From: Shigella phage Sf14
Direction: 5' to 3' (one strand)
Sequence record: MF327003
DNA length: 64,000 nt
Part shown: positions 1-64,000 of the stretch, one piece after another
Numbering within the stretch: the first letter of the stretch is position 1
How the letters are laid out: each line of letters starts with the position of its first letter
Notes under the pieces: generated by a model
Database searches by the model: none
Told to the model about the DNA's origin: nothing
What the model saw: only the letters and a program-made list of their open reading frames with translations
Position numbers and translations under genes: made by a program

Positions 1-908
1 CTGCTGCATACGCTCTTGCATCTTCCGCTGAAGAAATTATTGCATCACCAGATGCAGATGTTGGTTCAATTGGTGTGATTATGGTTCACCAAGAATTAAC
101 TAAAGCATTTGAAAAGAATGGCGTAACTATTAACGTTATTAAAGCTGGTGAATTTAAAGGTATGGGTTCCCCATTCCAAGCATTATCAGAAGAAAGCAAG
201 AATAGACTTCAAAAGAGAATTGATGACACTTACAAGACTTTTACTAGTTTTGTTGCAGACTCACGTAATATCTCCGAAGAAGCTGTAAAGAATACTGAGG
301 CGAATGTTTATTCTGCTCAGGAAGCTCTTGAACTTGGTTTAATTAACTCTATCATGTCTCAAGATGATTTCTTAAATTACTTACAAGGTTCTGAAGAAGC
401 TCCTGTAAGTTTAAACACAAACAATTCAGGTGAAGAAATGACTGAACAAGAAAAGCAAGAACTAGAAGCTCTGCGTCTTCAGGTTGCTCAAATGAAAGCT
501 AAGGAACAGGAAGCAGTTCTTACAGATTTAACTGGTAAGATTTCTGCATCTGCTGAAGCTTTTGGGTTTGATGCAAAAGAAGCTGCAACAGCTATTTTAG
601 GTGCTGGTCTTGACAACCCTCTGAGTGTTCTGTTTATGAATGCTATGGAAGGTGCTAACCAGAAACTTAATGAAACTATCGCGTCCCATGCTTCTGCCAT
701 GTCTGAGAAGGATTCTGAAATCACTAAGCTGAAAGAAGCTGCTGGTGCTGTTCTGGAACACTCAAACGCTATGGAAGAACTTGGCAATGACGGCGAAGCA
801 GAAGTGGATGATGGTAAAGATACCACTCCAGAAGCAAATGTTAATGCTAACGCTGACCAACGCAAACTGGCTCTCCAGAATGCTTTGAATACTCTTATCA
901 AGAAATAA
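1..908 (+). CDS. prohead protease/scaffold-like protein, 5' end upstream of window
   Basis: Frame of ORF 75..908 is open back to the window start; peptidase-like N-terminal part followed by Ala/Glu-rich coiled-coil C-terminus; sits directly upstream of the capsid gene. Confidence 0.45.
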   Translation, partial: AAYALASSAEEIIASPDADVGSIGVIMVHQELTKAFEKNGVTINVIKAGEFKGMGSPFQALSEESKNRLQKRIDDTYKTFTSFVADSRNISEEAVKNTEANVYSAQEALELGLINSIMSQDDFLNYLQGSEEAPVSLNTNNSGEEMTEQEKQELEALRLQVAQMKAKEQEAVLTDLTGKISASAEAFGFDAKEAATAILGAGLDNPLSVLFMNAMEGANQKLNETIASHASAMSEKDSEITKLKEAAGAVLEHSNAMEELGNDGEAEVDDGKDTTPEANVNANADQRKLALQNALNTLIKK

Positions 909-920
909 GGAACACAAATA

Positions 921-1298
921 ATGGCATATCAAGGTTTTACTAAATTAGGTGAAAGAGAACCTCTTAACGATATTATCCTTTGGGAAGAAATTACCCCAAC
1001 TGGTCACTCTCGTAAAGAGTACGCTCCAGTAGCAAGCACAGAATACCGTGTTGGTGAAGTTCTGAAGGCTGACGGCTCTAAAGTAGCTGCTGGTCAAGAA
1101 GCTCAGGCAGATTCTGTATGTATCGTTAACTTCTATGCAGACCTGCAACTGTCTTATCATGGTCAGTTAAAAGTCGTTGGTATCTACCGTGACGCTGAAC
1201 TGAAAGACTTGCTGAAGCTAGAGAGTGGCGTTGATGCTGCTGCTGTCAAGTCTGCTCTTAAGGCGAAAGGTATTGATTTCGTCCCAACTGGCCTGTAA
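921..1298 (+). CDS. small head protein (possible decoration or scaffold-associated), by position
   Basis: ATG with AAGG RBS, 125 aa, between protease/scaffold and major capsid genes. Confidence 0.35.
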   Translation: MAYQGFTKLGEREPLNDIILWEEITPTGHSRKEYAPVASTEYRVGEVLKADGSKVAAGQEAQADSVCIVNFYADLQLSYHGQLKVVGIYRDAELKDLLKLESGVDAAAVKSALKAKGIDFVPTGL

Positions 1299-1329
1299 TT
1301 AATAATAAGACATTCTGGAGAATTTTACA

Positions 1330-2433
1330 ATGTTGACTAATTCTGAAAAAAGCAGATTTTTCCTTGCTGACTTAACTGGTGAAGTCCAGTCTATTCCAAA
1401 TACTTACGGATATATCTCTGGTCTGGGACTGTTCCGTTCTGCTCCACAAACACAGACTACTTTCCTGATGGACTTGACTGATTGGGATATCAGCTTACTG
1501 GATGCGGTAGACCGTACCAGCCGTAAAGCTGAGACTAGCGCTCCTGAGCGTGTTCGTCAGATTAGCTTCCCGATGATGTACTTCAAGGAAGTTGAAAGCA
1601 TCACTCCTGATGAGATTCAGGGTGTTCGTCAGCCAGGCACTGCAAATGAACTGACTACTGAAGCAGTTGTACGTGCTAAGAAGCTGATGAAGATTCGTAC
1701 CAAGTTTGACATTACTCGTGAGTTCTTGTTTATGCAAGCTCTGAAGGGTAAAGTTATCGACGCTAACGGTGTTCTGTACGCAGACCTGTACAAGCAGTTC
1801 GATGTAACTAAGAAGACTATCTACTTCGACTTGGACAACCCGAACTCTGATATCGATGCGCACATTGAAGACCTGCGTATGCACATGGAAGATGAAGCTA
1901 AGACAGGTACTGTAATCAACGGTGAAGAAATTCACATCGTTGTTGACAGAACTTTCTTCAGCAAGCTTATCAAGCATCCTAAGATTCGTGACGCATACCT
2001 TGCACAGCAGACTCCGCTGGCTTGGCAACAGATTACTGGTTCTCTGAGAACTGGTGGTACTGACGGTGTTCAGGCTCACATGAACCGTTTCTACTACGGT
2101 GGTGTTGTATTCGTACAGTACAACGGTAAGTTCAAAGACAAGCGTGGTAAGACTCATACTCTGGTTAGCATTGACGGTGTATCTGATACTAATGTTGGTG
2201 TAGGTCACGCATTCCCTAACGTAGCAATGTTAGGTGAAGCTAACAACATCTTCGAAGTTGCTTACGCTCCATGTCCTAAGATGGGTTATGCAAACACTCT
2301 GGGTCAGGAACTGTATGTGTTCGAATATGAGAAAGACCGTGACGAAGGTATTGACTTCGAAGCCCACTCTTACATGCTGCCATACTGCACACGTCCTCAA
2401 CTGCTTGTTGACGTTCGTTCAGACGCTGAGTAA
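1330..2433 (+). CDS. major capsid protein
   Basis: 367 aa ORF with GGAG RBS directly after protease/scaffold and head genes; size, composition and position typical of myovirus MCP. Confidence 0.7.
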   Translation: MLTNSEKSRFFLADLTGEVQSIPNTYGYISGLGLFRSAPQTQTTFLMDLTDWDISLLDAVDRTSRKAETSAPERVRQISFPMMYFKEVESITPDEIQGVRQPGTANELTTEAVVRAKKLMKIRTKFDITREFLFMQALKGKVIDANGVLYADLYKQFDVTKKTIYFDLDNPNSDIDAHIEDLRMHMEDEAKTGTVINGEEIHIVVDRTFFSKLIKHPKIRDAYLAQQTPLAWQQITGSLRTGGTDGVQAHMNRFYYGGVVFVQYNGKFKDKRGKTHTLVSIDGVSDTNVGVGHAFPNVAMLGEANNIFEVAYAPCPKMGYANTLGQELYVFEYEKDRDEGIDFEAHSYMLPYCTRPQLLVDVRSDAE

Positions 2434-2455
2434 TAACTTGAAAGGAGGGTTATAA

Positions 2456-2905
2456 ATGTGTTATACAGGCGACCCCGCTAATAACCCTCTTGATAGAGTT
2501 CGAATCCTCTGCACCGACACTGACAACAATGAAATCCTCATTGACCAATCGGTGCTAGAGTGGTTCTACCAAGAATCTGGAAAGGATGAAAAGAAAGCAG
2601 CCATCAAAGCTCTTAAATATTTACTCTTTCAAGTAGCCAAGATGGGAGATGAGAAAGTTGGTGGTGTTTATTTACGAAACTCTTCCAGATTCAAATCTCT
2701 GAAAGCTGTCTATGACGACCTAGTTAAAAGCTCTGTTAGTGGCCTCCCTTATGCGGGGGGTATTAACCAGTGTGATATTGATATGCGTCGTCAAAATCCT
2801 TGCTCTGTCAAGAAATATACTGAATATGGCGATGCTGTTAGATACTACGGTAGAGATTACTGTGAACGTGTCAATGGTGTATTTATTATCGAGCGAGATG
2901 AATAA
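2456..2905 (+). CDS. head-tail joining/neck protein (by synteny)
   Basis: 149 aa ORF with AGGAGGG RBS between MCP and tail sheath. Confidence 0.3.
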   Translation: MCYTGDPANNPLDRVRILCTDTDNNEILIDQSVLEWFYQESGKDEKKAAIKALKYLLFQVAKMGDEKVGGVYLRNSSRFKSLKAVYDDLVKSSVSGLPYAGGINQCDIDMRRQNPCSVKKYTEYGDAVRYYGRDYCERVNGVFIIERDE

Positions 2906-3387
2906 TGGTTAAAAGGGTTATTCACCCCGCTAGAGCTAAATTAGTCGGGGCTATGAAGAACTTGCATACGGCTAATGCTCAAGTTGGGTATTTTCAGGAA
3001 CAAGGTCAACATAGCTCTGGTTTTTCTTACTCTGCTTTAATGTACTTGCATGAAGTTATTGGTGTACCAGCAGCTTCAGGTAAAGTATATCGTAGGTTGT
3101 TTGAAATTACTATGATGTTACACAGACAGACCTTGTTAGAGCAGACTAAGAAGAATCTCTATAAGCAATTAAACAGTCTTAATACTGACCCCTCAGATAC
3201 TTTAGAAGCATTTGCAAAGAGTGCTCAGAAAGCAATTAAAAGAGGTTTTGGTAATACGGCTATATTGCCTCCTAACGCTCCATCTACAGTTAAAAAGAAA
3301 GGCTTCAATGCCCCTCTTGTGGAAACTGGAGATTTACGAGATAGCCTTGCTTATAAAATCTCTACTAAGAAAGGTATTAAAAAATGA
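2905..3387 (+). CDS. head-tail joining/neck protein (by synteny)
   Basis: 160 aa ORF, start overlaps upstream stop (translational coupling). Confidence 0.3.
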   Translation: MVKRVIHPARAKLVGAMKNLHTANAQVGYFQEQGQHSSGFSYSALMYLHEVIGVPAASGKVYRRLFEITMMLHRQTLLEQTKKNLYKQLNSLNTDPSDTLEAFAKSAQKAIKRGFGNTAILPPNAPSTVKKKGFNAPLVETGDLRDSLAYKISTKKGIKK

Positions 3388-3785
3388 GACTCTTAAATAG
3401 ACACAGCTTTGTAGTTAAAAGAAAGGTATCTGAAGATGGTCATTACAATGAAGATGGTGATTGGGTAGCTTCACAGGATGTTGTATCAATTAACTGCAAA
3501 GGTAATATTCAACCTTATATTAAGGGTTCTGTAAAGAATGGTACACAGATTGTTTTACCTGAAGGTATCAGACTAACAGATACAAGAATCCTTTTCACTG
3601 TAGCTGAGTTAAGAACGTCTGATGATGTTGATTGGACTGAAGCTGATATTGTCATGATTAAGGGACACGAATACGAAGTCTTTATGACAATGGATTGGTC
3701 TGAACAATTAGCTCACACATCCCATTATGAGTATATCATTATTAGAAGGGATAAGATGAATGCAGTTAGAAACAGCAGAACTTGA
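3384..3785 (+). CDS. neck/tail completion protein (by synteny)
   Basis: 133 aa ORF, ATGA overlap with upstream gene. Confidence 0.3.
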   Translation: MRLLNRHSFVVKRKVSEDGHYNEDGDWVASQDVVSINCKGNIQPYIKGSVKNGTQIVLPEGIRLTDTRILFTVAELRTSDDVDWTEADIVMIKGHEYEVFMTMDWSEQLAHTSHYEYIIIRRDKMNAVRNSRT

Positions 3786-4359
3786 GAAAGGTATTGTCCG
3801 AGTTTTGGTTGATGTTATTGGTCACCGTCTAGCGAGAGACAAGAATAACAGACCAAATGTTATCAGGGCTTACCCTTCAGATAATTCCAATGATAAAGGT
3901 CTGAAACCAGACCAACCTTTTATTACAGTATACTGTCAAGATGCTACCACACCTTATGGTTGGGTTCTTGATAAGTTCGTGGAAGATGATGCAGTTTGTT
4001 ACAGAATTGCTTTCCAGATTCCTGTACTGATTACTGTAAATGGTAAAGGTGCTCACAGTATTATGCTTGAGCTAAAACAAAGATTAGAGATGAGTACTAC
4101 AAGAGATTATCTAGCTGACATGACAGGTGCTTCAGTACTTGATACAGGGGCTATCCCGAATGATTATACTTATCTCAACACAGATTTTGAAAATTCTGCA
4201 CCTCTTGTTGTAACCCTTGTAAAAAATTCAGTATTAAAAGATGAACGTGGAAGTATTATTGAACGTGTCATTGTGGATGGTGAATTGGTTTACGAGGAAG
4301 GACAGGAGCCACCAGAATATACTATCCATCTAGATGTAGACTCCAAAGGGGTAAAATAA
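3760..4359 (+). CDS. tail terminator/completion protein (by synteny)
   Basis: 199 aa ORF immediately upstream of tail sheath gene. Confidence 0.3.
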   Translation: MQLETAELEKGIVRVLVDVIGHRLARDKNNRPNVIRAYPSDNSNDKGLKPDQPFITVYCQDATTPYGWVLDKFVEDDAVCYRIAFQIPVLITVNGKGAHSIMLELKQRLEMSTTRDYLADMTGASVLDTGAIPNDYTYLNTDFENSAPLVVTLVKNSVLKDERGSIIERVIVDGELVYEEGQEPPEYTIHLDVDSKGVK

Positions 4360-5712
4360 ATGTGGAATCCAATTGTTAATGTAGATATTACATTGAACAC
4401 AGCAGGAACTACAAGAGAAGGTTTTGGTTTACCATTATTCCTTGCTTCAACAGATAACTTTGAAGAAAGAATCCGTGGTTACACTTCATTAACAGAAGTA
4501 GCCGAAGACTTTGATGAAAGTACTGCTGCGTATAAAGCTGCAAAACAGCTATGGAGCCAAACTCCAAAAGTAACTCAACTGTATATTGGTAGAAGAACTA
4601 TGCAATATACTGTTTCTATTCCTGATACAGTGGCTGAAGGAAGTGAATATTCATTGACAGTTGCTATCGGTGGTGGTGTTTCTCAGCCATTCCAATACAC
4701 TGCAAAAGAAAATGACACAGCACTTATTGTCTTGAATGAGTTTAAATCACAGATTGAAGCAAGCCCAACAATTAAAGATGGTGTTAATGCTAGTGTAACA
4801 GGTACTGGTGCTTCTGCGACGATGATTATTACTAAAGCTGGTGATAATGACTTCGTAAAAGTAACGTCCATTACACCTACAACGTCTATTGCAGCAACAA
4901 CTGCTGACACGGCTTCCGCTGCTCTGGCATCCATTGAAACATATTCAACAGATTGGTACTTCATCTCAGCAGAAGACAGAACTCAACAGTTTGTCTTGGC
5001 AATGGCTTCAGAGATTCAGGCGCGTAAGAAGATTTTCTTCACAGCTAATGCTGACGTTAAGGCTCTGCAAGGCACTGATTTGACCTCTGCAACAGATGTT
5101 CCGGCACAGTTAGCTAAGAGCAAGTACACTCGTACAGTTTGCTTGTGGCATCACACAGCCGAGTTTGACTACCCAGAAATGGCTTACATCGCATATGGTG
5201 CCCCATATGATGCAGGCTCAATTGCTTGGGGTAACGCCCAATTAACTGGTGTTGCAGCATCTCTACAACCTGCTAACCAGAGACCACTGATAAGCATTCA
5301 GAAGTCAGCTTTAGACACTCGTAGCTGTAACTTCATTGACCTCGATGGTGGGGTTCCTGTAGTGCGCAGAGGTATCACTTCTGGTGGTGAATGGATTGAT
5401 ATTGTACGTGGTGTTGATTGGCTTGAATCTGATTTGAAAACATCTCTGAGAGACTTGCTAATTAATCAGAAGGGTGGTAAGATTACTTATGATGATACTG
5501 GTATTACCCGTATTCGTCAGGTCATTGAAACATCTCTTCAGCGAGCAGTTAACAGAAAATTTTTGTCAACTTACACCGTTACTGTTCCTAAAGCCTCACA
5601 AGTTGCATTGGCAGATAAGAAAGCACGTATCCTGAAAGACATTACCTTCCACGGTATTCTTGCAGGGGCTATCTTGGATGTTGACTTGAAAGGCACAGTG
5701 GCTTACGAATAA
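4360..5712 (+). CDS. tail sheath protein
   Basis: 450 aa ORF followed by small tube gene, chaperone-sized ORFs and tape measure; canonical contractile-tail order. Confidence 0.6.
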   Translation: MWNPIVNVDITLNTAGTTREGFGLPLFLASTDNFEERIRGYTSLTEVAEDFDESTAAYKAAKQLWSQTPKVTQLYIGRRTMQYTVSIPDTVAEGSEYSLTVAIGGGVSQPFQYTAKENDTALIVLNEFKSQIEASPTIKDGVNASVTGTGASATMIITKAGDNDFVKVTSITPTTSIAATTADTASAALASIETYSTDWYFISAEDRTQQFVLAMASEIQARKKIFFTANADVKALQGTDLTSATDVPAQLAKSKYTRTVCLWHHTAEFDYPEMAYIAYGAPYDAGSIAWGNAQLTGVAASLQPANQRPLISIQKSALDTRSCNFIDLDGGVPVVRRGITSGGEWIDIVRGVDWLESDLKTSLRDLLINQKGGKITYDDTGITRIRQVIETSLQRAVNRKFLSTYTVTVPKASQVALADKKARILKDITFHGILAGAILDVDLKGTVAYE

Positions 5713-5726
5713 AGGAGTAATTAGGA

Positions 5727-6173
5727 ATGGCTATGTATCAGCAATATTCCCCTAAAGATGTAGTTTGTAGCTGGAATGGCATTGCCATTGAAGGTTTTGC
5801 ACCAGACTCATTCTTGCGTCTTCAGAGAACTTCTCCACTTGTTACGCCAGTTGTAGGTGCAGGTGGTCAAGTAGCTCTGACAAGAAATGCAGACAAGACA
5901 GGTACGATTGAGATTGAGCTAATGCAGACTTCTCTATCAAACCAGATGCTTTCTGCAATTCAAGCTAAACAAGATGACATGGAACTTGAAGAAGATATCT
6001 CATCTAACTTTGTAATTTACGACCCATCTGGTTCAGTTCTGGCAACAGGTATTAATGCTTGGTTGCAAGAGCTTCCACAGATTGAATTAGGTCGTGACCA
6101 GAACTCGAAAACTTGGATTTTCGGTTGTGAGAAGTTAGACTACACTTCAACAATCCCTGCGTCAAGCGTTTAA
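5727..6173 (+). CDS. tail tube protein
   Basis: 148 aa ORF after sheath, AAAGGAG RBS, followed by intrinsic terminator. Confidence 0.55.
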   Translation: MAMYQQYSPKDVVCSWNGIAIEGFAPDSFLRLQRTSPLVTPVVGAGGQVALTRNADKTGTIEIELMQTSLSNQMLSAIQAKQDDMELEEDISSNFVIYDPSGSVLATGINAWLQELPQIELGRDQNSKTWIFGCEKLDYTSTIPASSV

Positions 6174-6186
6174 CAAATCCTAATAA

Positions 6187-6223
6187 GGGGGAGACTGTAA
6201 AAGGTCTTCCCCTTTTGTGTTTT
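6187..6223 (+). terminator. rho-independent terminator after tail tube gene
   Basis: GC stem GGGGGAGAC/GTCTTCCCC followed by TTTTGTGTTTTT. Confidence 0.6.
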
Positions 6224-6249
6224 TATAGCATAACTTTTAAGGAATCACA

Positions 6250-6651
6250 ATGAAGACTGAAACTAAAATGATTAACGGCAAGAAGGTAACTATTATTCTT
6301 CTTGGAGCAAGAGATGGTATCCGTATCTCTATGAAACTTGGTAAAGCAGTTGTACCAGCATTTGCACAGATGTTCTCTGGTTTAACCTCTAAAGATGGGG
6401 AAGCTAAAATCCCATTTAAAGAACTCGTTGAAGCTTGCTTTGAAAAGGTTGACGAACTAGATATTGATGCAATGGCAGAGACACTATTTCAGGGGGCAAC
6501 AGTTAACGACTTCCCACTGAAAATTGATAGTTACTTCCAAGCGAACTACGGTGAATTTATTGACTTCTTAGCTTTTGCTTTGGAGGCAAACTTCGGAAGT
6601 TTTTTCGAGGCAAGCATTTTCAAAAGCCTAACTTCTCAGCAGGAAGCTTAA
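6250..6651 (+). CDS. tail assembly chaperone candidate (by position)
   Basis: 133 aa acidic ORF between tube and tape measure. Confidence 0.35.
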   Translation: MKTETKMINGKKVTIILLGARDGIRISMKLGKAVVPAFAQMFSGLTSKDGEAKIPFKELVEACFEKVDELDIDAMAETLFQGATVNDFPLKIDSYFQANYGEFIDFLAFALEANFGSFFEASIFKSLTSQQEA

Positions 6652-6659
6652 GTTATTCT

Positions 6660-6887
6660 ATGCAGACCCCGCTGACTGACGGGGCTGTAAAGGCAACTTA
6701 TGATGAAGCAGATGAGATGAAATTTGTGCTTGCTATTTATGGTATGGATGGGTGTAAAGAAACACTCAACCAACTTTTTGATATGACCTTCGTTGATTTA
6801 TTATCTCTACGTCAGTATTTAGAAATCCAGAAGTCATATAAAGAAGAAATGGCTTACAACGAACTCAGAAAAGCAGGTAAAATTTAA
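6660..6887 (+). CDS. tail assembly chaperone candidate (by position)
   Basis: 75 aa ORF; stop overlaps tape measure start (TAATG). Confidence 0.3.
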   Translation: MQTPLTDGAVKATYDEADEMKFVLAIYGMDGCKETLNQLFDMTFVDLLSLRQYLEIQKSYKEEMAYNELRKAGKI

Positions 6888-9123
6888 TGGCACAATATAC
6901 AGTTGATAGTTTTATTGTTGAACTTGGATTCAGTGAAAAGGTTATTAAGGGTTTGCAAAGAGTTGAGAAAATGGCTATGCAGTCTGCTCAACGTATCGAA
7001 CGCAATATCAATAAAGCCTTTGATGTGAAGCCTAATAGAAGTTCACAAGACGCTCTAAACAGACTTGTAAAAAACGCTCAGACTGCTTCAGGCAGAATCA
7101 ATAAATCCCTAAACAATGCTATGAATTTAGATTCACAAGGTGTAAAATCACTTCGTAGATTAGAAACACAGGGTAAGAAAACAGCCAAAGAAATTAATAA
7201 GGCTCTAAGACAAGCTATGAATGTTGAAGGTAAAGTCAATGTTCGTGGTGGAGTTGGTAGAGGCCGTGGTAATACTATCCCTCCGGTTGGAGGTGGTGGT
7301 TCACCTAGAGTTAGACCTGATATTGCTCAAAGACAAATGGAAAGAATGTTTAATAACAACTTCTATTCTGGTTTGACTCGTCGTCTTGAAACAATTGGTG
7401 GACAAGGTAACCAAATGGCTACTTCCTTCAGAGGAAGCTTACAAGGAATCTATAATAAGTACAAAGGTAGTGGTAAAGTTGGTGAGTATGAGATGGAAGT
7501 TAAGAAACTCATTGACACTACCAAACGTTGGGTTATTGCAGAAAATGCTAGACTTAAGGCAGTCAGAGAGTCAGCTTGGTTACAAGACAGAGCAAACTCT
7601 TCACTAAGACAGCTTGTAGGTGGTTTTGTTTCAGCGTATGCTATGCTGGAATTAGCTCAGAAGACTATTGATGCAGGTGTAAAGAGACAGTCTGCACAGT
7701 TAGCCTCAACAGCTATCTTTGGAGGGGATACACAGCAAGCGAGAATGTTCGCTGCTACGTTCTCTCACCAGATTGGTCAGAACTACACAGACACTATGAA
7801 GCAGTACTCAAACTTCGCTGCTGGTGCTCAACCAGAGTTAGGTTTTAAAGGGACTCAAGAGTTCTATAAGAATGCTGCTATGTTCTCACGTATTCGTGGT
7901 GCTTCTGATGAAGACTTGAAAGGTATCATGGTTGCTTTCCAGCAAATGGCATCTAAAGGTAAGATTCAGGCTGAAGAACTTCGTGGACAGTTAGGTGACC
8001 GTTTGGCAGGTGCTGTTCAGTTATTTGCTGATGCTATTGGTAAAACTCCACAAGAACTTGACAAGATGATGAAAGATGGTCAGCTTCTTGCAAAAGACGT
8101 TCTACCAAAAGTCTCAGAAAAAATGAGAGAGCTTGTTGAAGCAGCAGGTGGTATGAATGCAGTTTCTAAGCAGACAGCTACCTCTATGGGTCAAGCAAAG
8201 GCAATGTGGGATAACACCCTTGTAGCTTTGTTTAACAACTCTAGCGAAGGTATCTCACAACTCTCTAACTCAGTTGCAATGTTCTTGCAAGGTTCCCTTG
8301 GTACATCTGAAGCACTTGGTACAGGTATTGGTTACCTTTTAAAAGGTGCTAGTAACCTTCTAGACTTCGTGACAGATATCATGTACCGCATTTCTTCATT
8401 ATACTATACCTCAATGGGCTATTTCAAGGAATTAGATGCTAGTCAACAGAAACTAATCAAGGATTCTGCTGAGTTAGTTGCTACGTTCACCGCTATTGGT
8501 GTCTCAATTGCAGCTATTACAAAAGTCGCTAAAATCTTTGGTGGTACTGTAGCATTTGTCAAGAGTATCTTTGAAGAAGGTATCTTAGCTAAGATTGCAC
8601 AGAAGTTTGGATTAACTACAGCAGCAGAAACAGCAGCTACAACGGCTGGTGTATCAGCAACCAGAATGGCTCTTGGTGTAGGTGGTTCTGCATTAATGTT
8701 ATCTGGTTCAGTTGACAAGAATGCTGGAAAGAGATTTAACGAGGTTAACACACCTAATCCTTTCAATGAAGCTATCTCAGGAATCACTAATCCAAAACGT
8801 CCAATGTTCTTTGACCAGAATGGACAACTTCAGTTTGCACAATATACCACAGACACTTCTGGAAATATTCAGAGAGTTGATAATGGTTTGTCAAATTGGG
8901 ATATTATCATGAACAACCTGTCTGAGTCTCTAAATAACTTTGCAAACAAGTTTAACCAGACACCTATGATGATGACTCCTTCTGGACTACCATTGCAAAC
9001 TAAGCAGACGCTTAACGTTTCCTTTAATCTGGATGGTAAGCAGATTGCTACTAAGATGGTGGATATCACTGATAAGAGTCAGGAAGATATTCTGTTAAAC
9101 TCTAGCTACCCAGAGGATGAATA

Positions 9124-9124
<1 letters not shown>
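6887..9124 (+). CDS. tail tape measure protein
   Basis: 745 aa, Gly-rich segments, Ala/Gly/Thr-rich hydrophobic stretch, position after chaperones. Confidence 0.65.
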
Positions 9125-11885
<2,761 letters not shown>

Positions 11886-11886
<1 letters not shown>

Positions 11887-12302
11887 TGAAAACAGATTTT
11901 GCAATCAATCTTGGTGGTGACTACGTAGCTAAATTAGGAAATGATTCTGTATACGTTGCTCACGGAGATTTAAAAATTACGGGTAATCAGATTAGAATTA
12001 TCCCAGAAGACGATAAAGCTACTCAGGTAGCTCAAAGATTACATATTAGGTGTCTTCTAAGGGCTGGAGAAGTATTCTTTAATACATCTGCTGGATTCCC
12101 TTATTTACAGCTTGCTAAGTTCAAGCAGAAGACCTCTATTTTTGATAATTATATGAAAGGTTACCTTGTTGAAACGAGAGATGTAACAAACATCTACAAC
12201 TACTCTTCAACAATGGATAATGCAATGAGAAAAGTGTCAGTCAGATTTAATGCAACGACAACTGCTGACGATGTTGAAATTAATACAGAGGTAAACATTT
12301 AA
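11886..12302 (+). CDS. baseplate wedge protein candidate (gpW/gp25-like position)
   Basis: 138 aa, directly precedes J-like gene. Confidence 0.35.
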
Positions 12303-13771
12303 TGGCTGGATTAACAACTACAGGTTTACAAACAAAAAGATATCAAGAAATCTTGGATGATGTTAAAGCAAGTCTGTATAGAGATATCTCACCAAACCTT
12401 GATGTTTCTGAAGATAGCGAACTTGGGTTATTCTTAGCTTCTGTTTGCCGAGGTCTTGCAGACGTTCATGAAATCTTGTCAGAAATCTATGATGGTGGTA
12501 CTATTGACAAAGCTGAAGGATTCAGTTTAGATGATGTAACAGCTTTGAATGCTGTATACAGATATGTGGCACAAGCTACAAGAGGTCAAGCTGAGTTCAC
12601 TGGTAACTCTGGTGCTCCTGTACCAGCAACTACAAGATTAAGAAGCACAGCAGGTAACATCTTTTACCCTGTGTCAACTTTCACGCTGACTCCATCTTAC
12701 TGTGTAGAGGCAAACTTAGAAGTTAACTCTTTACGAACAGATGCAAACTATGTTATTATCATTGATAACATTGAGTATTCATATCAGCCGACTAGCTCTG
12801 ATACCATTACAACATTGCTACAGAAACTTGCAGATGCTATTAATGGTGGTATTATTGCAAAGGCTGAAGTTACTAATGATGGCTCAGTTCTAAGAATCTA
12901 TAAAGACACTGGAGATATCATTGCCAGAACTAACCCTATGGTTGTTACTGCAACGACATTCTTAACATTTACAAAGATTACTTCAATCAGTGACGTTGTA
13001 GCAGATGAAACTGGAGCTATCCAGACTCTGGCAGGAACCTTGATTGAGATTGAAACAACTGTAGATGGTCTTGATAGTGTCTTCAACAGATATGATTTGA
13101 CAACAGGTCGTGATGAGGAAACTGACACAGAACTGAGACAACGTTACTTAGAATCTCTGGCTGTTACCGGTGTAGGTACTCTGGATGCTATTGTAGCTGC
13201 TGTAAAGAGAGTTCAAGGTGTGTCTGACGCTTCTGGTGTAGAAAATGATACTGAGACAACAAACTCTGATGGTCTTCCTCCGAAGTCTTTTAAGATTGTT
13301 GTAGTTGGTGGTCAGAATGATAATATTGCACAGGCAATCTGGGACACGAAACCTGCTGGTATTCGCCCATATGGTGCAATCTTTGGGACTGCATATGACT
13401 TAGGCTCTCTCCCTCACGATGTTTACTTTAGTAGACCAATGCCTAAATACGTTTTTGTCAAGGTCACTTACTCTCTTTACGATGAAGAAACTCTTAACAT
13501 CCCTGAACAGGATATTCATGACAGAATTGTTCAAGGTATCAATACCTATGGTAGAACGTTGAAAGTTGGTAACGATGTAATCCCTAACAGAATTTATGGG
13601 CATATCTATGATGTGATTCAAGGTATTGAGATTAATGAGATTAAGGTTGCACTTTCAAACAACCAAGCAATTCCACCTGCTGATGAGCAGTACACCACTT
13701 CAAGAATTACTATTGATGGTGACCAGTACACTGTTTGGGAAAGCTCACAGTATACAATTACCAAGGAGTAA
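12302..13771 (+). CDS. baseplate J-like protein candidate
   Basis: 489 aa, largest baseplate ORF, synteny. Confidence 0.4.
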
Positions 13772-13773
13772 CA

Positions 13774-14631
13774 ATGTTTAAAAAGATTGAAAACTTTTAT
13801 GAGAAAACATTGGACGAAAGAACTGTAACTCAATTCAAAGATAAGTTTATTTACACAAGTCTATTGAAATCTATCACAGATGAGTTACAATTATTAGAGG
13901 ATATTAGTAATCAGTTATATACTGAAAGAAATATTCGTGTAGGTGTTGGCACACAACTTGATAACATCGGGGCTTTGATTAAAGTCCCTAGACCTATTGG
14001 TGCTGATGATGACATTTACAGAGCTACCCTCTACATTCAAATTTTCTTAAGACGTTCTGACACCACACCAAGCTTCTTACAAAAAGCTGTTATGACCCTT
14101 TACAACGCATCATTCAGTCAGATTTTTGAGCACATTACGCCAATGACTGGTGGAATTGTTATCCGTGTAAACACTCGTAATGACGTGTTAGATACAGCAT
14201 ACACACTTTCTAAGATTGCTGCAACAACTATTGGTTCAGCAGTTATCCTTAGAGATGTTACCTTAAATGGCACTGCTTGGACTCCTGTAGAGGTTGCTGA
14301 TTCATCTCTGGCAATCACTGATGAGAACAATAACTGGTTTGTAACAAACACTAACAAGGGTCTTATTACGAACAACACAGGTGGCTCTCTAGAAGCAAAT
14401 AAATTAGGTAGTTTTGCAGATGCAGGTGTAAGAGATGGTTATGTAAGAGTGGATAAAACTGGTGGAAGTACCAGTAAAGATTATTTAAAAGTCAGCAAAA
14501 CAAACAATAGCAACGACTATTTCATTGCTGGTAAAGAAACAGTAGCAGGTGGTGATTATGGGATTATGGCAGAAGTCGCCCAAATCGTCAAAGGCAGAAA
14601 AGATAAATCTCAACAAGAAGGAAGTTCATAA
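13774..14631 (+). CDS. baseplate/tail fibre-associated protein (gpI-like position)
   Basis: ATG at 13774 with AAGGAG RBS (track ORF begins at an upstream TTG at 13735). Confidence 0.35.
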
Positions 14632-14930
14632 TGTCTCTTTCATGGTCTACAGACACAGTTGATGCTGACGGTAACCAGCTTAAAGTTTTACCACCTCCAG
14701 AAATTCAAGCCACTGGCCTATTAAGGGGTGAACCTATGGGTCGTCAGTGGTTTAACTATATTATCAACTATTTGCTTAACAAAGTAAATGGTACGGTTGG
14801 AGAGGTTCGTTCATTTGCTACGGAGCAACCTGATTTAGTTTCCAATGGTTGGGAATTAATTGACACAGTAACAGGAACTGCACCCACTAGCACGACTAAC
14901 CTTTACACATACGAATATAAAGGGAGCTAA
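14631..14930 (+). CDS. small tail protein, unknown
   Basis: 99 aa, coupled between baseplate genes and tail fibre. Confidence 0.3.
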
Positions 14931-14932
14931 TA

Positions 14933-16108
14933 ATGCCAGTCGGTGAAATTCAAATTAGTGCATTGCCTCAAGCCTCATTGCCTATTGATTTAAGTGATAT
15001 CTTTCACCTTAAGCAAGGTATCGAGGATAAACGATGCACACTTGAGCAATTACTTGCTCCACACGCATCTTTAAGAAATAACCCACACGGTGTTACAAAG
15101 GTTCACGTAGAACTCGGTAATGTTGTTAACGCACTCCAATTAGTGGCTGCTAATAACTTGTCAGACGTGGTTAGTGTTGAAGAGGCTAGGCAGAACCTTA
15201 ATATTCTATCAAGTGATGAAGTTAATGCCCTTATTCAGAATCACATTAATGACAAGAATAACCCTCACAACACTAACAAGATTCAAGTAGGTTTGTCTAA
15301 TATTCAAAACTGGACATATTCAAACTCTTACTCTGAGGATGCTGATAAGTATGCTACTGCAAAAGCTGTGAATGCTTTATACAGGGCTATCCAGAATAGC
15401 TATCCAATCGGTACTATTCATTTGTCAGTTAACCCTGCAAACCCATCTACATATTTACTTTGTGGTGGTACTTGGGAGTTAGTTTCTAAAGGAAGGTCTC
15501 TTGTCGGTTATGACACAGATACAAGACCTGTAGAATCAGTATTTGGTTCTGCTACTGTAACACTTACACAAAATAACATTCCAAGTCACACACACTCTGT
15601 GTTGTTAACTGGTGGTGGACACTCCCACAATGCAACAGTAGTAATTTCTAGCTTTGACTATGGGACTAAGAGCACATCAAGTTTTGATTATGGCTCTAAG
15701 GCCACAAACGACTCTGGAAGCCACGCTCATAATGTTAATGGTTCTGTGAGTAGTGCTGGTAGTCACAGCCACAGGATTCCATTGAGGGGTTCTGACAGGG
15801 GTGGTGTGAACGCTATTACGGCAACGGCTGATGCAGGTGTTGGTAATGCGTCATATACAGACTTTGATGGGGTTCACACACATACCTTCAACGTTAACTC
15901 TTCAGTTGGTGGTAACCACTCTCACAGTGTGTATATCGGAGCACATGGACACAGTGTTGCAATTGGTTCACATGGACACTCAGGTACTGTGACAGTTCAA
16001 TCTTCTGAGCACACTCACTCAGGTACAACTGGTGCATTTGGTGCTGGACAAGCATTTAATATTGAGCAACCTTCTTATGTTGTATATGTTTGGAAGAGAA
16101 CTGCGTAA
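14933..16108 (+). CDS. tail fibre protein with NPH-type fibre repeats, collar-like domain and His-rich HxH C-terminal region
   Basis: Repeats NNPHGVTKVHVELGNVVNA / NNPHNTNKIQVGLSNIQNW; collar-like segment PIGTIHLSVNPANPSTYLLCGGTWE; many HxH triplets (HSH, HAH, HTH, HGH); ends VWKRTA. Confidence 0.6.
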   Translation: MPVGEIQISALPQASLPIDLSDIFHLKQGIEDKRCTLEQLLAPHASLRNNPHGVTKVHVELGNVVNALQLVAANNLSDVVSVEEARQNLNILSSDEVNALIQNHINDKNNPHNTNKIQVGLSNIQNWTYSNSYSEDADKYATAKAVNALYRAIQNSYPIGTIHLSVNPANPSTYLLCGGTWELVSKGRSLVGYDTDTRPVESVFGSATVTLTQNNIPSHTHSVLLTGGGHSHNATVVISSFDYGTKSTSSFDYGSKATNDSGSHAHNVNGSVSSAGSHSHRIPLRGSDRGGVNAITATADAGVGNASYTDFDGVHTHTFNVNSSVGGNHSHSVYIGAHGHSVAIGSHGHSGTVTVQSSEHTHSGTTGAFGAGQAFNIEQPSYVVYVWKRTA

Positions 16109-16119
16109 TTATTTTATAA

Positions 16120-16136
16120 GGGGCTACACAGCCCCT
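16120..16136 (+). other. GC hairpin GGGGCTACACAGCCCC between the two tail fibre genes (no T-run)
   Basis: Perfect 6-bp GC stem; same GGGGCT...AGCCCC arms as hairpins at 48213 and 53075. Confidence 0.4.
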
Positions 16137-16153
16137 AGAAAGAGGATTTATAA

Positions 16154-18532
16154 ATGGCTGAATATAAGCTAAGTGAGCTAAACAGTATTGATACAGTTCG
16201 CTCAGAAGATTTACTTCACCTAAGAATTATCAAAAGGTCTGATATGCTAGGTGATGAAGACCGTAAAATGACCTATGCAAATTTCCTTGCCTCTTTCAAA
16301 CTAGAAAGATTCTTACAACTAACTGGTGGGGATATGACAGGGAATCTTGGCATCGTCAAATTAAGATACGGTGGAAAAGACTTATTAGACCCAACAGGTT
16401 CTTCTGAGGTTATTCTCGGTGACACTGCCAAGACCTTTAGAATTAATGCAAGTGCTTTAAGATTAACTGTAAATGATGCCACAAGGTCTGCAACAGTTTA
16501 TCACACACTTAATAAACCATCTCCTAATGAATTAGGTATGAGAACTAATACTGAAAATGATGCAAGATACGCTATGAAGGAAACTGAAAATACCTTCTTG
16601 GCAAGACAAATCATTAATATCAACGGTGTTGGTTTGACACTTAAAAGTATCTTACCAGATGGTGGAGCATATATTGAAGCAAGAGACTCAAATAATGCTT
16701 TGAGATTCACAGTTGGTAACTTGACTTCTGGGACTGATGTTACATTAGTTAACAGCAAAGGTGCTACGTTGACTCTTGGTACAAACTCTGTTAGTGTTGA
16801 CAAGAACTTTGAAATCAATGGTCAGGTTCAGCCTAATAACTGGAACAACCTTGATGCAAGATTCTTTACACAGACTGCTGCTGACCAGAGATTTGCAAGA
16901 CTTAATGCAAGTAATAACTTTGTTGGGGTTAACAACTTCAACGGGAAGACTTATGTTATTGCAGATAGTAATGCACTTAACTTAAGAGCGGCTTCAGAGA
17001 ATGCTGCATTATTTATGCGTGGTTACAACAGTGCTGGGACAGGTGCTTGGTATGTGGGTCAACCAGATGGTACGCAGTCTGAGATTGTTTTAGCAAACCA
17101 GATGACAAATGTTAACTTGAAAATTGCTACAGAGTTTTCATTTAACAAAGCTATTAATGTAACTGGTCAGGTAAAACCAAGTGACTTCGCAAACTTTGAT
17201 ACAAGATATGTTCCAAGCTCTTTAACAAACGTGCTTGCAAGAACTAATGCTGCAAACGTTTTTACTAACCCACAAACTATTGTTACTACAGATGCGGCTT
17301 TCACATTGCAAAGTGGGACAGCTAATTCATCACTATATATTGTTGGTGCTAATGCAGATGGAAACAGACGTTGGTATGTTGGTAACGGTGAAGGTAGTAG
17401 ACCAAACTCTCTGTTCCTGTACAACTACTCAAGCGGTGGTGTACAGTTAGAAATTGCTGATACTTTCATGTTTAATAGAAGCGTATCAGTATCTGGTCAG
17501 GTTCAGCCTACAGATTGGACAAACTTTGACTCAAGATACTACACACAATCTGCTGCAAACTCAAGATATATGTTGTCTGGTGTATCTGGAACGGGAACCG
17601 AAGTCGGTGATGCAACAGGTATTGCTTGGAATGCAAAAACAGGTTTGTACAATGTTACCAACTCAACTGGTGGTTCGACTCACTTAGTTTACCAAATGTA
17701 CCTTGGAATTGGCGCATCCACACCTTCTGCACAGCTTAAATTTAACTATAAGAATGGTGGAATCCACTATAGAACAGCAAGGGATGCTTTTGGTTTTGAA
17801 GAGGCTTGGGCTAAAATCTACACAGACCAAGACAAACCTACACCTTCCGAGATTGGTACTTACACCAAGGCTGAAGTAGACCAACGTATTGCTTCTGCTG
17901 TAACTGATTCTACAGACCTTAAAAAAGTGTATCCAGTTGGTATTGTGACGTTCTTTGCTTCTAATGTCAACCCAAATACAGCTTTCCCAGGCACTACTTG
18001 GACTTACTTGACAGAAGGTGCAAACAGAACTATTAGAATCGGCTCTGCGAATGGCTCTGATGTGAAAGGTCTTGGGGGTGCTGATACGGTTGCATTAAGT
18101 GTTGGTCACATCCCTGCGCACACTCACGGATTCTCTGGAACGACTTCTTGGTTTGACTATGGTACTAAGTACACAGATGCTCAGGGTGCTCACGACCATG
18201 ACAGAGGTAACATGGAAATATCTGGGGTGTTCGGGTGGTTCAGAAGTGATAATGCTGCATTCTATACTGCAAGTGGTGCTTTTGCAATGGGTGGTAGTCA
18301 GGCTTCTCATGGTTTCACTGGTTCTAACTTCACATATGGTGCTCCAGTTGATTTCTATGCTTCCAGAACTTGGACGGGTAGAACAAGCTGGGTAGGTGCT
18401 CATGCTCACGGTGTAGGTATTGGTGGACACAACCACACATTTAGTGGTGATACTGGTGCAACTGGTTCTGGTGCAGCATTCAGTGTTCTTAACACTTACA
18501 TTAAATTAATGGCTTGGGTAAGAACTGCATAA
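16154..18532 (+). CDS. long tail fibre protein (paralog of upstream fibre)
   Basis: 792 aa; LTGGDMTGNL N-terminal fibre motif; three internal repeats of the form NxSVxxxGQVQPxxWxNxDxR(Y/F)xTQ(S/T)AA; collar-like VYPVGIVTFFASNVNPNTAFPGTTWT; HxH-rich C-terminus ending AWVRTA. Confidence 0.65.
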   Translation: MAEYKLSELNSIDTVRSEDLLHLRIIKRSDMLGDEDRKMTYANFLASFKLERFLQLTGGDMTGNLGIVKLRYGGKDLLDPTGSSEVILGDTAKTFRINASALRLTVNDATRSATVYHTLNKPSPNELGMRTNTENDARYAMKETENTFLARQIININGVGLTLKSILPDGGAYIEARDSNNALRFTVGNLTSGTDVTLVNSKGATLTLGTNSVSVDKNFEINGQVQPNNWNNLDARFFTQTAADQRFARLNASNNFVGVNNFNGKTYVIADSNALNLRAASENAALFMRGYNSAGTGAWYVGQPDGTQSEIVLANQMTNVNLKIATEFSFNKAINVTGQVKPSDFANFDTRYVPSSLTNVLARTNAANVFTNPQTIVTTDAAFTLQSGTANSSLYIVGANADGNRRWYVGNGEGSRPNSLFLYNYSSGGVQLEIADTFMFNRSVSVSGQVQPTDWTNFDSRYYTQSAANSRYMLSGVSGTGTEVGDATGIAWNAKTGLYNVTNSTGGSTHLVYQMYLGIGASTPSAQLKFNYKNGGIHYRTARDAFGFEEAWAKIYTDQDKPTPSEIGTYTKAEVDQRIASAVTDSTDLKKVYPVGIVTFFASNVNPNTAFPGTTWTYLTEGANRTIRIGSANGSDVKGLGGADTVALSVGHIPAHTHGFSGTTSWFDYGTKYTDAQGAHDHDRGNMEISGVFGWFRSDNAAFYTASGAFAMGGSQASHGFTGSNFTYGAPVDFYASRTWTGRTSWVGAHAHGVGIGGHNHTFSGDTGATGSGAAFSVLNTYIKLMAWVRTA

Positions 18533-18540
18533 TTACCTTG

Positions 18541-18569
18541 TTGACTAACTGTCAAGATGGTGTTAATAT
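18541..18569 (+). promoter_or_regulatory. sigma70-like promoter TTGACT-17-TAATAT upstream of 18619 gene, flanked by inverted repeat
   Basis: TTGACT 18541-18546, TAATAT 18564-18569; perfect 10-bp inverted repeat CAAGATGGTG (18553-18562) / CACCATCTTG (18587-18596). Confidence 0.45.
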
Positions 18570-18618
18570 TTCTTAGTAGGTATTCTCACCATCTTGGCTC
18601 AAGAAGTAAGGTGATTAA

Positions 18619-18813
18619 ATGCCAACCATTCTAGCAATCCTCATGAAAAACCTTGGGGCATTCTTTTGGAAGCTTCTTTTTTCTCTTCTCAGTGAATACA
18701 TGATTGAAAAAGTGTTCTTTAAGCTTGCAAGATACCTTGCGAGTAAAACAGATACACCTATTGATGATGAATTTGTAGATACCTTGGAAAAGGCTTTTAA
18801 AGGTGAGAAATAA
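18619..18813 (+). CDS. small hydrophobic protein (holin-like candidate)
   Basis: 64 aa, hydrophobic N-terminal half, AAGGTGA RBS. Confidence 0.3.
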   Translation: MPTILAILMKNLGAFFWKLLFSLLSEYMIEKVFFKLARYLASKTDTPIDDEFVDTLEKAFKGEK

Positions 18814-19187
18814 TGAAGTGGCTTGAAGATGCTTTTAAGAATAATATTGGTGCAATCGTTGTAGGTATTTTCAGTGTAATTGGTATGTACACTACAATGC
18901 AGGTCTCTGATGGTAAACAGGAAGTGTCTATCACAAATAAGTTACAGCAGTTGGATGGTTACTCAAAAGGTAACTATTCAGCTATTCGTGACTTACAATC
19001 TGATATGAAGCTCCTACAATTAGGGATGGAGAACCAGAAAGTTCAGCTAGAGAATGTTAAGGGAGAAAACGCTAAGTTGACTAAGACCCTTGATAAGTTC
19101 TCTGACAGTGTTAACAACTTAGCACAATCTGTATCAGCTTTGCAAGCAATTACAGAACAAAATACCCAAAGCACTAAAAAGAAATAA
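18813..19187 (+). CDS. membrane-anchored coiled-coil protein
   Basis: 124 aa, one N-terminal TM segment (IGAIVVGIFSVIGMY) then coiled-coil; ATGA overlap with upstream gene. Confidence 0.3.
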   Translation: MKWLEDAFKNNIGAIVVGIFSVIGMYTTMQVSDGKQEVSITNKLQQLDGYSKGNYSAIRDLQSDMKLLQLGMENQKVQLENVKGENAKLTKTLDKFSDSVNNLAQSVSALQAITEQNTQSTKKK

Positions 19188-19192
19188 TTCTA

Positions 19193-19218
19193 AGGCTCCT
19201 TTTTACGGGAGCCTTTTT
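19193..19218. terminator. bidirectional intrinsic terminator between convergent transcription units
   Basis: AGGCTCC...GGGAGCCT stem flanked by A-run upstream and TTTTTGTTT downstream; sits between + strand gene end (19187) and - strand thymidylate synthase end (19223). Confidence 0.65.
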
Positions 19219-19222
19219 GTTT

Positions 19223-20122
19223 CTACTTACCTACTGATAAAGGTGCTTCAATCTTACCAGCATGTTTATACCCTTTCAATCCACCTAGGAAGTCATCTGC
19301 TGTCATATGTCTCAAATCTTCAAGGGACTTCAAATCTTGATGAATTTCAAACTTAGGTGCTGGAAACTCTTCATTGCCAAGAAGCTGAAAAACCTGCGAC
19401 ATATGGTTCTGATAGATTTGAGTATCACCATAAGTCCCTACCAGATATCGCGGTGTATATCCCGTCAGTTTACACAATACTTCCAAGATAAAGGCATAGG
19501 AAGCAATGTTAAACGGTAACCCTAAGAACGTATCACAAGAGCGCTGATACCATTTCAAATCCACCTCATTAGTGTTCGAGATATAAATCTGAAAAAGTAC
19601 ATGGCAAGGTGCTAATGCCATAGAGTTACTTGAGATATCTGCTGCATTCCATGCGTTAACGAGCATGTAACGGTCTGTAGGAGACTTTCTCATCTTCTCT
19701 ACAAGATTACTCAACTGGTCTACAACAACGCCACCATGACCTTCGTAGGCTCTCCATTGGACCCCATAGATTCTTCCTCCAGCGTCCTCCAGCCAATCAT
19801 TCTCTGTAGCATAGGTTGTTTTCAACCAACGTTTAAAATCATCTGTCCAGATAGTCCAACGCTCTCCGTCGTTCTCTCCCCAAGTTCTGTAACGCAAATG
19901 ACCTAGTTGGTTTTCACCGTTCATAAACCATAATGCTTCACCGAGGACTTGACGCATAAATGTTTGTTTTGAGGTGATTAATGGAAATCCACTACGCATA
20001 TCAAAACGGAACTCAGGTGGAGCAAAGGTCGAAATCACTGAGCCAGTTCGGGTTTTACGCAACTCACCAACTGATAAAACATGGTTTAAAATAGCTTTGT
20101 AGCTTACATCTGCTTGTGACAT
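19223..20122 (-). CDS. thyA: thymidylate synthase
   Basis: Hallmark motifs LAPCHVLFQ (catalytic Cys) and DTFLGLPFNIASYA. Confidence 0.9.
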   Translation of the reverse strand: MSQADVSYKAILNHVLSVGELRKTRTGSVISTFAPPEFRFDMRSGFPLITSKQTFMRQVLGEALWFMNGENQLGHLRYRTWGENDGERWTIWTDDFKRWLKTTYATENDWLEDAGGRIYGVQWRAYEGHGGVVVDQLSNLVEKMRKSPTDRYMLVNAWNAADISSNSMALAPCHVLFQIYISNTNEVDLKWYQRSCDTFLGLPFNIASYAFILEVLCKLTGYTPRYLVGTYGDTQIYQNHMSQVFQLLGNEEFPAPKFEIHQDLKSLEDLRHMTADDFLGGLKGYKHAGKIEAPLSVGK

Positions 20123-20123
20123 A

Positions 20124-20669
20124 TTAGAAAAGTCCTCTTACTTGTGGAACATAGGTATCAAACACTACAGACTTGTCTTCTGAAGGTTTGGACTGTACTT
20201 TAGCAAATAAATCTGTGTCATACAAGTACTGGAAGAAACCCTCATAAGGTAGCTTGACAGTAGCCTCTTCAGTAACTTCTTTAATAACACTGTGGAAAAC
20301 TACGTCAGCATACGGCAAAGCTGAGATTAAGATATTGGCTCCACCAATTACTAAAACATCTTCCTCAATAGAACTATCAATATACTTCAGGAAAGCCCCA
20401 AAAGCTTCAGGCTTAACTTTTGCTTTACAATGAGAGTCATCTTTAAAATCCAGACCATAAAAGTCAAGAGAGTTTGTCAAGACAAGGTTCTCACGGTTTG
20501 GCAAAGGTTTGCTACCAAGAGTCTTCCAAGTTTCGCTACCCATCAAGACTAACTGGTTAACAGTCTGCTTCTTAAACTCTGCCATATCTTGTTTATTACG
20601 AGGCCAAGGCATTCCAGTAGCTGTGCCAAACTCCCCGTTAATACCACTTGCAAAAATTAACTTAATCAT
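20124..20669 (-). CDS. dihydrofolate reductase
   Basis: N-terminal GMPWP-type motif (TGMPWPRNKQDMAEFKKQT), LVLMGSETW, VIGGANI; immediately upstream of thyA. Confidence 0.8.
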   Translation of the reverse strand: MIKLIFASGINGEFGTATGMPWPRNKQDMAEFKKQTVNQLVLMGSETWKTLGSKPLPNRENLVLTNSLDFYGLDFKDDSHCKAKVKPEAFGAFLKYIDSSIEEDVLVIGGANILISALPYADVVFHSVIKEVTEEATVKLPYEGFFQYLYDTDLFAKVQSKPSEDKSVVFDTYVPQVRGLF

Positions 20670-20938
20670 TTTGTAAATCCTTTGATAATGAACCAGTTCA
20701 GAACACGCTTCACAATCCTGTTCGGATGGTAAACAAGGTGAGGTTGTGGTTCATAACTTCCATAAGCCCAAAAAGATAAAATCTTTCCACATCCACAGCA
20801 ACGGGTGTACTCTTCAGCGATGTTACCAGAGACAATCTCTGAAACTTCACCTTGGAAGTTCTCACCTCCACAATGGCAGCATTTAACTGGCTCACCATTA
20901 TTCATGTAACACTGTGATACTCCGCTTAAGATTTTCAT
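20666..20938 (-). CDS. small zinc-ribbon protein, unknown
   Basis: 90 aa with CCHCGG...CCGCG cysteine clusters; ATGA overlap with DHFR. Confidence 0.3.
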   Translation of the reverse strand: MKILSGVSQCYMNNGEPVKCCHCGGENFQGEVSEIVSGNIAEEYTRCCGCGKILSFWAYGSYEPQPHLVYHPNRIVKRVLNWFIIKGFTK

Positions 20939-21450
20939 TTTTTGTTTACCTTAAAAGTGCGTTCAAATTTTAGTATGAAATCAAGGTCATCAACTTCACT
21001 TGACAGGAAATCTTCAAAGTGTTTTGGAACAAAGTCTAAGAAACTCATAGAACCAAAGTCACCTGTCAGTTTGATAGTGCCTTGTTCACACTCAGCAGTT
21101 ACTACATGACCACCTTCAGTCTGCTTAACAATCTCTACAATATCAGCTATAAAGATGTTTAGCAATGCTTTAAAGCTTCTTGGATACTGTGTATCTGAGT
21201 AGAGTTCAATACTTGGCTCCAGATTAACTTCAATAGAACGACTGTCACGTAGCTCTGGAGTAAATAAGTGAGCAGGAAGAACACACAAGGAATCAGCAGT
21301 GTCTTCATCAATGAACTCAATAGTTCCTGCATCATAGTTAGTATCAATCAAGAATGTCTTCTCAGTATGATTTGTAGACTTCATATGCTCAGACAACATT
21401 GATTTCAAGAACTCTGCTTCAGGCTGGCAAAGGGTAATTCCAATTTTCAT
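20935..21450 (-). CDS. hypothetical protein
   Basis: 171 aa ORF, coupled in operon. Confidence 0.3.
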   Translation of the reverse strand: MKIGITLCQPEAEFLKSMLSEHMKSTNHTEKTFLIDTNYDAGTIEFIDEDTADSLCVLPAHLFTPELRDSRSIEVNLEPSIELYSDTQYPRSFKALLNIFIADIVEIVKQTEGGHVVTAECEQGTIKLTGDFGSMSFLDFVPKHFEDFLSSEVDDLDFILKFERTFKVNKK

Positions 21451-21451
21451 G

Positions 21452-21955
21452 TTAAACCTCTACAAAAGTATCTTTGTCATTATCATACTTGAAGAATTTT
21501 ATACACTTTTGTGTATTCCAGTCAACCTTTTCATCATAAGCAATACCTTTTGCTACACGCTTTCCAATAGTCTGTGTAATGATTTCACGGAGCTTTACAT
21601 ACTCTTTCCAATCTCTTGAGCCAATAGTTATATTATATTTGTTATAACTATCAATTGCTTGTTCGTTATAGCGTATCTCCATAGGACTTGCAGGTTTGTA
21701 CAGATGGGGTAGTAAATTCCAACCCATATGCCCCTCTTCTTTGGCTAGTTCTAGTTGGTGAAGATATTCATTTAACCGTCCATCTTCCTCAAGCCACCTG
21801 TGAAGTGTCTGCAAGCCTAAGATGTTTTTGTTAAAGTGTGATGCACGTTTCACAGAGCCTAAATCACAACGATAATCTGACTTTGGTAGTGACAGTATGC
21901 TGCCTTGCAATACACTGTACCCAAAGTATAAATCGAGTTTTAAGGGAAGAGACAT
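21452..21955 (-). CDS. hypothetical protein
   Basis: 167 aa ORF. Confidence 0.3.
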   Translation of the reverse strand: MSLPLKLDLYFGYSVLQGSILSLPKSDYRCDLGSVKRASHFNKNILGLQTLHRWLEEDGRLNEYLHQLELAKEEGHMGWNLLPHLYKPASPMEIRYNEQAIDSYNKYNITIGSRDWKEYVKLREIITQTIGKRVAKGIAYDEKVDWNTQKCIKFFKYDNDKDTFVEV

Positions 21956-22299
21956 TTGATATCCTCATTTTTAAACACAAAAGTTGTGTAGTTGTGACCG
22001 TCAACATCTAACCAGACAGCCTTGACTTCAACACCATCTAGGTTCTCTGACAACTCTTTGATGAAGTGGTCTCGTACCTTTTTGGCACTGGTGGTTTCAA
22101 GTTTGATGTTAGAGATTGCAGAGCCAATTGCCATATAACCTCTTACACGGTTTGCTTCAGTATGCTTCATACCACCAGTTGTGTAAACCTCTTTCAAGGT
22201 CTCCAGAATTGCATTACCATAAAGCTTCTCTGCTGGAGTTGGTTTACTATAGAAGCCAATTGCAAAGTTATCGTTAAAGATTGCATTTTCACGTTTCAT
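21940..22299 (-). CDS. hypothetical protein
   Basis: 119 aa ORF. Confidence 0.3.
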   Translation of the reverse strand: MKRENAIFNDNFAIGFYSKPTPAEKLYGNAILETLKEVYTTGGMKHTEANRVRGYMAIGSAISNIKLETTSAKKVRDHFIKELSENLDGVEVKAVWLDVDGHNYTTFVFKNEDIKCLFP

Positions 22300-22300
22300 A

Positions 22301-22600
22301 TTAATCTGCCAGCCTTAAGTTAAAATTTACACCAAGTTTTGTACAAGCATTAAGCATGTACTCTAAAGAAATCTTTTGAGGGTCGTTAATGATATTTGAT
22401 ACACGACTCTGTGAGATTTCACAAACAGTTGCTACTTGAGCCTGAGAAAGTTTTAGCTTCTCAATCTCTTTAGAGAATCTGAAAGATACAAAGTCTTTCA
22501 TCTCTTCTATATCCATTGGACAGACATAACTCTCCATTTCAGCCTCTCTATCAGCCTCCCAAGAATCTTGAGGTGCATATGGGTCAAAGACTTCATTCAT
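22301..22600 (-). CDS. XRE-type helix-turn-helix protein
   Basis: C-terminal HTH LSQAQVATVCEISQSRVSNI; acidic N-terminus. Confidence 0.45.
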   Translation of the reverse strand: MNEVFDPYAPQDSWEADREAEMESYVCPMDIEEMKDFVSFRFSKEIEKLKLSQAQVATVCEISQSRVSNIINDPQKISLEYMLNACTKLGVNFNLRLAD

Positions 22601-22796
22601 CTTTCTTTCTCCGTTTTCGAGAAGTGTCTATTAACGAATCAAGATTAGTTGCTCTGACGTTTTCACGAGTCCCATTAATGTAGTTATCTAAAGACTCTAC
22701 AACGGTTGCAAAATCATTAGCCCAAACTCTGTAAATAACTACTCCGTCATCATCGACCACTTCACCATAGTCTGTTCTACAGATGTTCTTCCTCAT
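22593..22796 (-). CDS. small hypothetical protein upstream of HTH gene
   Basis: 67 aa ORF overlapping HTH gene start by 8 bp. Confidence 0.3.
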   Translation of the reverse strand: MRKNICRTDYGEVVDDDGVVIYRVWANDFATVVESLDNYINGTRENVRATNLDSLIDTSRKRRKKDE

Positions 22797-22798
22797 GA

Positions 22799-23179
22799 TT
22801 ATAAACCCATGCAGTGACGATTTTCAATAAAGTATTGAACACCTTTGAAAGACTCACGCATAAAGTTGTCTTTCACATCTTCTACAGTCTCAATACCTTT
22901 GCTATCAAGAAGGTCAACGTTCTGAGTGACCATCTCATCTGCTAATCTGTCATAGTAATCTCCCATAAAATGGTAGTTGTAGTCAACCATCTTATCAGTC
23001 ATTTCTTGAACAGTCTGAGCAGACAACGGTTTAGTCAACTCTCCAGCATTTGAAGCGATTTTCTGTACAATCTTACAAGATTCTAAAGCAACACCATTAA
23101 AGTTTGCTTCAGGCATCTTCATAGCTGCTGCACTAAAACTCATACCAAGAGCAACAATACCAACAAGTAACTTTTTCAT
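22799..23179 (-). CDS. secreted/periplasmic protein, unknown function
   Basis: N-terminal signal peptide MKKLLVGIVALGMSFSAAA; GGAGG RBS. Confidence 0.4.
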   Translation of the reverse strand: MKKLLVGIVALGMSFSAAAMKMPEANFNGVALESCKIVQKIASNAGELTKPLSAQTVQEMTDKMVDYNYHFMGDYYDRLADEMVTQNVDLLDSKGIETVEDVKDNFMRESFKGVQYFIENRHCMGL

Positions 23180-23196
23180 AACTACCTCCGAGGTTT

Positions 23197-23243
23197 CTGA
23201 CGGGTTCCTATATAATTTTCTATATAGGTAGTATACCCGTCAG
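23197..23243. other. 47-bp near-palindrome (nested inverted repeats) just upstream of RBS of 22799..23179
   Basis: Outer arms CTGACGGGT / ACCCGTCAG, inner arms CCTATATA / TATATAGG. Confidence 0.5.
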
Positions 23244-23262
23244 GTTACTCATGTCAACAACT

Positions 23263-23412
23263 TTATACTAAATACATTCTAACTGCTGCATTCACTGCAA
23301 ATGATAACAGAGTAAGGGCTAAGGCTGCTTTGTATGTTATACTTAACAGTTTACTTATGAAGTAAGATAATGATAAAACAACAAAAACAAACAGGATAAT
23401 TGTACTAAACAT
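23263..23412 (-). CDS. small membrane protein candidate (49 aa, below ORF-track cutoff)
   Basis: ATG with AGAGG RBS (5-nt spacing); two hydrophobic segments; read manually from sequence. Confidence 0.3.
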   Translation of the reverse strand: MFSTIILFVFVVLSLSYFISKLLSITYKAALALTLLSFAVNAAVRMYLV

Positions 23413-23420
23413 ACTAACCT

Positions 23421-24521
23421 CTATTCATAGTCTCGAATTACTAGCCCAACAGGGAACTGTAAAGAACCCTTACGAGTCATCTTCTGGAACTGAACCGTTA
23501 AAGGTTTCCCGATAAATTCTTCAGGATGTTCAGCAAGATACTGTTTCTTCTCGTGTGTAGTTTTCCATGAAACATCTACAAAGACGTTAGGAAGAGTCTC
23601 TACAACGAACTTACCATGACCACGTTTATCAGTCTTTACACCAGTTACTTTAAATTCCTGTGTGTGCATCTTCTTGTGCTTAATCAGGAAGTAAGAGCGA
23701 TGACCACACTCATAGAACGAATCTGGTGAGATTGACCGATACATTGCCCCTTCAAACTTGAGTTTAACCCAATTGTCATGAGCATTATCAAATTCTTCCC
23801 AAGAGTTAACACGGATTGTCTGAACAGGTACAACCCTGCAAGCATCACCGAGTTCAACGATTGGTGAATTATCAATAACTTCACGACGCTCAGGCCAAGA
23901 TTTAGTCTTGTCACAGATATCATACCAGTAGAATTTAAGAAGGTGACGGTCTGGATTGTCAGCATTCTTAATCATAGACACAATATCTTCCAAGTCCCAA
24001 CCATGAGCATAAATCTCACCGTCGAAATCTTCAACATCTTTGTGCAGTTTCAGCATAAGAAGAACATCAGGAATCAACTCTACAGGAATGTTGTATACCG
24101 TGTTCTCACGAGAGTATGCTGTAAAACTTTCTGAGTCAGCATCTCTTGAAATCCTGCAACGAACCCCGTCAAGTTTAGGTTGAGCATCGGCAGGGAATAC
24201 CAGATACTTCTTGTGACTTATCTTGGAAGCATCCTGAGCAAGCTGTACACCAACCTTCTCAACATTCTCTGCTTCAGACTTTGTGTAAGCATACCCTTTA
24301 CGGTCAACCTGCTTCTTGTACTTAGCAGCAACTTCAAAGAGAGCTTGCTGTTCAGCATTACGCTCATTCTTCTTACCGATGTTCTTAGGTTCTGCTGTGT
24401 ACTCTTCAAACATCATCTTGCCATTTTCTTTACCATAAGTTGTGACGACTTTATCACCTACAGCAACACATGACCAGACGTTGAAAGAACCATCTTTATT
24501 TTGTTTGTACAGAATTGTCAT
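23421..24521 (-). CDS. ATP-dependent DNA ligase
   Basis: Adenylation motif I KLDG (PKLDGVRCRI) and overall size 366 aa. Confidence 0.65.
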   Translation of the reverse strand: MTILYKQNKDGSFNVWSCVAVGDKVVTTYGKENGKMMFEEYTAEPKNIGKKNERNAEQQALFEVAAKYKKQVDRKGYAYTKSEAENVEKVGVQLAQDASKISHKKYLVFPADAQPKLDGVRCRISRDADSESFTAYSRENTVYNIPVELIPDVLLMLKLHKDVEDFDGEIYAHGWDLEDIVSMIKNADNPDRHLLKFYWYDICDKTKSWPERREVIDNSPIVELGDACRVVPVQTIRVNSWEEFDNAHDNWVKLKFEGAMYRSISPDSFYECGHRSYFLIKHKKMHTQEFKVTGVKTDKRGHGKFVVETLPNVFVDVSWKTTHEKKQYLAEHPEEFIGKPLTVQFQKMTRKGSLQFPVGLVIRDYE

Positions 24522-24612
24522 TTATTACGTGCCTCACAAGCTAGACAACCTTTTGTGAAAAATGAGTGCCAAGAGCACCCTCCAAAATCTTCAGAGATGA
24601 TACGTAAGACTC

Positions 24613-24870
24613 TCATTGCCACTTACCTTTTAAATACACATTTACAACTTGGTGGTCATAGCCATCTTTAAGTTTATGCTTGACCTCTTCAACTCTGTAG
24701 TTCCAATCATTAATCTCAACAGTCTCCCCTTCTCGTGGAATAACTGGATTGCGTTGAGCTACAGTCATAGTGCTGAAGATGTTTTCATACTTATAGATAA
24801 AGTTTACTAGAACCTGCATATCAATATCCTTCATCAAAAACTGTGGTGTGTGACTGACTATTCTTCCCAT
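24613..24870 (-). CDS. hypothetical protein (start uncertain, overlaps lipoprotein gene)
   Basis: 85 aa ORF; internal Met candidates near 24834/24819. Confidence 0.25.
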   Translation of the reverse strand: MGRIVSHTPQFLMKDIDMQVLVNFIYKYENIFSTMTVAQRNPVIPREGETVEINDWNYRVEEVKHKLKDGYDHQVVNVYLKGKWQ

Positions 24871-25066
24871 ACTTGTAAGAAGTTGTCGTCTGAGAATTTG
24901 GGCAGCGAACTACAATAACATCTCTGCTAGTGGCATCACCATTAAGCTTGTAAATCTTACAGTCTTGCATTTCTGGAGGAAGTCTGTAAGAAGCATCCTT
25001 GTTCTCATAAGAAGGGTTGCACCCCACCAGTAGGACCGCTAAAGCTGGTATCAATAATTTTAACAT
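24821..25066 (-). CDS. small lipoprotein
   Basis: Signal peptide with lipobox LLVGC (MLKLLIPALAVLLVGC); GAGAGG RBS. Confidence 0.5.
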   Translation of the reverse strand: MLKLLIPALAVLLVGCNPSYENKDASYRLPPEMQDCKIYKLNGDATSRDVIVVRCPNSQTTTSYKYGKNSQSHTTVFDEGY

Positions 25067-25076
25067 TTTAAACCTC

Positions 25077-25343
25077 TCAATAAAATAAATCTGAAGCTTT
25101 TGAATTTACAGGATTCAAAGAACCTTCGTAATGTTCTTCATAACCCTCTTGGCAGATATTATACAGTTCTTTGAATCGGGTTTCATCAACTGGTTTAACA
25201 TCTTTCTTAGCGCATAAGAAGAGATACCAATCATACCCCAAATCTCTGCACCAAGCCTCTGAGACAAAAGCTATTGATTTGTCTTCGCTCTTGAAGATTA
25301 CTAAAGCTTCTTGCTCTTTATTGCTCATTTTTGGTGTCTCCAA
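25077..25343 (-). CDS. hypothetical protein
   Basis: 88 aa ORF. Confidence 0.3.
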   Translation of the reverse strand: METPKMSNKEQEALVIFKSEDKSIAFVSEAWCRDLGYDWYLFLCAKKDVKPVDETRFKELYNICQEGYEEHYEGSLNPVNSKASDLFY

Positions 25344-25534
25344 AATTCAATATCAATAAGTTCCTGTGCAATACTCTTCAGATTCCCTTTCAAGAAAACC
25401 TTTTCAGAGTTAGGTAGGCTTGCATTATCAATGAGTCTATTCATTCTGTCAAAAAGAGTTTTCTTCCGATTCTTGATAGTCTCTTTTGAAGCCCCTTGCA
25501 TCATGGCAAGATGAGTTCTTCCACGATGGCTCAT
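25325..25534 (-). CDS. hypothetical protein
   Basis: 69 aa ORF. Confidence 0.25.
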   Translation of the reverse strand: MSHRGRTHLAMMQGASKETIKNRKKTLFDRMNRLIDNASLPNSEKVFLKGNLKSIAQELIDIEFWRHQK

Positions 25535-25731
25535 AGACGTTCACCTTTAAGGTAGCCTGTCTTATCCTTGATAATCTTGCCCCCAGCGATAAAAATATCA
25601 ACCTTGAAAAGATTTTCATTAGAAAGCTTGAGGTGCTTATGGCTACTGCAAATGATGATGCACATAGATTCAATCTCACTTTGAGAGTATCCAGCACATT
25701 GCAGTTGAACTTCAATTTCTGAAATAGTCAT
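25531..25731 (-). CDS. hypothetical protein
   Basis: 66 aa ORF, ATGA-coupled. Confidence 0.25.
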   Translation of the reverse strand: MTISEIEVQLQCAGYSQSEIESMCIIICSSHKHLKLSNENLFKVDIFIAGGKIIKDKTGYLKGERL

Positions 25732-25792
25732 ACAAGTCTCCTATACAATATAGAGTATAAGGTACTCTTCCATGAGCACCTTGTCAACACTA

Positions 25793-28492
25793 TTAGTGGA
25801 CTTCAAGCCACGATTTACCAACTTTCCCTGCACCTGTGACCAATGTCTCTTTTCTTAGCCCAAGGTTCTTAGATGCTTGACCATAATACCAGTCAGTTAC
25901 TGCTTTCACATCTGCTGTCATGCTCTCTGGACATTCCCAGCTTGTTTCATCGTGGTAAGCACAGAGTAAGCGAGCACCAATAGCTGGTTTACGACCATTC
26001 AACTTCATCAAACCTTCGTCAATCATACGACGACATGCAAGGTTGATTGCTTCATTCTGAACTTGTGCTTCTGAACCCATCAGCAAATAGTTCAAGAGTT
26101 TGTGTGGAGACTTACACCACAGCCAAGCCCCAGCAACCTTCACAAAACCACCTTTAGAGATTGCAGCAGTCTTACCAAACACCTCTTCAAGTGCTTTCTT
26201 AGTTGCTTTGAAATCAGCTTCCAAGTTGTCTAACAGTTTCTTAATCTTCGGTAAACGCACAAAGTAAGTCTGCTTAGTCAATGCACCTTCCTGAGTAGTT
26301 GCTGCTTTAATTGTTTTAGCAAACTTCTCATCACCTGCACCGAACAACAGGGCATAGATACCATTCTTAGCTTTCTTACGTCCCTTGCTAATCTCATGAA
26401 GAAGATTCTCATCCTGAGTAGCACGACAAGTCAAGATATCTTGCTCATCATTAAGGCTGAAGTAGATACTGTTCAGGGTGTGAGCATCAGTCCCTGAGTA
26501 AACTACGTACAAATCGTTTTCAGAGTCATAACGCAGATACTTGTCAATCTCTGGATTCAGATACTGGTCAAAGTGTTTGCAGTAGTATCTTCCATCCTCT
26601 TGACGAACAAACTCAATCTCTTCTTTACCCTCTGTTACCGCTTTGGTGAAGTCTTTATCACCCATGAAGTTACAGAGTAGTACAAGCTGTGCAGAGTTCA
26701 TATCAACAGATACTACGTTGGTTCCCTCTTCACAAATCCACACTGCCCTCATTGGTTCACCGTACACGGCAGCACCGGAAGGTACGTTCACAATACCATA
26801 CTGAGTCATACGTCCAGTAGAAGTGCCAAACACCATTGCACCTGCACTCAAACGACCATCTGGACGAATCTGGTTCAGCCAACCTTTCTCATCATCCTTT
26901 GAGTTCTCAATAGTCCTGCGTCGGTGCATCAAAGTATAGTACTTTGCAATCTTCTGTCCAAGCTCACCTTCGATTGTATCATAAGAAGATTCTGTAAGCT
27001 TTGGTGAAGTCCTAATCAAGCAAGGCTCAAGCACATCTGTGTACTTCTTAACAGACCAGTTATGCTCAATGTAATAGACGCCTTCATGCTCAATATAGCT
27101 CAACCCACAACGTTCAACCATCTCATCCCACTTAGGATGTTTGCGAATCATCTTTTTATTGTCTTTGAATCTGCAAACCTTGATAGGACGACCATCAGAA
27201 TCTTTTTTATAGTTCCAATCATCAGGAATCCAACCAACAGACTTTAAGTAATCCTTCACCACAGCTACCTGAGTCATTCGTGAAACTTCAAACTCAATTG
27301 GTGTAAATGGTGCATCAATCAAACCAGTGTAGCGACTAGACTCTAACTCGAAGTGGTTAACAACGTGAACATTGTAGTACTTCACAGTTTTCACAGTCTT
27401 AACTGGCTTCCAATCTTTACACTTCTTGCCAATCTTCTCATTCAGTTCATTACAAACTGCACGAGCATCTTTCATTGCTACAAAACCTTCAGGGTACTCT
27501 TCTTTTGTTACCGTGTTAGTTGGAGTGTAGCAGTTGCGTTTCTCAACATTAAAAATCTTTGTAGTTGGCTTTCCATACGGCTTGATAGGGTACTGCTTCA
27601 ACTCACCTTCACGCATCTGTTCACGATACTTTGTCTTAGGGTACTTGGTAATCCTTTTTAAACCGTCAACGTGACCAAATGTATCTACATACTCGTTCCA
27701 AGACTTGGCAAATTCTTCACCTGTAACTTTACCTTTTGTCTTAATAGTTGGTGGAAGGTGTGGTTCAACCTCAGCAGCCAACTCATTAGTTAACTTGTCA
27801 AGTTCTTTAACGTGGAACTGCATAAGTTCTACATCAGCTTTCCAACCGTTGATAGCTTGCTGACTCATCCAGAAGGATGTTTCTTTAGCTCGCATGTAGG
27901 TTTCATAAGTGTCAACACCACACTTCTTAAGCTTGAGGTACTCATTATCAAGAGCACGTTTAGTTTTGGCGTTAATCTTAATATCTTCTACAACACGAGT
28001 AAGAATCTCTGCATTCCAGACACCCCACTCTTCAATCTCTGGTTTACGGACACCTACACGAGCACCCCATGCAGCCAAACCATGAGCACCTTTGTAACCT
28101 TTTGGCGTAGGTCTATCCATCCACTGTACGCGAGATTGGATAAGTGAATCCTGAAAGAAGTCACTCCAAGGCTTACACTTAGGGTTCTCAAAGTTCCACA
28201 GGTCAGGTGCAATGTGATTAAACACCCACCAGTCATAACCCAAACCATTGTGGATGCAAAGGCGTTTAGCTTTCAGTGCAAACTCAACACCTTCACGCAG
28301 ACCACCTTTGATGTATTTTGTATACTTGTGACCAAGAATAGGCTCATCAGTGAAAACCCACACAGCAGGTTCATCACTGTCATCTTTATAGTCTGCGAAA
28401 GCCATTACGTGTGCTTTTGTAAACTCAAGGAGCAACCCATCAGTTTCTGTATCACCAACCAAATGTAATTTTTCGAAATCTACATTGTCCAT
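25793..28492 (-). CDS. DNA polymerase, family A, with N-terminal 3'-5' exonuclease domain
   Basis: Exo I motif DTETDGL near N-terminus; pol motifs RKKAKNGIYALLFGAG (motif B-like) and YHDE (motif C-like); 899 aa. Confidence 0.8.
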   Translation of the reverse strand: MDNVDFEKLHLVGDTETDGLLLEFTKAHVMAFADYKDDSDEPAVWVFTDEPILGHKYTKYIKGGLREGVEFALKAKRLCIHNGLGYDWWVFNHIAPDLWNFENPKCKPWSDFFQDSLIQSRVQWMDRPTPKGYKGAHGLAAWGARVGVRKPEIEEWGVWNAEILTRVVEDIKINAKTKRALDNEYLKLKKCGVDTYETYMRAKETSFWMSQQAINGWKADVELMQFHVKELDKLTNELAAEVEPHLPPTIKTKGKVTGEEFAKSWNEYVDTFGHVDGLKRITKYPKTKYREQMREGELKQYPIKPYGKPTTKIFNVEKRNCYTPTNTVTKEEYPEGFVAMKDARAVCNELNEKIGKKCKDWKPVKTVKTVKYYNVHVVNHFELESSRYTGLIDAPFTPIEFEVSRMTQVAVVKDYLKSVGWIPDDWNYKKDSDGRPIKVCRFKDNKKMIRKHPKWDEMVERCGLSYIEHEGVYYIEHNWSVKKYTDVLEPCLIRTSPKLTESSYDTIEGELGQKIAKYYTLMHRRRTIENSKDDEKGWLNQIRPDGRLSAGAMVFGTSTGRMTQYGIVNVPSGAAVYGEPMRAVWICEEGTNVVSVDMNSAQLVLLCNFMGDKDFTKAVTEGKEEIEFVRQEDGRYYCKHFDQYLNPEIDKYLRYDSENDLYVVYSGTDAHTLNSIYFSLNDEQDILTCRATQDENLLHEISKGRKKAKNGIYALLFGAGDEKFAKTIKAATTQEGALTKQTYFVRLPKIKKLLDNLEADFKATKKALEEVFGKTAAISKGGFVKVAGAWLWCKSPHKLLNYLLMGSEAQVQNEAINLACRRMIDEGLMKLNGRKPAIGARLLCAYHDETSWECPESMTADVKAVTDWYYGQASKNLGLRKETLVTGAGKVGKSWLEVH

Positions 28493-28751
28493 TTTTACTC
28501 CCTCTCAAATCATTCTGGATAATACCCTACAGCAATTTTCTTCAAAAAGCAAGTTGACAAACTACTTGACAAGGTGTTAGTCTTTTCGAAGTGGGTTTTA
28601 TCTTAATAGACTCCCTTTATAGATTAACTATACAGTTTCTTTAAAAGTCTTAAAAGATTTTTAATAGCTTTTAAAAAGCTTTAAAGTTATATGTATAACA
28701 TACATAAAGATAAGAGATTAAAATCTTTATAGATACTTAACAGAGGCAATC
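28493..28751. promoter_or_regulatory. AT-rich divergent intergenic region between polymerase (-) and + strand replication genes
   Basis: Two TTGACA copies 12 bp apart (28554, 28566); reiterated A/T words (TTAAAAGTCT, TAAAAGATT, TTTTAAAAAGCTTTAAAG). Confidence 0.35.
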
Positions 28752-29192
28752 ATGCAGAGGATGTACGTTCACCCAGATATCAATAACCTTGTCCAAGCTT
28801 TAGAAAGAGTTGAAGCACTTTACATTGAGGCTCAGAAGGAGTATGCTTATCAACATCGTCGAATGGTTGATGTTCAGCATGAGATAGAACTATCAAGTGG
28901 ATACGACGAAGGTTTAAAGTGTTCTGTATTTGAGCACATGAAAGAGATATCTTCAGAAAGACGTAAAGCGAAAGACACAATCTTTTTGATAGATACCTTA
29001 AAAAATAAGTTGCAAAATGGAACGGACTTAGATAGTCTATCCCAACTGCTTCAGGATGCAGAGAATACGTGGGACAGAAATTACTTCCCACGGTCTGAAA
29101 AAGGACTTGACTTCTCTTCACAAGAAAGCTTAAGATTATCACGACTTACTATTAACAAAATGAGAGAGATTAAAGATGAAAACTGTAAATGA
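28752..29192 (+). CDS. hypothetical protein
   Basis: 146 aa ORF with AGAGG RBS. Confidence 0.35.
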   Translation: MQRMYVHPDINNLVQALERVEALYIEAQKEYAYQHRRMVDVQHEIELSSGYDEGLKCSVFEHMKEISSERRKAKDTIFLIDTLKNKLQNGTDLDSLSQLLQDAENTWDRNYFPRSEKGLDFSSQESLRLSRLTINKMREIKDENCK

Positions 29193-29970
29193 GATTCTGG
29201 AAGAAAAAGGTATTGACGAAGCATTCATGCTGAACACTGTTGAGACTCTTGCTATCATTATGCGTAGCAACTCACTGTCAGGAAAATTTATCCCTGAATC
29301 TCTGCGTGTTGTAAAAAACGCTGTAGAGAATGACGAAGATTTCCGTAAAGAGGTTGAATACCTGCTGGCTAATAAGACTGATGCTCTGAAAACCATCCTC
29401 ATCGGTGTTGATGCTTTTGCAACATACATCTTTGATGAAATGTATTCAGGTGGATACATCCAGATTACTGAGCAGGGTATTAAAGAGCTCGATAACATGA
29501 GTGATGAAGACCTTCTGAAAGCTATTTGTACGCCAGTTGCTGCTGTAATGGCATCGCTAGAGAAGCGTATGAATGATAAGTCACCACGTTATGCAAAACT
29601 GGATTGGGGTTTTGATGAAGTCTCTGACAAGGCAATTCAGTATGCTGATGAGACAATGAATAAGCTGTCAGAGATTACTAATGGTCTCTCTCTAGACCCT
29701 ATTCAGGTTAAAGTAACTTCAATGTTAAATGCCATCTTTAGTATCATGGGTATCCATGCTTTACTTGAAGTGTCAAAAATGTTAGAGTCTGACCCAAGCT
29801 TTGTAGAGAGCATGTCACAAGGTGCTCATACAGCAGCACTCGGAGAAGTATTTAGTCAAACTGGTGCAGCAGTTCTTAGCACCAAGATTGCAATCAACTT
29901 TGGTGAAGAGTTTGTTCAGCAGCTAGAAGCAATGTCTGAGCGTGAACTATCTGGTTCTAAACTACAATAA
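29176..29970 (+). CDS. hypothetical protein
   Basis: 264 aa ORF. Confidence 0.35.
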   Translation: MKTVNEILEEKGIDEAFMLNTVETLAIIMRSNSLSGKFIPESLRVVKNAVENDEDFRKEVEYLLANKTDALKTILIGVDAFATYIFDEMYSGGYIQITEQGIKELDNMSDEDLLKAICTPVAAVMASLEKRMNDKSPRYAKLDWGFDEVSDKAIQYADETMNKLSEITNGLSLDPIQVKVTSMLNAIFSIMGIHALLEVSKMLESDPSFVESMSQGAHTAALGEVFSQTGAAVLSTKIAINFGEEFVQQLEAMSERELSGSKLQ

Positions 29971-29984
29971 TTGTGGCATACCCT

Positions 29985-30011
29985 TAAGCCTCCTTAATTG
30001 GGGGCTTTTTA
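29985..30011 (+). terminator. putative intrinsic terminator
   Basis: AAGCCTCC...GGGGGCTT stem followed by TTTTTATT. Confidence 0.45.
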
Positions 30012-30027
30012 TTATGGAGTGACTGAT

Positions 30028-30768
30028 ATGAAAAGTGTTATTGCATTTACTGGAAAGGCTCGTTCTGGAAAGGATACATCTTGCAGCATTGTAAAAAATC
30101 TATTGAATGAGGCTGGATACACTGTTAAAGTGTTTGCGTTTGCCGATAACTTAAAAGCAACTGCTGGGTTTATCTTTGACTTGAACTGGCAAGACCTATA
30201 TGGTGATACGAAAGAAACACCTAAAAAGTTTAGCTTAGATTTTGACAATCTTAACTCCCGTGTGGCATGGGCTTTCCAGTTAAACATGAAAAGTAAGGGC
30301 ATCCATGAAGATGCAAAACTTTGTGGTGAAATCACAGACAGGCTTATCAAAGAGCTAAAGAAAGTTGGTAAACCTACATTGCTTACAAAGCTTGGTTTGA
30401 AAAATGAATATATGATTTCCTCAAGACAAATACAGCAAGTCTGGGGTAGTGAGGTTATCCGTAAAATTCTTGGAGAGCGTTTCTGGATTACAGATTTGGC
30501 AGAACGTATTGAAAAATTCTATGGTGATTGCGTTAAGAAAAGTCACATAGGTATTGCACTGGTATGTGATTTAAGGTTTGATATTGAAGCTGAGTTCCTT
30601 CAAAGCTATGATAGCCAGATAATTGAGATTACAAGAAAAGATGCTATTCAGGTGGCTTCCCATAGCTCTGAACGTGGTATTTCCACTAACTTCTCTCGTG
30701 ATATTATCCAGAATAATGGAACGATGGAAGAATTAGAGAGTAAACTTAAAACCATTATCAATCTGTAA
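30028..30768 (+). CDS. P-loop kinase, dNMP-kinase-like
   Basis: Walker A AFTGKARSGKDT at N-terminus; ATG 30028 with GGAG RBS (track ORF begins at upstream TTG inside terminator). Confidence 0.45.
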   Translation: MKSVIAFTGKARSGKDTSCSIVKNLLNEAGYTVKVFAFADNLKATAGFIFDLNWQDLYGDTKETPKKFSLDFDNLNSRVAWAFQLNMKSKGIHEDAKLCGEITDRLIKELKKVGKPTLLTKLGLKNEYMISSRQIQQVWGSEVIRKILGERFWITDLAERIEKFYGDCVKKSHIGIALVCDLRFDIEAEFLQSYDSQIIEITRKDAIQVASHSSERGISTNFSRDIIQNNGTMEELESKLKTIINL

Positions 30769-30771
30769 AAG

Positions 30772-30972
30772 GTGTTGAAGATGAGAGAGAATAATTTTAA
30801 AGTAATTGACCACCGTACAGTGGAACTCTCATCTCTTTCCAAAGAAGTTATGATGGAGCGACTTGAAAGGGTCGCTTCAAGAAGGAAAGAGATTGCAGAA
30901 GAAATCCATGAGCTTGATAAGATTGAAAACGGTCTTAAGGCAGAACTACAACGAAGAGGTGTGAATGGCTAA
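30772..30972 (+). CDS. hypothetical protein
   Basis: 66 aa ORF overlapping primase-helicase start. Confidence 0.25.
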   Translation: MLKMRENNFKVIDHRTVELSSLSKEVMMERLERVASRRKEIAEEIHELDKIENGLKAELQRRGVNG

Positions 30973-32956
30973 ACAGAGAAAACTGAAAGATGCTGGAACA
31001 TTTGTAGGTCACTGTGCATGTCCACGCCCTCAATGTTTATCTTCAGATGCAGGTTCTATATATCGTCATGATGACGGTTCGTATTCAATGACATGTTTCA
31101 GTTGTGGAAAAGGTTTTCCAGAGTGGGATTTTGATAAAGGGCAGATTGTGAGCACTCATACTTCAGGTTCAGAGAATAAAAACCGTACATTTCGTGGTAT
31201 GGATTTGGATGATGTGAAAGAAAACCTAGAAGCAATGGATTTAAAAGACAGGAAGATTCCTGCAAAAGTCCTTGAGCGTCTTGGTATTAAAGTTGATATT
31301 GATGACAATGGTGATATTGATGCACATTTCTATCCAACATACAAAAAGGATGAAGATGGTAAGTTGCAACATGTAGGTTATCGTGTTCGTCACAAATATC
31401 CAGATGACTATCACAAAGAGCACTTACGTGGGAAGTTGAAAGACTTTTCTGGTGGTGTTGGAGATATTAAAGGTGAACTGGCTATGTTCGGTTCATGGAT
31501 TGCTCCAGAAGGTGGTAACCGTCTTTTCATCTGGGAAGGTGAGATGGAATGTGCTACAGCAATCTACATGACTTCTTTAGCAATTAAAGATAAGTCTAGA
31601 CGTAAGAATTACTGCCACGTTTCTGTACCATCTGGTGCTAATGTTAAGTCTATCAAGGAGAACTATCAGTATATTACTTCCTTTGATGAGATTTACCTAT
31701 GCTTTGATAATGATGAAGCAGGTGCTAAAGCAACTAAGGAAGCTGCTGGTATCTTACCTATTGAGAAAGTAAGACTGTTCCAGTATCCTGAAGGTATTAA
31801 AGACCTTAGTGAGTGGTGGACTAAGTTCTTCAAAGATAAAGATACAGTCTTAGAAGGATTTAAACAACGAATCTACAATGCACCTCGTTACTGCCCTGCT
31901 GGTATCAAGAACTTTGCAGACGGTTTCGACGCTATGAAGAATCGTGGTCAGATTCCTTTAATTCCTTTCCCAGATTCTTTCGGGGATTTGAATAAGCTGA
32001 CTTATGGCGGGTATGGTTTAGGTGAGATTACAACCCTTGCTGCACCTTCATCTGTAGGTAAATCTGCATATACTCGTGAGATGATTTACAAAGCATGGAA
32101 AGATACTGAGTACAACATCGGTGTAATTCCTGTAGAAGATACTTACGAAGAACTTATGGAAATGCTCTGTGCAATCCATCTTAGTAAGCAGATTTCAGAG
32201 ATTCCTTATGATGAACGTAATTGGGATGAGATTAAGGTTGCACATGCTGAGTTGTCAAAGGGTCGTCGTATTCACATCGTAGACCACCAAGGGGCAATTG
32301 ACCAAGATAACCTGCTGGAGTTTGTTGACTATCTGGTTAACAGTCTTGATTGTAAGATTATCATCCTTGACCCTATTACATTGGCGCTGTCACGCTCTGA
32401 TACAGATGAAGAAGAAGTTCTGTCTGAGTTACTTCGTCGCTGTAAGCGTTATCAGTATGCTCAGGTAAACGTGTGTCACGTTCGTAAGAGTGCAGGTGGT
32501 CAAAAGGCCAACTCTGAAGGTGGTGATATTTCTGAAGAAGATATCAAGGGTTCTGGTGCATACTTCCAGATTTCCATGAACAACATTTTGCTTATGCGTA
32601 ACAAGGTTGACCCAGACCCTGTTAAAAAGAACTTGACAAAAATCAAGCTAACAAAATGTCGCCGTCATGGTAAGTCAACTGGTATTGCTGGTCACACTTG
32701 GTATAATCCAGATACAGGTCGTCTTGTAAAGGCTGCTGGATGTGGTGTTGATATTGATGGTGCAGCAGAGAATATTCGTCAGCAGTTTGGTATTGGTGAG
32801 GCTGAAGACCATTACGATGACTCTATGCCACACTATGAAGATGTTGATTTTGACCGTGAATCTGGAGAGATTTACACACAAGAACAACGTGAAAGTTCCA
32901 CCATTCCACCTGTGATTAACGAGGATAATGATGACTGTCCGTTCGAAACTGATTGA
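30965..32956 (+). CDS. DNA primase-helicase (zinc-finger/TOPRIM primase plus DnaB-like helicase)
   Basis: N-terminal Cys4 zinc finger (CACPRPQC...CFSCG), central DxD-type TOPRIM-like region, Walker A AAPSSVGKSAY in C-terminal helicase domain. Confidence 0.75.
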   Translation: MAKQRKLKDAGTFVGHCACPRPQCLSSDAGSIYRHDDGSYSMTCFSCGKGFPEWDFDKGQIVSTHTSGSENKNRTFRGMDLDDVKENLEAMDLKDRKIPAKVLERLGIKVDIDDNGDIDAHFYPTYKKDEDGKLQHVGYRVRHKYPDDYHKEHLRGKLKDFSGGVGDIKGELAMFGSWIAPEGGNRLFIWEGEMECATAIYMTSLAIKDKSRRKNYCHVSVPSGANVKSIKENYQYITSFDEIYLCFDNDEAGAKATKEAAGILPIEKVRLFQYPEGIKDLSEWWTKFFKDKDTVLEGFKQRIYNAPRYCPAGIKNFADGFDAMKNRGQIPLIPFPDSFGDLNKLTYGGYGLGEITTLAAPSSVGKSAYTREMIYKAWKDTEYNIGVIPVEDTYEELMEMLCAIHLSKQISEIPYDERNWDEIKVAHAELSKGRRIHIVDHQGAIDQDNLLEFVDYLVNSLDCKIIILDPITLALSRSDTDEEEVLSELLRRCKRYQYAQVNVCHVRKSAGGQKANSEGGDISEEDIKGSGAYFQISMNNILLMRNKVDPDPVKKNLTKIKLTKCRRHGKSTGIAGHTWYNPDTGRLVKAAGCGVDIDGAAENIRQQFGIGEAEDHYDDSMPHYEDVDFDRESGEIYTQEQRESSTIPPVINEDNDDCPFETD

Positions 32957-33209
32957 TAGTTATCTGAAGGAGGGTTTTGAACCCTTCTATTCAGAAGAAA
33001 GTAGAAAAAAATTTGTAAAAGAGTGCTTGACTAAGATAGAGCAGTTCGGTAAAGTACTCATCAACAAGGGACATGAAGTAAAGTTTGAACACTTATCAAA
33101 AGATAATGTTGAGCAATTTGCATTAGCGATTGATGGGTTATCTACAGTTTACATCTTTACCTTGACTAATAAACATTTTGAATATGAAATATATCGGAGA
33201 GATTCATGA
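32928..33209 (+). CDS. hypothetical protein
   Basis: 93 aa ORF. Confidence 0.3.
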   Translation: MMTVRSKLIDSYLKEGFEPFYSEESRKKFVKECLTKIEQFGKVLINKGHEVKFEHLSKDNVEQFALAIDGLSTVYIFTLTNKHFEYEIYRRDS

Positions 33210-33343
33210 AACATTCTAAAGCATTCGAGAAAGTATTTGGCGATTCCATGAAAGCAACTGCTGGTAAATCTGCTGAACACTATGTACAGAAGCGAGTTCG
33301 TACAGGTAAGACGGCTCGTAAAGCAGCTAAGAAATCTGCTTAA
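33206..33343 (+). CDS. small basic protein (45 aa, below ORF-track cutoff)
   Basis: ATG with GGAGAG RBS, ATGA overlap with upstream stop; Lys/Arg-rich; read manually. Confidence 0.35.
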   Translation: MKHSKAFEKVFGDSMKATAGKSAEHYVQKRVRTGKTARKAAKKSA

Positions 33344-33428
33344 AGTGTTTGACAAGGGAGTACGAAGTCTGTAAGATTGTACTCCTTGATAGTTGAGTTG
33401 AAAGTTAATTTGAGAAAGAGGTATTAAA

Positions 33429-34289
33429 ATGTCTAAAGTTGTTAAAATGAAAGCTCCGGTAGAGAAGTACAATGGTCAAGAACGTGAGACTCTTCGTTAC
33501 CTGCTGAAAGATGTTTGGTTCTATTACCTGAACACTATTCCACGTCCTCAAAAGGGTAAATCTGTGGATAAGCATTTTCCGGGCAAAGATTGTAACTACA
33601 GCGTTTCAATTCTGGCAAAAGATGGTAACAAGCTCTTTAAAGAGTTCACCAAGTCTAAAAAGAGTCCTGAAGGTTGGGATAAAGTTACTACAGAGGCTGT
33701 TGATGCAGATGACTTCGAAGAGAAGTTTGGTTGTGAGCCTCCGTTTGAAGCTGACACCTATCACATCCTGAAGGTTAGCCGTTCAGCAGCATATAAAGAC
33801 GGTGCTGTGTGGTCAGCAAAACAGAGTTTCCCTGTAATGCTGGTTGAAGAAATCAACGGTAAGCGTGTTGCAGTTAAGCAGCCTATGAAGAAAATCAAGG
33901 CAGCAAAATCTGATAAGCACGATGATGATAAGACTTACGATGTAATTCATCCAGATATTGCAGTTGGTAACGGCTCATTTGGTAGTGTGATTCTGGCGAC
34001 TCACTTCTACACATTTGAAGGTAACGTTCTGACCAAGCCAATTCAGGAACAATTTATCATTGATACTCTGGTTCCTTACACTGGTGGTACTGGTGGTGCT
34101 ACTGAGACTGAACTGGATGAAGATGAACTGGCAATGCTTGGCCTTGCAGGTGTTGAAGACAACGGTGAAATCACTGAAGAAGATGCAAAAGATTCTGGTG
34201 ATGAAGGTAAAGGTGGTGATGACGATGACGACGACCTGCCAAACCCAGATGATGACGACGAAGATGATTTCGAAACTGACGACGAGTAA
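33429..34289 (+). CDS. single-stranded DNA-binding protein-like, with extremely acidic C-terminal tail
   Basis: C-terminus GDEGKGGDDDDDDLPNPDDDDEDDFETDDE; position between primase-helicase and exonuclease. Confidence 0.4.
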   Translation: MSKVVKMKAPVEKYNGQERETLRYLLKDVWFYYLNTIPRPQKGKSVDKHFPGKDCNYSVSILAKDGNKLFKEFTKSKKSPEGWDKVTTEAVDADDFEEKFGCEPPFEADTYHILKVSRSAAYKDGAVWSAKQSFPVMLVEEINGKRVAVKQPMKKIKAAKSDKHDDDKTYDVIHPDIAVGNGSFGSVILATHFYTFEGNVLTKPIQEQFIIDTLVPYTGGTGGATETELDEDELAMLGLAGVEDNGEITEEDAKDSGDEGKGGDDDDDDLPNPDDDDEDDFETDDE

Positions 34290-34306
34290 TAGTCAGTAAC
34301 TACTAC

Positions 34307-34336
34307 AAAGCCCTGTACAGACGTATGGGGCTTTTT
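34307..34336 (+). terminator. intrinsic terminator
   Basis: AAAGCCC...GGGCTTT stem followed by TTT. Confidence 0.5.
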
Positions 34337-34351
34337 CGTATGGAGAGTACA

Positions 34352-35398
34352 ATGGAACAATACACCTTAACAAAGCTCCCAGAGAGCGTTACACACGTCT
34401 TTATTGACTCTGATAGCATTGCTTACAAAGGTGCTTGTGTAGTTGAAAAAGCAAAGTACAAGTATGTGAATAAAATCACTGCTGAAGAATCCGATGCTTT
34501 TGATAGTGCAAAACTGGCAGCACAATGGTTGTCTGACCAAAGAGTTTTAACTGAAGAGTTAGGACTTGACTTTGATGAAGATGAATGGGAAAGACAGACT
34601 TGGAAGGAAGCTAAAAGTGAAGCTGAAGCAATTATGGCTACACAGCAAGTTCTTCAGGAGTGGTTGAAAGTCGTTGGTAAAGAACGCAAATGGATGGGTT
34701 ACCTTACTGAGAAAGGTGTTCACAAACACAAGGATATCAAAGGTCTTGAACACCAATATCAAGGTAACAGAAAAGAAGCTGTAACACCTACACACCTAGT
34801 TGCTTGTCGTGAGTATCTTCTGTCACGACCAGAGTTTAAGCTCCTAAAAGGGGGCTTCGAAGCAGACTCTATCGTTATTGCAAAAGCTGAGAAGATGGGT
34901 AAAAAAGCTGCTCTGATGAGTATTGATAAAGACCTTCGTCAAGCTGAAGGAACTTACTGTATTGATATGACTTATGAGAAAGCTCCATTAATTTTCATTG
35001 CAGATAATAACGTTGGTGAGATTTGGGATTGCCCTATCAAATCTAAACCGAAAGCTAAGAAGACAGTCGGAGTGGGTTTTAAATTCCTCTGCTATCAAGC
35101 TGTAGCAGGTGATAATGCAGACAACTACTTCGGTTTAAAAGGTGCTGGTAAGGTTGCGGTGATGAATGCACTGGAAGGTAAGACTACCTATAAAGAGTGC
35201 TTAGATGCAATCTATGAACTTTATGCTAAGAAAGACTCTTACACTTATGAATCGTGGGATGGTCAGATTGTGACAAGAACTCCACTAGAACTAATGGAGC
35301 AGCACTTCTGGATTGCATACCAAGAAAGAAATTCTAAAGATGATTTCACTTTTGATAAGTACGGGTGGACACCAAATGCTAACTCAACAAACTCTTAA
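34352..35398 (+). CDS. 5'-3' exonuclease (FEN/RNase H-like)
   Basis: ATG 34352 with GGAGAG RBS after terminator; N-terminal acidic cluster VFIDSDSIAYK and H3TH-like GDNADNYFGLKGAG. Confidence 0.5.
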   Translation: MEQYTLTKLPESVTHVFIDSDSIAYKGACVVEKAKYKYVNKITAEESDAFDSAKLAAQWLSDQRVLTEELGLDFDEDEWERQTWKEAKSEAEAIMATQQVLQEWLKVVGKERKWMGYLTEKGVHKHKDIKGLEHQYQGNRKEAVTPTHLVACREYLLSRPEFKLLKGGFEADSIVIAKAEKMGKKAALMSIDKDLRQAEGTYCIDMTYEKAPLIFIADNNVGEIWDCPIKSKPKAKKTVGVGFKFLCYQAVAGDNADNYFGLKGAGKVAVMNALEGKTTYKECLDAIYELYAKKDSYTYESWDGQIVTRTPLELMEQHFWIAYQERNSKDDFTFDKYGWTPNANSTNS

Positions 35399-35867
35399 AG
35401 AATACCTACACTATGACCCCGAAACAGGGGTCTTTACTTGGCTTAAAAAGTCAGCTAAACGTACAAAGATTGGCTCTATAGCGGGTACGAATTTAAAAGG
35501 CTATATTAGAATCTACTTGTTTGGTAAAGGTTACTATGCACATTCACTAGCTGTACTTTATATGGAAGGTTATCTTCCTGAATGTGTTGACCACAAAAAT
35601 CATGTAACATTGGATAACCGTTGGACTAACCTAAGAGCTTGTACTCTTTCTGAAAACCAATGTAATAGGTTACTTAACAAGAATAATAAATCTGGTGTCA
35701 AAGGGGTGTACTTCCATAAAAAGTATCAAAAATGGTCTACACAAATCACTTTCAAAAAGAAAGTTTATTTCTTTGGCAATTATGACACTATTGAGGAAGC
35801 AGCAGAAGTTGTAAACAGAGAAAGGTTACGTTTACATAAAGAGTTTGCTAATAAAGGTGATAAATGA
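35376..35867 (+). CDS. HNH homing endonuclease-like protein with AP2-type DNA-binding domain
   Basis: HNH region CVDHKNHVTLDNRWTNLRACTLSEN then AP2-like KSGVKGVYFHKKYQKWSTQITFKKKVYFFGNYDTIEEAA; start overlaps exonuclease 3' end. Confidence 0.55.
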   Translation: MLTQQTLKEYLHYDPETGVFTWLKKSAKRTKIGSIAGTNLKGYIRIYLFGKGYYAHSLAVLYMEGYLPECVDHKNHVTLDNRWTNLRACTLSENQCNRLLNKNNKSGVKGVYFHKKYQKWSTQITFKKKVYFFGNYDTIEEAAEVVNRERLRLHKEFANKGDK

Positions 35868-36367
35868 TAAAAATTAAAGGTTTTGGCAATTGCCCTACTT
35901 ATGGTCACTGGATTTCACTGTGTGGTGAAGTTGACCCATCAAAATACTTTGGTTTTGTATATCTAGTCTACTGCAAAAAGACTGGTCAATACTATTTGGG
36001 AAAGAAACAATTTAATAACGTCACTAAGAGAAAGGTTGCTGGAAAGACCAGACGTAAAGTCGTGACAAAAGAAAGTGATTGGATGACTTATCAAACATCT
36101 TCTGAATACATTAAGAAGGATATTGAATCTTTTGGTGAAAAAGAGTTTGACTTCTACATCATCCAGACTTACTATACGCGAGGTGGCTTAGTTTATGGCG
36201 AAGCTAACCTACAACATAAGTTTGACGTCATGACAAAAAGGATTGACTCTAAGCTTCGACTCTTCTACAATGCGAACATTGCAGCAATCAAGTTTCTTAC
36301 AAAAGAGACTTATGATGAAGCTGAGAAGAGAATCACTAAAATCATGAAACTTAATGAGAGAGTTTAA
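35864..36367 (+). CDS. GIY-YIG domain protein
   Basis: GFVYLVYCKKTGQYYLGKK matches the GIY...YIG spacing. Confidence 0.4.
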   Translation: MIKIKGFGNCPTYGHWISLCGEVDPSKYFGFVYLVYCKKTGQYYLGKKQFNNVTKRKVAGKTRRKVVTKESDWMTYQTSSEYIKKDIESFGEKEFDFYIIQTYYTRGGLVYGEANLQHKFDVMTKRIDSKLRLFYNANIAAIKFLTKETYDEAEKRITKIMKLNERV

Positions 36368-36584
36368 AATGTTTAATAAAATCAAAAATGACCATGTTTC
36401 TAAAATCCAGAGTGGCGTAGCAGCACTGAAGGAAACTATCAGTAAAGCTAAGTCAGCTACAGAATCCGAGATGGATGCTCTGGAATCACAAATTCAACAT
36501 CTGTTAAGCAAACGTGTTGAACTCAAAGAACGAATGGACTATATTGAGTCTCAACAAAAGTTGTTTGAAGATAAGGAGGCTTAA
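36354..36584 (+). CDS. hypothetical coiled-coil protein
   Basis: 76 aa ORF. Confidence 0.3.
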   Translation: MREFKMFNKIKNDHVSKIQSGVAALKETISKAKSATESEMDALESQIQHLLSKRVELKERMDYIESQQKLFEDKEA

Positions 36585-37339
36585 TGTTTAATTCCAGAGA
36601 ATCCGTAAGAAATTGGAATCTACGTTGTGGCAATAATCCAAAAGAACCATATAGCACAGAGTATTGGGAATCACTGAAAAGGCAGTCTCTGTGTATGCTT
36701 GAAGAAGCTAGAGAGCTAGTTGCAGCAGTAGAAGCCAAAGACCCTGTTGAGACCCTTGATGCTCAAGCTGATTTGCAGTATGTACTTGACGGTTTAATTT
36801 TCCTGACACAACATGACCATGATGGTGCTATCAAGGCTGTTTGTGAAAACAACAACCTCAAATACACAGACGACTATCAAGAAGCTCTACAGCGAATGTT
36901 TGATATTGAGAAACGTACTGGTGATGAATGTTACCTGCGTCAATCAATTATTGAAGGTAAAGAGTGGTTTGCGATTATTCGCAAGTCTGATGGTAAGATT
37001 ATGAAACAGTCTAATCTTCCAAAAGTTCAACTTGAAAGTTTTATTGCAGAAGTTGACGCAAAAGAATTATTTGTGGTAACATCTGACACATGCGTTATCT
37101 GCCAAGGACTGATTGGAAGTCTTGGTAGTCTTGGCATTAAAAACTTTTCTAAAGTTGAACCAATCTCTTCAAAAGCAGATAAAGACTTCTGCCGTGAGAA
37201 TGGATTATGGCTTGCGGATATTGTGTACTATGATGGTGAGAAGTTCCATGTAACCTCATATCCGAAATTGAATTATGATGCAATCAACCTCAAGCAGTGG
37301 TTGAAAGGAGTCGGTTATAATGGATTCACAGAACATTAA
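36584..37339 (+). CDS. MazG-like nucleotide pyrophosphohydrolase domain protein (N-terminal) with unknown C-terminal domain
   Basis: EEARELVAAVEAKDPVETLDAQADLQYVLDGL resembles the MazG/HisE EExxE...D motif. Confidence 0.3.
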   Translation: MFNSRESVRNWNLRCGNNPKEPYSTEYWESLKRQSLCMLEEARELVAAVEAKDPVETLDAQADLQYVLDGLIFLTQHDHDGAIKAVCENNNLKYTDDYQEALQRMFDIEKRTGDECYLRQSIIEGKEWFAIIRKSDGKIMKQSNLPKVQLESFIAEVDAKELFVVTSDTCVICQGLIGSLGSLGIKNFSKVEPISSKADKDFCRENGLWLADIVYYDGEKFHVTSYPKLNYDAINLKQWLKGVGYNGFTEH

Positions 37340-37646
37340 TAAAGGTGAAGAAGTGGTGGCAAAAAGCCACTTCTCCAACTACAACCTCTCTATGACAGTG
37401 TTTATGAATGATTCACTGTTAGACAAGTACGGAGAGAAGCCAGAAACGATTCTGGATAATGAACAAGTATTAGCAGCAGTGTTGTATAAGTATGGCTTAA
37501 ATATTGATAAACCGTACTCTTACGAGATTTGCCAGCACAGAAATACTTTTGGTAAAGTTGTTGTAGCCCCCCTGTTCATGGGTGTAGAGCGCACAGATGA
37601 CCAGTGGATTTACTTGAAACGAAACTTGGATAGATATCATGTCTAA
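37320..37646 (+). CDS. hypothetical protein
   Basis: 108 aa ORF. Confidence 0.3.
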   Translation: MDSQNINKGEEVVAKSHFSNYNLSMTVFMNDSLLDKYGEKPETILDNEQVLAAVLYKYGLNIDKPYSYEICQHRNTFGKVVVAPLFMGVERTDDQWIYLKRNLDRYHV

Positions 37647-37974
37647 AATTAAAAAGTTAACTAAAGAAGAAATCAAAGCTGGTGAAGAACTAGGCAATGA
37701 TAAGTTTGGTGAGACATTACATCATGGTGACTTTGTAATGTACACTGAAGATTGCAAAGGTCGCAGCGATATCAAATTTGGACGAGTTGTCTGCAAAGTA
37801 CGTGGTAACTTTTCAATTGCAAGACTTGAAGAAGATATTAGTGAGAAACTTGACATGGCATTCGATGAAGGTAAACGTTACTGGTATATGAATACAATGT
37901 CTAAAGGTTCACTAACAAAAGTGTCGCAGAAGTTCATTGAACTCTGGGAAAGTAAAAAGATTTTTAGCATTTAA
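37639..37974 (+). CDS. hypothetical protein
   Basis: 111 aa ORF followed by terminator. Confidence 0.3.
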   Translation: MSKIKKLTKEEIKAGEELGNDKFGETLHHGDFVMYTEDCKGRSDIKFGRVVCKVRGNFSIARLEEDISEKLDMAFDEGKRYWYMNTMSKGSLTKVSQKFIELWESKKIFSI

Positions 37975-37980
37975 TCTCTA

Positions 37981-38005
37981 AGGGGTCTCTTCGGAGACCC
38001 TTTTT
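37981..38005 (+). terminator. intrinsic terminator
   Basis: AGGGGTCTC-TTCG-GAGACCCT followed by TTTTT. Confidence 0.7.
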
Positions 38006-38025
38006 CACCTGTAGGATTTAATATA

Positions 38026-40260
38026 ATGATTACTACTATTCGCAAATCAGACGGTACAATCGTACCATTCGAACCAGAGCGTTTAAATAAATGGGCTTCA
38101 TGGGCTGACAAGAGAGGAATTATCTGGTCAGAGGTTGTCATGGAAGCTATGAAGCGTGTCTATGAAGGTTGTACAACAAAAGAAATGCACCAAGCTATGA
38201 TTGACGTTTGTATTGATAAGCAAACTCAAGAGTACTCTGATATGGCTGGGAGACTACTTCTTGGCATTATCTACAAAGAAGCTTTTGGTGGATTTACAAA
38301 GGTTCCTCAGTTACTTCCATTTGTGATGAAGATGGAGCAGATGGGGCTTTGGGAACATATGGATTACACACCTGAAGAGATTGACTACTTACAAGGTCAC
38401 ATCGTACATTCAAAAGATATCTCTTATGGGTATGCAGTACTGAAGCAGTTCCGTGATAAGTATGGAATCCGTGACATTAAAAGTGGTAAGCTGTTTGAGT
38501 CTCCACAGTTTATGTTCATGGGTATGGCTATGAAAGCCTTTGAAAGACAGCCTAAACAGCGTCGTTTAGATGATGTTATTAAGCTCTACACATATCTATC
38601 TGACCTGAAGATTAATGCCCCTACACCGTATCTGAATGGTCTGAGAGCTACAAAATCTGGCTATGCTTCATGCTGCCTAATTAAAGCAAACGATACTGCT
38701 GAATCTCTTGGCATTGCTACAAAAGTAGCTTATGACATGACCACTAAGCAAGCAGGTATTGGTATGCTGATGGAGACCAGAACAATTGGTGATGGAATCC
38801 GACAAAACACTATTGAGCATATGGGAAAACTCCCTTATTATAAGCTTGTACGTGCTGCTGTAGAGGCTAATAAGCAGAAGAGTCGTGGTGGTTCAGCTAA
38901 TAACTTCTTCACTGCATTAGACCCACAGATTGAGGATTTGCTACGCTTGAAGCACCCTACAACGGTTCCTGCAAAGCGTATTAATGAAATGGATTACTCA
39001 TTTGGTGCAAATGATTACTTCTGGCAATGTGTACAGTACGATACAGATTGGTTGCTATTCTCTTACAAAGATGCACCAAGACTGTATGACATGTTCTACA
39101 CAGCAAGTGCTGATGAATTTGCTATGGCAGTAGGTCACGCAGTTCATACAGGTGTTAAACATAAACGTGTAAAGGCTCGTGAAGTTGCCAAGTTGTTTAT
39201 TCAACAACGTTATGCTACAGGACGTGTTTACCCGTTCTTTACTAACAACGCAAACTATCATACACCTTTCAAAGAGCCTTTGAAAATGTCAAACCTGTGT
39301 ATGGAGATTGTCTTACCAGTTCATGGTTTTGAGGATGAAAGAGACCTGTATAGCTACACAGCCAAGAAAGAAGACGGTGAAGTTGCTCTTTGCTTCCTAG
39401 CTAGTTTGGTTGCAGGGAGAATCACAGAAGATGAATACGCTGACGTTGCTTATTATGCTCTTGCAATGGTTGACTCCGTTATTGACCTTATGGATTATCC
39501 GTATCCGTCAATGCGTAACCATGTTCAGAAACGTCGTTCTGTTGGTATTGGTCTTACTAATGTGGCCCATTACCTTGCGAAGAACTATGTGAACTACTCA
39601 TCAAGGGCTGGTAAAACTAAACTTCATGAGTTGGCTGAGATGCACTCTTACTTCTTGCATGAAGCATCTTTAAGACTCGCAAAAGAGCGTGGTGTACCAG
39701 AGTACATGCAGTTTACTAAGTACCCTGACGGTTGGGTTCCACCAAAGACTGCTAACAAGAAAATTGATGAAAAGCACGATGCAAAACTTCGTTATGATTG
39801 GGATGACCTGTCACAGCGAATCAAGGAAAATGGAGGTATCCGTAACTCTGTGTTAGAGGCTTACATGCCTAATGAGAGTTCTTCTCTGGCAACTAACACG
39901 ACAAACGGCCTATACCCTATTCGTGACTTCATCTTAACTAAGAAGTCTGCAACTGGTAACGTTCTGTTTATTGTACCTGATTATGAAGAGTTGAAGTATG
40001 TATATGAAATTGCTTGGGATATTGACACATTTGATATGATTGATTGCTATGCAATTGTTCAAAAATTCACTGGTCAAGCTATCTCTTCAGATTTCTATGT
40101 TGACTACTCGAAGTCTAAGAAGGTATCATTAGAGCAAGCTTTGAAGTACATGATTTATGCAAACCTTGTTGGTTTGAAAACTATGTACTACCTGAACAGC
40201 CGTATCGGTGTTGGTAAATCAGCACTACAAGATGCCTACTGTGAGGGTTGCGGCGTTTAG
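38026..40260 (+). CDS. nrdA: ribonucleoside-diphosphate reductase large subunit (class I)
   Basis: 744 aa; NLCMEI active-site motif; followed by small-subunit and glutaredoxin-like genes. Confidence 0.85.
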   Translation: MITTIRKSDGTIVPFEPERLNKWASWADKRGIIWSEVVMEAMKRVYEGCTTKEMHQAMIDVCIDKQTQEYSDMAGRLLLGIIYKEAFGGFTKVPQLLPFVMKMEQMGLWEHMDYTPEEIDYLQGHIVHSKDISYGYAVLKQFRDKYGIRDIKSGKLFESPQFMFMGMAMKAFERQPKQRRLDDVIKLYTYLSDLKINAPTPYLNGLRATKSGYASCCLIKANDTAESLGIATKVAYDMTTKQAGIGMLMETRTIGDGIRQNTIEHMGKLPYYKLVRAAVEANKQKSRGGSANNFFTALDPQIEDLLRLKHPTTVPAKRINEMDYSFGANDYFWQCVQYDTDWLLFSYKDAPRLYDMFYTASADEFAMAVGHAVHTGVKHKRVKAREVAKLFIQQRYATGRVYPFFTNNANYHTPFKEPLKMSNLCMEIVLPVHGFEDERDLYSYTAKKEDGEVALCFLASLVAGRITEDEYADVAYYALAMVDSVIDLMDYPYPSMRNHVQKRRSVGIGLTNVAHYLAKNYVNYSSRAGKTKLHELAEMHSYFLHEASLRLAKERGVPEYMQFTKYPDGWVPPKTANKKIDEKHDAKLRYDWDDLSQRIKENGGIRNSVLEAYMPNESSSLATNTTNGLYPIRDFILTKKSATGNVLFIVPDYEELKYVYEIAWDIDTFDMIDCYAIVQKFTGQAISSDFYVDYSKSKKVSLEQALKYMIYANLVGLKTMYYLNSRIGVGKSALQDAYCEGCGV

Positions 40261-40273
40261 TTTGAATAACTAT

Positions 40274-40300
40274 GAGGGTCGTAAAAGACCCTCTAAAATT
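40274..40300 (+). terminator. hairpin/weak terminator after nrdA
   Basis: GAGGGTC-GTAAAA-GACCCTC followed by TAAAATT. Confidence 0.4.
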
Positions 40301-40315
40301 AACTTGGAGAAAGGT

Positions 40316-40591
40316 ATGCTAGATTTAATTCGCAATGCGAGAATACGTAGTAAAGATAACTCACTATATTTATTTTATATTCCAAGACGGTCTTTGTATT
40401 ATATTGCAGACTTAGACTTAAAAGTTAAGATGCCAGATGGTTCTTGGAAAGAACATATACGATATGTTGATTGTTTTAATCCAAAGCAAACATATGCAAG
40501 GCCACTTGATATGTTCAACAAGGACAAATGGGTTGTTATGACAACAACTGAAGCCAGAAACTTTCTAGATACAGGAATCTTACCAGAATGA
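40316..40591 (+). CDS. small protein inserted between nrdA and nrdB, unknown
   Basis: ATG 40316 with GGAGAAAGG RBS downstream of hairpin; 91 aa. Confidence 0.35.
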   Translation: MLDLIRNARIRSKDNSLYLFYIPRRSLYYIADLDLKVKMPDGSWKEHIRYVDCFNPKQTYARPLDMFNKDKWVVMTTTEARNFLDTGILPE

Positions 40592-41661
40592 TTAATCCAC
40601 ATCCAATTTTCTTAGGCGGTGAACGAAAAACTTTCGATTCACTGAATAAACACTATCCAAAAATCTTTGAACTGTATAAGCAGCAGAAAGCACAAGACTG
40701 GTCTGAAGATGAGTTCCCATTTGAACAGTCACGTTTAGACTTTGAGAGTGTCCCTCAGTCAATGTCTGGTGTAATGCTTGAGATTCTGAAATGGCAATGG
40801 GAAGCAGATACACAGGTTGCTAAGAGTTTAGCTTTTGCATTTGCACCATTCATCTCTGATGATATCTATGCAACTGCTATCATGAAGCAATCAGAAATTG
40901 AGAACCTTCATGCACTAACTTATTCAGAGATTGTTCGTCAGTGTATCAAGAACCCTGAAACAATCCTTGATGAGATTAACCAGAACGCTGCTGTACAGGA
41001 CAGATTGAAGACTGTGAACAGAGCACTGGCAGAATTACTTGACGAAGGTATTAACTATCGTTTAAGCTATGTTTGTCAAGAGCTAATGGAGAAAGACCCT
41101 TTACACTTCCACAAAGTAATCTTAAAAGGTCTCTTTGCAGTAACAGCACTTGAGGGTATTTCCTTCATGGCATCCTTTGCATGTACCTTTGCACTTGATG
41201 CACAAGATAAATTCCAAGGGATTGCACAAGCAGTACAGAAAATTATGCTTGACGAAATCATTCACACAAAGATTGATATCGAAGCATTAAAAGAAACTTT
41301 GAAAGATGAAGAGTGGCAAGAAGCTTTCCGTCAAGTACTCCCAGAAATTAAAGTAATTCTGGATGAGGTAGTTGAAAGTGAAGAGAAATGGTCTTATTAT
41401 ATTTTCTCTGAAGGACGTGCTGTTGTAGGTTTAAATACAAAACTTCTTCACGAATGGGTTTACTACAACGCTGCTCCATTGTATGATATGTTTGGTATTC
41501 CAAGAGACTTCGTAGCTCCTAAAGAACCACCTTTGAAATATATGATTAAGAAGATGGAAATTGATAAAGAGCAAAACGCTAACCAAGAACAACAAAATGG
41601 TGCGTACCTTTTGAATACCGTTGTTGATGATTTAAATTCAGGATTTTTAGAGGTTCCTTAA
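40588..41661 (+). CDS. nrdB: ribonucleoside-diphosphate reductase small subunit (class I)
   Basis: 357 aa helical ferritin-like protein with conserved Glu/His/Tyr pattern, adjacent to nrdA. Confidence 0.8.
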   Translation: MINPHPIFLGGERKTFDSLNKHYPKIFELYKQQKAQDWSEDEFPFEQSRLDFESVPQSMSGVMLEILKWQWEADTQVAKSLAFAFAPFISDDIYATAIMKQSEIENLHALTYSEIVRQCIKNPETILDEINQNAAVQDRLKTVNRALAELLDEGINYRLSYVCQELMEKDPLHFHKVILKGLFAVTALEGISFMASFACTFALDAQDKFQGIAQAVQKIMLDEIIHTKIDIEALKETLKDEEWQEAFRQVLPEIKVILDEVVESEEKWSYYIFSEGRAVVGLNTKLLHEWVYYNAAPLYDMFGIPRDFVAPKEPPLKYMIKKMEIDKEQNANQEQQNGAYLLNTVVDDLNSGFLEVP

Positions 41662-41903
41662 TGACTTATGTAATTTACTCAAAAGATGGATGCCCACAGT
41701 GTGTGACTGCTAAGAACTTTGCTCAGGCTCGTGGCTTAGACCATGTTGTTAGAATGCTTGGGAAAGATTATGAGCTAAGTGACCTGATGGATATTGCAAA
41801 GATACCTGTTCGTCAGATGCCTTTCATTATGAAGGTTGAAGACAATGAAATGAAACCTGTTGGAACACTACAGAACTTTATGGCAGAGGTGAATAATGCT
41901 TAA
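41661..41903 (+). CDS. glutaredoxin/NrdH-like redoxin
   Basis: 80 aa with CPQC active site near N-terminus. Confidence 0.65.
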   Translation: MTYVIYSKDGCPQCVTAKNFAQARGLDHVVRMLGKDYELSDLMDIAKIPVRQMPFIMKVEDNEMKPVGTLQNFMAEVNNA

Positions 41904-42096
41904 ACGTTTATGGGATGGTTTTGTTGAAGATGCTCCGATGATTGCTCTGGCATTCATGGTTACTAGCCTGTTTACTGATTTAAAACAAGGTGCTCTATTT
42001 GGAGCTATGCTAGTATGGGTTATCTTTGAGATATTAGATATCAAACATGATTTGAGTGGAAAGCTTAAAAAGCTTATTGAAAAGTTTTCTAAGTAG
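41896..42096 (+). CDS. small membrane protein
   Basis: 66 aa, hydrophobic. Confidence 0.3.
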   Translation: MLKRLWDGFVEDAPMIALAFMVTSLFTDLKQGALFGAMLVWVIFEILDIKHDLSGKLKKLIEKFSK

Positions 42097-42106
42097 AATT
42101 AATATA

Positions 42107-42130
42107 AGGGTCTCTTCGGAGACCTTTTTT
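42107..42130 (+). terminator. intrinsic terminator
   Basis: AGGGTCTC-TTCG-GAGACCT followed by TTTTTT. Confidence 0.7.
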
Positions 42131-42145
42131 GCATTAGGAGTCAGA

Positions 42146-44290
42146 ATGGTTAAAGTACAAATTATTAAGAAAGACGGTTCACTGGAAAAACCAAATGTAA
42201 ATAAAATCGTCGAAGCAGTTACCAAGTCAGCTAATAGAGTTGGCTACAAAGAGTTACCACTAGAAGTTATCCATGCTCTTGAATCAGCCTTTATGAGACT
42301 GCTTGTCAGAGCAACTAATCAGAATGCTATGCTCATCTCTGTAGATGATGTTCACAGTATTGTGGAAGGAACTCTGGCAGAGATAAACCATGAAATCTAC
42401 GAGTCATATTCAACCTACAGAAACTATCGTAAAGAGGTTGCACAGAATTGGGATGAACTTTACCAGAAAACTAAAGACACACTCTTCTTAGGTGACCGTG
42501 AGAATGCTAACTTTGACAGTAGCTTAATCTCTACAAAAGGTTCAATCATCCGTGGGTATCTGACAAAAGAAATATTTAAGCAGTATCACTTGACACCAGA
42601 AGAAGCAAGTGCTATTGAAGATGGATTCATTTATATCCATGACTTAAGAGATTTAATCTTCGGTGGTATTAACTGTTGCTTGTTTGACATTGGAAGTGTC
42701 TTGAAAGGTGGTTTTGAAATGTCCGGCATCGAATACTGTGAACCAAAGTCTGTACTTTCAGCTTTACAGGTTATTGGTGACGTTGTACTCTCAGCAACTG
42801 CACAGCAGTTTGGTGGGTTCACTATCCCAGAGATTGACAAGGTTCTTGTGCCATATGCTAAGAAGTCTTTTGAGTATCATCTGGAAAAAGCAAAGCAGTA
42901 TAATATCACAGGGAGAGGTGGTGCATACCACTATGCTAAAGAACAACTTCAGATTGAGCTAACCCAAGGCTTCCAATCTCTGGAAATGAAACTGAATACA
43001 GTTCCTTGCAGCCGTGGTGACTTTGCATTCACAACCTTAACATTTGGTTTACTCGAACCAGATATGGCTAGTGAAGATAACCGCTTGCAATTTATGATTG
43101 CGAAGACTATTCTTGATGTGAGAATGAATGGTCAAGGTAAATCTAAGAAGCCTGTTGTATTCCCTAAACTGGTTTACATCTATGATGAAACAAGACACAT
43201 GTTAGACCCTTGGCAGGGAACTCTTTATGACAAAGCTATTGAGTGCTGTTCTAAAGCTATGTACCCAGACTTCTTAAGTGTTTCTGGTCATGGTTCTGTT
43301 GCAGAAGCTTTTGAGCGTTCAGGTGCAGTCATCTCTCCAATGGGTTGTAGGGCTTTCTTATCTCCATATCATGATGAAGATGGTAAAGAGTTCTACACAG
43401 GGCGAGCAAACATTGGTGCAGTATCTCTCAATCTGCCAATGATTTACAAGTATTCTGAAGAGAATGGTTTAGACTTCTGGACAGAACTTGACAAGTATCT
43501 TGAGATGATTAGAAGCTTCCATAAAAAGCGTTATGAGATGATTGCTAATATGCCAGCAAGTTCTAACCCTCTGGCATTCACACAAGGTGGTTTGTATAAA
43601 GGTCATAAGAAGCCAACTGACAAGATTGGTTGGGATACTGTGAAGTCTTTTACAGCCTCTTTCGGTGTCACTGCATTGGATGAGTTGACAGTCCTTGCAC
43701 AAGGTAAGAGATTACATGAGTCAGACGGTGATATTGCAAGTAAGGTTTTAAACTACCTTAATGGCAAACTGGAGCAGTTTAAACAGGAAGATGGTTTCTT
43801 GTATGCCCTCTATGGTACACCTGCTGAGAGCCTTTGTGGTACGCAATTGAAGCAGTTTAGAAACATGTTTGGAGTTGTTAAAGGTGTATCTGATAAAGAA
43901 TACTTTACAAACAGCTTCCACATGAATGTTGGTGCAGATATTACACCATTTGAAAAGCAAGACTTAGAAGAACCTTTCTTCCATGCTTGTAATGGTGGTC
44001 ATATCCAGTACGTTCGTATTGCTAATCCAGAGAATCATAAAGCTATTAGGGCTTGTGTGACAAGAGGTATGGGTAAAGGTTTCTATCAAGGTGTTAACTT
44101 TGACTTGGCAATCTGTGAGAATTGTGGTCACCGTCCAAGTGCAGATGTTGAGTTGTGTCCTAAGTGTAACTCACATGATATCTCTGTGATTAACCGTGTT
44201 TGTGGATACCTTGGCTGGACTAAGATTAAAGGTACTTCCAGAATGAACGATGCAAAAATTGCTGAGATTCAGGATAGAAAATCTATGTAA
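42146..44290 (+). CDS. nrdD: anaerobic ribonucleoside-triphosphate reductase (class III)
   Basis: C-terminal glycyl-radical motif RVCGYLG preceded by Cys4 zinc site (CENCGH...CPKCN); start moved to ATG 42146 (GGAG RBS) because track start 42056 precedes a terminator. Confidence 0.85.
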   Translation: MVKVQIIKKDGSLEKPNVNKIVEAVTKSANRVGYKELPLEVIHALESAFMRLLVRATNQNAMLISVDDVHSIVEGTLAEINHEIYESYSTYRNYRKEVAQNWDELYQKTKDTLFLGDRENANFDSSLISTKGSIIRGYLTKEIFKQYHLTPEEASAIEDGFIYIHDLRDLIFGGINCCLFDIGSVLKGGFEMSGIEYCEPKSVLSALQVIGDVVLSATAQQFGGFTIPEIDKVLVPYAKKSFEYHLEKAKQYNITGRGGAYHYAKEQLQIELTQGFQSLEMKLNTVPCSRGDFAFTTLTFGLLEPDMASEDNRLQFMIAKTILDVRMNGQGKSKKPVVFPKLVYIYDETRHMLDPWQGTLYDKAIECCSKAMYPDFLSVSGHGSVAEAFERSGAVISPMGCRAFLSPYHDEDGKEFYTGRANIGAVSLNLPMIYKYSEENGLDFWTELDKYLEMIRSFHKKRYEMIANMPASSNPLAFTQGGLYKGHKKPTDKIGWDTVKSFTASFGVTALDELTVLAQGKRLHESDGDIASKVLNYLNGKLEQFKQEDGFLYALYGTPAESLCGTQLKQFRNMFGVVKGVSDKEYFTNSFHMNVGADITPFEKQDLEEPFFHACNGGHIQYVRIANPENHKAIRACVTRGMGKGFYQGVNFDLAICENCGHRPSADVELCPKCNSHDISVINRVCGYLGWTKIKGTSRMNDAKIAEIQDRKSM

Positions 44291-44300
44291 GTAGTTGACA

Positions 44301-44340
44301 AGGTGGTGTAGGTCTTGATAGGCTTACATCACCTTTTTTA
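44301..44340 (+). terminator. intrinsic terminator after nrdD
   Basis: AGGTGGTGTA...TACATCACCT stem (one mismatch) followed by TTTTTT. Confidence 0.55.
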
Positions 44341-44359
44341 TTGAGTATGGAATTAACGT

Positions 44360-44617
44360 ATGAGCTATGATTTTTGGCCTAAATTTTGGTTATGGTTTCT
44401 TGGGATTGCATTAGTAATTCTGGTAGGTTTTGCTGTGTATGACAGTTACCACACTAAGCTTTGGATGACTGCAAACCATTGTCAGCAAACGTCACAGAGT
44501 AGAAATTACCTATACTATATGACAGTCATATCAGGCAACACTACAATCATCGTCCCACAAATCGGGACAGAGTACCTGTATGTTTGTGATAACAATCAAA
44601 CAATATGGTGGTATTGA
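44360..44617 (+). CDS. small membrane protein
   Basis: 85 aa with N-terminal TM helix (FWLWFLGIALVILVGFAVY). Confidence 0.3.
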   Translation: MSYDFWPKFWLWFLGIALVILVGFAVYDSYHTKLWMTANHCQQTSQSRNYLYYMTVISGNTTIIVPQIGTEYLYVCDNNQTIWWY

Positions 44618-44713
44618 TGATGATTAAAACATTCTTGTTAGTCACCTTAGTAGGCTCTGTCTTACTAGGTTTCTTGTTAGGGCTTTTATACAACACATTG
44701 AAAGGAAAGAGAA

Positions 44714-45106
44714 ATGACTAAATTAAATAAAAATCAAATGAACTGGCTTAAAGACTATGCTTTAGAGTGTGGCTCTTGTGAGAAAACTCACAGAAAATAC
44801 TCAGAGTTTTACATAGCATGTACCCTTTTAATAACTGATTCTGTTATTGATGATGCAACGGATGATGACATTGAACTCCCTACGGAGTTGAGTGATAAAG
44901 TCTTAGTAGTAACTGGAACATGGTCAGATTCATATGGTACAGAAATTGGTGACATGTCTTTCTACAGTATTCAGCAAACAATGAACCCTAAGTACGTTGC
45001 TTTGATGACTCGTGCTCAGGAAGATGAACTGCTTCAGGAATTTATTAAAGAGCACTGTGAAGAGTACGTCACAAAACATGTAAGTTTTGAAGTTGAGGTG
45101 TGCTAA
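44714..45106 (+). CDS. hypothetical acidic protein
   Basis: 130 aa, AAAGGAAAGAG RBS. Confidence 0.3.
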   Translation: MTKLNKNQMNWLKDYALECGSCEKTHRKYSEFYIACTLLITDSVIDDATDDDIELPTELSDKVLVVTGTWSDSYGTEIGDMSFYSIQQTMNPKYVALMTRAQEDELLQEFIKEHCEEYVTKHVSFEVEVC

Positions 45107-45591
45107 TGAACTACATGGAAATACGAAAATTTGATACAGCGAACGGTGAAGGTGCTCGTGTCAGTCTTTTTGTAGCTGGCTGCAAGCATCACTGTGAAGG
45201 TTGCTTTAACAAAGAGTCTTGGAAGTTTAATGCTGGTAAAGAGTTTACTTATGCAAACCTTTATGGCATTATGCAGATAATGAATGATGATGGAATTAGT
45301 GGTCTATCTATCCTTGGTGGAGAACCACTTGATGATAGAAATGTTCAGACAGTAACAAATATCTGTAAGCGGATTAAAACCGTATACCCAGACAAGTCTA
45401 TCTGGTTATGGACAGGTTACCAGCTACATGAAAAAATTAACTTAGAAGTGATGAAATATGTTGACGTGGTAATAGATGGTAAGTATGATGCTTCTAAACC
45501 GACACACAAACCATATCGTGGGTCTGACAATCAAATACTTTGGAGAAAAGAATATGGCTGGCAAGGTGACTGTCAATGGAGAGCAGAATAG
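45106..45591 (+). CDS. nrdG: anaerobic ribonucleotide reductase activating protein (radical SAM)
   Basis: CKHHCEGC cluster (CxxxCxxC); adjacent to nrdD; start at ATG 45106 (track ORF begins at GTG 45100). Confidence 0.75.
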   Translation: MNYMEIRKFDTANGEGARVSLFVAGCKHHCEGCFNKESWKFNAGKEFTYANLYGIMQIMNDDGISGLSILGGEPLDDRNVQTVTNICKRIKTVYPDKSIWLWTGYQLHEKINLEVMKYVDVVIDGKYDASKPTHKPYRGSDNQILWRKEYGWQGDCQWRAE

Positions 45592-45874
45592 AGCGGGTTT
45601 TCGAAGAGGTGAGATTATGACCATCTCTTGTAATAGCTCACTGTTTGGAGAGTATAAGGTTAACCCTAACACTCTTGAAGATTGGCAGAAGTATACAAAG
45701 AGCCTTTTTGATACAACTGGATTAGACGCTTTAAAAAAGCTTGCAGAAGTTGAAGTTTTCAGAGTAAAATATAAGTCACACATGTCAAACTTCTACGCAA
45801 CAAATATTGTTGAAGATGACAAAGTAATTTCCGTAACAGAAGAAGAACTGAAACAGTTCTGTATTAAACTTTAA
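45554..45874 (+). CDS. hypothetical protein
   Basis: ATG 45554 with GGAGAAAAG RBS; 106 aa. Confidence 0.3.
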   Translation: MAGKVTVNGEQNRAGFRRGEIMTISCNSSLFGEYKVNPNTLEDWQKYTKSLFDTTGLDALKKLAEVEVFRVKYKSHMSNFYATNIVEDDKVISVTEEELKQFCIKL

Positions 45875-45889
45875 TAGAGAGATATTAAA

Positions 45890-46147
45890 ATGGGAATTTT
45901 TTCAAACATGAAAGCAGGTTTCTTAGCAGCTCTGGCAAAAGCAGCAGCTATCGTTTCAATGACTGGTAAGCAGGTTGGAGTGGACGCTTCAGCAGTTGCA
46001 CAGGTTCTTGCAAGCCATATTGAACAGCAACCTTACATCCATGTTGGACGTGGTAAAGGTGGCAAGAAGCAAGCTCATCGCCAAACTGGTGCAGCAGCAA
46101 TTAAACGTGCAGCTAAAAAAGCTCGCAACCGTAAACGTAGCAAGTAA
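45890..46147 (+). CDS. small basic protein
   Basis: 85 aa, Lys/Arg-rich C-terminus. Confidence 0.3.
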   Translation: MGIFSNMKAGFLAALAKAAAIVSMTGKQVGVDASAVAQVLASHIEQQPYIHVGRGKGGKKQAHRQTGAAAIKRAAKKARNRKRSK

Positions 46148-46158
46148 GGATTACTAAA

Positions 46159-46470
46159 ATGGAAAAGATTTATAACACTCGTAAAATTCAGATTGCAATC
46201 CTGTGCCAGTTTATGGCTGATAAACACAATTCACACTATTGTGGTACAGGTTTCCTTATGCAAGGTAGTGGCTACATTAGTTTCAAAGAAGCTGTGAAGA
46301 TGTATAATGAGCACCCTGAAGATGACAAAGAGTTGAAACAACTGAAGCTTACTTATGACAAGAAGCGTAAGAAAATTGTATGCTTGAACAACCTTATCAA
46401 GCCAACTGAAAACGTTTATGATTCAATTGGTGAAGAAGGTTTCTTAAAAGTCTTGAAAATAGCTCAGTAA
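46159..46470 (+). CDS. hypothetical protein
   Basis: 103 aa ORF followed by terminator. Confidence 0.3.
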   Translation: MEKIYNTRKIQIAILCQFMADKHNSHYCGTGFLMQGSGYISFKEAVKMYNEHPEDDKELKQLKLTYDKKRKKIVCLNNLIKPTENVYDSIGEEGFLKVLKIAQ

Positions 46471-46482
46471 ACGTATATGATT

Positions 46483-46510
46483 AGGGAACTGTAAAAGGTT
46501 CCCTTTTTAT
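46483..46510 (+). terminator. intrinsic terminator
   Basis: AGGGAAC...GTTCCCT stem followed by TTTTTATTTT. Confidence 0.7.
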
Positions 46511-46522
46511 TTTGGAGAAATC

Positions 46523-47038
46523 ATGTACCATTCAAATCTGAAACGTGCTGCTGCAATGTCTGTTCTTCGTCTTGATTTTGATGAGCGTCAAGAGTTCATC
46601 GAGTCACATCAGTATGACCCTTCAAATTCTAATCACATGGTGCTTTGGAATCGTGGTAAGTTCCGTGATAGTGCCTTGTTCCAGTACTACCCTCATTACA
46701 CTATTGACAACCTCTATGAATACTGCGTTGTCAAGAACACTATTGCAACCCTTAATAAGCTTTGTAGATATTCTGGAAAGAAAGCTTTCACATTAGGCCA
46801 CCATAAGCCCGTGACAAAAGGTGGAGAGCACCATTGCTCGAACTGGTTTATCCAGACTCAAGAAGATAACCAGAAGCAGGGAGAGAAGCTTCCAGAAGCC
46901 CCTAAGATGACTTGGGAGGAACAGAAAGCATATCTCAAAAATAATATGCCACCAATGCTTGACAGGGAATATGCAGTTCTGGCAATATCACTCTTGTTGA
47001 AGCTTGAGACAGTTTATGAGGCAACTTATCATGGCTAG
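46523..47038 (+). CDS. HNH endonuclease-like protein
   Basis: GHHKPVTKGGEHHCSNW...N resembles HNH core (HH...GG...N). Confidence 0.4.
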   Translation: MYHSNLKRAAAMSVLRLDFDERQEFIESHQYDPSNSNHMVLWNRGKFRDSALFQYYPHYTIDNLYEYCVVKNTIATLNKLCRYSGKKAFTLGHHKPVTKGGEHHCSNWFIQTQEDNQKQGEKLPEAPKMTWEEQKAYLKNNMPPMLDREYAVLAISLLLKLETVYEATYHG

Positions 47039-47309
47039 AGAACAATGGGATATCAAAGAGCTTATTAGCGAAGCTGGAAATGGTAGTGAGATGTATATGA
47101 TACGTGGTCACGTCCCAGATGCACTTGCTATTGAGATGATAGACCACTACTCCAACGGATTCTATAAAGAGTTTGGAGAGCCAAATATTGAACGTACTTG
47201 GACAAAACCAGTACCAGACGGAACAGGAAACTGTTCAGTTATCTACCACATTGTAGACCCAAAGAAATGTAAATCAGCTATGGCTGTAACATTTGTAACT
47301 TTTGACTGA
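47031..47309 (+). CDS. hypothetical protein
   Basis: ATG 47031 overlapping upstream stop; 92 aa. Confidence 0.3.
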   Translation: MAREQWDIKELISEAGNGSEMYMIRGHVPDALAIEMIDHYSNGFYKEFGEPNIERTWTKPVPDGTGNCSVIYHIVDPKKCKSAMAVTFVTFD

Positions 47310-47319
47310 GAGAAATATT

Positions 47320-48201
47320 ATGAAAACTACTATTCGAGTTCTACTTAATTCAAATTCCAAAGGTTCTCATCAAGAGGCCTTCAACATTATCCAGTTCCCT
47401 TCTGGTGAGATTGGTGGTAACTTCTCAGAAGACTTAGTAGACTTTGCTGAACATGCTGCTGGTAAGATTGAAAACGTAATCTTCACAGTACAAGGTTATG
47501 ACAAAGACACACTCTTTGCATTGGCTATGGCTAAAGAGGCTATTGACCGTTTGATTCCTCAGAAAGCAACCATGAAAACTGTTCTTTTTGGATTCTTACC
47601 AAATGCTCGCTATGACCGTCACATGTTTAAAGGCGATTCAGCAGCATTAAAAGTCTTTGCAAATTTGGTAAATGCTATGGAGTTTGATGCAGTATGTGCT
47701 TTAGATACTCACAGCAACGTAGCAGAGAACTTGTTTAAGTGCTTCTATAACCTACCTCAGAAAGAGGCAGCAGTACACTTTGCAAGTGACCCACGTATTG
47801 ATTTCTTAGTGGCTCCAGATGCAGGTGCAGCTAAGAAGACTGAAGAGGCTGCTAAAGAGGTTGACAAGCCGTATATCACAATGGCTAAGGTTCGTAACCT
47901 GAAAACTGGTGAAATCACTGGTATGCGAATCCTTGATGATGTAGACTTAACTGGTAAAACTGTCATGATTCTTGATGATATCTGTGATGGTGGACGTACA
48001 TTTGTAGAGGCTGCAAAGTATCTCCGTGAAGCTGGTGCAAGCCGTGTAGAACTCTATGTAACTCATGGGATTTTCTCGAAAGGTGTTGAAAACCTTCTTG
48101 ACAATGGTATCGACCATATCTACACTACAGACTCACTAGGAAGTGCTAGTTCCCGTGGTCTGAGTCAGTTCTCGCAAGTAACTGTAGCAAACATTGAGTA
48201 A
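47320..48201 (+). CDS. ribose-phosphate pyrophosphokinase-like (PRPP synthetase family) protein
   Basis: PRPP-binding motif MILDDICDGGRT; ATG 47320 with GAGAG RBS. Confidence 0.7.
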   Translation: MKTTIRVLLNSNSKGSHQEAFNIIQFPSGEIGGNFSEDLVDFAEHAAGKIENVIFTVQGYDKDTLFALAMAKEAIDRLIPQKATMKTVLFGFLPNARYDRHMFKGDSAALKVFANLVNAMEFDAVCALDTHSNVAENLFKCFYNLPQKEAAVHFASDPRIDFLVAPDAGAAKKTEEAAKEVDKPYITMAKVRNLKTGEITGMRILDDVDLTGKTVMILDDICDGGRTFVEAAKYLREAGASRVELYVTHGIFSKGVENLLDNGIDHIYTTDSLGSASSRGLSQFSQVTVANIE

Positions 48202-48212
48202 TAAACTTTGAA

Positions 48213-48228
48213 GGGGCTGAAAAGCCCC
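48213..48228 (+). other. GC hairpin GGGGCTGAAAAGCCCC between prs-like and nampt-like genes
   Basis: Identical 16-mer recurs at 53075-53090; no T-run; sits within a promoter-like context (TTGAAG...TATTGA). Confidence 0.45.
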
Positions 48229-48249
48229 ACTATTGAGAGAGATAAAATT

Positions 48250-50076
48250 ATGTCTAAATCAGTTTATGCAGTACCAGCAGGTCTTAATGCCGATGCCTAC
48301 AAAGCTGGCCACATCTACCAGTACCCAAGTGCTACACAGTATCTTATGCTGAACCTTACACCTCGTGGTGATAAGTGGTTTAACACACCACTTGATATTG
48401 ATGGTGTAGTTGCTTTTGGTATTCAACGTTTCGTTAAAGATTACTTAGTAGACCACTGGAATACTACCTTCTTTGAACGAGATAAGAAAGAAGCTGTTGA
48501 CGAAATCTTAGAAATCATGAACGGTGTTCTCGGTGCAGATGCAATTGGTCGTGAGCATTGGGAAGAACTTCACGATTTAGGTTATCTGCCAGTTGAAGTT
48601 TACTCTGTCGAAGAAGGTACAGTGGTTCCGATGCGTGTACCAATGATTATCTTCAAGAACACTGTAGAAGGGTTCCATTGGGTAGCTGGATATCTGGAAG
48701 ATGCTTTCTCTGCTGAGATTTGGAAAGCTTCTACCATTGCAACTATCGCACTACACTACAAACGTATCTGTAAGCAATGGTCTGGCGTAACCTGTGACAA
48801 TGACTTCCACTTACCTTGGCAGTGTCATGACTTTGCAATGCGTGGTATGTCAGGCTTTACAGATGATGCTTTTAACGCTGTAGGTCACCTGACAAGCTTT
48901 AAAGGTACTGATAGCTTCCCTGCTGTCTACACTGCGAAACGTGCTTATGGTCAGTTCATGACAGTAAGTGATATCGGGAACTCCGTACCAGCTACTGAAC
49001 ACTCTGTAATGTGTGCAAACATTTCATGGAATATGAAAGACTTGTCAGAAGAAAATATTCATTCACAGTACATCATGCAGTCTGATGGTTTACTTGATGC
49101 AAAACGTTGGCGTGGCGAGGTTAAAACCTTTGAGCATTTACTGGTAGACGTCTACCCAACTGGTCTTGCAAGTGTTGTATCAGATACTTACAACTTCTGG
49201 CGTACTGTTACACAGATTCTGCCAGAGCTACGTAATGTAATCCTGAATCGTGATGGTAAGTTGGTAATCCGTCCAGACTCTGGAGACCCTGTTCACATTG
49301 TCACAGGTTACAAAGCCATTGAATGGGAAACTGCTAAGTCAATGTTCTATAAGCACATGAAAGAGCTTGCACCGAACAATACACATCTACATGACACAAT
49401 CTTGAATTGTGAAATGTCTGATATTGGCTTTGGATTCTCTGCTTGGCTAATCTCTGAAGGTTATGAGATGGTTGTTGATAAAGAAGATTTTGAATCTGCT
49501 GATACAATCAACCTTATTACTGCTCAGAAGACTGGACAGTTTACTGTGAAGCGTATGCTGACAGCAGAAATTGACGGAGCTATCCACACGCTGTATAACA
49601 TCTTTGGTGGCACTGTTAACTCCAAAGGGTACAAAGTATTGGATGAGCACATTGGGCTAATCTACGGTGATTCTATCACTCTGGAAAGGGCTAATGAGAT
49701 TCTGTCACGTCTTGCTGATAAAGGTTTTGCAAGTTCTAACGTAGTGTTTGGTGTAGGCTCATATACCTATCAGTACCTGACTCGTGACACCTTTGCATTT
49801 GCTGTTAAAGCAACTCTTGCACAGATGGATGGTCAAGAAATTATGCTGGCTAAAGACCCTAAAACTGACAGTGGTCTTAAGAAGTCTGCTTTTGGTGGAG
49901 TTGTCCCTATGTGGGATGGTGACAAGCTAGTAGCTGTAGATGGTTTTGGCTTTGCAGAGTTTGAAGGTGCAATTGACAATTGTCATAGTGCTTTGAAACT
50001 GGTATTTAGTAACTCGCAACCTTATGGTTACGTTAACCTGCGTGATGTTCGAAATACTATTGACAAGCAACTTTAA
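48250..50076 (+). CDS. nadV: nicotinamide phosphoribosyltransferase-like (Nampt/NadV family) protein
   Basis: 609 aa; size and sequence character of Nampt family; adjacent to Prs-like gene. Confidence 0.7.
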   Translation: MSKSVYAVPAGLNADAYKAGHIYQYPSATQYLMLNLTPRGDKWFNTPLDIDGVVAFGIQRFVKDYLVDHWNTTFFERDKKEAVDEILEIMNGVLGADAIGREHWEELHDLGYLPVEVYSVEEGTVVPMRVPMIIFKNTVEGFHWVAGYLEDAFSAEIWKASTIATIALHYKRICKQWSGVTCDNDFHLPWQCHDFAMRGMSGFTDDAFNAVGHLTSFKGTDSFPAVYTAKRAYGQFMTVSDIGNSVPATEHSVMCANISWNMKDLSEENIHSQYIMQSDGLLDAKRWRGEVKTFEHLLVDVYPTGLASVVSDTYNFWRTVTQILPELRNVILNRDGKLVIRPDSGDPVHIVTGYKAIEWETAKSMFYKHMKELAPNNTHLHDTILNCEMSDIGFGFSAWLISEGYEMVVDKEDFESADTINLITAQKTGQFTVKRMLTAEIDGAIHTLYNIFGGTVNSKGYKVLDEHIGLIYGDSITLERANEILSRLADKGFASSNVVFGVGSYTYQYLTRDTFAFAVKATLAQMDGQEIMLAKDPKTDSGLKKSAFGGVVPMWDGDKLVAVDGFGFAEFEGAIDNCHSALKLVFSNSQPYGYVNLRDVRNTIDKQL

Positions 50077-50090
50077 AACAGTATGATAAG

Positions 50091-50112
50091 AGGCTCCTAC
50101 GGGAGCCTTTTT
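50091..50112 (+). terminator. intrinsic terminator
   Basis: AGGCTCC-TAC-GGGAGCCT followed by TTTTTAATTT; near-identical to arms of terminator at 19193. Confidence 0.7.
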
Positions 50113-50129
50113 AATTTGTGGAGATTACT

Positions 50130-50465
50130 ATGAAAATTAAACAGATGAATGTTAATTTAATCATTGAAGAACGTTGGGAAAACATCAAGCGCCATGAAGA
50201 TGGTCATAAGTTTATCAATGAACTGTTTCAAGCAGCACAATCAGAGTTAGCTTCTGAGATTTATACAACGGTTACTTTGAAGGTTTATATCAAAGGTCTT
50301 CCACAGAACCATCAAGAAGCTCTTGATTTGTTTCAAGAAGAATTTTACAATCCAAACAAAAAGATACTTGAGAATAGTTTTGCAGTATCTTCGAGTATTG
50401 TCCATGACAGGAGTTTTGTCCTATTCAGAACTATAGGAGACAAGGTATGCAAGGTTATTGGTTAG
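50130..50465 (+). CDS. hypothetical protein
   Basis: ATG 50130 with GGAG RBS (track ORF begins at GTG 50118). Confidence 0.3.
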   Translation: MKIKQMNVNLIIEERWENIKRHEDGHKFINELFQAAQSELASEIYTTVTLKVYIKGLPQNHQEALDLFQEEFYNPNKKILENSFAVSSSIVHDRSFVLFRTIGDKVCKVIG

Positions 50466-50626
50466 AAATTGTTCTTTCACTCGGTTGTATAGTTGCTATT
50501 GCAGTGTTACTATGCAAGTACTTCTCAGAGACTGAACCTTGTGATGAATGTGAAGGTTCTGGGGTAGTTGGTATAGGGCATTGTTGCCCTTACTGTAATG
50601 GAACTGGAAAGAAATTTAAAAAGTAA
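50447..50626 (+). CDS. small membrane-anchored zinc-ribbon protein (59 aa, below ORF-track cutoff)
   Basis: AGGAGA RBS 6 nt upstream; N-terminal TM helix; two CxxCxGxG motifs (CDECEGSG, CPYCNGTG); read manually. Confidence 0.4.
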   Translation: MQGYWLEIVLSLGCIVAIAVLLCKYFSETEPCDECEGSGVVGIGHCCPYCNGTGKKFKK

Positions 50627-50627
50627 C

Positions 50628-50655
50628 TTGACAGTGGCATCTATAAAATTATATA
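50628..50655 (+). promoter_or_regulatory. sigma70-like promoter TTGACA-16-TATATA upstream of rIIA-like gene
   Basis: TTGACA 50628-50633, TATATA 50650-50655, then AAGGAG RBS. Confidence 0.5.
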
Positions 50656-50688
50656 GTTTGCCACATCGACAACTAAGGAGATATTCTT

Positions 50689-53061
50689 ATGCGCATGGTA
50701 AATGACCACGCAACGGTAATTAAAAGCTCAAGTACACTGGAAACCTCTCAGGCTCAGATTAAGATGACACCTGAAATGTTCAGTCTTCTAAGCTCAGGTG
50801 TTTACACATATAAAGAACGTGCTGTAATTCGTGAATTGTCATGTAACGCAGTAGATGCTCACATTGATTCTGGTAACGTTGATAAACCTTTCTTGGTTCA
50901 CTTACCAACTCGTTTCGAGCCATTCTTTGAAGTTCGTGACTTTGGTACAGGGCTGACTCATGATAAAGTTATGAAACTTTACATGACCTATGGAGAATCT
51001 ACAAAGAACGATTCAAACGACTACATTGGTGCTATGGGTATCGGTTCAAAGTCACCTTTTGCGATTGCTCAGTCATTCACTGTATCAAGCTATGTTGATG
51101 GTGTAGTTAACAAATACTCAGTTTACCTTGAGAATGGTATCCCTCAAGTAACTAAGTTGACTACTAACCCAACTACAGAGCCAAATGGTTTAGCTGTTCG
51201 AGTAGCGGTATCCGATAACCGTATCAACAAGTTTCATGAAGAAGCGAGCAATGTATACTCGTACTTTAAAGTTAAGCCAGAGTGTAATGTTGAGTACTAT
51301 GACATTCTTGAAGCAATGACTTCCATTTCTCGTGAAGATGGTGTCTATGATGCAATGAAGTACAAAGAGAACTGGCGCTCAAATAGTAACAGCGTCCATT
51401 TCAATGTAATCATGGGTAACATTGCTTATCCGGTTGAAATGGGTGAGTTGCTTGGCTCAGAGTTTACAAGCATTCTGCCTCAGTTCTTCCGTAGTGCTGT
51501 AGACCTTGTTAACATCTACATGCCAATTGGTTCAGTGGCTATTGCTGCATCTCGTGAAGCATTGCAGATGAATGAAACTACTAAGACCAAGATTGTTGAA
51601 GCTGTGAAGAAAATCACTAAGACAATCGTAGAAGATGTGGTAAAAGAGGTTGCTAATAAGCCAACTCTGATTGATGCTGCTCAAGCCTATGATACCATGA
51701 GGAAGGAGGCTCGTGAAATCTTTATTCACGTCCAAGATTCTCTGGAATGGCAAGGCCAGAACTTGAAAAAGCTTGAACAAAAGCTGCTAGGTATTCGCCG
51801 TGGTCAGTTAACTGAAGCAGATGGTTCTCCGTCATTCTTGAAAGATGATGCAGGTAACTTGAGGCTTGACAAAGATGGTAATCCAGTTCCTAATATTGGT
51901 AATCTGTATGAACCTGTAGCATACTACAAGTACAGCAGTCTGGAGAACCGTATTCGAGCAACTTCAGCAACTTATTCACAAGATGCAGCAATGTTTAGTA
52001 TCTTTGGTGCAATGAGTAAAGATAAGTTGAGCAACTATTTGTTCCTTATCAATGACCGTCGAAACAAGAACGGGTCTGAAAAGACAACTGGTAAAAACCA
52101 GATTATCCGTGGGGCTTGCCGTGACCGTGAACAGGAAGACTCTAACTTCCGTCGCTACAATGGTATTGCTTTCTTGTTCAGCAGTCAGCAGCAATTTGAT
52201 GAGTTTGTAGATTTGCATATGCTTGACAAGAGTCTGTTAAGTGTGCATACAATGTCATCTAAAGAGCACCACTATGAGAAACGTACTATTGTACGTGGTG
52301 TTGTAAAACTGTATAAAGCATTTATATGTCCAAATACCGACATGATTCGCTATACAGAGGTTAAAGAGAACTTTGATGAGATTGAAGAACCACAACTGTA
52401 TATCAAAGCACAGAGTGATGAAGTGATTGGTGGAATCTTCTCATGTTCACCAGAACGTGCTGCAACGTTGATGACAGAGTTAACTGGACAGTCAGTTTAT
52501 GTCTTCCGTAAAGCCAACTGGAAAAAGATTCCTGAAGATTGGACAGAAGTCAATGAACAAGTATTGAAAGATTTTATTGATGCCACACATTGGATTGAGT
52601 ATCATCGTTTCTTGACTCACCAGTATATGACAAATAATCACGATATCACTGATTGTAATGTTATTTCTCGAAACTTTACGTTTGCTGATAAGCGTAAGTC
52701 CAGAGGCCACATTTACAGTAAAGATTTTAAGAAGACTATTTTCTTAGAAGGGAATGAAGAGGCTATAGAAGCAATGTTTGGACGCTTGGCATATACTGCT
52801 GCACCAGTTGCTTACAAAGATATTACCAGCACTCTTGATACCATTCGTAGGAATATGAGAGGTTCTTGTAAGCCAAGAAAGGTTCTGGATAATGCTAAGA
52901 AGCGTCTTGAAAGCAAGTTCAAAGATTACTTTGAGAAACGCCGTAAAGAAAACTTCTTGCTTTCTAATCTGGATTGGAATAAAGTATCACCAGTCGAAGT
53001 TGGTAAGTTTTTAGGTTTTGACACTAAGAGCATTCCAGAAGATACTGTATGCTGGGATTAA
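50689..53061 (+). CDS. rIIA: rIIA-like protein (GHKL/HATPase-type ATPase fold)
   Basis: N-box ELSCNAVDAH, G1 DFGTG, G2 GAMGIGSKSPF; 790 aa; followed by rIIB-sized gene. Confidence 0.55.
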   Translation: MRMVNDHATVIKSSSTLETSQAQIKMTPEMFSLLSSGVYTYKERAVIRELSCNAVDAHIDSGNVDKPFLVHLPTRFEPFFEVRDFGTGLTHDKVMKLYMTYGESTKNDSNDYIGAMGIGSKSPFAIAQSFTVSSYVDGVVNKYSVYLENGIPQVTKLTTNPTTEPNGLAVRVAVSDNRINKFHEEASNVYSYFKVKPECNVEYYDILEAMTSISREDGVYDAMKYKENWRSNSNSVHFNVIMGNIAYPVEMGELLGSEFTSILPQFFRSAVDLVNIYMPIGSVAIAASREALQMNETTKTKIVEAVKKITKTIVEDVVKEVANKPTLIDAAQAYDTMRKEAREIFIHVQDSLEWQGQNLKKLEQKLLGIRRGQLTEADGSPSFLKDDAGNLRLDKDGNPVPNIGNLYEPVAYYKYSSLENRIRATSATYSQDAAMFSIFGAMSKDKLSNYLFLINDRRNKNGSEKTTGKNQIIRGACRDREQEDSNFRRYNGIAFLFSSQQQFDEFVDLHMLDKSLLSVHTMSSKEHHYEKRTIVRGVVKLYKAFICPNTDMIRYTEVKENFDEIEEPQLYIKAQSDEVIGGIFSCSPERAATLMTELTGQSVYVFRKANWKKIPEDWTEVNEQVLKDFIDATHWIEYHRFLTHQYMTNNHDITDCNVISRNFTFADKRKSRGHIYSKDFKKTIFLEGNEEAIEAMFGRLAYTAAPVAYKDITSTLDTIRRNMRGSCKPRKVLDNAKKRLESKFKDYFEKRRKENFLLSNLDWNKVSPVEVGKFLGFDTKSIPEDTVCWD

Positions 53062-53068
53062 AAATAGT

Positions 53069-53097
53069 TTGACAGGGGCTGAAAAGCCCCTTAGAAT
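53069..53097 (+). promoter_or_regulatory. promoter TTGACA-17-TAGAAT with GC hairpin in spacer
   Basis: TTGACA 53069-53074, spacer is GGGGCTGAAAAGCCCCT, TAGAAT 53092-53097. Confidence 0.5.
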
Positions 53098-53140
53098 ACG
53101 AACCACTAAGTAATTTTAAACAACAAAGAGAGATATTGAA

Positions 53141-54262
53141 ATGACTACTAAGACTAAAGCACAAATCGACGCAGAAATCTATGCACTGGTTAAAGAAGGT
53201 AAACTTACCAAAACTGCAATTGCTCTGAAGTATAACACTTCAACCCGTTCGGTAGGTCGTGCTGTAGAGCGTCATGAAGCAACACTGCTGTCAGGGAAAA
53301 CCAAAGCAAAACCTGCAAAGACTCTGAAAGATATTGCAAAGAGTGCTAAGAAAGCTAAAGCGACTAAGAAGGTATCTAAGCAGAAACCTGTTGCAAAAGC
53401 TGTTAAAGAAGCAGTCAAAGCAGAACCTGTAAATGCTCTGCATGAAGCAATGCAGAATAACAGCCAGATTGAGTACATGATTACTGGTGATTCTGTTATC
53501 ATGACTTTCGGTGCAGAGTCTGAGATTGTTGAGTCAACTCATCCTAACTACACTGATATTGTAATGGCTGTTGTTTCAGGTGAGTACAAGAAAGCTTTTG
53601 AACTGATGAACATTCGCAAGTCTATTGAGAACTTCACTCAAGGTGCTGTAACCATCAAAGGTGACAACCTGTATTACGGTGCTGTTCAGATGCGCTCAAC
53701 TCTGGTAGACCGTATTCTGGATATGATGAAGAAAGGTGATAATGGTTTTGTTCGACTGATTGCATTCTTCGAAAAACTGATGGAAAACCCATCAAAAGAT
53801 TCTGTAGAACAACTTTGGGGCTTTGTATCACACCTTGATGTTGAAATTGATGAAGAAGGTTATATCATCGGCTGGAAGAAAGTCACAACTCGTGGTGGTA
53901 AACTGTTTGACTCTCGTACCTGCAAAGTTCCAAATGATTTGGGTAACATTGTAGAGATGCCACGTTGGATGGTTGATAATAACCGTCATGTAACCTGCTC
54001 TCAGGGTCTGCACGTTGGTGCTTGGGATTATGTAACTAGCTTCTCTGGTGACACTATCCTGAAAGTTCGTGTTCATCCTCGTGATGTTGTTTCAGTACCA
54101 ACTGACTACAACGACATGAAAATGCGAGCTTCCCGCTATGAAGTTGCAGCGATTGTAAATAGTCGCCGTGAAGTCATCAAAGAGTGGGATGGTTCAGAAG
54201 CACTCCACGTAGTTGTAGGTACTGCTGGTGAACTGATTTCTCAGCGTAAACGTGAAGTTTAA
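53141..54262 (+). CDS. rIIB: rIIB-like protein
   Basis: 373 aa immediately after rIIA-like gene; Lys/Ala-rich linker; assignment by synteny. Confidence 0.4.
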   Translation: MTTKTKAQIDAEIYALVKEGKLTKTAIALKYNTSTRSVGRAVERHEATLLSGKTKAKPAKTLKDIAKSAKKAKATKKVSKQKPVAKAVKEAVKAEPVNALHEAMQNNSQIEYMITGDSVIMTFGAESEIVESTHPNYTDIVMAVVSGEYKKAFELMNIRKSIENFTQGAVTIKGDNLYYGAVQMRSTLVDRILDMMKKGDNGFVRLIAFFEKLMENPSKDSVEQLWGFVSHLDVEIDEEGYIIGWKKVTTRGGKLFDSRTCKVPNDLGNIVEMPRWMVDNNRHVTCSQGLHVGAWDYVTSFSGDTILKVRVHPRDVVSVPTDYNDMKMRASRYEVAAIVNSRREVIKEWDGSEALHVVVGTAGELISQRKREV

Positions 54263-54278
54263 TAAGTAAATTCCTAAA

Positions 54279-54304
54279 GGGGCTGCTTCGGCAGCCTTTT
54301 TTAT
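54279..54304 (+). terminator. intrinsic terminator
   Basis: GGGGCTGC-TTCG-GCAGCC followed by TTTTTTATTT. Confidence 0.7.
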
Positions 54305-54332
54305 TTGAAAAATGTGCAGGTTAGTGTATAAT
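54305..54332 (+). promoter_or_regulatory. near-consensus sigma70 promoter TTGAAA-16-TATAAT
   Basis: TTGAAA 54305-54310, TATAAT 54327-54332; spacer contains TGTGCAGGT, the same 9-mer that recurs in the 58.9-kb repeat array. Confidence 0.6.
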
Positions 54333-54363
54333 TGTCTGCATGTTTAACAAAATAGGAGTGCAA

Positions 54364-54912
54364 ATGAAGAAATTTGTTTTAGGTTTGTGCTTATTCTTTA
54401 CAGCACATTTAGCTACAGCATCTGACTGTCCAGAGCTTACAATCAGCCAGAAAGTTAATATGTTAAAAGCATATAACTATGGCGAAGGACAGATGGGAAA
54501 AGGTTGGGGAATCCCTTTAGCAGCTATAGCCTTACAAGAGTCACAATTAGGTGTCATGTTAGAAAATAAAAAGACTCATGATTATGGTGTTTTCCAGAAT
54601 CACTTGAAGACTGTTGTAAAGCGTAACAAGGTATCTCCAAAGGTTGCTAAGAAGAAGCTAGTAAGTGACTTCCATTACTCAGCGAAAGAGGCTCATAAGG
54701 AGCTATTATTCTGGACTAAGGTTCATGGTAACCCAGATGGAAAGTACTCTATGAAGCGTGTCCTAGCTTCTTATAATGCTGGTTACAAATACAAGATTCC
54801 AAAGGCTAGACAATACTCTCAAGATGTGTACAATAACATGAAACTGCTGGCTCAATGTGAGTTTGCAACAAACATTAAAAAGGTAAAATATGAGCGAATC
54901 AAAACAATTTGA
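54364..54912 (+). CDS. lytic transglycosylase (SLT domain) with N-terminal signal peptide; endolysin candidate
   Basis: AGGAG RBS; signal peptide MKKFVLGLCLFFTAHLATA; SLT motifs ALQESQLG, GVFQ, SYNAG. Confidence 0.5.
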   Translation: MKKFVLGLCLFFTAHLATASDCPELTISQKVNMLKAYNYGEGQMGKGWGIPLAAIALQESQLGVMLENKKTHDYGVFQNHLKTVVKRNKVSPKVAKKKLVSDFHYSAKEAHKELLFWTKVHGNPDGKYSMKRVLASYNAGYKYKIPKARQYSQDVYNNMKLLAQCEFATNIKKVKYERIKTI

Positions 54913-55585
54913 TATGGTTCTGTGTCATGCTTATGATATTAAGCCACTTGATTTAGATATCAGTTCTGCAAGTTGGTCAGATATTGCTAGAGCTGACTTT
55001 GCAGATACAGCAAGAAATGTTATATGTAGTTTTGAAGACTTTCATTCAACAAAGACACAGATTCCTTGTCAGGATTTGCTAACAGGTAAAACTGTATATG
55101 TTGGTCGTAACAGCCTTATCTTGGTTGCAAAGAACTTGGAAGAAAAACGTAAAATGGTCTTAGCAGACATTGACGGTGTTCTTACAAGCTTTAATAAGGA
55201 GCTTAATGCAACTCTGCTAACTGATGGTACTTACTCACAGTACACTGATTTGGTAGAATCTTGCAGAGCTAAACCAACATATGTTTTTAACATTCTGTGT
55301 GGTATATCAAGAAATGCTGATATAGGATTCTTAACTGCTCGTGGTGAATCACAAAGAGTTGTCACACATCTTTTCCTGAATGAGAATGTAGACAGTGATT
55401 TCCTACTGTTTATGCGTGGATTTGGTGACAATGAGATTAGTGCAGAAAGTTTGAAAGTTCGTATGCTTCAGTCTTGCATTCTACCTTACTATGATGTAGT
55501 ATGCTTTATAGAAGATACAGTGAAGAACGTGGAGAAGGTTGAAAGAATCTTACCACACATCAAAACAATGCTTGTTAAAAACTGA
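54890..55585 (+). CDS. hypothetical protein, possible HAD-like hydrolase
   Basis: LADIDGVLT resembles HAD motif I (DxDGx). Confidence 0.25.
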   Translation: MSESKQFDMVLCHAYDIKPLDLDISSASWSDIARADFADTARNVICSFEDFHSTKTQIPCQDLLTGKTVYVGRNSLILVAKNLEEKRKMVLADIDGVLTSFNKELNATLLTDGTYSQYTDLVESCRAKPTYVFNILCGISRNADIGFLTARGESQRVVTHLFLNENVDSDFLLFMRGFGDNEISAESLKVRMLQSCILPYYDVVCFIEDTVKNVEKVERILPHIKTMLVKN

Positions 55586-55596
55586 GAGAGTAAACC

Positions 55597-56058
55597 ATGC
55601 AAAACATTATTACAGTAGCTATCGATGCTTCCGGTAACAAATCACAGGTAGTTCGTGAGATTATCAAAAGTAATTTCGATGGTAAAATCTTTCGTGCAGT
55701 AAACGTGAAAGCTGATGGTAACATTCGTGAGTATCGTGCAATGTTGAATGTTACAAAACACGTTAAGGGTGTTGGTTCAACTACTGCTCATAAAGAAAAT
55801 CTGATGACTATCTATGATATGGGTATGGCTTCAGAGTTAGGTGCAAAAGGGATTGTGCAATCCGGTGCTCCTTACCGTTCTTTCAATCTGGAAACTGCTC
55901 TTATGCTTTCCTTTACAAGTGGTTCTCAAACTACCACTTACCTCTTCACAGATACTGCAACGGTTTCTGCGATTAAGGACAATACCATTAAGGCTGGCGT
56001 AGCTGCTGCTTCAAAAGCCTCAACAACGGGAGCCTTTTTCATTTCTAGGAGAAGTTAA
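55597..56058 (+). CDS. hypothetical protein
   Basis: 153 aa ORF with GAGAGAG RBS. Confidence 0.3.
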   Translation: MQNIITVAIDASGNKSQVVREIIKSNFDGKIFRAVNVKADGNIREYRAMLNVTKHVKGVGSTTAHKENLMTIYDMGMASELGAKGIVQSGAPYRSFNLETALMLSFTSGSQTTTYLFTDTATVSAIKDNTIKAGVAAASKASTTGAFFISRRS

Positions 56059-56406
56059 ATGACGTTTAAAGAATTTTGTCAAGCAGCTTTTGTAATCATT
56101 TTCTTAACAGGTGTTGGTGCTTGGGGAGGCTACACTTACAAGACCAGCCAAGTTAATGAAAAGGAGCTAACTAACCAGAAACTGGTAAGTGTTGCTAAAG
56201 ATGCTTATCAAGAAGGTTTATCAAATCTTAGCTCCAATTACAAAAATGATTTGAAAGATGTGCTTGCTAAAAACAAACACACCAAAGAGGTATTGAACTA
56301 TGAAAAAACTAAGACAGTCTTTATTAATGATTGTGCTACTGAGCCTTATGTCAGGGTGTTCAACGAGCAAAGTGAGCAGTACCTTCAAAAACTCCCAAGT
56401 AAGTGA
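56059..56406 (+). CDS. i-spanin candidate (Rz-like)
   Basis: N-terminal TM helix (AAFVIIFLTGVGAWGGY) then coiled-coil periplasmic domain; contains embedded lipoprotein ORF. Confidence 0.5.
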   Translation: MTFKEFCQAAFVIIFLTGVGAWGGYTYKTSQVNEKELTNQKLVSVAKDAYQEGLSNLSSNYKNDLKDVLAKNKHTKEVLNYEKTKTVFINDCATEPYVRVFNEQSEQYLQKLPSK

Positions 56407-56566
56407 GAGTGACAAGTATACTCAAGAAGAAGCACGTTATGAGGTTAAAGGCACTAAAGGTGAAGACCTTGCAAGTGCTCTTGAGTTTTATCGTGATGGT
56501 TACTATGAATGTACTATTAAGGCAAACAATTTAATTGATATGATTTTGTTAGGGAATAAGCAGTAA
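56300..56566 (+). CDS. o-spanin candidate (Rz1-like lipoprotein), overlapped with i-spanin gene
   Basis: Starts inside 56059..56406 in another frame; lipoprotein signal MKKLRQSLLMIVLLSLMSGC; AAAGAGG RBS. Confidence 0.5.
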   Translation: MKKLRQSLLMIVLLSLMSGCSTSKVSSTFKNSQVSESDKYTQEEARYEVKGTKGEDLASALEFYRDGYYECTIKANNLIDMILLGNKQ

Positions 56567-56835
56567 TGACAGAGAAGAATGAAACATTTTTTGTGGAAGG
56601 TTATCTTCTGTTACCAAGACCAAGTAACACTTACATGAGATTTGACATTATGCCAACGGTTATGGATGATGTAACTTGTCACATCTTTATGCAGGGTGTT
56701 TCTGCACAACTTAAACATGTTGGAAGAGATTGCAAAATACGTGTTGACAACCATCCTGAAATCAACGAGAATCACTACACATGGTTCGGGGAAGATTCTA
56801 AAGAAATCTATGCAGTCCTTAAAACGAGGAAATAA
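56566..56835 (+). CDS. hypothetical protein
   Basis: 89 aa ORF. Confidence 0.3.
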   Translation: MTEKNETFFVEGYLLLPRPSNTYMRFDIMPTVMDDVTCHIFMQGVSAQLKHVGRDCKIRVDNHPEINENHYTWFGEDSKEIYAVLKTRK

Positions 56836-56838
56836 AGT

Positions 56839-57291
56839 ATGAAAGTTCAACCATATTATACTGAGTTTAAAGATTCTAACGGTGAAATCTGCACATTACA
56901 ATGAAGCTCATCATTTGAGCCTCGTATTTGGCTTGGTGCAAAAGAAGTCTCAGTAAAGTATCTGAGCAATGGTTGGAAAGAACTGGATATACCCGCATTG
57001 ACAGGTAAGGATTTTGTAGGTAATCAACGTATGAACCTGAACCAAGCTCAGGTAAAAGAGCTACTACCTTACCTTCAATACTTCGCAGAACATGGTGAGT
57101 TACCTAACTGTGAAATTTCACCAGAAACACATACTGATAAAAAGCAAGAATTGCTTAAACTGATTGAAGAGTATGGTGATTCTCGTTACAATGAAGCTGG
57201 AGAAAGTTGTGTAGGTTCTGTAGAGGGTTTAACACTCTGGGAAGAAGCCTCAATATCCTTACTCCAACAAATCAAAGAAGTTATCCAGTGA
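56839..57291 (+). other. ORF interrupted by single in-frame TGA (56902-56904): pseudogene, readthrough candidate, or sequence error
   Basis: ATG 56839 with GAGGA RBS; frame open from 56905 to 57291; downstream segment's first start is a TTG without RBS. Confidence 0.35.
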
Positions 57292-57300
57292 GGTTTAGTG

Positions 57301-57627
57301 ATGCAACTAGATGGTAAGAATTATGTAGCCGTCTTTTCAGACGGTGAGAAAGAAATTGGTACAGCACAAGTCTGTCACAGTGGTAAAGAGTTTCTCTATG
57401 GGGTTGTTGCATTCATTGGTACTCGTGGTGATATGAAATCTTTTAAAGATTGTGTTGACAAGCTTGAAGAATCCATAGAGAATCATTGGTGTCTGATATG
57501 GCTTAATGCAGAGAATGTTAAAGAACGCTATGCAAAAGTTGGTATCCATATTGAAAGCATCGAACATGTTGACCTGTTTGAACTAACTGAAAAGGTGATG
57601 TATGAAAGCAATTCTGGTAAGAAGTAA
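57301..57627 (+). CDS. hypothetical protein
   Basis: ATG 57301 with GAGG RBS. Confidence 0.3.
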   Translation: MQLDGKNYVAVFSDGEKEIGTAQVCHSGKEFLYGVVAFIGTRGDMKSFKDCVDKLEESIENHWCLIWLNAENVKERYAKVGIHIESIEHVDLFELTEKVMYESNSGKK

Positions 57628-57862
57628 AGTTACACGTCAAGTGTTAGCAGGGGCTATATTTGTTGGACGGGATGAGGTGATGCCATTTGGTTCACGAATC
57701 TATAAAGGTTCTGTACTATCACATAGCCACTTTAAGGCTGGTGATTTTTGTCACTATATTAACAGGGGCTATCTAAGAGAGGAACTCGGATATTGGAAGA
57801 CCCGCATTAAGGAAAGATACGGTGACAGAGTATTCTTACAAGAGGTAATCTCAAATGGCTGA
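57602..57862 (+). CDS. hypothetical protein
   Basis: 86 aa ORF. Confidence 0.3.
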   Translation: MKAILVRSKVTRQVLAGAIFVGRDEVMPFGSRIYKGSVLSHSHFKAGDFCHYINRGYLREELGYWKTRIKERYGDRVFLQEVISNG

Positions 57863-58055
57863 TTTCTGCACTAAGTGTTCTGTTGAGATGTTTGGAAAAG
57901 ACACAGGGGACTTAAAAGGCCTCTTTACAAAAGCAGAGTTTGAAGCTGGTTCAGCAATGCCAGTAATCTGTGAAGGTTGTGGTGCTTTATGGGTAGACCA
58001 TGAAGGTAACCGAGTTAAACCATCTGAAGATAACGAACGTTGGGAGCATTACTAA
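57855..58055 (+). CDS. small zinc-binding protein
   Basis: CTKC...CEGC cysteine pairs; 66 aa. Confidence 0.3.
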   Translation: MADFCTKCSVEMFGKDTGDLKGLFTKAEFEAGSAMPVICEGCGALWVDHEGNRVKPSEDNERWEHY

Positions 58056-58056
58056 T

Positions 58057-58851
58057 ATGGGTATCGTAAAAATTATTAAAGGTGATATCTTTAAAGACTT
58101 TGATGGTAAGAAATTTGATATCATTGGTCACGGTTGTAACTGCATGAACTTGATGGGTGCAGGTATCGCAGCAACAATTGCCAAACGTTACCCAAAAGCT
58201 TATGAAACTGACGCTGAAGTTTATGCTACAGTAGGTGGTGAAAATCATAACCCTAAGCATCTAATGCTTGGTAACATCTCTGTAGCACGTTTTAAGCAGG
58301 GTCGAATTGCTAACCTTTACACTCAGGTTATCACTGGCAAAGATGCACGATACAACGCCTTAGAAGCAGCTTTACAGCGTCTTAACAACTACTGTAAAGT
58401 TAATCAACTTAAGAAAGTTGGGCTTCCGATGATTGGTGCAGGGATTGGTGGTCTTGATAGCATGGCTGTGCTGTCCATTATCAACCAGACTATGAAGGAT
58501 GTTGACGTTTATATGTATGTCTATGAAGATAAGATGTACAGTCAGTTGACTAGTCCTGTTACTGGTTGGGAGAACTTCAGTGAGCCTCAATACTTTGATG
58601 GTGTTGCTGTGGTAGGCAAGGATAAAGTTACCCTCAAGGTGAAGCGTAATGGCAAGGTACACACCAGTTACCCTCCGGTTGAGAAGTACAATCGAAGTAA
58701 CGCTCAAGTTACCCACCCGTTACAAGGCCACCACCACAGAGCGGTAACGTTTGGCGATGATGCAAGTGTATATATCAATGCGACTACAGAAGAGTTTGCA
58801 GAAGATTATATCACACATGAAAACGTAAACTATGTTGAAGCACGTAACTAA
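58057..58851 (+). CDS. macro domain (ADP-ribose binding/processing) protein
   Basis: IIKGDIF...DIIGHGCNCMNLMGAGIAATI resembles the macro-domain GDIT...NAAN...GGGVAGAI core. Confidence 0.5.
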   Translation: MGIVKIIKGDIFKDFDGKKFDIIGHGCNCMNLMGAGIAATIAKRYPKAYETDAEVYATVGGENHNPKHLMLGNISVARFKQGRIANLYTQVITGKDARYNALEAALQRLNNYCKVNQLKKVGLPMIGAGIGGLDSMAVLSIINQTMKDVDVYMYVYEDKMYSQLTSPVTGWENFSEPQYFDGVAVVGKDKVTLKVKRNGKVHTSYPPVEKYNRSNAQVTHPLQGHHHRAVTFGDDASVYINATTEEFAEDYITHENVNYVEARN

Positions 58852-58875
58852 TAAGTCACCTAGATAGACATAGAC

Positions 58876-58924
58876 AAGCCCTCCAAAGTTTGAGTTTTAA
58901 ATCTCAGGTAAGGAGGGCTTTTTC
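58876..58924 (+). terminator. putative terminator with long loop
   Basis: AAGCCCTCC ... GGAGGGCTT arms followed by TTT. Confidence 0.4.
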
Positions 58925-59104
58925 ATTTCAAATCTGTGCAGGTATAGTTGAGTAGAACTCTGGACAGATTTCTTTAACTGAACTCCAAAGGGAAATTTCA
59001 TTTTCAAAACGTGCAGGTCTAGACTCCAAAGAGCTTTTTCATTTTCAATCTGTGCAGATGCAGTTGGACTCCAAAGGGAAAATTCATTTTCAAATTGTGC
59101 AGGT
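58919..59104. repeat. degenerate tandem repeat array, 4 units of about 41-45 bp
   Basis: Units carry ACTCCAAAG (58982, 59023, 59068; CTCCAAAG also at 58881), TTCATTTTCAA and TGTGCAG(G/A)T; followed by C-rich tract 59121-59156. Confidence 0.7.
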
Positions 59105-59276
59105 AGGTAGCTGTAGGAAACCAGCCCCACCATCCCCTCTTACTCCCCTTCCTCCCAAAAGTCAAGCTAAAAATTTGTAGAGAACTGAAAAATAATTCTT
59201 GACGAGATTTCTGTTTTAGTGTATTCGCATACGTGCGTTCTATTCACGAAACATAAAATATTTTTAAAAAATTTTG

Positions 59277-59305
59277 TTGACTTCATAAATCCAGTCTTAT
59301 AGTAT
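59277..59305 (+). promoter_or_regulatory. early-type promoter TTGACT-17-TAGTAT (type 1 cassette)
   Basis: Followed by conserved leader TCAACGGG-hairpin-CAACAATCCTAAACTGGAGAATCT-A-rich-ATG. Confidence 0.55.
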
Positions 59306-59355
59306 TTGCATCAACGGGAAACATCCCAACAATCCTAAACTGGAGAATCTAAAAA

Positions 59356-59562
59356 ATGTTATATCAACGTGAGTTAATGATTGTTGACAACAACAAAACA
59401 AATAAACGTCGTTTCTATATGCTAATTTGTGATGTTTGGCAACGCATTTCAGAAAAGGATTTTGATAAATATGTTGATACGTCAATCAGGTCAGATTGTT
59501 ACTTGACAACTCATACAAGACAGTTTACAAGGCATACAGCAATTTATTATTACAACGTTTAA
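59356..59562 (+). CDS. early small protein
   Basis: 68 aa; conserved leader with GGAG RBS. Confidence 0.4.
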   Translation: MLYQRELMIVDNNKTNKRRFYMLICDVWQRISEKDFDKYVDTSIRSDCYLTTHTRQFTRHTAIYYYNV

Positions 59563-59573
59563 AAGGCTTGACA

Positions 59574-59735
59574 ATGATTAAAGAAAGCGATGTAATACAA
59601 TACAAAGATTTAGACGGATACCCAAAAATTGGTAAAGTCTTCTATCTCTATAAGTCTGCTATGGGTAATGATTGTATAGCCCTTACCAATGGCGACAAAA
59701 TAACCATGAAATATTTTATAAAAATTATTGCATAA
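59574..59735 (+). CDS. early small protein (53 aa)
   Basis: ATG with AAAAGG RBS; track ORF begins upstream at non-ATG. Confidence 0.3.
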   Translation: MIKESDVIQYKDLDGYPKIGKVFYLYKSAMGNDCIALTNGDKITMKYFIKIIA

Positions 59736-59740
59736 AGTGC

Positions 59741-59819
59741 TTTACATGGGGTTTAAAATCTAGTATCTTAAGCCCCAGATAAAGAGCTTTACAAACAATC
59801 CTAAACTGGAGAATCTAAA
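59741..59819 (+). promoter_or_regulatory. type 2 promoter/leader cassette (TTTACA-17-TATCTT with embedded hairpin, then conserved leader)
   Basis: TTTACATGGGGTTTAAAATCTAGTATCTTAAGCCCCAGATAAAGAGCTTTACAAACAATCCTAAACTGGAGAATCTAAAA; repeated at 4 other sites. Confidence 0.45.
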
Positions 59820-60116
59820 ATGTTTATTGCCGCAAACGTTAGAACTAAATTAAGCCAGCTATTAAGTAATATCCAATTCATTGAATCTATGCGCCGTACA
59901 TCTGAAGCCGTAGAGTGGTATCATGGAAAGATTAACAAAAAGGAAGTAATAATTTGTGTATGGAACTTTTGTAAAGAATACAAAAAACCATTGCTTCAGG
60001 TTGATATCTATGATAACACTAATAAGTCATCGATTAAGACCACTAGAGATATGGTTGATTCATATGAAATTAGTCACACTGGTAAACTATTCCACAAAGG
60101 TAAAAACAAATGTTAA
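59820..60116 (+). CDS. early small protein
   Basis: 98 aa behind type 2 cassette. Confidence 0.4.
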   Translation: MFIAANVRTKLSQLLSNIQFIESMRRTSEAVEWYHGKINKKEVIICVWNFCKEYKKPLLQVDIYDNTNKSSIKTTRDMVDSYEISHTGKLFHKGKNKC

Positions 60117-60457
60117 TCACATACGTTGCAATTTTTATCTCTATTGTGGCGCTCTATAAAGCCTTACAAGCGCACAGTATAGCTAATAAGGCACTTACAA
60201 GGGATTTAAAAATAAACCTTGTACGGGGCTTTTTAGAGCGTTTAAGCTTAGAACAATTGAAACGCTTAGAGATGAGCTTTCGATTCAAAGCAGAAACATA
60301 CCGGATTGATAACATCCTAGACGGTGATTTTAAATTAATCAGTGATTATGACATACTTCTTGAGTCAATTCAAGATATAAACCTGAAAGATTATTATATC
60401 GTGATAGCGCAAGAAATTAATAAAAAAGAGCTTGCAATGCAGAATCAAAACAAGTAA
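60110..60457 (+). CDS. early small membrane protein
   Basis: N-terminal TM helix (ITYVAIFISIVALY); 115 aa. Confidence 0.35.
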   Translation: MLITYVAIFISIVALYKALQAHSIANKALTRDLKINLVRGFLERLSLEQLKRLEMSFRFKAETYRIDNILDGDFKLISDYDILLESIQDINLKDYYIVIAQEINKKELAMQNQNK

Positions 60458-60460
60458 AGT
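60432..60460 (+). promoter_or_regulatory. early-type promoter TTGCAA-17-TAAAGT (type 1)
   Basis: Followed by ATTCATCAACGGGGCAAGATAGAAGCCCCAACAATCCTAAACTGGAGAATCTGAAAATG. Confidence 0.55.
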
Positions 60461-60516
60461 ATTCATCAACGGGGCAAGATAGAAGCCCCAACAATCCTAA
60501 ACTGGAGAATCTGAAA

Positions 60517-60789
60517 ATGTATACTACTAATGACGGTCGAACTTTGAACGTAACTTTAAAACACTATATAGACGGTGTATTAAACTTTGAAGAGTTAAGA
60601 GCAGAACAGCACCTATTAGATTGGCAAGTAGCAGGTTTACAAAAAACCGCCACAGGATATGGAAAGAAAATTCCTACATCTTGGAAAGTTCGATACCTTG
60701 GAAAGTTACGCAGAATTTATCAAGATGTTTATAGTAATAGCGGTGTAAGTTACATTATTGTTAGCGGTAAAAAATTGTATTTAGTCTAA
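60517..60789 (+). CDS. early small protein
   Basis: 90 aa behind type 1 cassette. Confidence 0.4.
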   Translation: MYTTNDGRTLNVTLKHYIDGVLNFEELRAEQHLLDWQVAGLQKTATGYGKKIPTSWKVRYLGKLRRIYQDVYSNSGVSYIIVSGKKLYLV

Positions 60790-60797
60790 TAAATTGC

Positions 60798-60879
60798 TTT
60801 ACATGGGGTTTATAGTTAGATAAGATAAGCCCCAGATAAAGAGATTTATCTAAAACTAACCTAAACTGGAGTATCAAAA
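60798..60879 (+). promoter_or_regulatory. type 2 promoter/leader cassette (variant)
   Basis: TTTACATGGGGTTTATAGTTAGATAAGATAAGCCCCAGATAAAGAG...CCTAAACTGGAGTATCAAAAATG. Confidence 0.4.
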
Positions 60880-61287
60880 ATGACTAATGCTAATCACAAA
60901 GAAGTTGCAATTTTGAAAGCACGTTTGACCATTAACCGCATCAACATTGTAACATCAGCAGCACCAGACGAAACTCTGCATAATATCATCGGTAAAATTC
61001 AGGGCGCAGTAGTAGACACAAAACAGCTTAAAGAATCCTTGCAAGATGTAGCAGCAGGGGCTATAATTGACGGTGCTCAATATGAGATGAAGGAAATGCT
61101 GTCAAAGTCAAAAGTAATGAATAAAGAACTTGACTTGAAAATGTTTCGATTTGCTGTTAAAGTGTGGCTATGTGTTGATTTTGATGCAAACTTTGCAATT
61201 GCTGATTTCTTTGCAACATGGTTACAGCGTAACTTACCGGTTGAAGTCTTCCGTGAAATCTGCGATGCAATTTATTCAGAGATTTGA
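60880..61287 (+). CDS. early protein
   Basis: 135 aa. Confidence 0.4.
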   Translation: MTNANHKEVAILKARLTINRINIVTSAAPDETLHNIIGKIQGAVVDTKQLKESLQDVAAGAIIDGAQYEMKEMLSKSKVMNKELDLKMFRFAVKVWLCVDFDANFAIADFFATWLQRNLPVEVFREICDAIYSEI

Positions 61288-61316
61288 TTGACATTGCAAA
61301 AGCATAGTAGTAGAGT
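61288..61316 (+). promoter_or_regulatory. early-type promoter TTGACA-17-TAGAGT (type 1)
   Basis: Consensus -35; followed by the same leader and hairpin as at 60461. Confidence 0.6.
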
Positions 61317-61372
61317 ACTCATCAACGGGGCAAGATAGAAGCCCCAACAATCCTAAACTGGAGAATCTGAAA

Positions 61373-61621
61373 ATGTTTAATATGTTGAATATCCCTGACA
61401 CTTGCCGACTCTTAACACAATTTGATAACCTTGGCAAGCCGTTTTTATATCATATGCCAGATAACACTGCAAAAACTTACAGTTACATTGTAAACCGTTT
61501 TACGGCTTATGGTTCAAAGTATGGCTATAATGTCAAGACTCAAAAAGTGACTTTGTTCACAAGTATTGAAGAGTTACCAACTGTTGCCGTTAAACTAATC
61601 TTTACAAAGAAAACTAAATAA
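61373..61621 (+). CDS. early small protein
   Basis: 82 aa. Confidence 0.4.
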   Translation: MFNMLNIPDTCRLLTQFDNLGKPFLYHMPDNTAKTYSYIVNRFTAYGSKYGYNVKTQKVTLFTSIEELPTVAVKLIFTKKTK

Positions 61622-61626
61622 AGTCC

Positions 61627-61705
61627 TTTACATGGGGTTTAAAAGCTAGTATCTTAAGCCCCAGATAAAGAGCTTTACCAACAATCCTAAACTGGAGAAT
61701 CTAAA
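61627..61705 (+). promoter_or_regulatory. type 2 promoter/leader cassette
   Basis: TTTACATGGGGTTTAAAAGCTAGTATCTTAAGCCCCAGATAAAGAGCTTTACCAACAATCCTAAACTGGAGAATCTAAAATG. Confidence 0.45.
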
Positions 61706-62263
61706 ATGAAATGCTTCCACGGTACTACACAAGAAAACTTTGTAAACCTTATTAATGGCGGTGATAAACCATCAGGAGTCTGGAATTGCTCTGATATGGA
61801 TGGATGTTTTTATGTCTACCCTGTTAGCAAGTTCTATGATGTAGAAAATCTGGATGACGAACAAATCATAGATGAAGGTATTAAAAACGCGCTTGATAGC
61901 GCAAGCATTACAGCAGCCTATCAAATGAAGTCACAAAAGCTTGTTATCTTGGAACTGGATATTCCAGAAGATGATTTACAAGATGACTGGAGCTGTGAGA
62001 ACATGAGCGACGTAGCAAGCTTTACAGAATATTTCGATAAAGAATGGATTAAAAAGGTTTACACAACTGAATTTAATGCTATGTATGCGCCTTTCTTTGT
62101 CCCTAACCTGAATAATAGGAACTTGGGTTATATACCAGATGAATTACGCAACATTGCGGCAATAGTCCAACGTAGTGATGAGATGAGCAATGTATATTGT
62201 GATATCTTTGACACAATGCAATTCAACGTAACAGAAACGGCTATAAACGACTTAACAGCATAA
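61706..62263 (+). CDS. early protein, unknown
   Basis: 185 aa, acidic. Confidence 0.4.
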   Translation: MKCFHGTTQENFVNLINGGDKPSGVWNCSDMDGCFYVYPVSKFYDVENLDDEQIIDEGIKNALDSASITAAYQMKSQKLVILELDIPEDDLQDDWSCENMSDVASFTEYFDKEWIKKVYTTEFNAMYAPFFVPNLNNRNLGYIPDELRNIAAIVQRSDEMSNVYCDIFDTMQFNVTETAINDLTA

Positions 62264-62326
62264 ACGATAGAATCATACCAGTTCACTAGAAAAGCCCCGC
62301 ATAGGGGCTTACAAGAGGCTTAAAAC

Positions 62327-62557
62327 ATGCTTACTACAATCTATCTTATTCTATCTATCTGCAATGGTTCACAGTGTGACTTTAAAGGTTTAGAAGAGTT
62401 TACAGGTAGCGAAAATAATGCTATTGTTGCTTGTCAGATAGCAAGGCAAGATTACCCTGCATCAGATGATATCCAATGTTACTATAAATCAGAAGATGAT
62501 TATGGCATTTACTTTGACAGTGTGAATGGTGATTATGAAATTCTTATAGAAAAGTAG
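62327..62557 (+). CDS. early small protein
   Basis: 76 aa; preceded by hairpin AAAGCCCC-GCATA-GGGGCTT and AGAGG RBS. Confidence 0.35.
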   Translation: MLTTIYLILSICNGSQCDFKGLEEFTGSENNAIVACQIARQDYPASDDIQCYYKSEDDYGIYFDSVNGDYEILIEK

Positions 62558-62586
62558 TTGACACTGAAAACGCAAACAAGTAAAGT
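62558..62586 (+). promoter_or_regulatory. early-type promoter TTGACA-17-TAAAGT (type 1)
   Basis: Followed by ATTCATCAACGGGAAGGAAACTTCCCC...CCTAAACTGGAGAATCAAAAATG. Confidence 0.6.
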
Positions 62587-62646
62587 ATTCATCAACGGGA
62601 AGGAAACTTCCCCACTAAACAAAATTCCTAAACTGGAGAATCAAAA

Positions 62647-62868
62647 ATGTTGCAAGTTCTTAACGTAAAAACCATTGATTTTAAATTCTCAAATGTTCGT
62701 CGTACCTATTTACAGCCATTTAATAACCCTGTTAGAATTCCCAACGATGACGCTAAAAAGTTGATTGATGAAATTCTAGCTAATGGCGGTTATCTGGCTA
62801 GTCATAAGCAGTATAATGATGAGGCTGGAAGCCTGATAAATGAGTTTACATATTATTACTACAAATAA
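62647..62868 (+). CDS. early small protein
   Basis: 73 aa. Confidence 0.4.
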   Translation: MLQVLNVKTIDFKFSNVRRTYLQPFNNPVRIPNDDAKKLIDEILANGGYLASHKQYNDEAGSLINEFTYYYYK

Positions 62869-62880
62869 CTAATAAAGTCC

Positions 62881-62959
62881 TTTACATGGGGTTTATAGTT
62901 AGATAAGATAAGCCCCAGATAAAGAGCTTTACCAACAATCCTAAACTGGAGAATCTAAA
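62881..62959 (+). promoter_or_regulatory. type 2 promoter/leader cassette
   Basis: Same element as at 60798 and 61627. Confidence 0.45.
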
Positions 62960-63157
62960 ATGTTATCACTGATGCAAAAACTTTCTACCTTGTGGTGTTT
63001 AAAAGGTGTAGAGTGTAACCTTAACATGGAAGGTTCAAAGATAGACCTAAAAATAGTATACAATGGAGAAATACTATTCTCACAGAATAGCAGTCATCCA
63101 CACTTCAAAGATAATGCAATTATGGCCGTGAATAATCTGATGGATAGAATTTATTAA
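62960..63157 (+). CDS. early small protein
   Basis: 65 aa. Confidence 0.35.
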   Translation: MLSLMQKLSTLWCLKGVECNLNMEGSKIDLKIVYNGEILFSQNSSHPHFKDNAIMAVNNLMDRIY

Positions 63158-63162
63158 AGTGC

Positions 63163-63242
63163 TTTACATGGGGTTTAAAAGCTAGTATCTTAAGCCCCAG
63201 ATAAAGAGCTTTACCAACAATCCTAAACTGGAGAATCTGAAA
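63163..63242 (+). promoter_or_regulatory. type 2 promoter/leader cassette
   Basis: TTTACATGGGGTTTAAAAGCTAGTATCTTAAGCCCCAGATAAAGAGCTTTACCAACAATCCTAAACTGGAGAATCTGAAAATG. Confidence 0.45.
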
Positions 63243-63584
63243 ATGGCCTATGTAACAATTATCACCGATAAAGAAAATTCGTCATGGTCTACCCAAGTTA
63301 ACGACAAAATGAAACCTATGCAGTGTCTCAAGTACTTTGAGCAATGGAACAGGGGAGAAGATGTAAGCCCCTTTCAAGTGATGCAGATTGTACATGTTGA
63401 CAATGAAGGGAATAAAACTACCCTTAACACTGAATACTATGCTACACGTTTCGAAACTCGCAAATCAGCTATGCAGGAGTTAAGAGAAAAGGGATATAGT
63501 CACATTGCCGCGCTCATTTGGTCTGATTTGCTTAAAAAACAGTCATTAACCTATGTTAAGCCAGAAAAAATCTTTATAAGCTAA
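63243..63584 (+). CDS. early protein, copy 1 of tandemly duplicated gene
   Basis: 113 aa; identical to product of 63659..64000. Confidence 0.45.
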   Translation: MAYVTIITDKENSSWSTQVNDKMKPMQCLKYFEQWNRGEDVSPFQVMQIVHVDNEGNKTTLNTEYYATRFETRKSAMQELREKGYSHIAALIWSDLLKKQSLTYVKPEKIFIS

Positions 63585-63658
63585 TCAACAACTTATAAAA
63601 ATCTTTTGAAAAACAGATAAAGAGCTTTACCAACAATCCTAAACTGGAGAATCTGAAA

Positions 63659-64000
63659 ATGGCCTATGTAACAATTATCACCGATAAAGAAAATTCGTCA
63701 TGGTCTACCCAAGTTAACGACAAAATGAAACCTATGCAGTGTCTCAAGTACTTTGAGCAATGGAACAGGGGAGAAGATGTAAGCCCCTTTCAAGTGATGC
63801 AGATTGTACATGTTGACAATGAAGGGAATAAAACTACCCTTAACACTGAATACTATGCTACACGTTTCGAAACTCGCAAATCAGCTATGCAGGAGTTAAG
63901 AGAAAAGGGATATAGTCACATTGCCGCGCTCATTTGGTCTGATTTGCTTAAAAAACAGTCATTAACCTATGTTAAGCCAGAAAAAATCTTTATAAGCTAA
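63659..64000 (+). CDS. early protein, copy 2 of tandemly duplicated gene
   Basis: Translation identical to 63243..63584; stop codon is the last 3 bases of the window. Confidence 0.45.
   Translation: MAYVTIITDKENSSWSTQVNDKMKPMQCLKYFEQWNRGEDVSPFQVMQIVHVDNEGNKTTLNTEYYATRFETRKSAMQELREKGYSHIAALIWSDLLKKQSLTYVKPEKIFIS

Follow-up and report, generated by a model that had tools for sequence, protein, structure and literature searches.

A Prs-like and Nampt-like gene pair in Shigella phage Sf14 is very probably a NARP1 operon for NAD+ reconstitution

Shigella phage Sf14, an Ounavirinae (Mooglevirus-like) phage, carries a Prs-like gene directly upstream of a Nampt-like gene, raising the question of which product the pair makes. 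The two enzymes could form a classical salvage route, or a pathway that rebuilds NAD+ from ADP-ribose (ADPR) and nicotinamide. A previous, sequence-only reading of the locus proposed the ADPR route, and held that the two could not be told apart by eye. By eye they cannot; with computational tools, homology separates them in favour of the ADPR route. The two genes, hereafter adps and namat, very probably constitute a NAD+ reconstitution pathway 1 (NARP1) operon, an assignment that we base on sequence and fold comparison. Below, "the window" refers to the whole stretch of DNA that was analysed (64,000 nucleotides of record MF327003); its features of interest are listed in Table 1.

Both genes are present where the sequence-only reading placed them, on the same strand and separated by a 48 nt spacer, and profile scores assign each to its family at levels far above chance. 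The motif DDICDGGRT, claimed for the Prs-like gene, occupies residues 219-227 (DNA positions 47974-48000). The surrounding "nucleotide-metabolism block" stands in part: NrdA, NrdB, NrdD and NrdG are encoded upstream, with several small uncharacterised genes in between, and the downstream neighbours are rIIA and rIIB. The gene order NrdD...NrdG...Adps-Namat...rIIA-rIIB is common to the window, Bas63 and Michonne, with NrdD uninterrupted in the window and split by a homing endonuclease in Bas63. No Adpp/Macro or RyDEP/RyR accessory genes were found within two genes of the pair, and Pfam and PHROG scans of the flanking ORFs (four upstream and two downstream, which takes in the two-gene span on each side) revealed no Macro domain. 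No tRNAs were found in the window.

Table 1. Positions of the gene pair and associated features in the window.
Feature	Position	Strand	Details
adps, Prs-like, 293 aa	47320..48201	+	ATG 47320, stop 48199-48201
Intercistronic stem-loop, GGGGCTGAAAAGCCCC	48213..48228	+	Identified by folding; in adps–namat spacer
namat, Nampt-like, 608 aa	48250..50076	+	ATG 48250, stop 50074-50076
Lineage-specific ~88-aa insertion domain in Namat (residues ~355-442)	49312..49575	+	
Intrinsic terminator ending the operon	50088..50111	+	10-bp stem, then T-run; z -3.9 on folding
Poa1p-type macrodomain gene, candidate accessory	58057..58851	+	Pfam Macro 7.9e-8, above cut-off

Under classical salvage, a true Prs and a true Nampt would convert ribose-5-phosphate, ATP and nicotinamide to NMN, from which the host enzymes NadR or PncC would complete NAD+. 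Family names point this way: Pfam and NCBIfam both supply them, the GenBank annotation of every relative repeats them, and both folds retain an intact catalytic core. The first protein matches Pfam Pribosyltran (5e-11) and Pribosyl_synth (5e-10), PHROG 619 (2e-98) and TIGR01251 (2e-37), a broad, subfamily-level Prs model whose cut-off of 113 bits it exceeds with 128.8 bits. However, TIGR01251 is the sole Prs model passed; the stricter equivalog and subfamily models are all missed widely (bits/cut-off: 108/296, 99/297, 74/438, 67/536 and 65/518). BLAST scores for the same protein are 90-138 bits against four phage Adps and 66-69 bits against E. coli Prs and human PRPS1. That general family models still name a PRPP synthetase and a nicotinate/nicotinamide phosphoribosyltransferase counts against a NARP1 assignment.

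Residue-level comparison with ICP1 Adps (Vibrio phage; crystal and cryo-EM structures, PMC13586617), about 31-35% identical to the window protein, drew on the sequence in that paper's supplement; a sequence search with the window Adps of a PDB copy that appears to lack the ICP1 structures returned PRPP synthetases only. In the alignment, the catalytic lysine is kept as Lys190 (ICP1 K185, SPβL1 K162), together with R97, H131, D167, D219, D220 and D223, such that the two proteins share the R/H/D acceptor residues as well as the DDICDG of the PP loop (DDICDGGRTF in the window, DDICDGAASF in ICP1, DDMIDTGGTL in E. coli). The ATP-lid Phe is also common to both (ICP1 F221, window F228), while ICP1 Phe223 is replaced by Glu230. 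Of the adenine contacts, ICP1 Phe18 corresponds to F26, a Phe that occurs in Prs too, and ICP1 Phe92 to Met102; the latter position is E74 in SPβL1 Adps, which is active, and varies within the family. At the C-terminus, the window Adps ends 22-25 residues before E. coli and human PRPS (LAEAIRR...) and lacks the PRPS α11-α12 module, as does ICP1 Adps; the Bas63, ICP1 and SPβL1 proteins all show the same early end in the alignment. Absence of this module has been called a defining signature of the Adps family. A further difference from canonical Prs/PRPS1, to which the fold and core catalytic residues are common, is a catalytic β-hairpin (KxRxxxTGxI) that is one residue longer; identity to Prs is 24%. 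With the specific-model cut-offs missed and the C-terminal regulatory/filament module absent, the first gene does not fit a canonical class I PRPP synthetase.

The second protein matches Pfam NAPRTase (5e-31) and NAMPT_N, PHROG 448 (8e-196) and NF006629 (2.5e-137). It passes NF006629 with 458 bits against a cut-off of 405, so this model cannot tell Namat from Nampt. In a PDB sequence search, the SPβL1 Namat (9w5w/9w5x) is the top match (E 1e-123), followed by HdNadV (1e-99) and human NAMPT (~1e-39), and the best fold match is again SPβL1 9w5x (target-normalised TM 0.94), above every Nampt.

The Namat core—taken as the nicotinamide sandwich, Asp, catalytic His and the Arg306/Asp308 equivalents—is intact (D15, Y17, F195, R198, D221, A248, H251, R341, D343, G473 and D474). 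Human NAMPT and H. ducreyi NadV share the fold and the core catalytic residues, with window identities to Nampts of about 22-32%; what sets the window protein apart from Nampts is an aromatic adenine clamp. Firstly, the clamp helix GSYTYQYLTRD (residues 503-513) fits the pattern GSXΦ1XΦ2XΦ3TRD, with Tyr at positions 3 and 7 and with Leu at Φ3, where Asn or Val is usual. The motif's G, S, Y5 and T-R-D are kept in 26 of 26 aligned homologues, whereas the Nampt equivalents are non-aromatic (GAQTYQRNTRD in HdNadV, GGALLQKVDRD in a Xanthomonas Nampt). Secondly, the clamp loop reads TPRGDKWF. The third residue of this loop should be Arg, Lys or Tyr, and the fourth stacks if the third is Lys or Tyr; by this rule the fourth residue of the window loop, which carries K42-W43 in a pattern identical to that of Bas63 (S-D-K-W), is predicted to stack. 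The second gene does not fit a canonical Nampt/NadV, given the Namat-type clamp motif and the Prs-like partner. Counting against a NARP1 assignment are Met102 in place of ICP1 Phe92, Leu at clamp Φ3 and two Namat insertions that the crystallised enzyme lacks.

The NARP1 of Bacillus phage SPβL1 resembles the window pair in its two-gene operon, fold, catalytic and NAD+-contact residues, and clamp helix pattern (GS-aromatic-x-Y-x-aromatic-x-TRD). It differs in sequence (about 36% identity for Namat, 30-33% for Adps) and in its clamp loop, where Arg40 takes the place of the window's Lys42-Trp43. Much closer relatives are found in Bas63 (JohannRWettstein), another Ounavirinae phage: the window Adps is 81% identical to Bas63 gp79 over all 293 aa, and Namat is 74% identical to gp80 at full length. 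Gene order, orientation, the intergenic hairpin and the K-W clamp loop are all alike, and both Namats are of a long form carrying two insertions. The phages differ in genus (Felixounavirus for Bas63), and their Namats in length (608 aa in the window, 593 aa in Bas63), the latter on account of a first insertion that is 15 residues longer in the window.

Bas63 is the phage in which deletion of gp79-80 defined NARP1 as Adps plus Namat (Osterman et al. 2024). Plaque numbers of the deletion mutant on SIR2-HerA fall ~20-fold; ADPR-PP (m/z 720.010) is detected only with wild-type Bas63 in combination with the defence system, and is lost on deletion; and rescue requires neither host pncC nor nadR (bioRxiv 10.1101/2024.02.11.579819). 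The counter-defence phenotype has been demonstrated with deletions in Bas63 and Fado and with knock-ins in SBSphiJ. Four phages with 89-92% DNA identity to the window (Sf13, Michonne, Mordin and Moogle) appear in the published Adps and Namat tables (Tables S1, S2), with their Namats classed as "Adps-associated" (Osterman et al. 2024). Among Adps-clade genes in general, 97% adjoin a Namat. We also find that the divergent, long-form Namats (45-52% identity) of Yersinia phage P778 and Salmonella phage SB18 adjoin an Adps-like gene. Together, Bas63 orthology and synteny, the tabulated relatives, the Adps and Namat signatures and the SPβL1 match support the proposed route from ADPR and nicotinamide to NAD+.

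This evidence makes classical salvage very improbable. One argument for it is that SPβL1 Namat can still, to some extent, turn PRPP into NMN in vitro; yet, given both donors, the same enzyme produced NAD+ only, and SPβL1 Adps made no PRPP-synthetase product. In a ΔpncCΔnadR strain the Bas63 orthologues still function, and ADPR-PP builds up in vivo. To these are added the missed Prs models, the absent regulatory/filament module and the adenine-clamp aromatics described above. The in vitro activities come from the SPβL1, ICP1, DyoEdafos and P. foliorum enzymes, while the Bas63 evidence comes from in-vivo metabolomics: Bas63 Adps could not be purified, and the SPβL1 and ICP1 homologues (30-36% identity) served for the biochemistry instead.

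A NARP2-type system, in which Nampt and an NMN adenylyltransferase (Nmnat) build excess NAD+ from PRPP, is a scarcely credible alternative. NARP2 phages exist and the Nampt-family fold is present, but the partner gene is Prs-like rather than Nmnat, the whole Bas63 genome has no annotated Nmnat, the relatives are classed as "Adps-associated" and not "Nmnat-associated", and the clamp motif is that of a Namat. NARP3 (PnuC-like plus NadR-like) was rejected on gene content, which does not match.

For the preferred NARP1 reading, the chemistry and counter-defence phenotype of the window pair can be predicted from published work on its orthologues. Host SIR2, TIR or SEFIR effectors would cut NAD+ to ADP-ribose and nicotinamide. 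Using ATP, Adps would then pyrophosphorylate the free ribose of ADP-ribose to give ADPR-PP, and Namat would use nicotinamide to displace the pyrophosphate of ADPR-PP, yielding NAD+ directly and without an NMN intermediate. NAD+ synthesis would start only after the defence system yields ADP-ribose, and the phage would be able to replicate in the face of NAD+-depleting systems such as SIR2-HerA, DSR1/2, type I Thoeris and SEFIR.

The spacer between the genes contains a GC hairpin that had been described as conserved and as consistent with co-expression. Its conservation is borne out. The element, GGGGCTGAAAAGCCCC, folds into a 6-bp stem closed by a GAAA loop (z -3.4 versus shuffles) and is also present at the adps–namat junction of Bas63 and Michonne. 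Within the window, the same 16-mer is repeated at 53075 between rIIA and rIIB and recurs as a variant at 16120 (0.01 such matches expected by chance), each time lying after a stop codon and ahead of the ribosome-binding site that follows. As evidence for co-expression, on the other hand, the hairpin was over-read: a recurrent intercistronic element that has no U-tract and is absent from at least one relative (whose spacer is 20 nt) is not, by itself, evidence of co-expression. We also rejected the hairpin as a terminator, given its lack of a U-tract, its being missed by the terminator scan and its recurrence inside the rIIA-rIIB pair. The intrinsic terminator downstream of namat has an annotated counterpart at the corresponding site in phage Michonne. 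A promoter scan was uninformative (17 sites, versus 11.7 ± 3.1 expected). Overall, adps and namat are probably co-transcribed, on a transcript that may also take in two small upstream genes, starting after a terminator-like site at 46483-46504 and ending at 50088-50111.

One gene outside the operon deserves consideration. The macrodomain protein encoded 7.9 kb downstream has a C-terminal extension of ~100 aa, matches PHROG 335 ("phosphatase", 6e-108) and is 64% identical to Bas63 gp95; its best PDB match is the yeast ADP-ribose-1''-phosphate phosphatase Poa1p, with TARG1/OARD1-type ADP-ribosylhydrolases nearly as good. A homologous domain forms part of NARP1-AP (Adps-Adpp-Namat, Vibrio phage Gary; Osterman et al. 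2026 preprint), which shares with the window the Adps and Namat core and a Poa1p-type macrodomain homologue in the genome. By analogy, the window macrodomain may supply Adps with ADP-ribose, either by dephosphorylating ADPR-1''-phosphate made by RES-type NADases or by freeing ADP-ribose from ADP-ribosylated targets, adding aRES resistance to NARP1.

We consider this NARP1-AP-type extension unlikely. In its favour, besides the Macro domain, the Poa1p match and conservation of the gene in Bas63, identity to five operon-linked Adpps (25-36%) falls within the range of Adpps among themselves (22-41%), and of the 16 columns invariant among Adpps it retains 14. Further, the published census was limited to two genes around NARP1, and its table is without Escherichia, Salmonella, Shigella, Citrobacter and Yersinia phages. 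Against it, the window gene lies outside the operon and is no more distant from T4 Tk.4/AdfM (BLAST 2e-19; 40% identity over the aligned region) than from the Adpps of Vibrio phage Gary (3e-17) and phiAbaA1 (1e-18), in addition to the near-equal TARG1/OARD1-type matches. AdfM reportedly counteracts DarTG2, and NARP1 is not mentioned for T4 in the preprint on AdfM. Neither identity values nor a neighbour-joining tree separates Adpp-like from AdfM-like function, T4 Tk.4 nesting within Adpp diversity. If the supply of ADP-ribose by the macrodomain is real, it would widen protection to RES-type NADases or tie the pathway to anti-DarT activity.

The two Namat insertions (window residues ~258-289 and ~355-442) are both absent from the crystallised SPβL1 Namat, and a Pfam scan of the insertions alone gave no match at E up to 10. 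The larger, of ~88 aa, is a folded, previously undescribed feature of this phage lineage. Folding independently and having no recognisable relatives, it may play a regulatory or partner-binding role beyond that of the crystallised enzyme. A combined scenario, in which Ounavirinae-type phages including Bas63 run an extended NARP1 overlooked by published censuses—an unlinked macrodomain feeding Adps, and a conserved Namat insertion adding function—is unlikely in our estimation.

NARP1 is an already known system, and what the window yields is a correct annotation rather than a discovery; possible new biology is confined to the Namat insertion domain and a possible in-trans macrodomain partner. 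Recognising the pair as NARP1 mends a widespread misannotation of its genes as "ribose-phosphate pyrophosphokinase" and "nicotinamide phosphoribosyltransferase". NARP1 is how ~4% of sequenced phages escape NAD+-draining bacterial defences, and its presence predicts host range on SIR2-, TIR- or SEFIR-armed strains, which matters for the choice of therapeutic phages against Shigella, E. coli and Citrobacter.

The two genes of the pair, adps and namat (see table), lie where the sequence-only reading had placed them: the open reading frames, the DDICDGGRT motif, both enzyme families and the hairpin in the spacer were all located. In profile searches, the adps product (Adps) belongs to the phosphoribosyl-pyrophosphate synthetase family (Pfam Pribosyltran and Pribosyl_synth; PHROG 619, 2e-98; TIGR01251), and the namat product (Namat) to the NAPRTase/Nampt family (PF04095, 5e-31; NAMPT_N; PHROG 448, 8e-196; NF006629, 2.5e-137). 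A database search returned 256 phage records matching the 2.8-kb pair region; the top matches, at 91–92% identity, are Citrobacter phage KMM4 and Shigella phages Sf13, Sf17 and Sf18, with Citrobacter phages Michonne and Mordin (Mooglevirus, Ounavirinae) at 89%. The overall gene order of the window is that of Escherichia phage Bas63/JohannRWettstein (Felixounavirus): structural genes, thymidylate synthase and DHFR, DNA polymerase, and primase/helicase, followed by NrdA, NrdB, NrdD, NrdG, the Adps-Namat pair, rIIA and rIIB. The window's nrdD (anaerobic ribonucleotide reductase) is one unbroken open reading frame, whereas that of Bas63 is annotated as two joined pieces on either side of a homing endonuclease.

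Features in and around the adps-namat region (window positions)
Feature	Position	Strand	Details
adps	47320 (ATG) to 48201 (stop end)	+	293 aa; DDICDGGRT at residues 219–227
namat	48250 (ATG) to 50076 (stop end)	+ (as adps)	608 aa
Namat insertion 1	49021–49116		residues ~258–289; absent from the crystallised 490-aa SPβL1 Namat
Namat insertion 2	49312–49575		~88 aa, residues ~355–442; absent from the crystallised 490-aa SPβL1 Namat
adps-namat hairpin	48213–48228		GGGGCTGAAAAGCCCC; in the 48-nt spacer; fold: 6-bp stem, GAAA loop
Verbatim hairpin copy	53075–53090		between rIIA and rIIB
Variant hairpin copy	16120–16135		between two structural genes
Upstream terminator-like hairpin	46483–46504		5' of the 171-aa gene
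Downstream terminator-like hairpin	50088–50111		with T-run; 3' of namat
DUF7390 gene	46159–46470		just 5' of the upstream terminator
171-aa gene	46523–47038
Gene between 171-aa gene and adps	47031–47309
59-aa gene	50447–50626
nrdD	42056–44290
Macrodomain ORF	58000–58851		start probably 58057 (as Bas63 gp95); 7.9 kb downstream of NARP1

NARP1, the pathway composed of Adps and Namat, was discovered in the Bas63 operon of genes 79-80 (bioRxiv 10.1101/2024.02.11.579819). Without these genes, Bas63 plates ~20-fold lower on SIR2-HerA cells and NAD+ is not restored; ADP-ribose pyrophosphate, a new metabolite, is seen only with wild-type Bas63 and the defence system combined, and rescue is independent of host PncC and NadR (bioRxiv 10.1101/2024.02.11.579819). 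This independence is evidence against a Prs/Nampt route producing NMN. Since Bas63 Adps could not be purified (bioRxiv 10.1101/2024.02.11.579819), the evidence in this lineage is genetic and metabolomic. Window Adps is 81% identical to Bas63 gp79 (293/293 residues aligned, no gaps), and window Namat 74% identical to gp80. The nearest relatives of the window (Sf13, Michonne, Mordin and Moogle) are all tabulated with Adps and an "Adps-associated" Namat (supplement, bioRxiv 10.1101/2024.02.11.579819). By orthology alone, the pair is a predicted NARP1.

Automated annotation yields a different reading, namely classical salvage by Prs and Nampt, which conflicts with the Bas63 genetics and with features of both window proteins. 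In the Adps family the PRPS catalytic core is retained, the PP loop and β-hairpin are remodelled, and the C-terminal α11-α12 regulatory/filament module has been lost (PMC13586617). We aligned the window, Bas63, ICP1 and SPβL1 Adps with E. coli Prs and human PRPS1, the latter two references being exact matches to PDB entries. Window Adps retains the catalytic lysine (K190) and the acceptor residues R97, H131, D167, D219, D220 and D223; its PP loop reads DDICDGGRTF (ICP1, DDICDGAASF; E. coli Prs, DDMIDTGGTL), and all four Adps share a KxRxxxTGxI hairpin that is one residue longer. Against classical salvage, window Adps terminates 22–25 residues short of the PRPS C-termini and thus lacks the C-terminal module. 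By BLAST, it scores 90–138 bits to four phage Adps, above the 66–69 bits to E. coli and human PRPS, and it falls below every cut-off, by a wide margin, of the Prs models with higher curated cut-offs. The ICP1 contact residue Phe92 is Met in window Adps; this position is not diagnostic, because SPβL1 Adps, which is active, has Glu there.

Also against classical salvage is the clamp motif in window Namat. Use of ADPR-PP is enforced in Namat by a two-part adenine "selectivity clamp", one part of which is a variable loop supplying a stacking residue (PMC12774641). Residues 503–513 of window Namat read GSYTYQYLTRD, aligning with GSFTYQYNTRD in SPβL1 Namat, whereas true Nampts differ at this motif (Haemophilus ducreyi NadV, GAQTYQRNTRD; Xanthomonas Nampt, GGALLQKVDRD). 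The clamp loop, TPRGDKWF, has the Lys-Trp arrangement described for Bas63 Namat (PMC12774641). All mapped catalytic and NAD+-contact positions are retained (D15, Y17, F195, R198, D221, H251, R341, D343, G473 and D474). A PDB sequence search returned SPβL1 Namat as the best match (E 1e-123), ahead of H. ducreyi NadV (1e-99) and human NAMPT (~1e-39), and Namat crystal structures are the best fold match to a confident AlphaFold2 model of window Namat (pLDDT 90.9; target-normalised TM 0.94).

By every membership feature that can be tested in silico, then, the pair is a putative NARP1. The gene content does not fit NARP2 (Nampt and Nmnat) or NARP3 (PnuC-like and NadR-like). The Bas63 type system is the nearest to the pair, and the differences from the characterised SPβL1 and ICP1 enzymes lie mainly in the Namat insertions and clamp-loop details. 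The best-supported mechanism, with chemistry and phenotype taken from orthologues, has three steps: defence NADases would cleave NAD+ to ADP-ribose and nicotinamide; Adps would pyrophosphorylate ADP-ribose at its free ribose, drawing the β,γ-pyrophosphate from ATP; and Namat would exchange the pyrophosphate for nicotinamide, giving NAD+ directly. The proposal of the sequence-only reading, that the pair reconstitutes NAD+, is therefore supported by Bas63 orthology and the Adps and Namat signatures; in the profile and structure comparison it suggested, SPβL1 Namat is the nearest solved structure to window Namat, and the higher curated Prs cut-offs are missed. The system, its mechanism and its occurrence in the phage lineage of Sf14 are all published and already known.

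Terminator-like sites at both ends, whose equivalents are both annotated as terminators in Michonne, suggest that the 171-aa gene, the gene following it, adps and namat may form a four-gene transcription unit; we only infer this unit, since the scans showed no enrichment over shuffled sequence. The 171-aa gene may share the NARP1 transcript because it lies downstream of the upstream terminator. Its product carries a degenerate HNH-like motif, GHHKPVTKGGEHHCSNWFIQTQEDNQKQG (PHROG 3500), and stays 2–3 genes upstream of Adps, at 51–53% identity, in Yersinia phage P778 and Salmonella phage SB18, whose Namats show just 45–52% identity. The module is flanked by two small, conserved proteins: a DUF7390 protein and a protein of 59 aa that has zinc-ribbon motifs resembling CxxCxGxG and a weak DnaJ central-domain match.

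The adps-namat hairpin, which lacks a U-tract and is conserved in Bas63 and Michonne, had been read as consistent with co-expression. The GGGGCT-N4-AGCCCC hairpin occurs three times in the window (0.01 expected), each time a few bases past a stop codon, with the ribosome-binding site of the following same-strand gene just 3' of it. In P778 the Adps-Namat spacer is just 20 nt, and in Salmonella phage vB_SenM_SB18 an HNH_3/AP2 homing-endonuclease gene lies exactly between Adps and Namat (stretch L005, 3493–3990), showing that the junction tolerates interruption. The hairpin is thus an element that recurs between cistrons in these phages rather than a NARP1 feature, and is not specific evidence of co-expression; possibly, it is an mRNA processing or stabilising element.

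A similar pair occurs in the chromosome of Kosakonia sacchari (stretch L006, 3212–6491), where a Prs-like gene (286 aa) and a Namat-type gene (496 aa, GSFTYQYNTRD) are divergent from an NrtR-type regulator gene (NUDIX and WHD_NrtR). The effector of NrtR regulators is ADP-ribose, so this pair may be a NARP1-like recycling pathway rather than PRPP-dependent salvage.

Long-form Namats (about 590–610 aa) were found in Felixounavirus, Mooglevirus, Suspvirus and more distant ~85–90-kb phages, including Yersinia P778, Pectobacterium Arno162 and Salmonella SB18, at identities down to 41%. The ~88-aa insertion is common to all long-form Namats of Ounavirinae-like phages, down to that same 41%, and is absent from the ~496-aa enterobacterial forms. 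It is predicted with high confidence, both in context and alone, to be a compact α/β unit; it gave no match in a Pfam search and no significant structural neighbour in a fold search, and the Namat structure paper (PMC12774641) makes no mention of it.

RES-type NADases (aRES) produce ADP-ribose-1''-phosphate, which NARP1 cannot use; this is remedied by Adpp, a Macro-domain phosphatase present in 15% of NARP1 operons (preprint 10.64898/2026.01.28.702374). The Adpp census spans only genes within two of NARP1, and no phage of Escherichia, Salmonella, Shigella, Citrobacter or Yersinia appears in its table (10.64898/2026.01.28.702374). A scan of neighbouring open reading frames found no Macro-domain gene in or beside the window operon, which is therefore plain NARP1 by the preprint's definition (10.64898/2026.01.28.702374). 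Further downstream, the window encodes a Macro-domain protein (64% identity to Bas63 gp95; PHROG 335, "phosphatase") with a ~100-aa C-terminal extension, which could be an unlinked NARP1 accessory missed by a census restricted to within two genes. Among PDB entries it best matches the ADP-ribose-1''-phosphate phosphatase of yeast, Poa1p. Its identity to five Adps-linked Adpps is 25–36%, the range among those Adpps themselves, and it keeps 14 of the 16 Adpp-invariant columns. One point speaks against a plain unlinked Adpp: the protein's similarity to T4 Tk.4 is no lower than that to the Adpps. Tk.4 nests inside Adpp diversity in a distance tree and, named AdfM, is a reported anti-DarTG2 factor (2025 preprint). 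As a testable lead rather than a finding, the protein may be a phosphatase, a DNA ADP-ribosylhydrolase or both. What modest interest remains in this NARP1 system comes from the domain inserted into Namat and from the macrodomain gene outside the operon.

Follow-up and report, generated by a model that had tools for sequence, protein, structure and literature searches.

A GC stem-loop repeated in a Felix O1-like phage genome as the probable stem-loop part of PeSL-type cassettes

Introduction

Why does one short GC-rich hairpin recur at separate gene junctions of a phage genome? The window analysed here is a 64,000-nucleotide stretch of Shigella phage Sf14 (MF327003), a Mooglevirus genome (Felix O1-like, Ounavirinae). 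The first-pass annotation had reported an identical 16-nt hairpin at two promoter-like sites and a related one between tail-fibre genes, judged that none was a standard intrinsic terminator, and offered RNA processing sites, protein-binding sites or a phage-specific promoter class as explanations, to be checked by a motif search against chance and by conservation in related phages.

Results

The repeated hairpin exceeds chance and lies between genes

The exact 16-mer, GGGGCTGAAAAGCCCC, occurs on the + strand at 48213-48228 and 53075-53090, and a third hairpin, GGGGCTACACAGCCCC, matches the motif at 16120-16135, which confirms the hairpins of the first-pass annotation. The exact 16-mer had zero matches in shuffled sequences, and GGGGCT-N4-AGCCCC (pattern GGGGCTNNNNAGCCCC, at most one mismatch tolerated) is found three times in the window against 0.01 expected. 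All three copies are intergenic, intergenic DNA making up about 7% of the window; the 48213 copy seemed "coding" because a mechanical ORF begins at TTG 48208, and the Nampt start in annotated relatives is the ATG matching 48250. The sites, together with a hairpin whose G4/C4 arms are in reversed order, are as follows.

16119-16136, + strand: T-less hairpin AGGGGCT-ACAC-AGCCCCT between two tail-fibre genes (stop 16108, ATG 16154)
48213-48228, + strand: T-less hairpin GGGGCT-GAAA-AGCCCC between Prs (stop 48201) and Nampt (ATG 48250)
53069-53097, + strand: composite promoter and stem-loop before rIIB, recognised by sequence (11/12 consensus matches)
62292-62310, + strand: T-less hairpin AAGCCCC-GCATA-GGGGCTT, reversed arms, 5' of the ORF at 62327-62557

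The genome contains two classes of hairpin, U-tract terminators with UUCG or UACG loops and T-less G4/C4 hairpins. Within 8 nt past the stem, the three G4/C4 hairpins have 0-3 U and the canonical terminators of the same genome 5-7, which bears out the earlier judgement that the former are not standard intrinsic terminators. Two promoter-terminator sites provide a contrast.

50060-50111, + strand: promoter TTGACA-N16-TATGAT followed directly by a canonical terminator (AAGAGGCTCC-TACG-GGAGCCTTTT + T)
54281-54332, + strand: canonical terminator past rIIB (GGCTGC-TTCG-GCAGCC + TTTTTT) followed by promoter TTGAAA-N16-TATAAT

The former, which is conserved in relatives, has its expected start site inside the hairpin (-18.2 kcal/mol, z = -5.1); the counterpart of the 54281 hairpin is annotated as a terminator in phage Mordin. 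A caveat is that stable hairpin words of this kind are generic: the 16-mer is present also in at least 120 unrelated IMG/VR contigs, where about 40% of the copies are followed by a T-run. The recurrence of the GC hairpin is nonetheless genuine, and Felix O1-like phages conserve it.

The copy before rIIB is built into a probable promoter

Among the three copies, that at rIIB alone lies in a credible promoter. The -35 TTGACA (53069-53074) and the -10 TAGAAT (53092-53097), both plain sigma-70 consensus, are separated by a 17-nt spacer that is filled by a 7-bp stem with a GAAA loop, AGGGGCT-GAAA-AGCCCCT (53074-53091). The rIIA stop codon, 7 nt 5' of the -35, is followed in order by an A/T-rich stretch (TAAAAATAGT), the -35, the G4/C4 stem-loop, the -10, a leader, a ribosome-binding site and the ATG. 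Folding of this region is dominated by the hairpin (about -13.5 kcal/mol, z = -3.0), and the block TTGACA(A)GGGGCT-N4-AGCCCCTTAGAAT is the best-conserved stretch between the two genes, kept in 29 of 30 relatives, whereas the adjacent leader varies. In Felix O1 (PMC3185647, Table 3), the peak for gene 2 (rIIB) comes at 10 min and that for gene 1 (rIIA) at 25 min, consistent with rIIB having a promoter of its own.

Position is conserved also for the copies at Prs-Nampt and between the tail-fibre genes, but a weak -35-like word is all the promoter sequence they have, with no -10 that could be used. No credible -35/-10 pair was found at the Prs-Nampt site, where the best hexamers, TTGAAG and TATTGA, are spaced by 18 nt and relatives do not keep the flanks as hexamers; the description of two promoter-like sites thus holds for rIIB and fails here, and we read this copy, like the tail-fibre one, as a "half cassette". 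The Prs-Nampt hairpin lies 7 nt ahead of a GAGAGAG ribosome-binding site, between genes whose Prs and Nampt identities Pfam confirms. The same junction in Mooglevirus and Felixounavirus has an invariant stem with GAAA, GCAT or TGTA loops, and the hairpin is missing where an HNH gene intervenes between prs and nampt. The tail-fibre hairpin is preceded by TTTATA, followed by TAGAAA and a GAGGA ribosome-binding site, and kept in four Mooglevirus loci. At the same junction Felix O1 has AGGGGGCT-GTAC-AGCCCTCT with a G.T wobble, a homologue that TransTerm called as predicted terminator t76 (PMC3185647).

Pairing is kept while loops change

The three hairpins, all in conserved core regions outside the plastic region, hold their positions across genera, with differing loops and occasional G.U wobbles on the sense strand; with the excess over chance, this goes against both parts of the refutation that the first-pass annotation had set, namely chance frequency and no conserved position in relatives. 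The GGGGCT/AGCCCC stem is invariant over three sites and two genera, which also fits a sequence-specific binding site. At the rIIA-rIIB junction of more distant relatives, structure rather than sequence is conserved: Kolesnikvirus has a different hairpin, GGGCTG-GAAA-CAGCCC, and no promoter, and relative L030 has AAGTGGTC/GGCCACTT lying over the -10. Since the Kolesnikvirus hairpin occurs without a promoter, promoter recognition is not what the hairpin serves; with hexamers that are plain sigma-70, this tells against the proposed phage-specific promoter class. Mooglevirus and Kolesnikvirus loops at the rIIB and Kolesnikvirus junction sites stay GAAA or GCAA on the sense strand, which are GNRA loops, an RNA-specific stability motif; Felixounavirus loops are non-GNRA (TTGA/TCAA). 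With the variant arm AACCCC (L015, L031), the sense strand has a mismatch where the antisense strand has a wobble.

The design recurs in early-gene cassettes

A promoter with a hairpin over the -10 or just past it is repeated in about nine early-gene cassettes at 59-64 kb, of two types.

59729-59820, + strand: first of five type B early cassettes (families D1, D3, D4)
Starts at 60786, 61615, 62869 and 63151: other type B cassettes (families D1, D3, D4)
59748-59776, 60805-60833, 61634-61662, 62888-62916 and 63170-63198: type B hairpins
61288-61372, + strand: type A early cassette (families D5, D7)
59277-59355, 60432-60516 and 62558-62646: other type A cassettes (families D5, D7)

In type B, the promoter TTTACA-N17-TANNNT has its spacer and -10 covered by a 9-bp G4/C4 hairpin with outer stems CTTTA/TAAAG, whose G4/C4 arms are 17 nt apart as against 4 nt at the motif sites, and a conserved leader (AACAATCCTAAACTGGAGAATCT..ATG) follows. 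These hairpins fold at -19 to -24 kcal/mol; their inner-stem variants covary, Kolesnikvirus having a compensatory GGTG/CACC. Type A, which shares the leader and ribosome-binding site, consists of TTGACA-N17-TAGAGT/TAAAGT/TAGTAT, then CATCAAC, then a hairpin of variable sequence (GGGGC..GCCCC, GGGA..TCCC, GGGAAG-GAAA-CTTCCC) at about +4 from the expected start. Cassette hairpins at 59-64 kb show compensatory stem changes, and cassette edges coincide with indel or replacement breakpoints between close relatives (type B, indels at 59734/59822, 61620 and 63614; type A, 60472/60525 and 61324). Neither this roughly nine-fold repeat nor the match to PeSLs described below figured in the first-pass annotation.

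Discussion

We propose, at a probability of about 0.6, that the hairpin represents the stem-loop in a regulatory cassette of the PeSL (promoter-early stem-loop) type in a Felix O1-like phage: a design already known, here extended to another group of phages, rather than a signal of a new type. Judged from the sequence, it would most likely function at the RNA level as a leaky attenuator and stabilise the 3' ends of upstream transcripts, the embedded promoter restarting transcription; among the options first offered for the hairpins, the RNA-level one comes closest to this conclusion, and protein binding is a possible but less economical reading. At rIIB, RNA polymerase coming from rIIA would transcribe the hairpin, the A/U-rich stretch right after it being the -10 hexamer itself, and the hairpin would work there as a leaky attenuator while also capping the 3' end, shielding the upstream message from 3' exonucleases. 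A new start by host sigma-70 polymerase would fall about 7 nt beyond the -10, so that the new rIIB transcript would lack the hairpin, and attenuation combined with a fresh start would uncouple rIIB from rIIA. Neither Nampt nor the distal tail-fibre gene has its own promoter, so the hairpins before them must be read through; these can be no more than partial attenuators or mRNA-stability elements, which would set how much upstream product is made relative to downstream product. The identical stem across sites likely reflects both G4/C4 as a preferred stable stem and recombination of the cassettes with each other. In E. coli, intrinsic termination is normally poor at a hairpin that lacks a U-tract, which counts against the PeSL-type reading, as do the invariance of the stem, the non-GNRA loops of Felixounavirus, the AACCCC variant, the fact that this phage is not T4-like and the core position of the three copies.

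Other roles in RNA can be weighed against the same data. The hairpin could serve the genes downstream of it (Nampt, rIIB and the distal tail-fibre gene) rather than those upstream, by marking an RNase E-type processing site, capping the 5' end of the processed mRNA or insulating the ribosome-binding site from the sequence before it. It ends 6-7 nt from the ribosome-binding site at the Prs-Nampt and tail-fibre junctions, and the type A hairpin at about +4 occupies the classical position of a 5' stabiliser, so the phage does use 5' hairpins. We nonetheless think this unlikely, as transcription at rIIB and in type B would start past the hairpin, leaving the main downstream transcript without it, and the spacing from hairpin to ATG is 50 nt at rIIB, not 21 or 18. 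A nut/boxB-like RNA site, recruiting an antitermination factor for read-through of the terminators after Nampt (50092) and rIIB (54281), is highly improbable, even though GGGGCU-GAAA-AGCCCC resembles the boxB of lambda nutR and each early-region copy has a strong terminator downstream. The Felix O1 authors do call the passage of transcription past many terminators unknown (PMC3185647). However, the loop, which in boxB is the recognition element, is the least conserved part here (GAAA, GCAA, GCAT, TGTA, TTGA, TCAA, ACAC, GTAC), no boxA-like word is conserved alongside the hairpin, one copy lies between late tail-fibre genes with no terminator to pass, and transcripts from the rIIB promoter would be without the hairpin.

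Two further readings place the function, or its absence, in the DNA. A dimeric phage or host protein could bind the GGGGCT-N4-AGCCCC palindrome as an operator, shutting the early rIIB promoter and acting as a roadblock or for another purpose elsewhere. Invariant arms around a 4-nt centre that varies freely, and is even inverted, are the pattern of two dimer half-sites, the position between -35 and -10 is a classical one for a repressor, and the temporal control of Felix O1 transcription is described as unknown (PMC3185647). We consider this quite unlikely, given that a promoter to regulate exists at only one of the three sites, that the wider arm separation of type B ill suits one fixed dimer geometry, and that the Felix O1 (tail-fibre), Kolesnikvirus and L030 junctions keep pairing with other stems, G.U wobbles included; moreover, unrelated phages widely carry the exact 16-mer, which in many cases forms the stem of an ordinary terminator, and no candidate binding protein was identified. 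The hairpins might instead be remnants of mobile cassettes, at most hot spots of DNA-level recombination or template switching, with no part in gene expression at the three junctions considered here. Cassette edges do coincide with breakpoints of indels, replacements and duplications, the loop dinucleotide is repeatedly inverted on identical flanks, which shows palindrome activity in DNA, and insertion of the HNH gene went with loss of the Prs-Nampt hairpin. Yet genera whose flanking genes differ by more than 20% keep all three hairpins at the same junctions, and stems held intact while neighbouring intergenic bases change argue for purifying selection on structure, making a mere scar improbable.

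Among known systems, the boxB of lambda nutR (GCCCU-GAAAA-AGGGC) shares with the window's hairpins a short GC stem, a U-A closing pair, a GAAA(A) purine loop and a place in early transcripts 5' of terminators; it differs in that the window's loop is not conserved and has no boxA and no known N-like protein beside it, and one copy is in a late operon. E. coli REP sequences (malE-malF) and Rhodobacter puf hairpins are intercistronic mRNA stabilisers and, like the hairpins here, stable stem-loops without a U-tract that are read through between co-transcribed genes; such structures would block 3' exonucleases and raise the upstream product over the downstream one. REPs, however, are longer, host-specific repeats with a consensus of their own. 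Intrinsic terminators have in common a GC-rich 6-7 bp stem, a tetraloop, an intergenic position and co-orientation with transcription, the 16-mer being often followed by a T-run in other phages and t76 having been so called in Felix O1. By contrast, the window's hairpins have neither a U-tract nor an upstream A-tract, their loops are GNRA or other rather than UNCG, and promoterless genes downstream need read-through.

PeSLs were defined in the T4-like phages RB49/phi1, T4/PST and KVP40/nt-1 (Arbiol et al. 2010, PMC2839356; Comeau et al. 2014, PMC4122927), as Gn-loop-Cn stem-loops mostly between -35 and -10 or over the -10. Inserted between a strong promoter and lacZ, one PeSL stem-loop lowered lacZ expression about as much as the rrnB T1 terminator did, and degraded PeSLs that retain the -35 and stem-loop and have lost the -10 are described (PMC2839356; PMC4122927). 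The window belongs to Ounavirinae rather than Straboviridae, its three copies lie in the conserved core (rII, NAD salvage, tail fibres) rather than a plastic region, two of them have no promoter, and it is known from sequence, whereas terminator and promoter activity and mini-circles were demonstrated in RB49/phi1. The phi1 PeSLs, inspected directly, nevertheless have the same layout and are T-less (for example, TTGACAGGGGATCGGTGATCCCCTTATAAT and TTGACGCGGGGAGAAATCCCCGCTATAAT), TTGACAGGGGATCGGTGATCCCCTTATAAT comparing with the window's TTGACAGGGGCTGAAAAGCCCCTTAGAAT. Both show a stop codon, an A/T-rich stretch, a sigma-70 -35, a T-less Gn-loop-Cn stem-loop in the spacer or over or just past the -10, the -10 itself, a leader, a ribosome-binding site and an ATG, in cassettes repeated between small early ORFs with edges at indel or replacement breakpoints. 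They also share "half" elements that keep the -35 and stem-loop without a -10, and the ribosome-binding word GGAGAATC(A/T)AAAATG is found in phi1 and in the window alike.

A GC-Rich Hairpin Recurs at Three Intergenic Sites

The 16-mer GGGGCTGAAAAGCCCC occurs exactly twice in the window, and the pattern GGGGCTNNNNAGCCCC, with up to one mismatch allowed, gives three matches where 0.01 is expected. The sites, together with the promoter at one of them, are:

48213-48228, + strand: hairpin GGGGCTGAAAAGCCCC between Prs and Nampt
53075-53090, + strand: hairpin GGGGCTGAAAAGCCCC between rIIA and rIIB
16120-16135: third match, GGGGCTACACAGCCCC, between two tail-fibre genes
53069-53097, + strand: rIIB promoter, TTGACA-17-TAGAAT, 11/12 sigma-70 matches

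No match to the exact 16-mer appeared in 100 dinucleotide-preserving shuffles, and all three hairpins are intergenic in a window with only ~7% intergenic DNA. A mechanical ORF opening at TTG 48208 takes in the 48213 copy, but in annotated relatives Nampt begins at an ATG that matches position 48250. The stretch of Sf13 that the window does not cover (1-30 kb) added no further GGGGCT-N4-AGCCCC. The shuffles and the positional conservation described below rule out a chance origin. The first-pass annotation had reported one hairpin at two sites and a related one at the tail fibres, and had named a motif search and conservation in relatives as its test; every copy was located, the motif stands well above chance and its positions are kept, so that the observation holds. 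A collection-wide exact scan shows the 16-mer to be a generic word: unrelated viral contigs, at least 120 of them, contain it, and ~40% of those copies are followed by a T-run; thus, the identity of the two copies is no evidence of a special recognition sequence.

By sequence similarity the window belongs with the Felix O1-like phages (Mooglevirus, Ounavirinae). The 47-54.5 kb region is 96% identical to Shigella phage Sf16 across its full length, and 58.8-64 kb is 97% identical to Shigella phage Sf13 over 82% of its length. Pfam identifies Prs (Pribosyltran), Nampt (NAPRTase and NAMPT_N) and the two tail-fibre neighbours (gp37/gp10-type proteins), while rIIA and rIIB take their names from annotation in relatives.

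A Credible Promoter Surrounds One of the Three Hairpins

The rIIB site reads TAA-AAATAGT-TTGACA-GGGGCTGAAAAGCCCCT-TAGAAT. The 17-nt spacer consists entirely of the hairpin, and its 7-bp stem pairs the final A of the -35 with the T preceding the -10. A stop codon lies in the A/T-rich stretch before the -35, and a ribosome-binding site and start codon follow on the 3′ side (AAAGAGAGATATTGAAATG). The Prs-Nampt hairpin is flanked by CTTTGAA and ACTATTGAGAGAG, with a ribosome-binding site beginning 7 nt past the stem; its best hexamers, TTGAAG and TATTGA, are poor and 18 nt apart. The tail-fibre site reads TTTTATA-AGGGGCTACACAGCCCCT-AGAAAGAGGA, and a transcript begun after its TAGAAA would be without a ribosome-binding site. 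A near-consensus sigma-70 promoter is absent at both 48213 and 16120, where only TTTGAA and TTTATA, respectively, precede the stem and no usable -10 follows. Judged by the hexamers, a credible promoter is present at rIIB only, and the earlier description of two promoter-like sites holds for rIIB and fails for Prs-Nampt.

Two Classes of Intergenic Hairpin

In a census covering the window, Felix O1 and Kolesnikvirus SE5, intergenic GC hairpins fall into two classes. In a canonical terminator, an A-tract leads into the stem, the loop is UUCG, UACG or longer, and 5-7 of the 8 nt that follow are U; examples from the window are:

19192: canonical terminator (census)
37980: canonical terminator (census)
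46483: canonical terminator (census)
50088: canonical terminator (census)
54281: canonical terminator (other scans)

The second class, T-less G4/C4 hairpins with 0-3 U in the tail, includes our three sites (tails ACUAUUGA, UAGAAUAC and AGAAAGAG). A terminator scan covering the 48213 and 53075 copies called neither. The missing U-tract, in a genome with a separate canonical class, excludes a standard intrinsic (rho-independent) terminator, in line with the first-pass annotation; an opposite-strand terminator is rejected as well, since the reverse tails (TTCAAAGT, TGTCAAAC, TATAAAAT) are not T-runs. RNase III processing requires ~20 bp or more of dsRNA and these stems have 6-7 bp. For the tail-fibre site, a late promoter of the T4 type (TATAAAGA in loci L042 and L043, TAGAAAGA in the window) was considered and dropped. 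The curated covariance models of Rfam 15 gave no match at gathering score in the whole window.

Two other arrangements of hairpins were observed. At 50060-50111, a promoter (TTGACA-N16-TATGAT) overlaps the end of Nampt with a strong canonical terminator 5 nt on, so that the expected start lies inside the 5′ arm of the terminator; upstream transcripts would stop there, and transcripts from the embedded promoter would be without the full hairpin. This arrangement is kept in 7/7 close relatives, E9 and Felix O1. At the end of the early block in Felix O1 (12316-12363, locus L044) and Sf13 (28178-28221, locus L172), both classes stand in tandem: 12 nt past a T-less GGGGCT-AAAT-AGCCCC hairpin is a canonical terminator with the same arms in reversed order, AGCCCC-TATTTAAA-GGGGCT plus TTTTTT.

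The Hairpin Is Conserved at Its Junctions

Among 30 IMG/VR loci encoding rIIB relatives, 29 carry TTGACA(A)GGGGCT-N4-A(G/a)CCCCTTA(G/a)AAT, the stem being invariant in these save for one G-to-A change in two loci. This promoter-hairpin block is the best-kept stretch of the rIIA-rIIB intergenic region, and the leader just 3′ of it varies. Loops differ by group: members of the Mooglevirus group have GAAA or GCAA, and Felixounavirus has TTGA or TCAA. The 30th locus (rIIB identity 56%) retains TTGACA and has a different hairpin, AAGTGGUC/GGCCACUU, across the -10, with a U.G wobble. In Kolesnikvirus, the rIIA-rIIB junction carries GGGCTG-GAAA-CAGCCC and no sigma-70 hexamers, and the following junction carries GGGGC-GAAA-GCCCC. 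The Prs-Nampt hairpin has an identical stem in Mooglevirus (loops GAAA, GCAT) and in Felixounavirus E9 (loop TGTA). The tail-fibre hairpin is retained in four Mooglevirus loci; the corresponding Felix O1 junction reads AGGGGGCT-GTAC-AGCCCTCT, with a G.T wobble. The presence of hairpins at these junctions across genera, in Kolesnikvirus even where the promoter is missing, argues that the hairpin is older than, and independent of, the promoter around it at rIIB. The phage-specific promoter class suggested in the first-pass annotation is thereby discarded, because the hexamers are of sigma-70 consensus and the Kolesnikvirus rIIA-rIIB hairpin has no promoter at all.

Two kinds of local variation were seen. 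In loci corresponding to window 48202-48249 (L045, which is Felix O1 83205-83723, and also L033 and L034), an HNH homing-endonuclease gene lies between prs and nampt and the intergenic hairpin is gone, the gene appearing to have replaced the hairpin-bearing spacer. In the Felixounavirus rIIB loci (L009-L031; window 53081-53084), the hairpins with the two loop states, GGGGCTTTGAAGCCCC and GGGGCTTCAAAGCCCC, are exact reverse complements. TTGA and TCAA occur on identical flanking haplotypes (L009 vs L011, L018 vs L025, L010 vs L021) and are scattered across a neighbour-joining tree, with no TA or CG intermediate seen. The pattern looks like recurrent inversion of the palindrome's central dinucleotide, perhaps via template switching or intra-palindrome recombination.

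Related Cassettes Organize the Early Region

Ten small ORFs in the 59.2-63.7 kb region have in common the leader AACAATCCTAAACTGGAGAATCT(G/A)AAAATG, preceded in nine cases by one of two cassette types. Type A (four copies) reads TTGACA-N17-TA(A/G)AGT, CATCAAC, a hairpin at ~+4 and then the leader; its hairpins differ in sequence with pairing retained (GGGGC/GCCCC, GGGA/TCCC, GGGAAG/CTTCCC). In type B (five copies), a 57-nt three-tier inverted repeat, AAAGN-CTTTA-CAT-GGGG(T)TTA ... TAAGCCCC-AGA-TAAAG-AGCTTT, precedes the leader. Every type B copy contains TTTACA-N17-TANNNT, and the hairpin covers the spacer and the -10. Its inner-stem variants covary (TTTAA/TTAAG vs TTATC/GATAG), a G.U wobble is found on the sense strand, and Kolesnikvirus type B shows the compensatory change GGGG/CCCC to GGTG/CACC between identical flanks. 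Both types share with rIIB the order of stop codon in an A/T-rich stretch, promoter, ribosome-binding site and start codon. The stem-loops fold at energies between -13 and -22 kcal/mol (z = -2.7 to -3.5). At the three original sites, the stems do not vary among relatives that can be aligned, and more distant relatives have flanks that do not align; the case for a conserved structure is accordingly qualitative, drawn from junctions that carry different stems, from G.U wobbles and from compensatory changes among the type B cassettes.

The ribosome-binding words are GAGAGAG or GAGGA at rIIB, Nampt and the tail-fibre genes, and GGAG in all early cassette leaders. RegB-like activity would be relevant to this use of GGAG, since it would bear on cleavage at GGAG in those leaders, and a Mordin homologue of the gene after rIIB (54340-54912) is annotated as T4 endoribonuclease RegB-like with a lysozyme-like domain; RegB identity is not claimed here, Pfam giving just a sub-threshold SLT transglycosylase match (18.1 bits vs a cut-off of 21.3).

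The cassette region is plastic, aligning with most relatives in 3-8 pieces at 63-82% coverage. By contrast, 47-54.5 kb aligns in one piece at 100% coverage, and the three original hairpin sites all lie outside the plastic region. Alignment breaks against Sf13, Sf18 and Michonne (59734/59822, 60472/60525, 61324/61620 and 63614) all fall inside cassettes; the break at 59734/59822 is a three-gene indel bounded by a cassette, and that at 61324/61620 is an ORF replacement. A perfect 300-nt tandem duplication (63198-63497 = 63614-63913), not present in Sf13, Sf18 or Michonne, includes a whole 113-aa ORF (63243-63584 = 63659-64000). The duplication has its junction within the cassette leader AGATAAAGAGCTTTACC, and its second copy is missing the half-cassette that bears promoter and hairpin. 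Farther upstream, after the terminator of ORF 58000-58851, four tandem ~40-nt copies ending TCATTTTCAAA-NN-TGTGCAGGT occupy 58904-59104 and could be decayed terminator/promoter copies or iterons. TGTGCAGGT also fills the spacer of a TTGAAA-N16-TATAAT promoter at 54297-54332, just past the rIIB terminator.

A Proposed Mechanism and Its Alternatives

From the observed structure, placement and conserved pairing of the hairpins, the two hairpin classes and the behavior of cassettes at breakpoints, we infer the following steps. The hairpin would form in transcripts coming from upstream, and these would be attenuated at it and left with a protected 3′ end because it directly precedes the A/U-rich -10 hexamer; a new transcript, without the hairpin, would then begin at the embedded promoter. 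Such attenuation and restart fits the RT-PCR data for Felix O1, in which the peak comes at 10 min for gene 2 (rIIB) and at 25 min for gene 1 (rIIA) (PMC3185647). The GNRA loops GAAA and GCAA are kept in sense orientation at the rIIB site of Mooglevirus and at both Kolesnikvirus junctions, which fits a hairpin acting in RNA. Because Nampt, Kolesnikvirus rIIB and the distal tail-fibre gene each lack a dedicated promoter, the hairpin must be leaky there, and at promoter-less sites it would act as an attenuator or stability element rather than a full stop. A literature search found no transcript start or end maps for Felix O1-like phages.

The invariant arms and freely varying center of GGGGCT-N4-AGCCCC would also suit a DNA operator in which the arms are palindromic half-sites for a binding protein. 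This explanation is weakened by the lack of a promoter at two of the three sites, by the 17-nt distance between the arms in type B, a spacing other than N4, and by the different stems found at the same junctions in relatives. A 5′-cap or translation-insulator role fits the hairpins of the two sites that have no promoter; at rIIB and in type B it does not, since the new transcript there would be without the hairpin. The variability of the loop makes a lambda-type nut (boxB-like) antitermination site unlikely: a conserved loop and adjacent boxA are expected, yet the loop is the most variable part (GAAA, GCAA, GCAT, TGTA, TTGA, TCAA, ACAC and GTAC among close relatives) and the flanks are not conserved between the three sites. 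A pure recombination scar is similarly improbable, given that stems are intact across genera.

Comparison with the PeSL Elements of T4-Like Phages

We consider the hairpins best read as parts of a cassette of the promoter-early stem-loop (PeSL) type, complete at rIIB and present as half cassettes, a stem-loop with no working -10, at the other two sites. PeSLs, described in T4-like phages by Arbiol et al. 2010 (PMC2839356) and Comeau et al. 2014 (PMC4122927), run from an A/T-rich stretch through a sigma-70 promoter and a Gn-loop-Cn stem-loop to a ribosome-binding site and an ATG, and degraded PeSLs have lost the -10 and retain the -35 and stem-loop (PMC2839356; PMC4122927). One PeSL stem-loop placed before lacZ lowered expression about as much as rrnB T1; attenuation together with strong early transcription has been shown only for RB49/phi1, with lacZ fusions (PMC2839356).

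PeSL-type elements had not been described in the Felix O1-like group, whose members are widely used for typing and biocontrol of Salmonella and E. coli. The Felix O1 genome paper lists 57-bp and 39-bp direct repeats, uninterpreted, and no rIIB promoter (PMC3185647); these repeats are the cassettes described here, so the PeSL-type reading explains them. It also supplies a concrete promoter map that includes the overlooked rIIB promoter, bears on the organization and timing of Felix O1-like transcription, an explicit gap according to PMC3185647, and suggests, in a form that can be tested, how small early genes come to be gained, lost and duplicated rapidly. A putative compact element joining one transcript's end and the next one's start in 29 bp would be a useful part for phage engineering. 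The finding widens the known range of PeSLs past T4-like phages and does not overturn current understanding.

Trait by trait, the comparison with PeSLs runs as follows. The near-consensus sigma-70 promoter with a ~17-nt spacer is found at rIIB but not at 48213 or 16120. The stem-loop of a PeSL lies in the spacer, over the -10 or just downstream, as it does at rIIB (spacer), in type B and in type A (~+4). Like PeSLs, the repeats at 59.2-63.7 kb cluster in a plastic region, in among small ORFs whose function is unknown, and the upstream stop codon in an A/T-rich stretch, the 3′ ribosome-binding site and start codon, and the indel or replacement breakpoints in or beside cassettes (here vs Sf13, Sf18 and Michonne) are all shared. 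A further PeSL trait, shown for RB49/phi1, is mini-circle excision of the flanked ORFs. The host genome differs, being a T4-like myovirus for PeSLs and Ounavirinae (Mooglevirus) here, and we therefore file the cassettes as PeSL-like in a new lineage; the literature search returned the term PeSL for phages only in the two T4-like papers.

Direct inspection of the Krischvirus phi1 genome (EF437941) extends the comparison to sequence. Its PeSLs TTGACAGGGGATCGGTGATCCCCTTATAAT and TTGACGCGGGGAGAAATCCCCGCTATAAT have the same layout as TTGACAGGGGCTGAAAAGCCCCTTAGAAT of the window, are also T-less and place the stem-loop identically. Besides layout, the Felix O1-like cassettes share with them the stem-flanking words TTGACAGGGG ... 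CCCCTTAKAAT and the ribosome-binding word CTGGAGAATCAAAAATG, a 17-mer that is the longest common form. The shorter word GGAGAATC(A/T)AAAATG occurs 12 times in phi1 105-135 kb (L173) and in nine cassette leaders of the window (59342-63660), in both phages on the coding strand only. Exchange of cassettes from one phage family to another could account for this sharing, as could convergence toward a strong initiation region of E. coli, and the combined likeness in layout, flanks and ribosome-binding word could stem from whole-cassette transfer rather than convergence. That GGGGCT-N4-AGCCCC is the recognition site of a Felix O1-group regulator timing early transcription is less likely than a broader idea, itself improbable at roughly one chance in five, namely that PeSL-type cassettes are no T4-like peculiarity but a regulatory module that unrelated virulent enterobacterial phages share and can exchange.

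Follow-up and report, generated by a model that had tools for sequence, protein, structure and literature searches.

An exported Vs.1-family protein and an overlapped spanin pair are likely to be separate units in the early/middle region of Shigella phage Sf14

Our analysis of a 64,000-nucleotide (nt) stretch of Shigella phage Sf14 DNA (record MF327003; hereafter, the window) indicates that the region following rIIA and rIIB in this Mooglevirus (Felix O1-like) phage is likely to consist of two functionally separate, already annotated units within an early/middle block: a gene for an SLT-like protein homologous to T4 Vs.1 and a pair of spanin genes located ~1.1 kb downstream. An earlier note, made from the letters alone, had described the same region as a lysis-like cassette. 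That description is only partly supported, because the lysis genes of the closest relative, Shigella phage Sf16, are scattered and because the SLT protein is a Vs.1 homolog; the spanins have the features of real lysis genes, the SLT gene does not appear to encode the endolysin, and the holin and GH24 lysozyme of Sf16 are encoded elsewhere.

By sequence comparison, the window is 99.2 to 99.9% identical to Sf16 (Mooglevirus, Ounavirinae), the annotation of which places lysozyme gp24 (GH24) at one locus, putative holin gp62 at a second, and spanins gp117/118 at a third. A tblastn search of the 64-kb window detected no GH24 lysozyme gene but did detect the gp62 homolog (Table 1), the product of which has one transmembrane segment near its N-terminus and, beyond it, a long C-terminal domain that is polar and hydrophilic. 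This ORF is among the remote small membrane-protein candidates to which the earlier note had pointed; it stands outside the SLT-spanin locus but would belong to the lysis system as a putative holin, with the caveat that the Sf14 homolog of this product has been seen in virions by mass spectrometry. Closer to the locus, a survey of 53.1 to 58.9 kb (19-residue Kyte-Doolittle mean >1.5) recovered N-terminal hydrophobic segments solely in the SLT protein and the two spanins, none of which is holin-like, in keeping with the view that no holin is adjacent. A 283-amino-acid (aa) macro-domain protein in the same interval has one internal stretch scoring 1.52 and is not holin-like.

Table 1. Features of the region and of the remote putative holin gene (coordinates refer to the window).
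Feature	Coordinates	Strand	Evidence or remark
Putative holin (Sf16 gp62 homolog), 124 aa	18813..19187	+	tblastn, 100% identity to Sf16 gp62 'holin'
Intrinsic terminator downstream of rIIB, core GGCTGC-TTCG-GCAGCC plus T run	54276..54301	+	RNA fold -15.6 kcal/mol, z -2.36
Sigma-70-type promoter, TTGAAA-16-TATAAT	54305..54332	+	11/12 consensus positions
Vs.1-family exported peptidoglycan glycosidase (predicted), 182 aa	54364..54912	+	phrog_600, E 4e-57; T4 Vs.1 by BLASTP
HAD-type phosphatase, annotated 'polynucleotide kinase'	54890..55585	+	phrog_3970, E 3.5e-128
Ounavirinae-specific protein (Sf16 gp116 homolog)	55597..56058	+	C-terminus altered by 55-bp deletion
Junction of 55-bp deletion relative to Sf16 and 27 phage records spanning it	56027..56040	+	Pairwise BLAST, sequence comparison
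i-spanin, 115 aa, Cys92 in periplasmic domain	56059..56406	+	phrog_1152 'Rz-like spanin', E 5.5e-38
o-spanin, 88 aa, lipobox LMSG-C20, Cys71	56300..56566	+	phrog_4180, E 2.8e-48

The SLT protein is the homolog of Sf16 gp114 and Felix O1 ORF3. Its true start is the ATG at 54364, which is preceded by a ribosome-binding site (AGGAG, 54354-54358), and all database annotations give the 182-aa form. We rejected the 190-aa ORF that begins at the ATG at 54340, as this codon, for which VpaE1 has ACG, comes ~7 nt past the -10 hexamer. The N-terminus (MKKFVLGLCLFFTAHLATA, followed by SD) resembles a signal peptide, predicted to comprise residues 1-19 (54364-54420); cleavage was assessed by eye and by a hydrophobicity rule rather than by a trained predictor, and some room is left for a membrane-tethered (SAR-like) form instead of a cleaved one. 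The same rule finds an N-terminal hydrophobic segment, mostly with an AxA-type end, in 148 of 164 family members, T4 Vs.1 and the window protein among them; 8 of these members also match a loose lipobox pattern, most clearly P0016 (LLSA-C). For the window protein, Sec export and cleavage after Ala19 are probable and would yield an 18.7-kDa basic periplasmic protein, in which a Cys22-Cys165 disulfide may form.

Its membership in the Vs.1 family is supported by BLASTP (33% identity to T4 Vs.1 over 167 aa, E 2e-14) and by tblastn, which returned homologs from 1,927 phage records, among them T4-like phages with the gene annotated as vs.1. The known phage homologs belong to large virulent myophages (Straboviridae, Ounavirinae, and Ackermannviridae), and the family is also found in 623 metagenomic clusters. 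The Pfam SLT model (PF01464) scored 18.1 to 18.4 bits on the window protein (E 0.002), below the curated cutoff of 21.3, and was matched at E ≤0.01 by 39 of 54 family members (best, 3.1e-9). A profile of 54 family sequences retrieved EtgA from the PDB at E 4.6e-5, followed by C-type lysozymes; searching PDB sequences with the SLT protein alone gave only noise, and none of five proteins (SLT protein, T4 Vs.1, i-spanin, phosphatase, and gp116-like protein) is represented by an NCBIfam model. The AF2 model of the SLT protein has the goose-lysozyme/SLT alpha-helical fold.

The motifs ES (E59-S60; catalytic E59, 54538-54540), DYGVFQ, and SYNAG, largely as read in the earlier note, are present and conserved in the protein, which thereby displays the SLT catalytic pattern (Glu in E-S, G-[LVM]-[MF]-Q, and [AS]-Y-N-x-G). 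Among 166 family sequences, E59, Y137, and Y151 are each found in all 166, G140 in 165, S60 in 161, G75 in 160, and N138 in 154. D73 occurs in every Ounavirinae sequence and in 38% of the family overall; the equivalent residue is D52 in hen lysozyme and D60 in EtgA, and Ala in T4 Vs.1. The EtgA-type arrangement (Glu, Asp-x4-Gln, Y-N-x-G, and a distal Tyr) is thus found on a small exported SLT-like domain, the corresponding description of EtgA listing residues E42, D60, Q65, Y116, N117, G119, and Y133 (PMC10880428). Taken together, model and alignment suggest an SLT/goose-lysozyme fold with an active site like those of EtgA and hen egg-white lysozyme. We infer that such an enzyme would cut the MurNAc-GlcNAc bond of host murein via Glu59 assisted by Asp73, and it may be either a hydrolase or a lytic transglycosylase (with a 1,6-anhydro-MurNAc product).

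Upstream of the SLT gene, the terminator after rIIB is kept in Mooglevirus and VpaE1 and is annotated as a terminator in Michonne. It was found by direct RNA folding; a terminator scan missed it, apparently because extension of the stem consumed the T tract. The near-consensus promoter that had been proposed ahead of the SLT gene was confirmed; it is intergenic and lies 4 nt downstream of this terminator. Sites matching at least 11 of 12 positions number 9 in the 64-kb window, versus 2.9 ± 1.9 expected from Markov shuffles. The -10 hexamer is kept in another genus (Felixounavirus VpaE1), whereas the -35 hexamer is not kept there. This host-type sigma-70 promoter, positioned right after the rIIB terminator, would drive an operon headed by the Vs.1-family gene.

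The HAD-type phosphatase gene overlaps the SLT gene by 23 nt. Its product matches Pfam HAD_PNKP over residues 88-216 (E 0.015) and, by BLASTP, only the phosphatase half of T4 PseT (PseT residues 158-289; DIDGV motif). Near the end of the following gene, the window carries a 55-bp deletion: 12 of 12 listed phage records match the region in two pieces, with 156 nt spanned by a 101-nt query. In Sf16, Michonne (where it is annotated), and Mordin, a terminator stands ahead of the spanin genes; the deletion removed its left arm, so that the spanins are probably cotranscribed with the Vs.1-like operon in the Sf14 genome. Given the two genes in the SLT-spanin gap and the terminator present there in these three phages, the region does not constitute a self-contained cassette.

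Gene context was taken from four loci (encoding contigs or annotated). Relatives at 43 to 52% identity retain the order rIIA-rIIB-SLT, with an HAD phosphatase gene following directly or ~1.9 kb downstream. A divergent relative keeps the SLT gene after rIIB without a spanin in the next 5.2 kb of its contig, which likewise argues against a self-contained cassette. SLT and spanin genes remain linked in Felixounavirus, Mooglevirus, and a single divergent metagenomic relative (L007), which could mean that they share a role in lysis. The SLT homologs of locus L006 and Kuttervirus SS9 have no annotated lysis gene beside them, and T4 vs.1 is located 4.2 kb from e; in T4 and Kuttervirus, the gene is not adjacent to rII.

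As had been proposed, a spanin pair lies ~1.1 kb downstream of the SLT gene, with a transmembrane segment in the i-spanin and the lipobox LMSGC in an ORF of another frame. The i-spanin, annotated as such in Sf16, Michonne, and KPS64, has one hydrophobic segment, the transmembrane anchor at residues 6-24 (FCQAAFVIIFLTGVGAWGG; 19-residue Kyte-Doolittle mean, 1.62), and is 32% identical to its L007 counterpart. The o-spanin also matches phrog_456 'Rz-like spanin' (E 0.002); its N-terminus, MKKLRQSLLMIVLLSLMSG followed by C-S-T, carries the lipobox LMSGC with Ser rather than Asp at +2 (a predicted lipoprotein). It is 44% identical to the L007 o-spanin, in which the lipobox (there ITSGC) and the Cys are kept. 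The shorter o-spanin start annotated in Sf16 and KPS64 lacks a lipobox and was rejected. The o-spanin gene, read in the +1 frame, begins inside the i-spanin gene; the two have 107 nt in common, and 160 nt of the o-spanin gene lie beyond the i-spanin end. The embedded (lambda-type) architecture claimed initially was therefore abandoned in favor of the overlapped (P2) type, and Felix01 and Moogle have been placed in the JH2 i-spanin/o-spanin family of the overlapped class (Kongari et al. 2018), to which the window pair also belongs. By these features, the two genes encode a genuine two-component spanin pair. With the i-spanin fixed in the inner membrane by its anchor and the o-spanin attached to the outer membrane as a lipoprotein, the pair would bridge the periplasm; outer-membrane disruption would come only after destruction of the murein by the GH24 endolysin, itself released by the holin, both of which are encoded at remote loci.

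As for the SLT protein, it most likely serves as an accessory murein glycosidase in the periplasm rather than as the endolysin or a virion enzyme. It would be made well before lysis, and its proposed function would be limited, non-lethal remodeling or weakening of the wall. In Felix O1, expression of ORFs 3, 4, and 6 is maximal at 25 min and that of ORFs 2 and 5 at 10 min. In T4 infection, Vs.1 is detected as early RNA and middle protein, and PseT.3 and PseT.2 are early/middle. A further reading, to which we assign a rather low probability, is that the Vs.1 family represents an unrecognized step of infection, namely deliberate pre-lysis murein cutting from the periplasm by small Sec-exported EtgA/lysozyme-like glycosidases, in which case the Ounavirinae branch would have converted a lytic-transglycosylase site to a lysozyme-type Glu/Asp site. 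If this is true, the cutting might prepare the wall for attack by the spanins and endolysin, enable the cell to enlarge, or keep out superinfecting phages.

A related alternative, which we regard as unlikely, is that the protein serves as a periplasmic exclusion, competition, or envelope-conditioning factor, its murein cutting altering the wall of the infected cell without contributing to lysis; it might hinder superinfecting phages, tune lysis timing, or let the cell enlarge. The early/middle expression and predicted periplasmic location fit this alternative, as do the occurrence of known phage homologs in large virulent myophages and the position right after rIIA/rIIB, genes tied to exclusion and envelope phenotypes in T4. 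However, that position is not shared by T4 and Kuttervirus, and the universal catalytic Glu shows that catalysis matters, not what it is for.

The earlier note had also raised the prospect of a signal-dependent endolysin, which in its strongest form makes the locus a self-contained, holin-independent lysis module: a Sec-exported SLT endolysin would accumulate in the periplasm and lyse the cell together with the spanins. We judge this improbable, since the protein is a T4 Vs.1 homolog and Sf16 has a separate, canonical GH24 lysozyme as well as a holin. In T4, Vs.1 coexists with gpe, and e mutants fail to lyse despite an intact vs.1; however, because T4 Vs.1 lacks the Asp of the Ounavirinae enzymes, T4 genetics may not transfer to them. 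The predicted export signal, the intact muralytic active site, the spanins ~1.1 kb away in Felixounavirus, Mooglevirus, and L007, the loss of the intervening terminator in the Sf14 genome, and the label 'putative lysin' in some database records all speak for such a module. Against it stand the early/middle rather than late expression, the gene neighborhoods in L006, Kuttervirus SS9, and T4, and the N-terminus itself, with a signal-peptide-like h-region and AxA site rather than a Gly/Ala-rich SAR helix. The SLT protein is accordingly unlikely to be the principal endolysin, understood as the main muralytic lysis enzyme, typically encoded beside a holin. Finally, a virion-associated lytic transglycosylase piercing the wall at DNA injection, like T7 gp16 or PRD1 P7, the other role suggested previously, is highly improbable, as a Sec-type signal would remove the protein from the cytoplasm where virions assemble, its gene belongs to the early/middle block, well away from the structural genes, and it is missing from both the published list of 17 Felix O1 virion proteins and the published Sf14 virion mass-spectrometry table.

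The genes discussed here are already annotated in published Mooglevirus and Felixounavirus genomes, and the present analysis is a re-reading: the spanins had been catalogued, the 'lysozyme-like' ORF had been flagged, and the T4 Vs.1 link is contained in the Felix O1 record, where the GenBank note for ORF3 reads 'protein in vs-regB intergenic region'. The wider interest lies in the conservation, across T4 and ~1,900 other phage genomes, of an expressed and exported enzyme that, we infer, cleaves murein. In the literature searched, the function of Vs.1 is addressed solely by a 2006 comparative-genomics remark, and no biochemical or genetic data were found for any family member; only a marginal SLT match was noted, with 'some role in cell lysis' put forward as a suggestion (PMC1524935). 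For annotation, the lesson is that proximity to spanins does not justify naming a signal-bearing SLT gene the endolysin.

Among known systems, T4 Vs.1 is a close counterpart of the accessory glycosidase proposed here: the two proteins are of similar length (181 versus 182 aa), both have a signal-like N-terminus and ES...GxFQ...SYN.G motifs, and both genes are located in early/middle blocks near a macro-domain phosphatase gene, whereas the neighbors are regB and vs in T4 and rIIB and the HAD phosphatase gene here. The T3SS glycosidases EtgA, IagB, and IpgF differ in that the phage protein has no secretion-system context and is encoded in a virulent-phage early/middle operon; moreover, EtgA is targeted and activated by EscI, and no comparable partner is known for the phage protein. 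The SAR endolysins (P1 Lyz and phage 21 R) and Lys44 of Oenococcus phage fOg44 likewise place a muralytic domain behind an N-terminal export signal, but these are principal endolysins encoded beside a holin or pinholin, whereas here a separate GH24 enzyme exists, no holin is adjacent, and expression is early/middle. The spanins resemble P2 LysB/LysC, in which the o-spanin reading frame (+1) likewise opens within the i-spanin gene and continues beyond it, yet they differ from the P2/JH2 class in lying far from the holin and endolysin genes; they differ from lambda Rz/Rz1 in not being embedded and in that the mature o-spanin has no proline, Rz1 being proline-rich. At the level of the genome, the arrangement recalls the scattered lysis genes of T4 (e, t, and pseT.3/pseT.2): in Sf16, endolysin, holin, and spanins occupy three loci, rIIA/rIIB are present, and the spanins are located in the early region beside a PseT-like phosphatase gene, as in T4 pseT.3-pseT.2-pseT.1-pseT. 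The order is nevertheless reversed, with the phosphatase gene upstream of the spanins here, the phosphatase lacks a kinase domain, and the spanin genes are separated in T4 and overlapped here. As the spanins have no detectable sequence similarity to T4 PseT.3 and PseT.2, the parallel with T4 is organizational rather than sequence-based.

Megablast of positions 54200-56900 matched 256 phage records, the best being Shigella phage Sf16 (MF158043; 99.9% identity), followed by the Citrobacter phages Michonne and Mordin and the Shigella phages Sf13-Sf19 (97-99%), all of them Felix O1-like myophages of the genus Mooglevirus, subfamily Ounavirinae. Sf16 positions 25930-81957 align with window positions 1-56033 at 99.25% identity, and the point where the Sf16 record arbitrarily begins and ends falls inside the window. 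Because the window is this close to Sf16, the genes of the locus are already annotated in GenBank; relatives carry the labels rIIA, rIIB, "polynucleotide kinase", hypothetical protein, i-spanin and o-spanin, and their SLT proteins are variously called "hypothetical", "lysozyme-like domain" or "putative lysin". Gene identification at this locus is thus already known and nothing new.

The near-consensus promoter that an earlier note had placed before the SLT gene, at the head of a lysis-like cassette, is present. Sites matching the consensus at 11/12 or more positions number nine in the window (both strands), versus 2.9 ± 1.9 in Markov shuffles, and four of these nine are grouped in the intergenic regions of rIIA, rIIB and SLT. 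A gap of 4 nt separates the promoter from a hairpin terminator that is annotated in Michonne. In the Felixounavirus VpaE1, the -10 hexamer is conserved and the -35 is degenerate. We rejected ATG 54340 as the start of the SLT ORF, as it lies ~7 nt downstream of the -10 hexamer and reads ACG in VpaE1. ATG 54364 and its AGGAG site (54354-54358) are both conserved, so that the SLT protein comprises 182 aa (54364-54912).

Promoter, terminator and spanin genes of the locus
Feature	Position	Strand	Details
Hairpin terminator	54276-54301	+	-15.6 kcal/mol
Promoter TTGAAA-16-TATAAT	54305-54332	+	11/12 consensus positions
i-spanin gene	56059-56406	+	phrog_1152, one N-terminal transmembrane segment
o-spanin gene	56300-56566	+	lipobox LMSG↓C, Ser at +2

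By tblastn, homologues of the SLT protein were found in 1,927 of 50,697 phage records, including Kuttervirus (Ackermannviridae) and T4-like phages of Escherichia, Klebsiella, Vibrio, Aeromonas and Acinetobacter, in which the annotation reads "vs.1 conserved transglycosylase SLT domain protein". T4 Vs.1 itself (181 aa, encoded between regB and vs) is 33% identical over 167 aa (E 2e-14), and the Felix O1 RefSeq note on ORF3 reads "hypothetical 20.7 KD protein in vs-regB intergenic region". In the literature searched, the sole statement found on Vs.1 function is that of Nolan et al. 2006 (PMC1524935), who suggested "some role in cell lysis". The function of the Vs.1 family is a real question, though not one particular to this window.

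The Pfam SLT match of the protein is marginal (18.1 bits versus a cutoff of 21.3), and PHROG 600, which it matches, is labelled "unknown function". An exhaustive profile search returned 623 clusters with E <=0.001, mostly of 160-200 aa and matched over their full length; Pfam SLT was matched by 39 of the 54 sequences in our profile, which itself retrieved EtgA (8urn) at E 4.6e-5 and next the C-type lysozymes. An AlphaFold2 model with ten homologues as input (mean pLDDT 78, pTM 0.74) has a confident core, at ~88-94 over most of residues 30-160, and its top Foldseek matches are lytic transglycosylases too. Across a 166-sequence alignment, Glu59, Tyr137 and Tyr151 are invariant, and Ser60, Gly75, Asn138 and Gly140 nearly so. 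In the lysozyme alignment from the 54-sequence profile, Asp73 of D-Y-G-V-F-Q is the counterpart of hen lysozyme D52, and its spacing to the Gln equals that of D60-Q65 in EtgA, which is described as a muramidase/lytic transglycosylase "hybrid" having these very active-site residues (PMC10880428). Asp73 is shared by all Ounavirinae and by 38% of the family as a whole, with Ser or Ala elsewhere; T4 Vs.1 differs from the Ounavirinae proteins in carrying Ala. The model, profile and conservation evidence therefore establish the fold, identify the catalytic residues and show that these are under selection; the active site would be compatible with either a hydrolytic or an anhydro product.

As the earlier note proposed, the protein begins with a stretch that looks like a signal peptide, MKKFVLGLCLFFTAHLATA↓SD, made up of a basic n-region, a hydrophobic core and an A-x-A end, and cleavage would probably follow Ala19. 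A similar segment, highly variable in sequence and mostly with AxA-type ends, is found in 148 of 164 full-length family members, and eight members show a loose lipobox pattern, clearest in one of them, P0016 (LLSA↓C). Cys22 and Cys165, invariant among ten closer homologues, would fit a periplasmic disulfide.

For this putatively secreted protein, a signal-dependent endolysin or a virion-associated enzyme had been considered, and the evidence points against both. T4 e mutants do not lyse despite intact vs.1, so that Vs.1 cannot stand in for the endolysin in T4. Sf16 encodes a separate GH24 lysozyme, gp24, adjoining a tail gene, and a holin, gp62, following the tail fibres; the GH24 gene falls outside the genome portion that the window covers. 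Felix O1 likewise has a lysin, gp35 (Phage_lysozyme), without an adjacent holin, "as with coliphage T4" (PMC3185647). Early/middle expression also argues against the endolysin role: by RT-PCR in Felix O1, ORFs 3, 4 and 6, which are the SLT protein, phosphatase and i-spanin (ORF numbering checked against the record), peak at 25 min, ORFs 2 and 5 at 10 min and tail genes at 60 min, and in T4, Vs.1 is an early RNA and middle protein and the spanins PseT.3 and PseT.2 are early/middle (PMC9697503 supplement). A virion role is opposed by the protein's absence from the published virion proteins of Felix O1 (PMC3185647) and from the Sf14 virion mass-spectrometry table (PMC11821841).

The i-/o-spanin pair of the earlier note is correct and already known, but it is overlapped rather than embedded: the genes have 107 nt in common, and the o-spanin gene reaches 160 nt further. 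The i-spanin matches PHROG 1152 "Rz-like spanin" (E 5.5e-38), and the o-spanin has a strong match to phrog_4180 and a weak one to phrog_456 "Rz-like spanin"; judged by sequence, both subunits qualify as parts of a two-component spanin. Kongari et al. 2018 (PMC6139136) place Felix01 and Moogle in the "JH2" families of i- and o-spanins and assign Felix01 to the overlapped class. A metagenomic relative (locus L007), whose SLT protein is just ~50% identical, has the same overlapped pair; its i-spanin is 32% and its o-spanin 44% identical, with conservation of the lipobox and of one periplasmic Cys in each subunit, so that protein-level selection acts on the +1-frame ORF.

We likewise found no holin adjacent: within 53.1-58.9 kb, N-terminal hydrophobic segments are confined to the SLT signal and the two spanins, and the macro-domain protein has one internal stretch with a similar hydrophobicity score. 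The remote small membrane-protein candidates at 18619-19187 do include one that is an exact homologue of gp62, the annotated holin of Sf16. Encoded immediately behind the tail-fibre genes, this annotated holin (18813-19187) consists of one N-terminal transmembrane segment followed by an extended hydrophilic tail. Mass spectrometry of purified Sf14 virions detected the homologue gp55, labelled "holin or lysozyme" (PMC11821841, Table 1), and the annotation of holins in this phage group may need an experimental check.

The rIIA-rIIB-SLT order is kept in Felixounavirus and in metagenomic relatives at 43-52% identity. In relatives, the HAD phosphatase gene lies immediately downstream of the SLT gene, or ~1.9 kb downstream in the metagenomic locus L006, where the spanin pair is absent from the 5.2 kb of contig after the SLT gene. 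The T4 SLT gene is 4.2 kb away from e, and no annotated lysis gene was found flanking that of Kuttervirus. Given these contexts, the SLT gene is tied more loosely to the spanins than to the early/middle block. Relatives annotate the product of 54890-55585 as "polynucleotide kinase"; its similarity to T4 PseT is confined to the HAD phosphatase half, with a DIDGV motif and Pfam HAD_PNKP over residues 88-216; no match to the PseT kinase domain was found, and the name probably overstates its function.

Between the upstream genes and the spanins, a terminator (GGCTCC-TTCG-GGAGCC, then T5) is present in Sf16, Michonne and Mordin. Relative to Sf16 (81958-82012) and the 27 phage records spanning the site, Sf14 has a 55-bp deletion (junction 56027-56040), seen in no other record of the phage collection, by which the left arm of this hairpin is lost and the conserved C-terminus of the gp116-like protein (55597-56058) changes from ..MAANVLAKVLG to ..TGAFFISRRS. 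It could be an error in the sequence, or a real variant that ties expression of the spanins to the operon upstream.

Elsewhere in the window, a 300-nt direct repeat (63198-63497 and 63614-63913; 100% identity, 416-bp spacing) is a tandem duplication of Sf16 2409-2824 that Sf16 lacks. An intergenic module of 70-117 nt occurs five times in the gaps between small early genes (59704-59820, 60786-60855, 61590-61706, 62844-62960 and 63126-63242), and every copy combines a -35-like box, TTTACA, with a GGGG...CCCC hairpin and an AAAGAG site. Another repeated module, AACGGGGCAAGATAGAAGCCCC...CTGGAGAATCTGAAAATG, is found at 60453 and at 61309, and partial copies of it (61-64%) lie at 63179 and 63595. 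Both look like repeated promoter/terminator/RBS cassettes.

We propose that host RNA polymerase would start at ~54339-54341, yielding an mRNA for the Vs.1-like enzyme, the HAD phosphatase and the small function-unassigned protein, and that in this isolate transcription should continue into the spanin genes, because the deletion took the terminator's left arm. The enzyme would be exported, probably cleaved, and act on murein from the periplasm from mid-infection; its activity must presumably be limited or local, because infected cells do not lyse then. The spanins would accumulate in the two membranes and act last, after holin triggering and the GH24 endolysin, as in the established spanin model. 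The earlier observation is confirmed, with its start codon and the spanin arrangement corrected, and its interpretation as a lysis cassette is partly supported.

The window spanins have no detectable similarity to the T4 spanin sequences. The early block at 50689-58851 has a set of T4-type genes, namely rIIA, rIIB, vs.1, a pseT-like phosphatase gene beside the spanins and a tk.4-like macro-domain phosphatase gene (58000-58851); in T4, the counterparts are arranged as regB-vs.1-vs-tk.4 and alc-pseT.3-pseT.2-pseT.1-pseT.

Follow-up and report, generated by a model that had tools for sequence, protein, structure and literature searches.

A probable nonsense mutation in a conserved accessory gene of Shigella phage Sf14

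The interrupted reading frame

In the genome of Shigella phage Sf14, a reading frame that opens behind a good ribosome binding site meets a TGA after 21 codons and then stays open, in the same frame, for a further 128 codons. Is this one gene broken by a mutation, one gene whose stop codon is decoded as sense, two genes in series, or an error in the sequence record? We addressed this question in a window of 64,000 nucleotides of record MF327003, the whole stretch of DNA that was analysed, and all positions below count from its first letter. Sf14 and the relative used most often for comparison, Sf16, both belong to the genus Mooglevirus of the subfamily Ounavirinae, the Felix O1-like myoviruses.

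Direct reading of the sequence placed the start codon at ATG 56839, followed by 21 sense codons and a TGA at 56902–56904, which is codon 22. Past this TGA the same frame holds 128 more sense codons and ends at a second TGA at 57289–57291. A program-made list of open reading frames breaks the frame into a 21-aa ORF and a 97-aa ORF, the latter started at TTG 56998. The positions that a sequence-only reading of the locus had given for the ATG, the ribosome binding site, the TGA, the open frame and the TTG all agreed with ours. The features of the locus are as follows, with N and C denoting the two modules of the gene described below.

56826..56830, + strand: Shine–Dalgarno-like GAGGA, 8 nt 5' of ATG 56839, overlapping the end of the 89-aa gene at 56566–56835
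56839..56901, + strand: codons 1–21, MKVQPYYTEFKDSNGEICTLQ, equal to residues 1–21 of Sf16 gp120
56902..56904, + strand: premature TGA, codon 22; where Sf14 has T at 56902, Sf16, KPS64 and Michonne have A
56905..57288, + strand: codons 23–150, frame open; the N module continues to about 57123, and the C module spans about 57139–57288
56998..57291, + strand: 97-aa ORF with TTG start, codon 54 onward; residue for residue the hypothetical protein YP_009618658.1 / AUV62854.1 (FDI99_gp044)
57031..57033, + strand: codon 65, the first ATG in frame past the premature stop; a weak AGG lies 10 nt 5' of it, and the second annotated CDS of ESh20 begins there
57256, + strand: G>T (GCC>TCC), Ala140 to Ser, 3' of the premature stop; GCC in Sf16, KPS64 and ESh20, GCT in Michonne
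57289..57291, + strand: TGA that normally ends the 150-codon gene, found at this position in all full-length orthologues

The GAGGA is annotated as a ribosome binding site in the Michonne orthologue, and translation of the Sf14 copy from ATG 56839 would give only a 21-aa peptide. Between the TGA at 56902–56904 and TTG 56998 there are 31 stop-free codons (56905–56997), a run that had been judged modestly unlikely by chance. From base composition only, we obtained P of about 0.10 for such a run, weak evidence taken alone. That caution was therefore justified, and comparison with relatives was needed to settle the question.

Orthologues carry a sense codon at position 22

An uninterrupted gene of 453 nt and 150 codons is annotated in Sf16 (gp120), KPS64 (gp131), Michonne (gp136), Mordin, Maleficent and vB_CbrM_HP1 (HP1_116). 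In all six it occupies the same genomic slot, between an 89-aa and a 108-aa gene just 3' of the spanins; these flanking genes, downstream of the spanins, belong to PHROG 4391 and PHROG 4453, respectively. The Sf14 copy resembles Sf16 gp120 (ATE86260.1), KPS64 gp131, Michonne gp136, the Mordin protein and HP1_116 in slot, length and frame. Unlike those 150-aa proteins, it has TGA in place of AGA at codon 22 and Ser in place of Ala at codon 140, and a full-length product is impossible.

Alignment of the DNA showed that the codon facing the TGA is AGA (Arg) in Sf16, KPS64 and Michonne, and the HP1 protein likewise has Arg; in Felix O1, HY02 and ESh20 the codon at this position is GAA (Glu). The view of the locus as a single frame broken by one TGA was thus borne out by the sense codon, AGA or GAA, that the orthologues carry there. 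Across the wider family (10 representatives aligned, out of 11 clusters retrieved among 5.8 billion proteins), codon 22 corresponds to E, R, Q or K in 10 out of 10. Codon 22 lies inside the motif C-T-[LIV]-Q-x-S-S, of which C18, Q21, S23 and S24 do not vary within the family, and the stretch from the TGA to the TTG encodes the family's most conserved motifs (SSS-EP-IWLGAKEVSV).

The whole of 56839–57291 is identical to the gene for Sf16 gp120 at 451 of 453 nucleotides and 148 of 150 codons, and its conceptual translation through the stop matches gp120 at 148 of 150 residues. The ratio dN/dS was 0.04 over codons 1–53 (Sf16 versus Michonne) and again 0.04 over codons 7–96 (Sf16 versus Felix O1); by these sequence comparisons, purifying selection on codons 1–53 is strong. 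Sf16 gp120 matches PHROG 25740 over positions 1–150 (E = 1.5e-102). The Sf14 locus shares with this group its full-length similarity and its conserved position, and it departs from the group in its frame, which the TGA interrupts. On account of this TGA at codon 22, the locus would be a disrupted copy, that is, a pseudogene, of the PHROG 25740 family. As judged from the alignments, 56839–57291 is one conserved gene whose premature stop appears to stem from a single A>T transversion at 56902.

Uniqueness and polarity of the change

Sf14 and Sf16 are 99.8% identical over 1.5 kb around the gene and about 99.25% identical over 56 kb. Within the block 56059–57812 they differ at only three sites. 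At site 56704 it is Sf16 that has the derived state, every other relative matching Sf14. At the two others, 56902 (the nonsense change) and 57256 (Ala140Ser), the derived state is in Sf14, and both lie in the 150-codon gene. Given the first of these changes, the chance that a second would fall in the same gene within an otherwise identical 2.8-kb block is about 0.16, and two derived changes in one gene are too few to demonstrate relaxed selection.

The TGA-bearing allele was found nowhere else. An exact search for a 38-mer containing it gave no match in IMG/VR viral, JGI metagenome or GTDB genome contigs, and an exact-protein look-up found no contigs encoding the 97-aa product. By exact-sequence look-up this product is on record for Sf14 alone, with NCBI as the sole source. 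A degenerate pattern for the locus matched only one IMG/VR contig, of 90,000 bp, a match that covers the pattern and not the identity of codon 22. When 87 CDS from Sf16 were mapped onto the 64-kb window, the TGA at codon 22 was the sole internal stop, and no frameshift attributable to the Sf14 window was seen across these 87 genes.

A modular and accessory gene

The intact orthologue is matched by three PHROGs: 25740 over the full 150 aa, 3849 over residues 7–96 (the N module) and 26590 over residues 101–149 (the C module). In a census by tblastn, 104 of 50,697 phage records had a relative of the gene. The fused N+C form occurred in nine records of the census, in which Michonne and Mordin are each counted twice (GenBank and RefSeq). 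Among the matches listed, Felixounavirus records carry the N module alone (95–104 aa), and Moogle, Mijalis, KMM4, ESh19, SUSP2 and others carry the C module alone (51–53 aa) with its own ATG. The census also showed distant homologues of the N module in Pseudomonas phages.

Three further relatives carry a broken gene or none. Sf17 and Sf13 lack exactly this gene, with 9 nt from the end of the upstream gene to the start of the downstream gene; in ESh20, whose record is labelled UNVERIFIED, a 1-nt insertion (an extra A) frameshifts and splits it. This distribution shows the 150-codon gene to be accessory and dispensable. Relatives that lost it are evidently viable, and a nonsense allele can therefore persist.

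Felix O1 ORF9 (NP_944793.2, 102 aa) and its Felixounavirus homologues, PHROG 3849, are homologous to residues 7–96 of the N module at about 75% amino acid identity, and ORF9 follows the spanin genes as the Sf14 gene does. These homologues differ in having no C module, in keeping a T-x-RGF motif near the N terminus and in having Glu at the position of the stop. Unlike them, the clade of Sf16, Sf14 and Michonne has lost T-x-RGF by a 5-codon deletion. The stand-alone C-module genes of PHROG 26590 (phiSUSP1 YP_009199340.1, ESh19 URY12277.1 and KMM4 WBF80937.1) are about 90% identical to residues 101–150. They are independent genes with an ATG at the module boundary, whereas the C module of Sf14 sits inside the interrupted fused frame and has no start of its own.

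The five codons absent from the clade of Sf14, Sf16, KPS64 and Michonne map to 56854–56859 (codons 6–7). The T-x-RGF motif that they hold is nearly invariant in the other members of the family, and the N module of the clade is still strongly constrained (dN/dS 0.04).

The genomic slot flanked by the 89-aa and 108-aa genes (56836–57300 in Sf14) is itself a hot spot for changes in gene content. It is empty in Sf13 and Sf17 (836–846 of the Sf17 locus sequence). In Sf14, Sf16 and Michonne it is filled by the fused N+C gene, and in ESh19 (838–1395 of its locus sequence) by the C module together with two unrelated small ORFs, one of them Cys-rich (CPCC...C).

Searches for a function of the protein gave no hits in Pfam, NCBIfam or PADLOC, and the matching PHROGs are all of 'unknown function'. 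A sequence profile search of the PDB returned one chance-level match only (E = 0.27). AlphaFold2 gave a mediocre model (mean pLDDT 64.5, pTM 0.43), with five short strands followed by helices; Foldseek searches with this model found nothing in the PDB at E < 1 and, in BFVD, only uncharacterised phage proteins (from Pseudomonas phage Phabio and Caulobacter phage CcrColossus). A scan for promoters and terminators around the gene gave the same counts as in shuffled sequences.

A nonsense mutation or a base-call error

Our preferred explanation, to which we assign a probability of about 0.77, is a real, lineage-specific nonsense mutation in a dispensable accessory gene. In the proposed sequence of events, the Sf14 copy of a 150-codon accessory gene of Felix O1-like phages would have undergone an A-to-T transversion at 56902 that turned AGA (Arg) into TGA. 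Ribosomes starting at ATG 56839 would then terminate after 21 residues, and the gene would be inactivated. The phage would tolerate this loss because the gene is dispensable, close relatives being without it or having one of its two modules. The remaining frame would still be open because the mutation is recent, and one further derived missense change, at 57256, would have accumulated since. The Sf14 copy probably gives no functional protein, and low-level readthrough of the UGA or re-initiation at ATG 57031 could give traces of protein.

The main rival to a real mutation is a base-call error. The true Sf14 genome would then have AGA and an intact gene for 150 aa, and the T at 56902 would be an artefact of sequencing or consensus building. 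We consider this unlikely, though it deserves more weight than any of the alternatives discussed below. The TGA allele is unique to a single record, and the rest of the gene looks functional, with its ribosome binding site, its open frame and 148 of 150 residues as in Sf16. Sister records also have apparent one-base problems, namely an extra G at 57813 in Sf16 and the extra A in this same gene in ESh20. Against an error, the window otherwise looks clean: the 87 mapped genes contain neither a second internal stop nor a frameshift specific to the window. Homopolymer indels are typical of assembly errors, but the change at 56902 is a substitution in non-repetitive sequence (ACAATGAAGC). The same gene moreover carries the second derived substitution, at 57256. 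We infer from these observations that the change is probably a real mutation rather than a base-call error.

Recurrent loss of the gene

A real knockout might in addition have been adaptive: in some hosts among Shigella or Citrobacter the N module is perhaps a liability, as it would be if a defence system, of the abortive-infection type or another, sensed it. Among Moogleviruses the gene has been lost repeatedly and by different routes, through deletion of the whole gene (Sf13 and Sf17), deletion of the N module (ESh19, KMM4 and Moogle), a frameshift (ESh20) and the nonsense change (Sf14). No clean correlation of these losses with host was visible, and we regard adaptive loss as improbable. 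If true, it would explain why loss recurs, and Sf14 would represent a natural escape mutant sampled very soon after the change.

Two cistrons

A further alternative, which we consider very improbable, is that the locus holds two functional cistrons and that the downstream ORF is translated from TTG 56998 or ATG 57031 into a truncated protein consisting approximately of the C module. The C module does occur as a free-standing gene of 51–53 aa in ESh19, phiSUSP1, KMM4, Moogle and others, PHROG 26590 is a model of this module on its own, and the weak AGG precedes ATG 57031. The free-standing genes, however, begin with an ATG at the module boundary (MDKQ...), where Sf14 reads ACT GAT AAA AAG and has no start codon. 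Nor does TTG 56998 make a convincing start: it has no convincing Shine–Dalgarno sequence, and it falls in the middle of the conserved N module, which it would halve, after the fifth short strand of the AlphaFold2 model. In the intact orthologues the same TTG and ATG codons are plain internal Leu and Met codons, and there was no sign of selection for a two-cistron layout.

Compared with a natural split pair, in which the modules part at their junction, the Sf14 interruption lies within the N module, at codon 22, and there is no ATG at the module junction. The sequence-only reading had named orthologues with two separate genes at this position as what would speak against a single broken gene. 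Separate genes do exist in the family, but their boundary lies at about codon 96–101 and not at codon 22 or the TTG, so they do not rescue a two-gene reading of the Sf14 locus. The 97-aa protein, the only part of the frame that the public annotation calls, is a remnant that ORF calling has made of the broken gene, and not a gene in its own right. For any low-level re-initiation ATG 57031 would be the most plausible site; its product would be an 86-aa fragment, with precedent only in the equally broken annotation of ESh20.

Recoding of the stop codon

Programmed recoding would have the TGA decoded as sense, by readthrough with tRNA-Trp, by a phage suppressor tRNA or as selenocysteine, to give the full-length product of 150 aa. 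We find this hardly credible, and give it the least weight of the alternatives. Its attraction is that the frame past the TGA is open throughout and conserved and that ATG 56839 has a good ribosome binding site; a 5-bp hairpin at 56906–56920 also begins 2 nt 3' of the premature stop. UGA is known to be leaky at a basal level in enterobacteria, through which traces of the full-length protein are possible. Yet no orthologue has a stop there; the residue is Arg, Glu, Gln or Lys, and Cys does not occur. Sf16, with AGA at this codon, has the same hairpin, and folding of 56890–56975 gave a result indistinguishable from shuffles (z = -1.5). A search of 56500–57600 against Rfam, including its SECIS families, found no match at E<=1.

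The decoding apparatus offered no support either. There are no tRNA genes within the 64-kb window because the tRNA cluster sits outside it, and the 26 tRNAs annotated in Sf16 include neither a UCA anticodon nor a tRNA-Trp. According to a published analysis, Sf14 has 26 tRNAs that between them decode 25 sense codons, for 19 amino acids (PMC12482277). The 87 mapped genes end in TAA (57), TGA (23) or TAG (7); TGA is thus an ordinary terminator in this phage, used by 23 of the 87, and there is no second in-frame TGA.

The likeness to bacterial selenoprotein genes and to genes with programmed UGA readthrough is superficial: what they share is an in-frame UGA with an open, conserved frame behind it. 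Unlike those genes, the Sf14 gene has no SECIS and no orthologue with Cys, its stop is not conserved, and the phage has no suppressor tRNA. Of the three explanations that the sequence-only reading had put side by side, the nonsense-mutated pseudogene and the sequencing error both fit our results. The third, readthrough or recoding, found no support, since the stop is unconserved, no phage suppressor tRNA or SECIS is present, TGA is a normal terminator and this is the sole internal stop.

Frameshifting was dismissed as a rescue: the conserved sequence stays in the frame of ATG 56839, so that only readthrough, and not a shift, could restore the protein.

Consequences for annotation

Under the preferred explanation, a nonsense mutation in a dispensable gene, YP_009618658.1 (97 aa, TTG start) should become a pseudogene or disrupted-gene feature over 56839–57291. 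Analyses of codon usage, pangenomes and PHROG-type clustering that use Sf14 as a species exemplar inherit the truncated artefact. Sf14 would not need the gene to form plaques on S. flexneri, a useful point in the choice of Sf14 genes to delete or replace. The locus would be an ordinary pseudogene or a one-base error, with no bearing on stop-codon recoding.

Other features of the window

The two spanin genes upstream of the 89-aa gene overlap each other out of frame.

56059–56406: i-spanin, overlapping the o-spanin out of frame
56300 or 56372 to 56566: o-spanin, overlapping the i-spanin out of frame

The annotated length of the o-spanin gene is 270 nt in Michonne, 195 nt in Sf16 and 198 nt in KPS64; from these differing starts in relatives it follows that the start is called inconsistently across records.

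At position 57813, in the gene at 57602–57862, Sf16 has GGG and Sf14 GG, and Sf16 gp122 is shifted and shortened. The 86-aa ORF of Sf14 (261 nt) has the same length as in Sf17 and ESh20, and a frameshift or error is therefore likely to lie in the Sf16 record rather than in the window.

Differences between Sf14 and Sf16 are very patchy along the window. The ribose-phosphate pyrophosphokinase gene accounts for 76 of them and the DNA polymerase gene for 44, whereas most genes have none; the regions listed for this comparison are 47320–48201, 25793–28492 and others. Overall the codon changes comprise 162 synonymous and 40 non-synonymous ones. The patchiness fits mosaic recombination between close Moogleviruses.

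Near the end of the window, a 416-bp unit is duplicated in tandem.

63198–63613: first copy of the 416-bp unit
63614–64000: second copy, which runs past the end of the window

The copies have 0 mismatches over 387 nt. The unit holds a complete 113-aa ORF (MAYVTIITDKENSS...), an orthologue of Sf16 gp7; in Sf16 the unit is present once. The second copy may reflect a genuine, recent duplication of the gene, or else an artefact of assembly close to a genome end or terminal repeat.

Between 59704 and 63252 we also observed families of intergenic repeats of 70–117 nt, with copies at about 59729, 60786, 61615, 62869 and 63151, and also at 60453, 61309, 63179 and 63595. They contain a G/C-rich hairpin (GGGGTTTA...AAGCCCC or ACGGGGCAAGATAGAAGCCCC) beside TTTACA-like promoter hexamers and a conserved ribosome binding site and start, AACTGGAGAATCTGAAAATG. 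These repeats look like reiterated terminator–promoter–ribosome binding site cassettes placed before small early genes.
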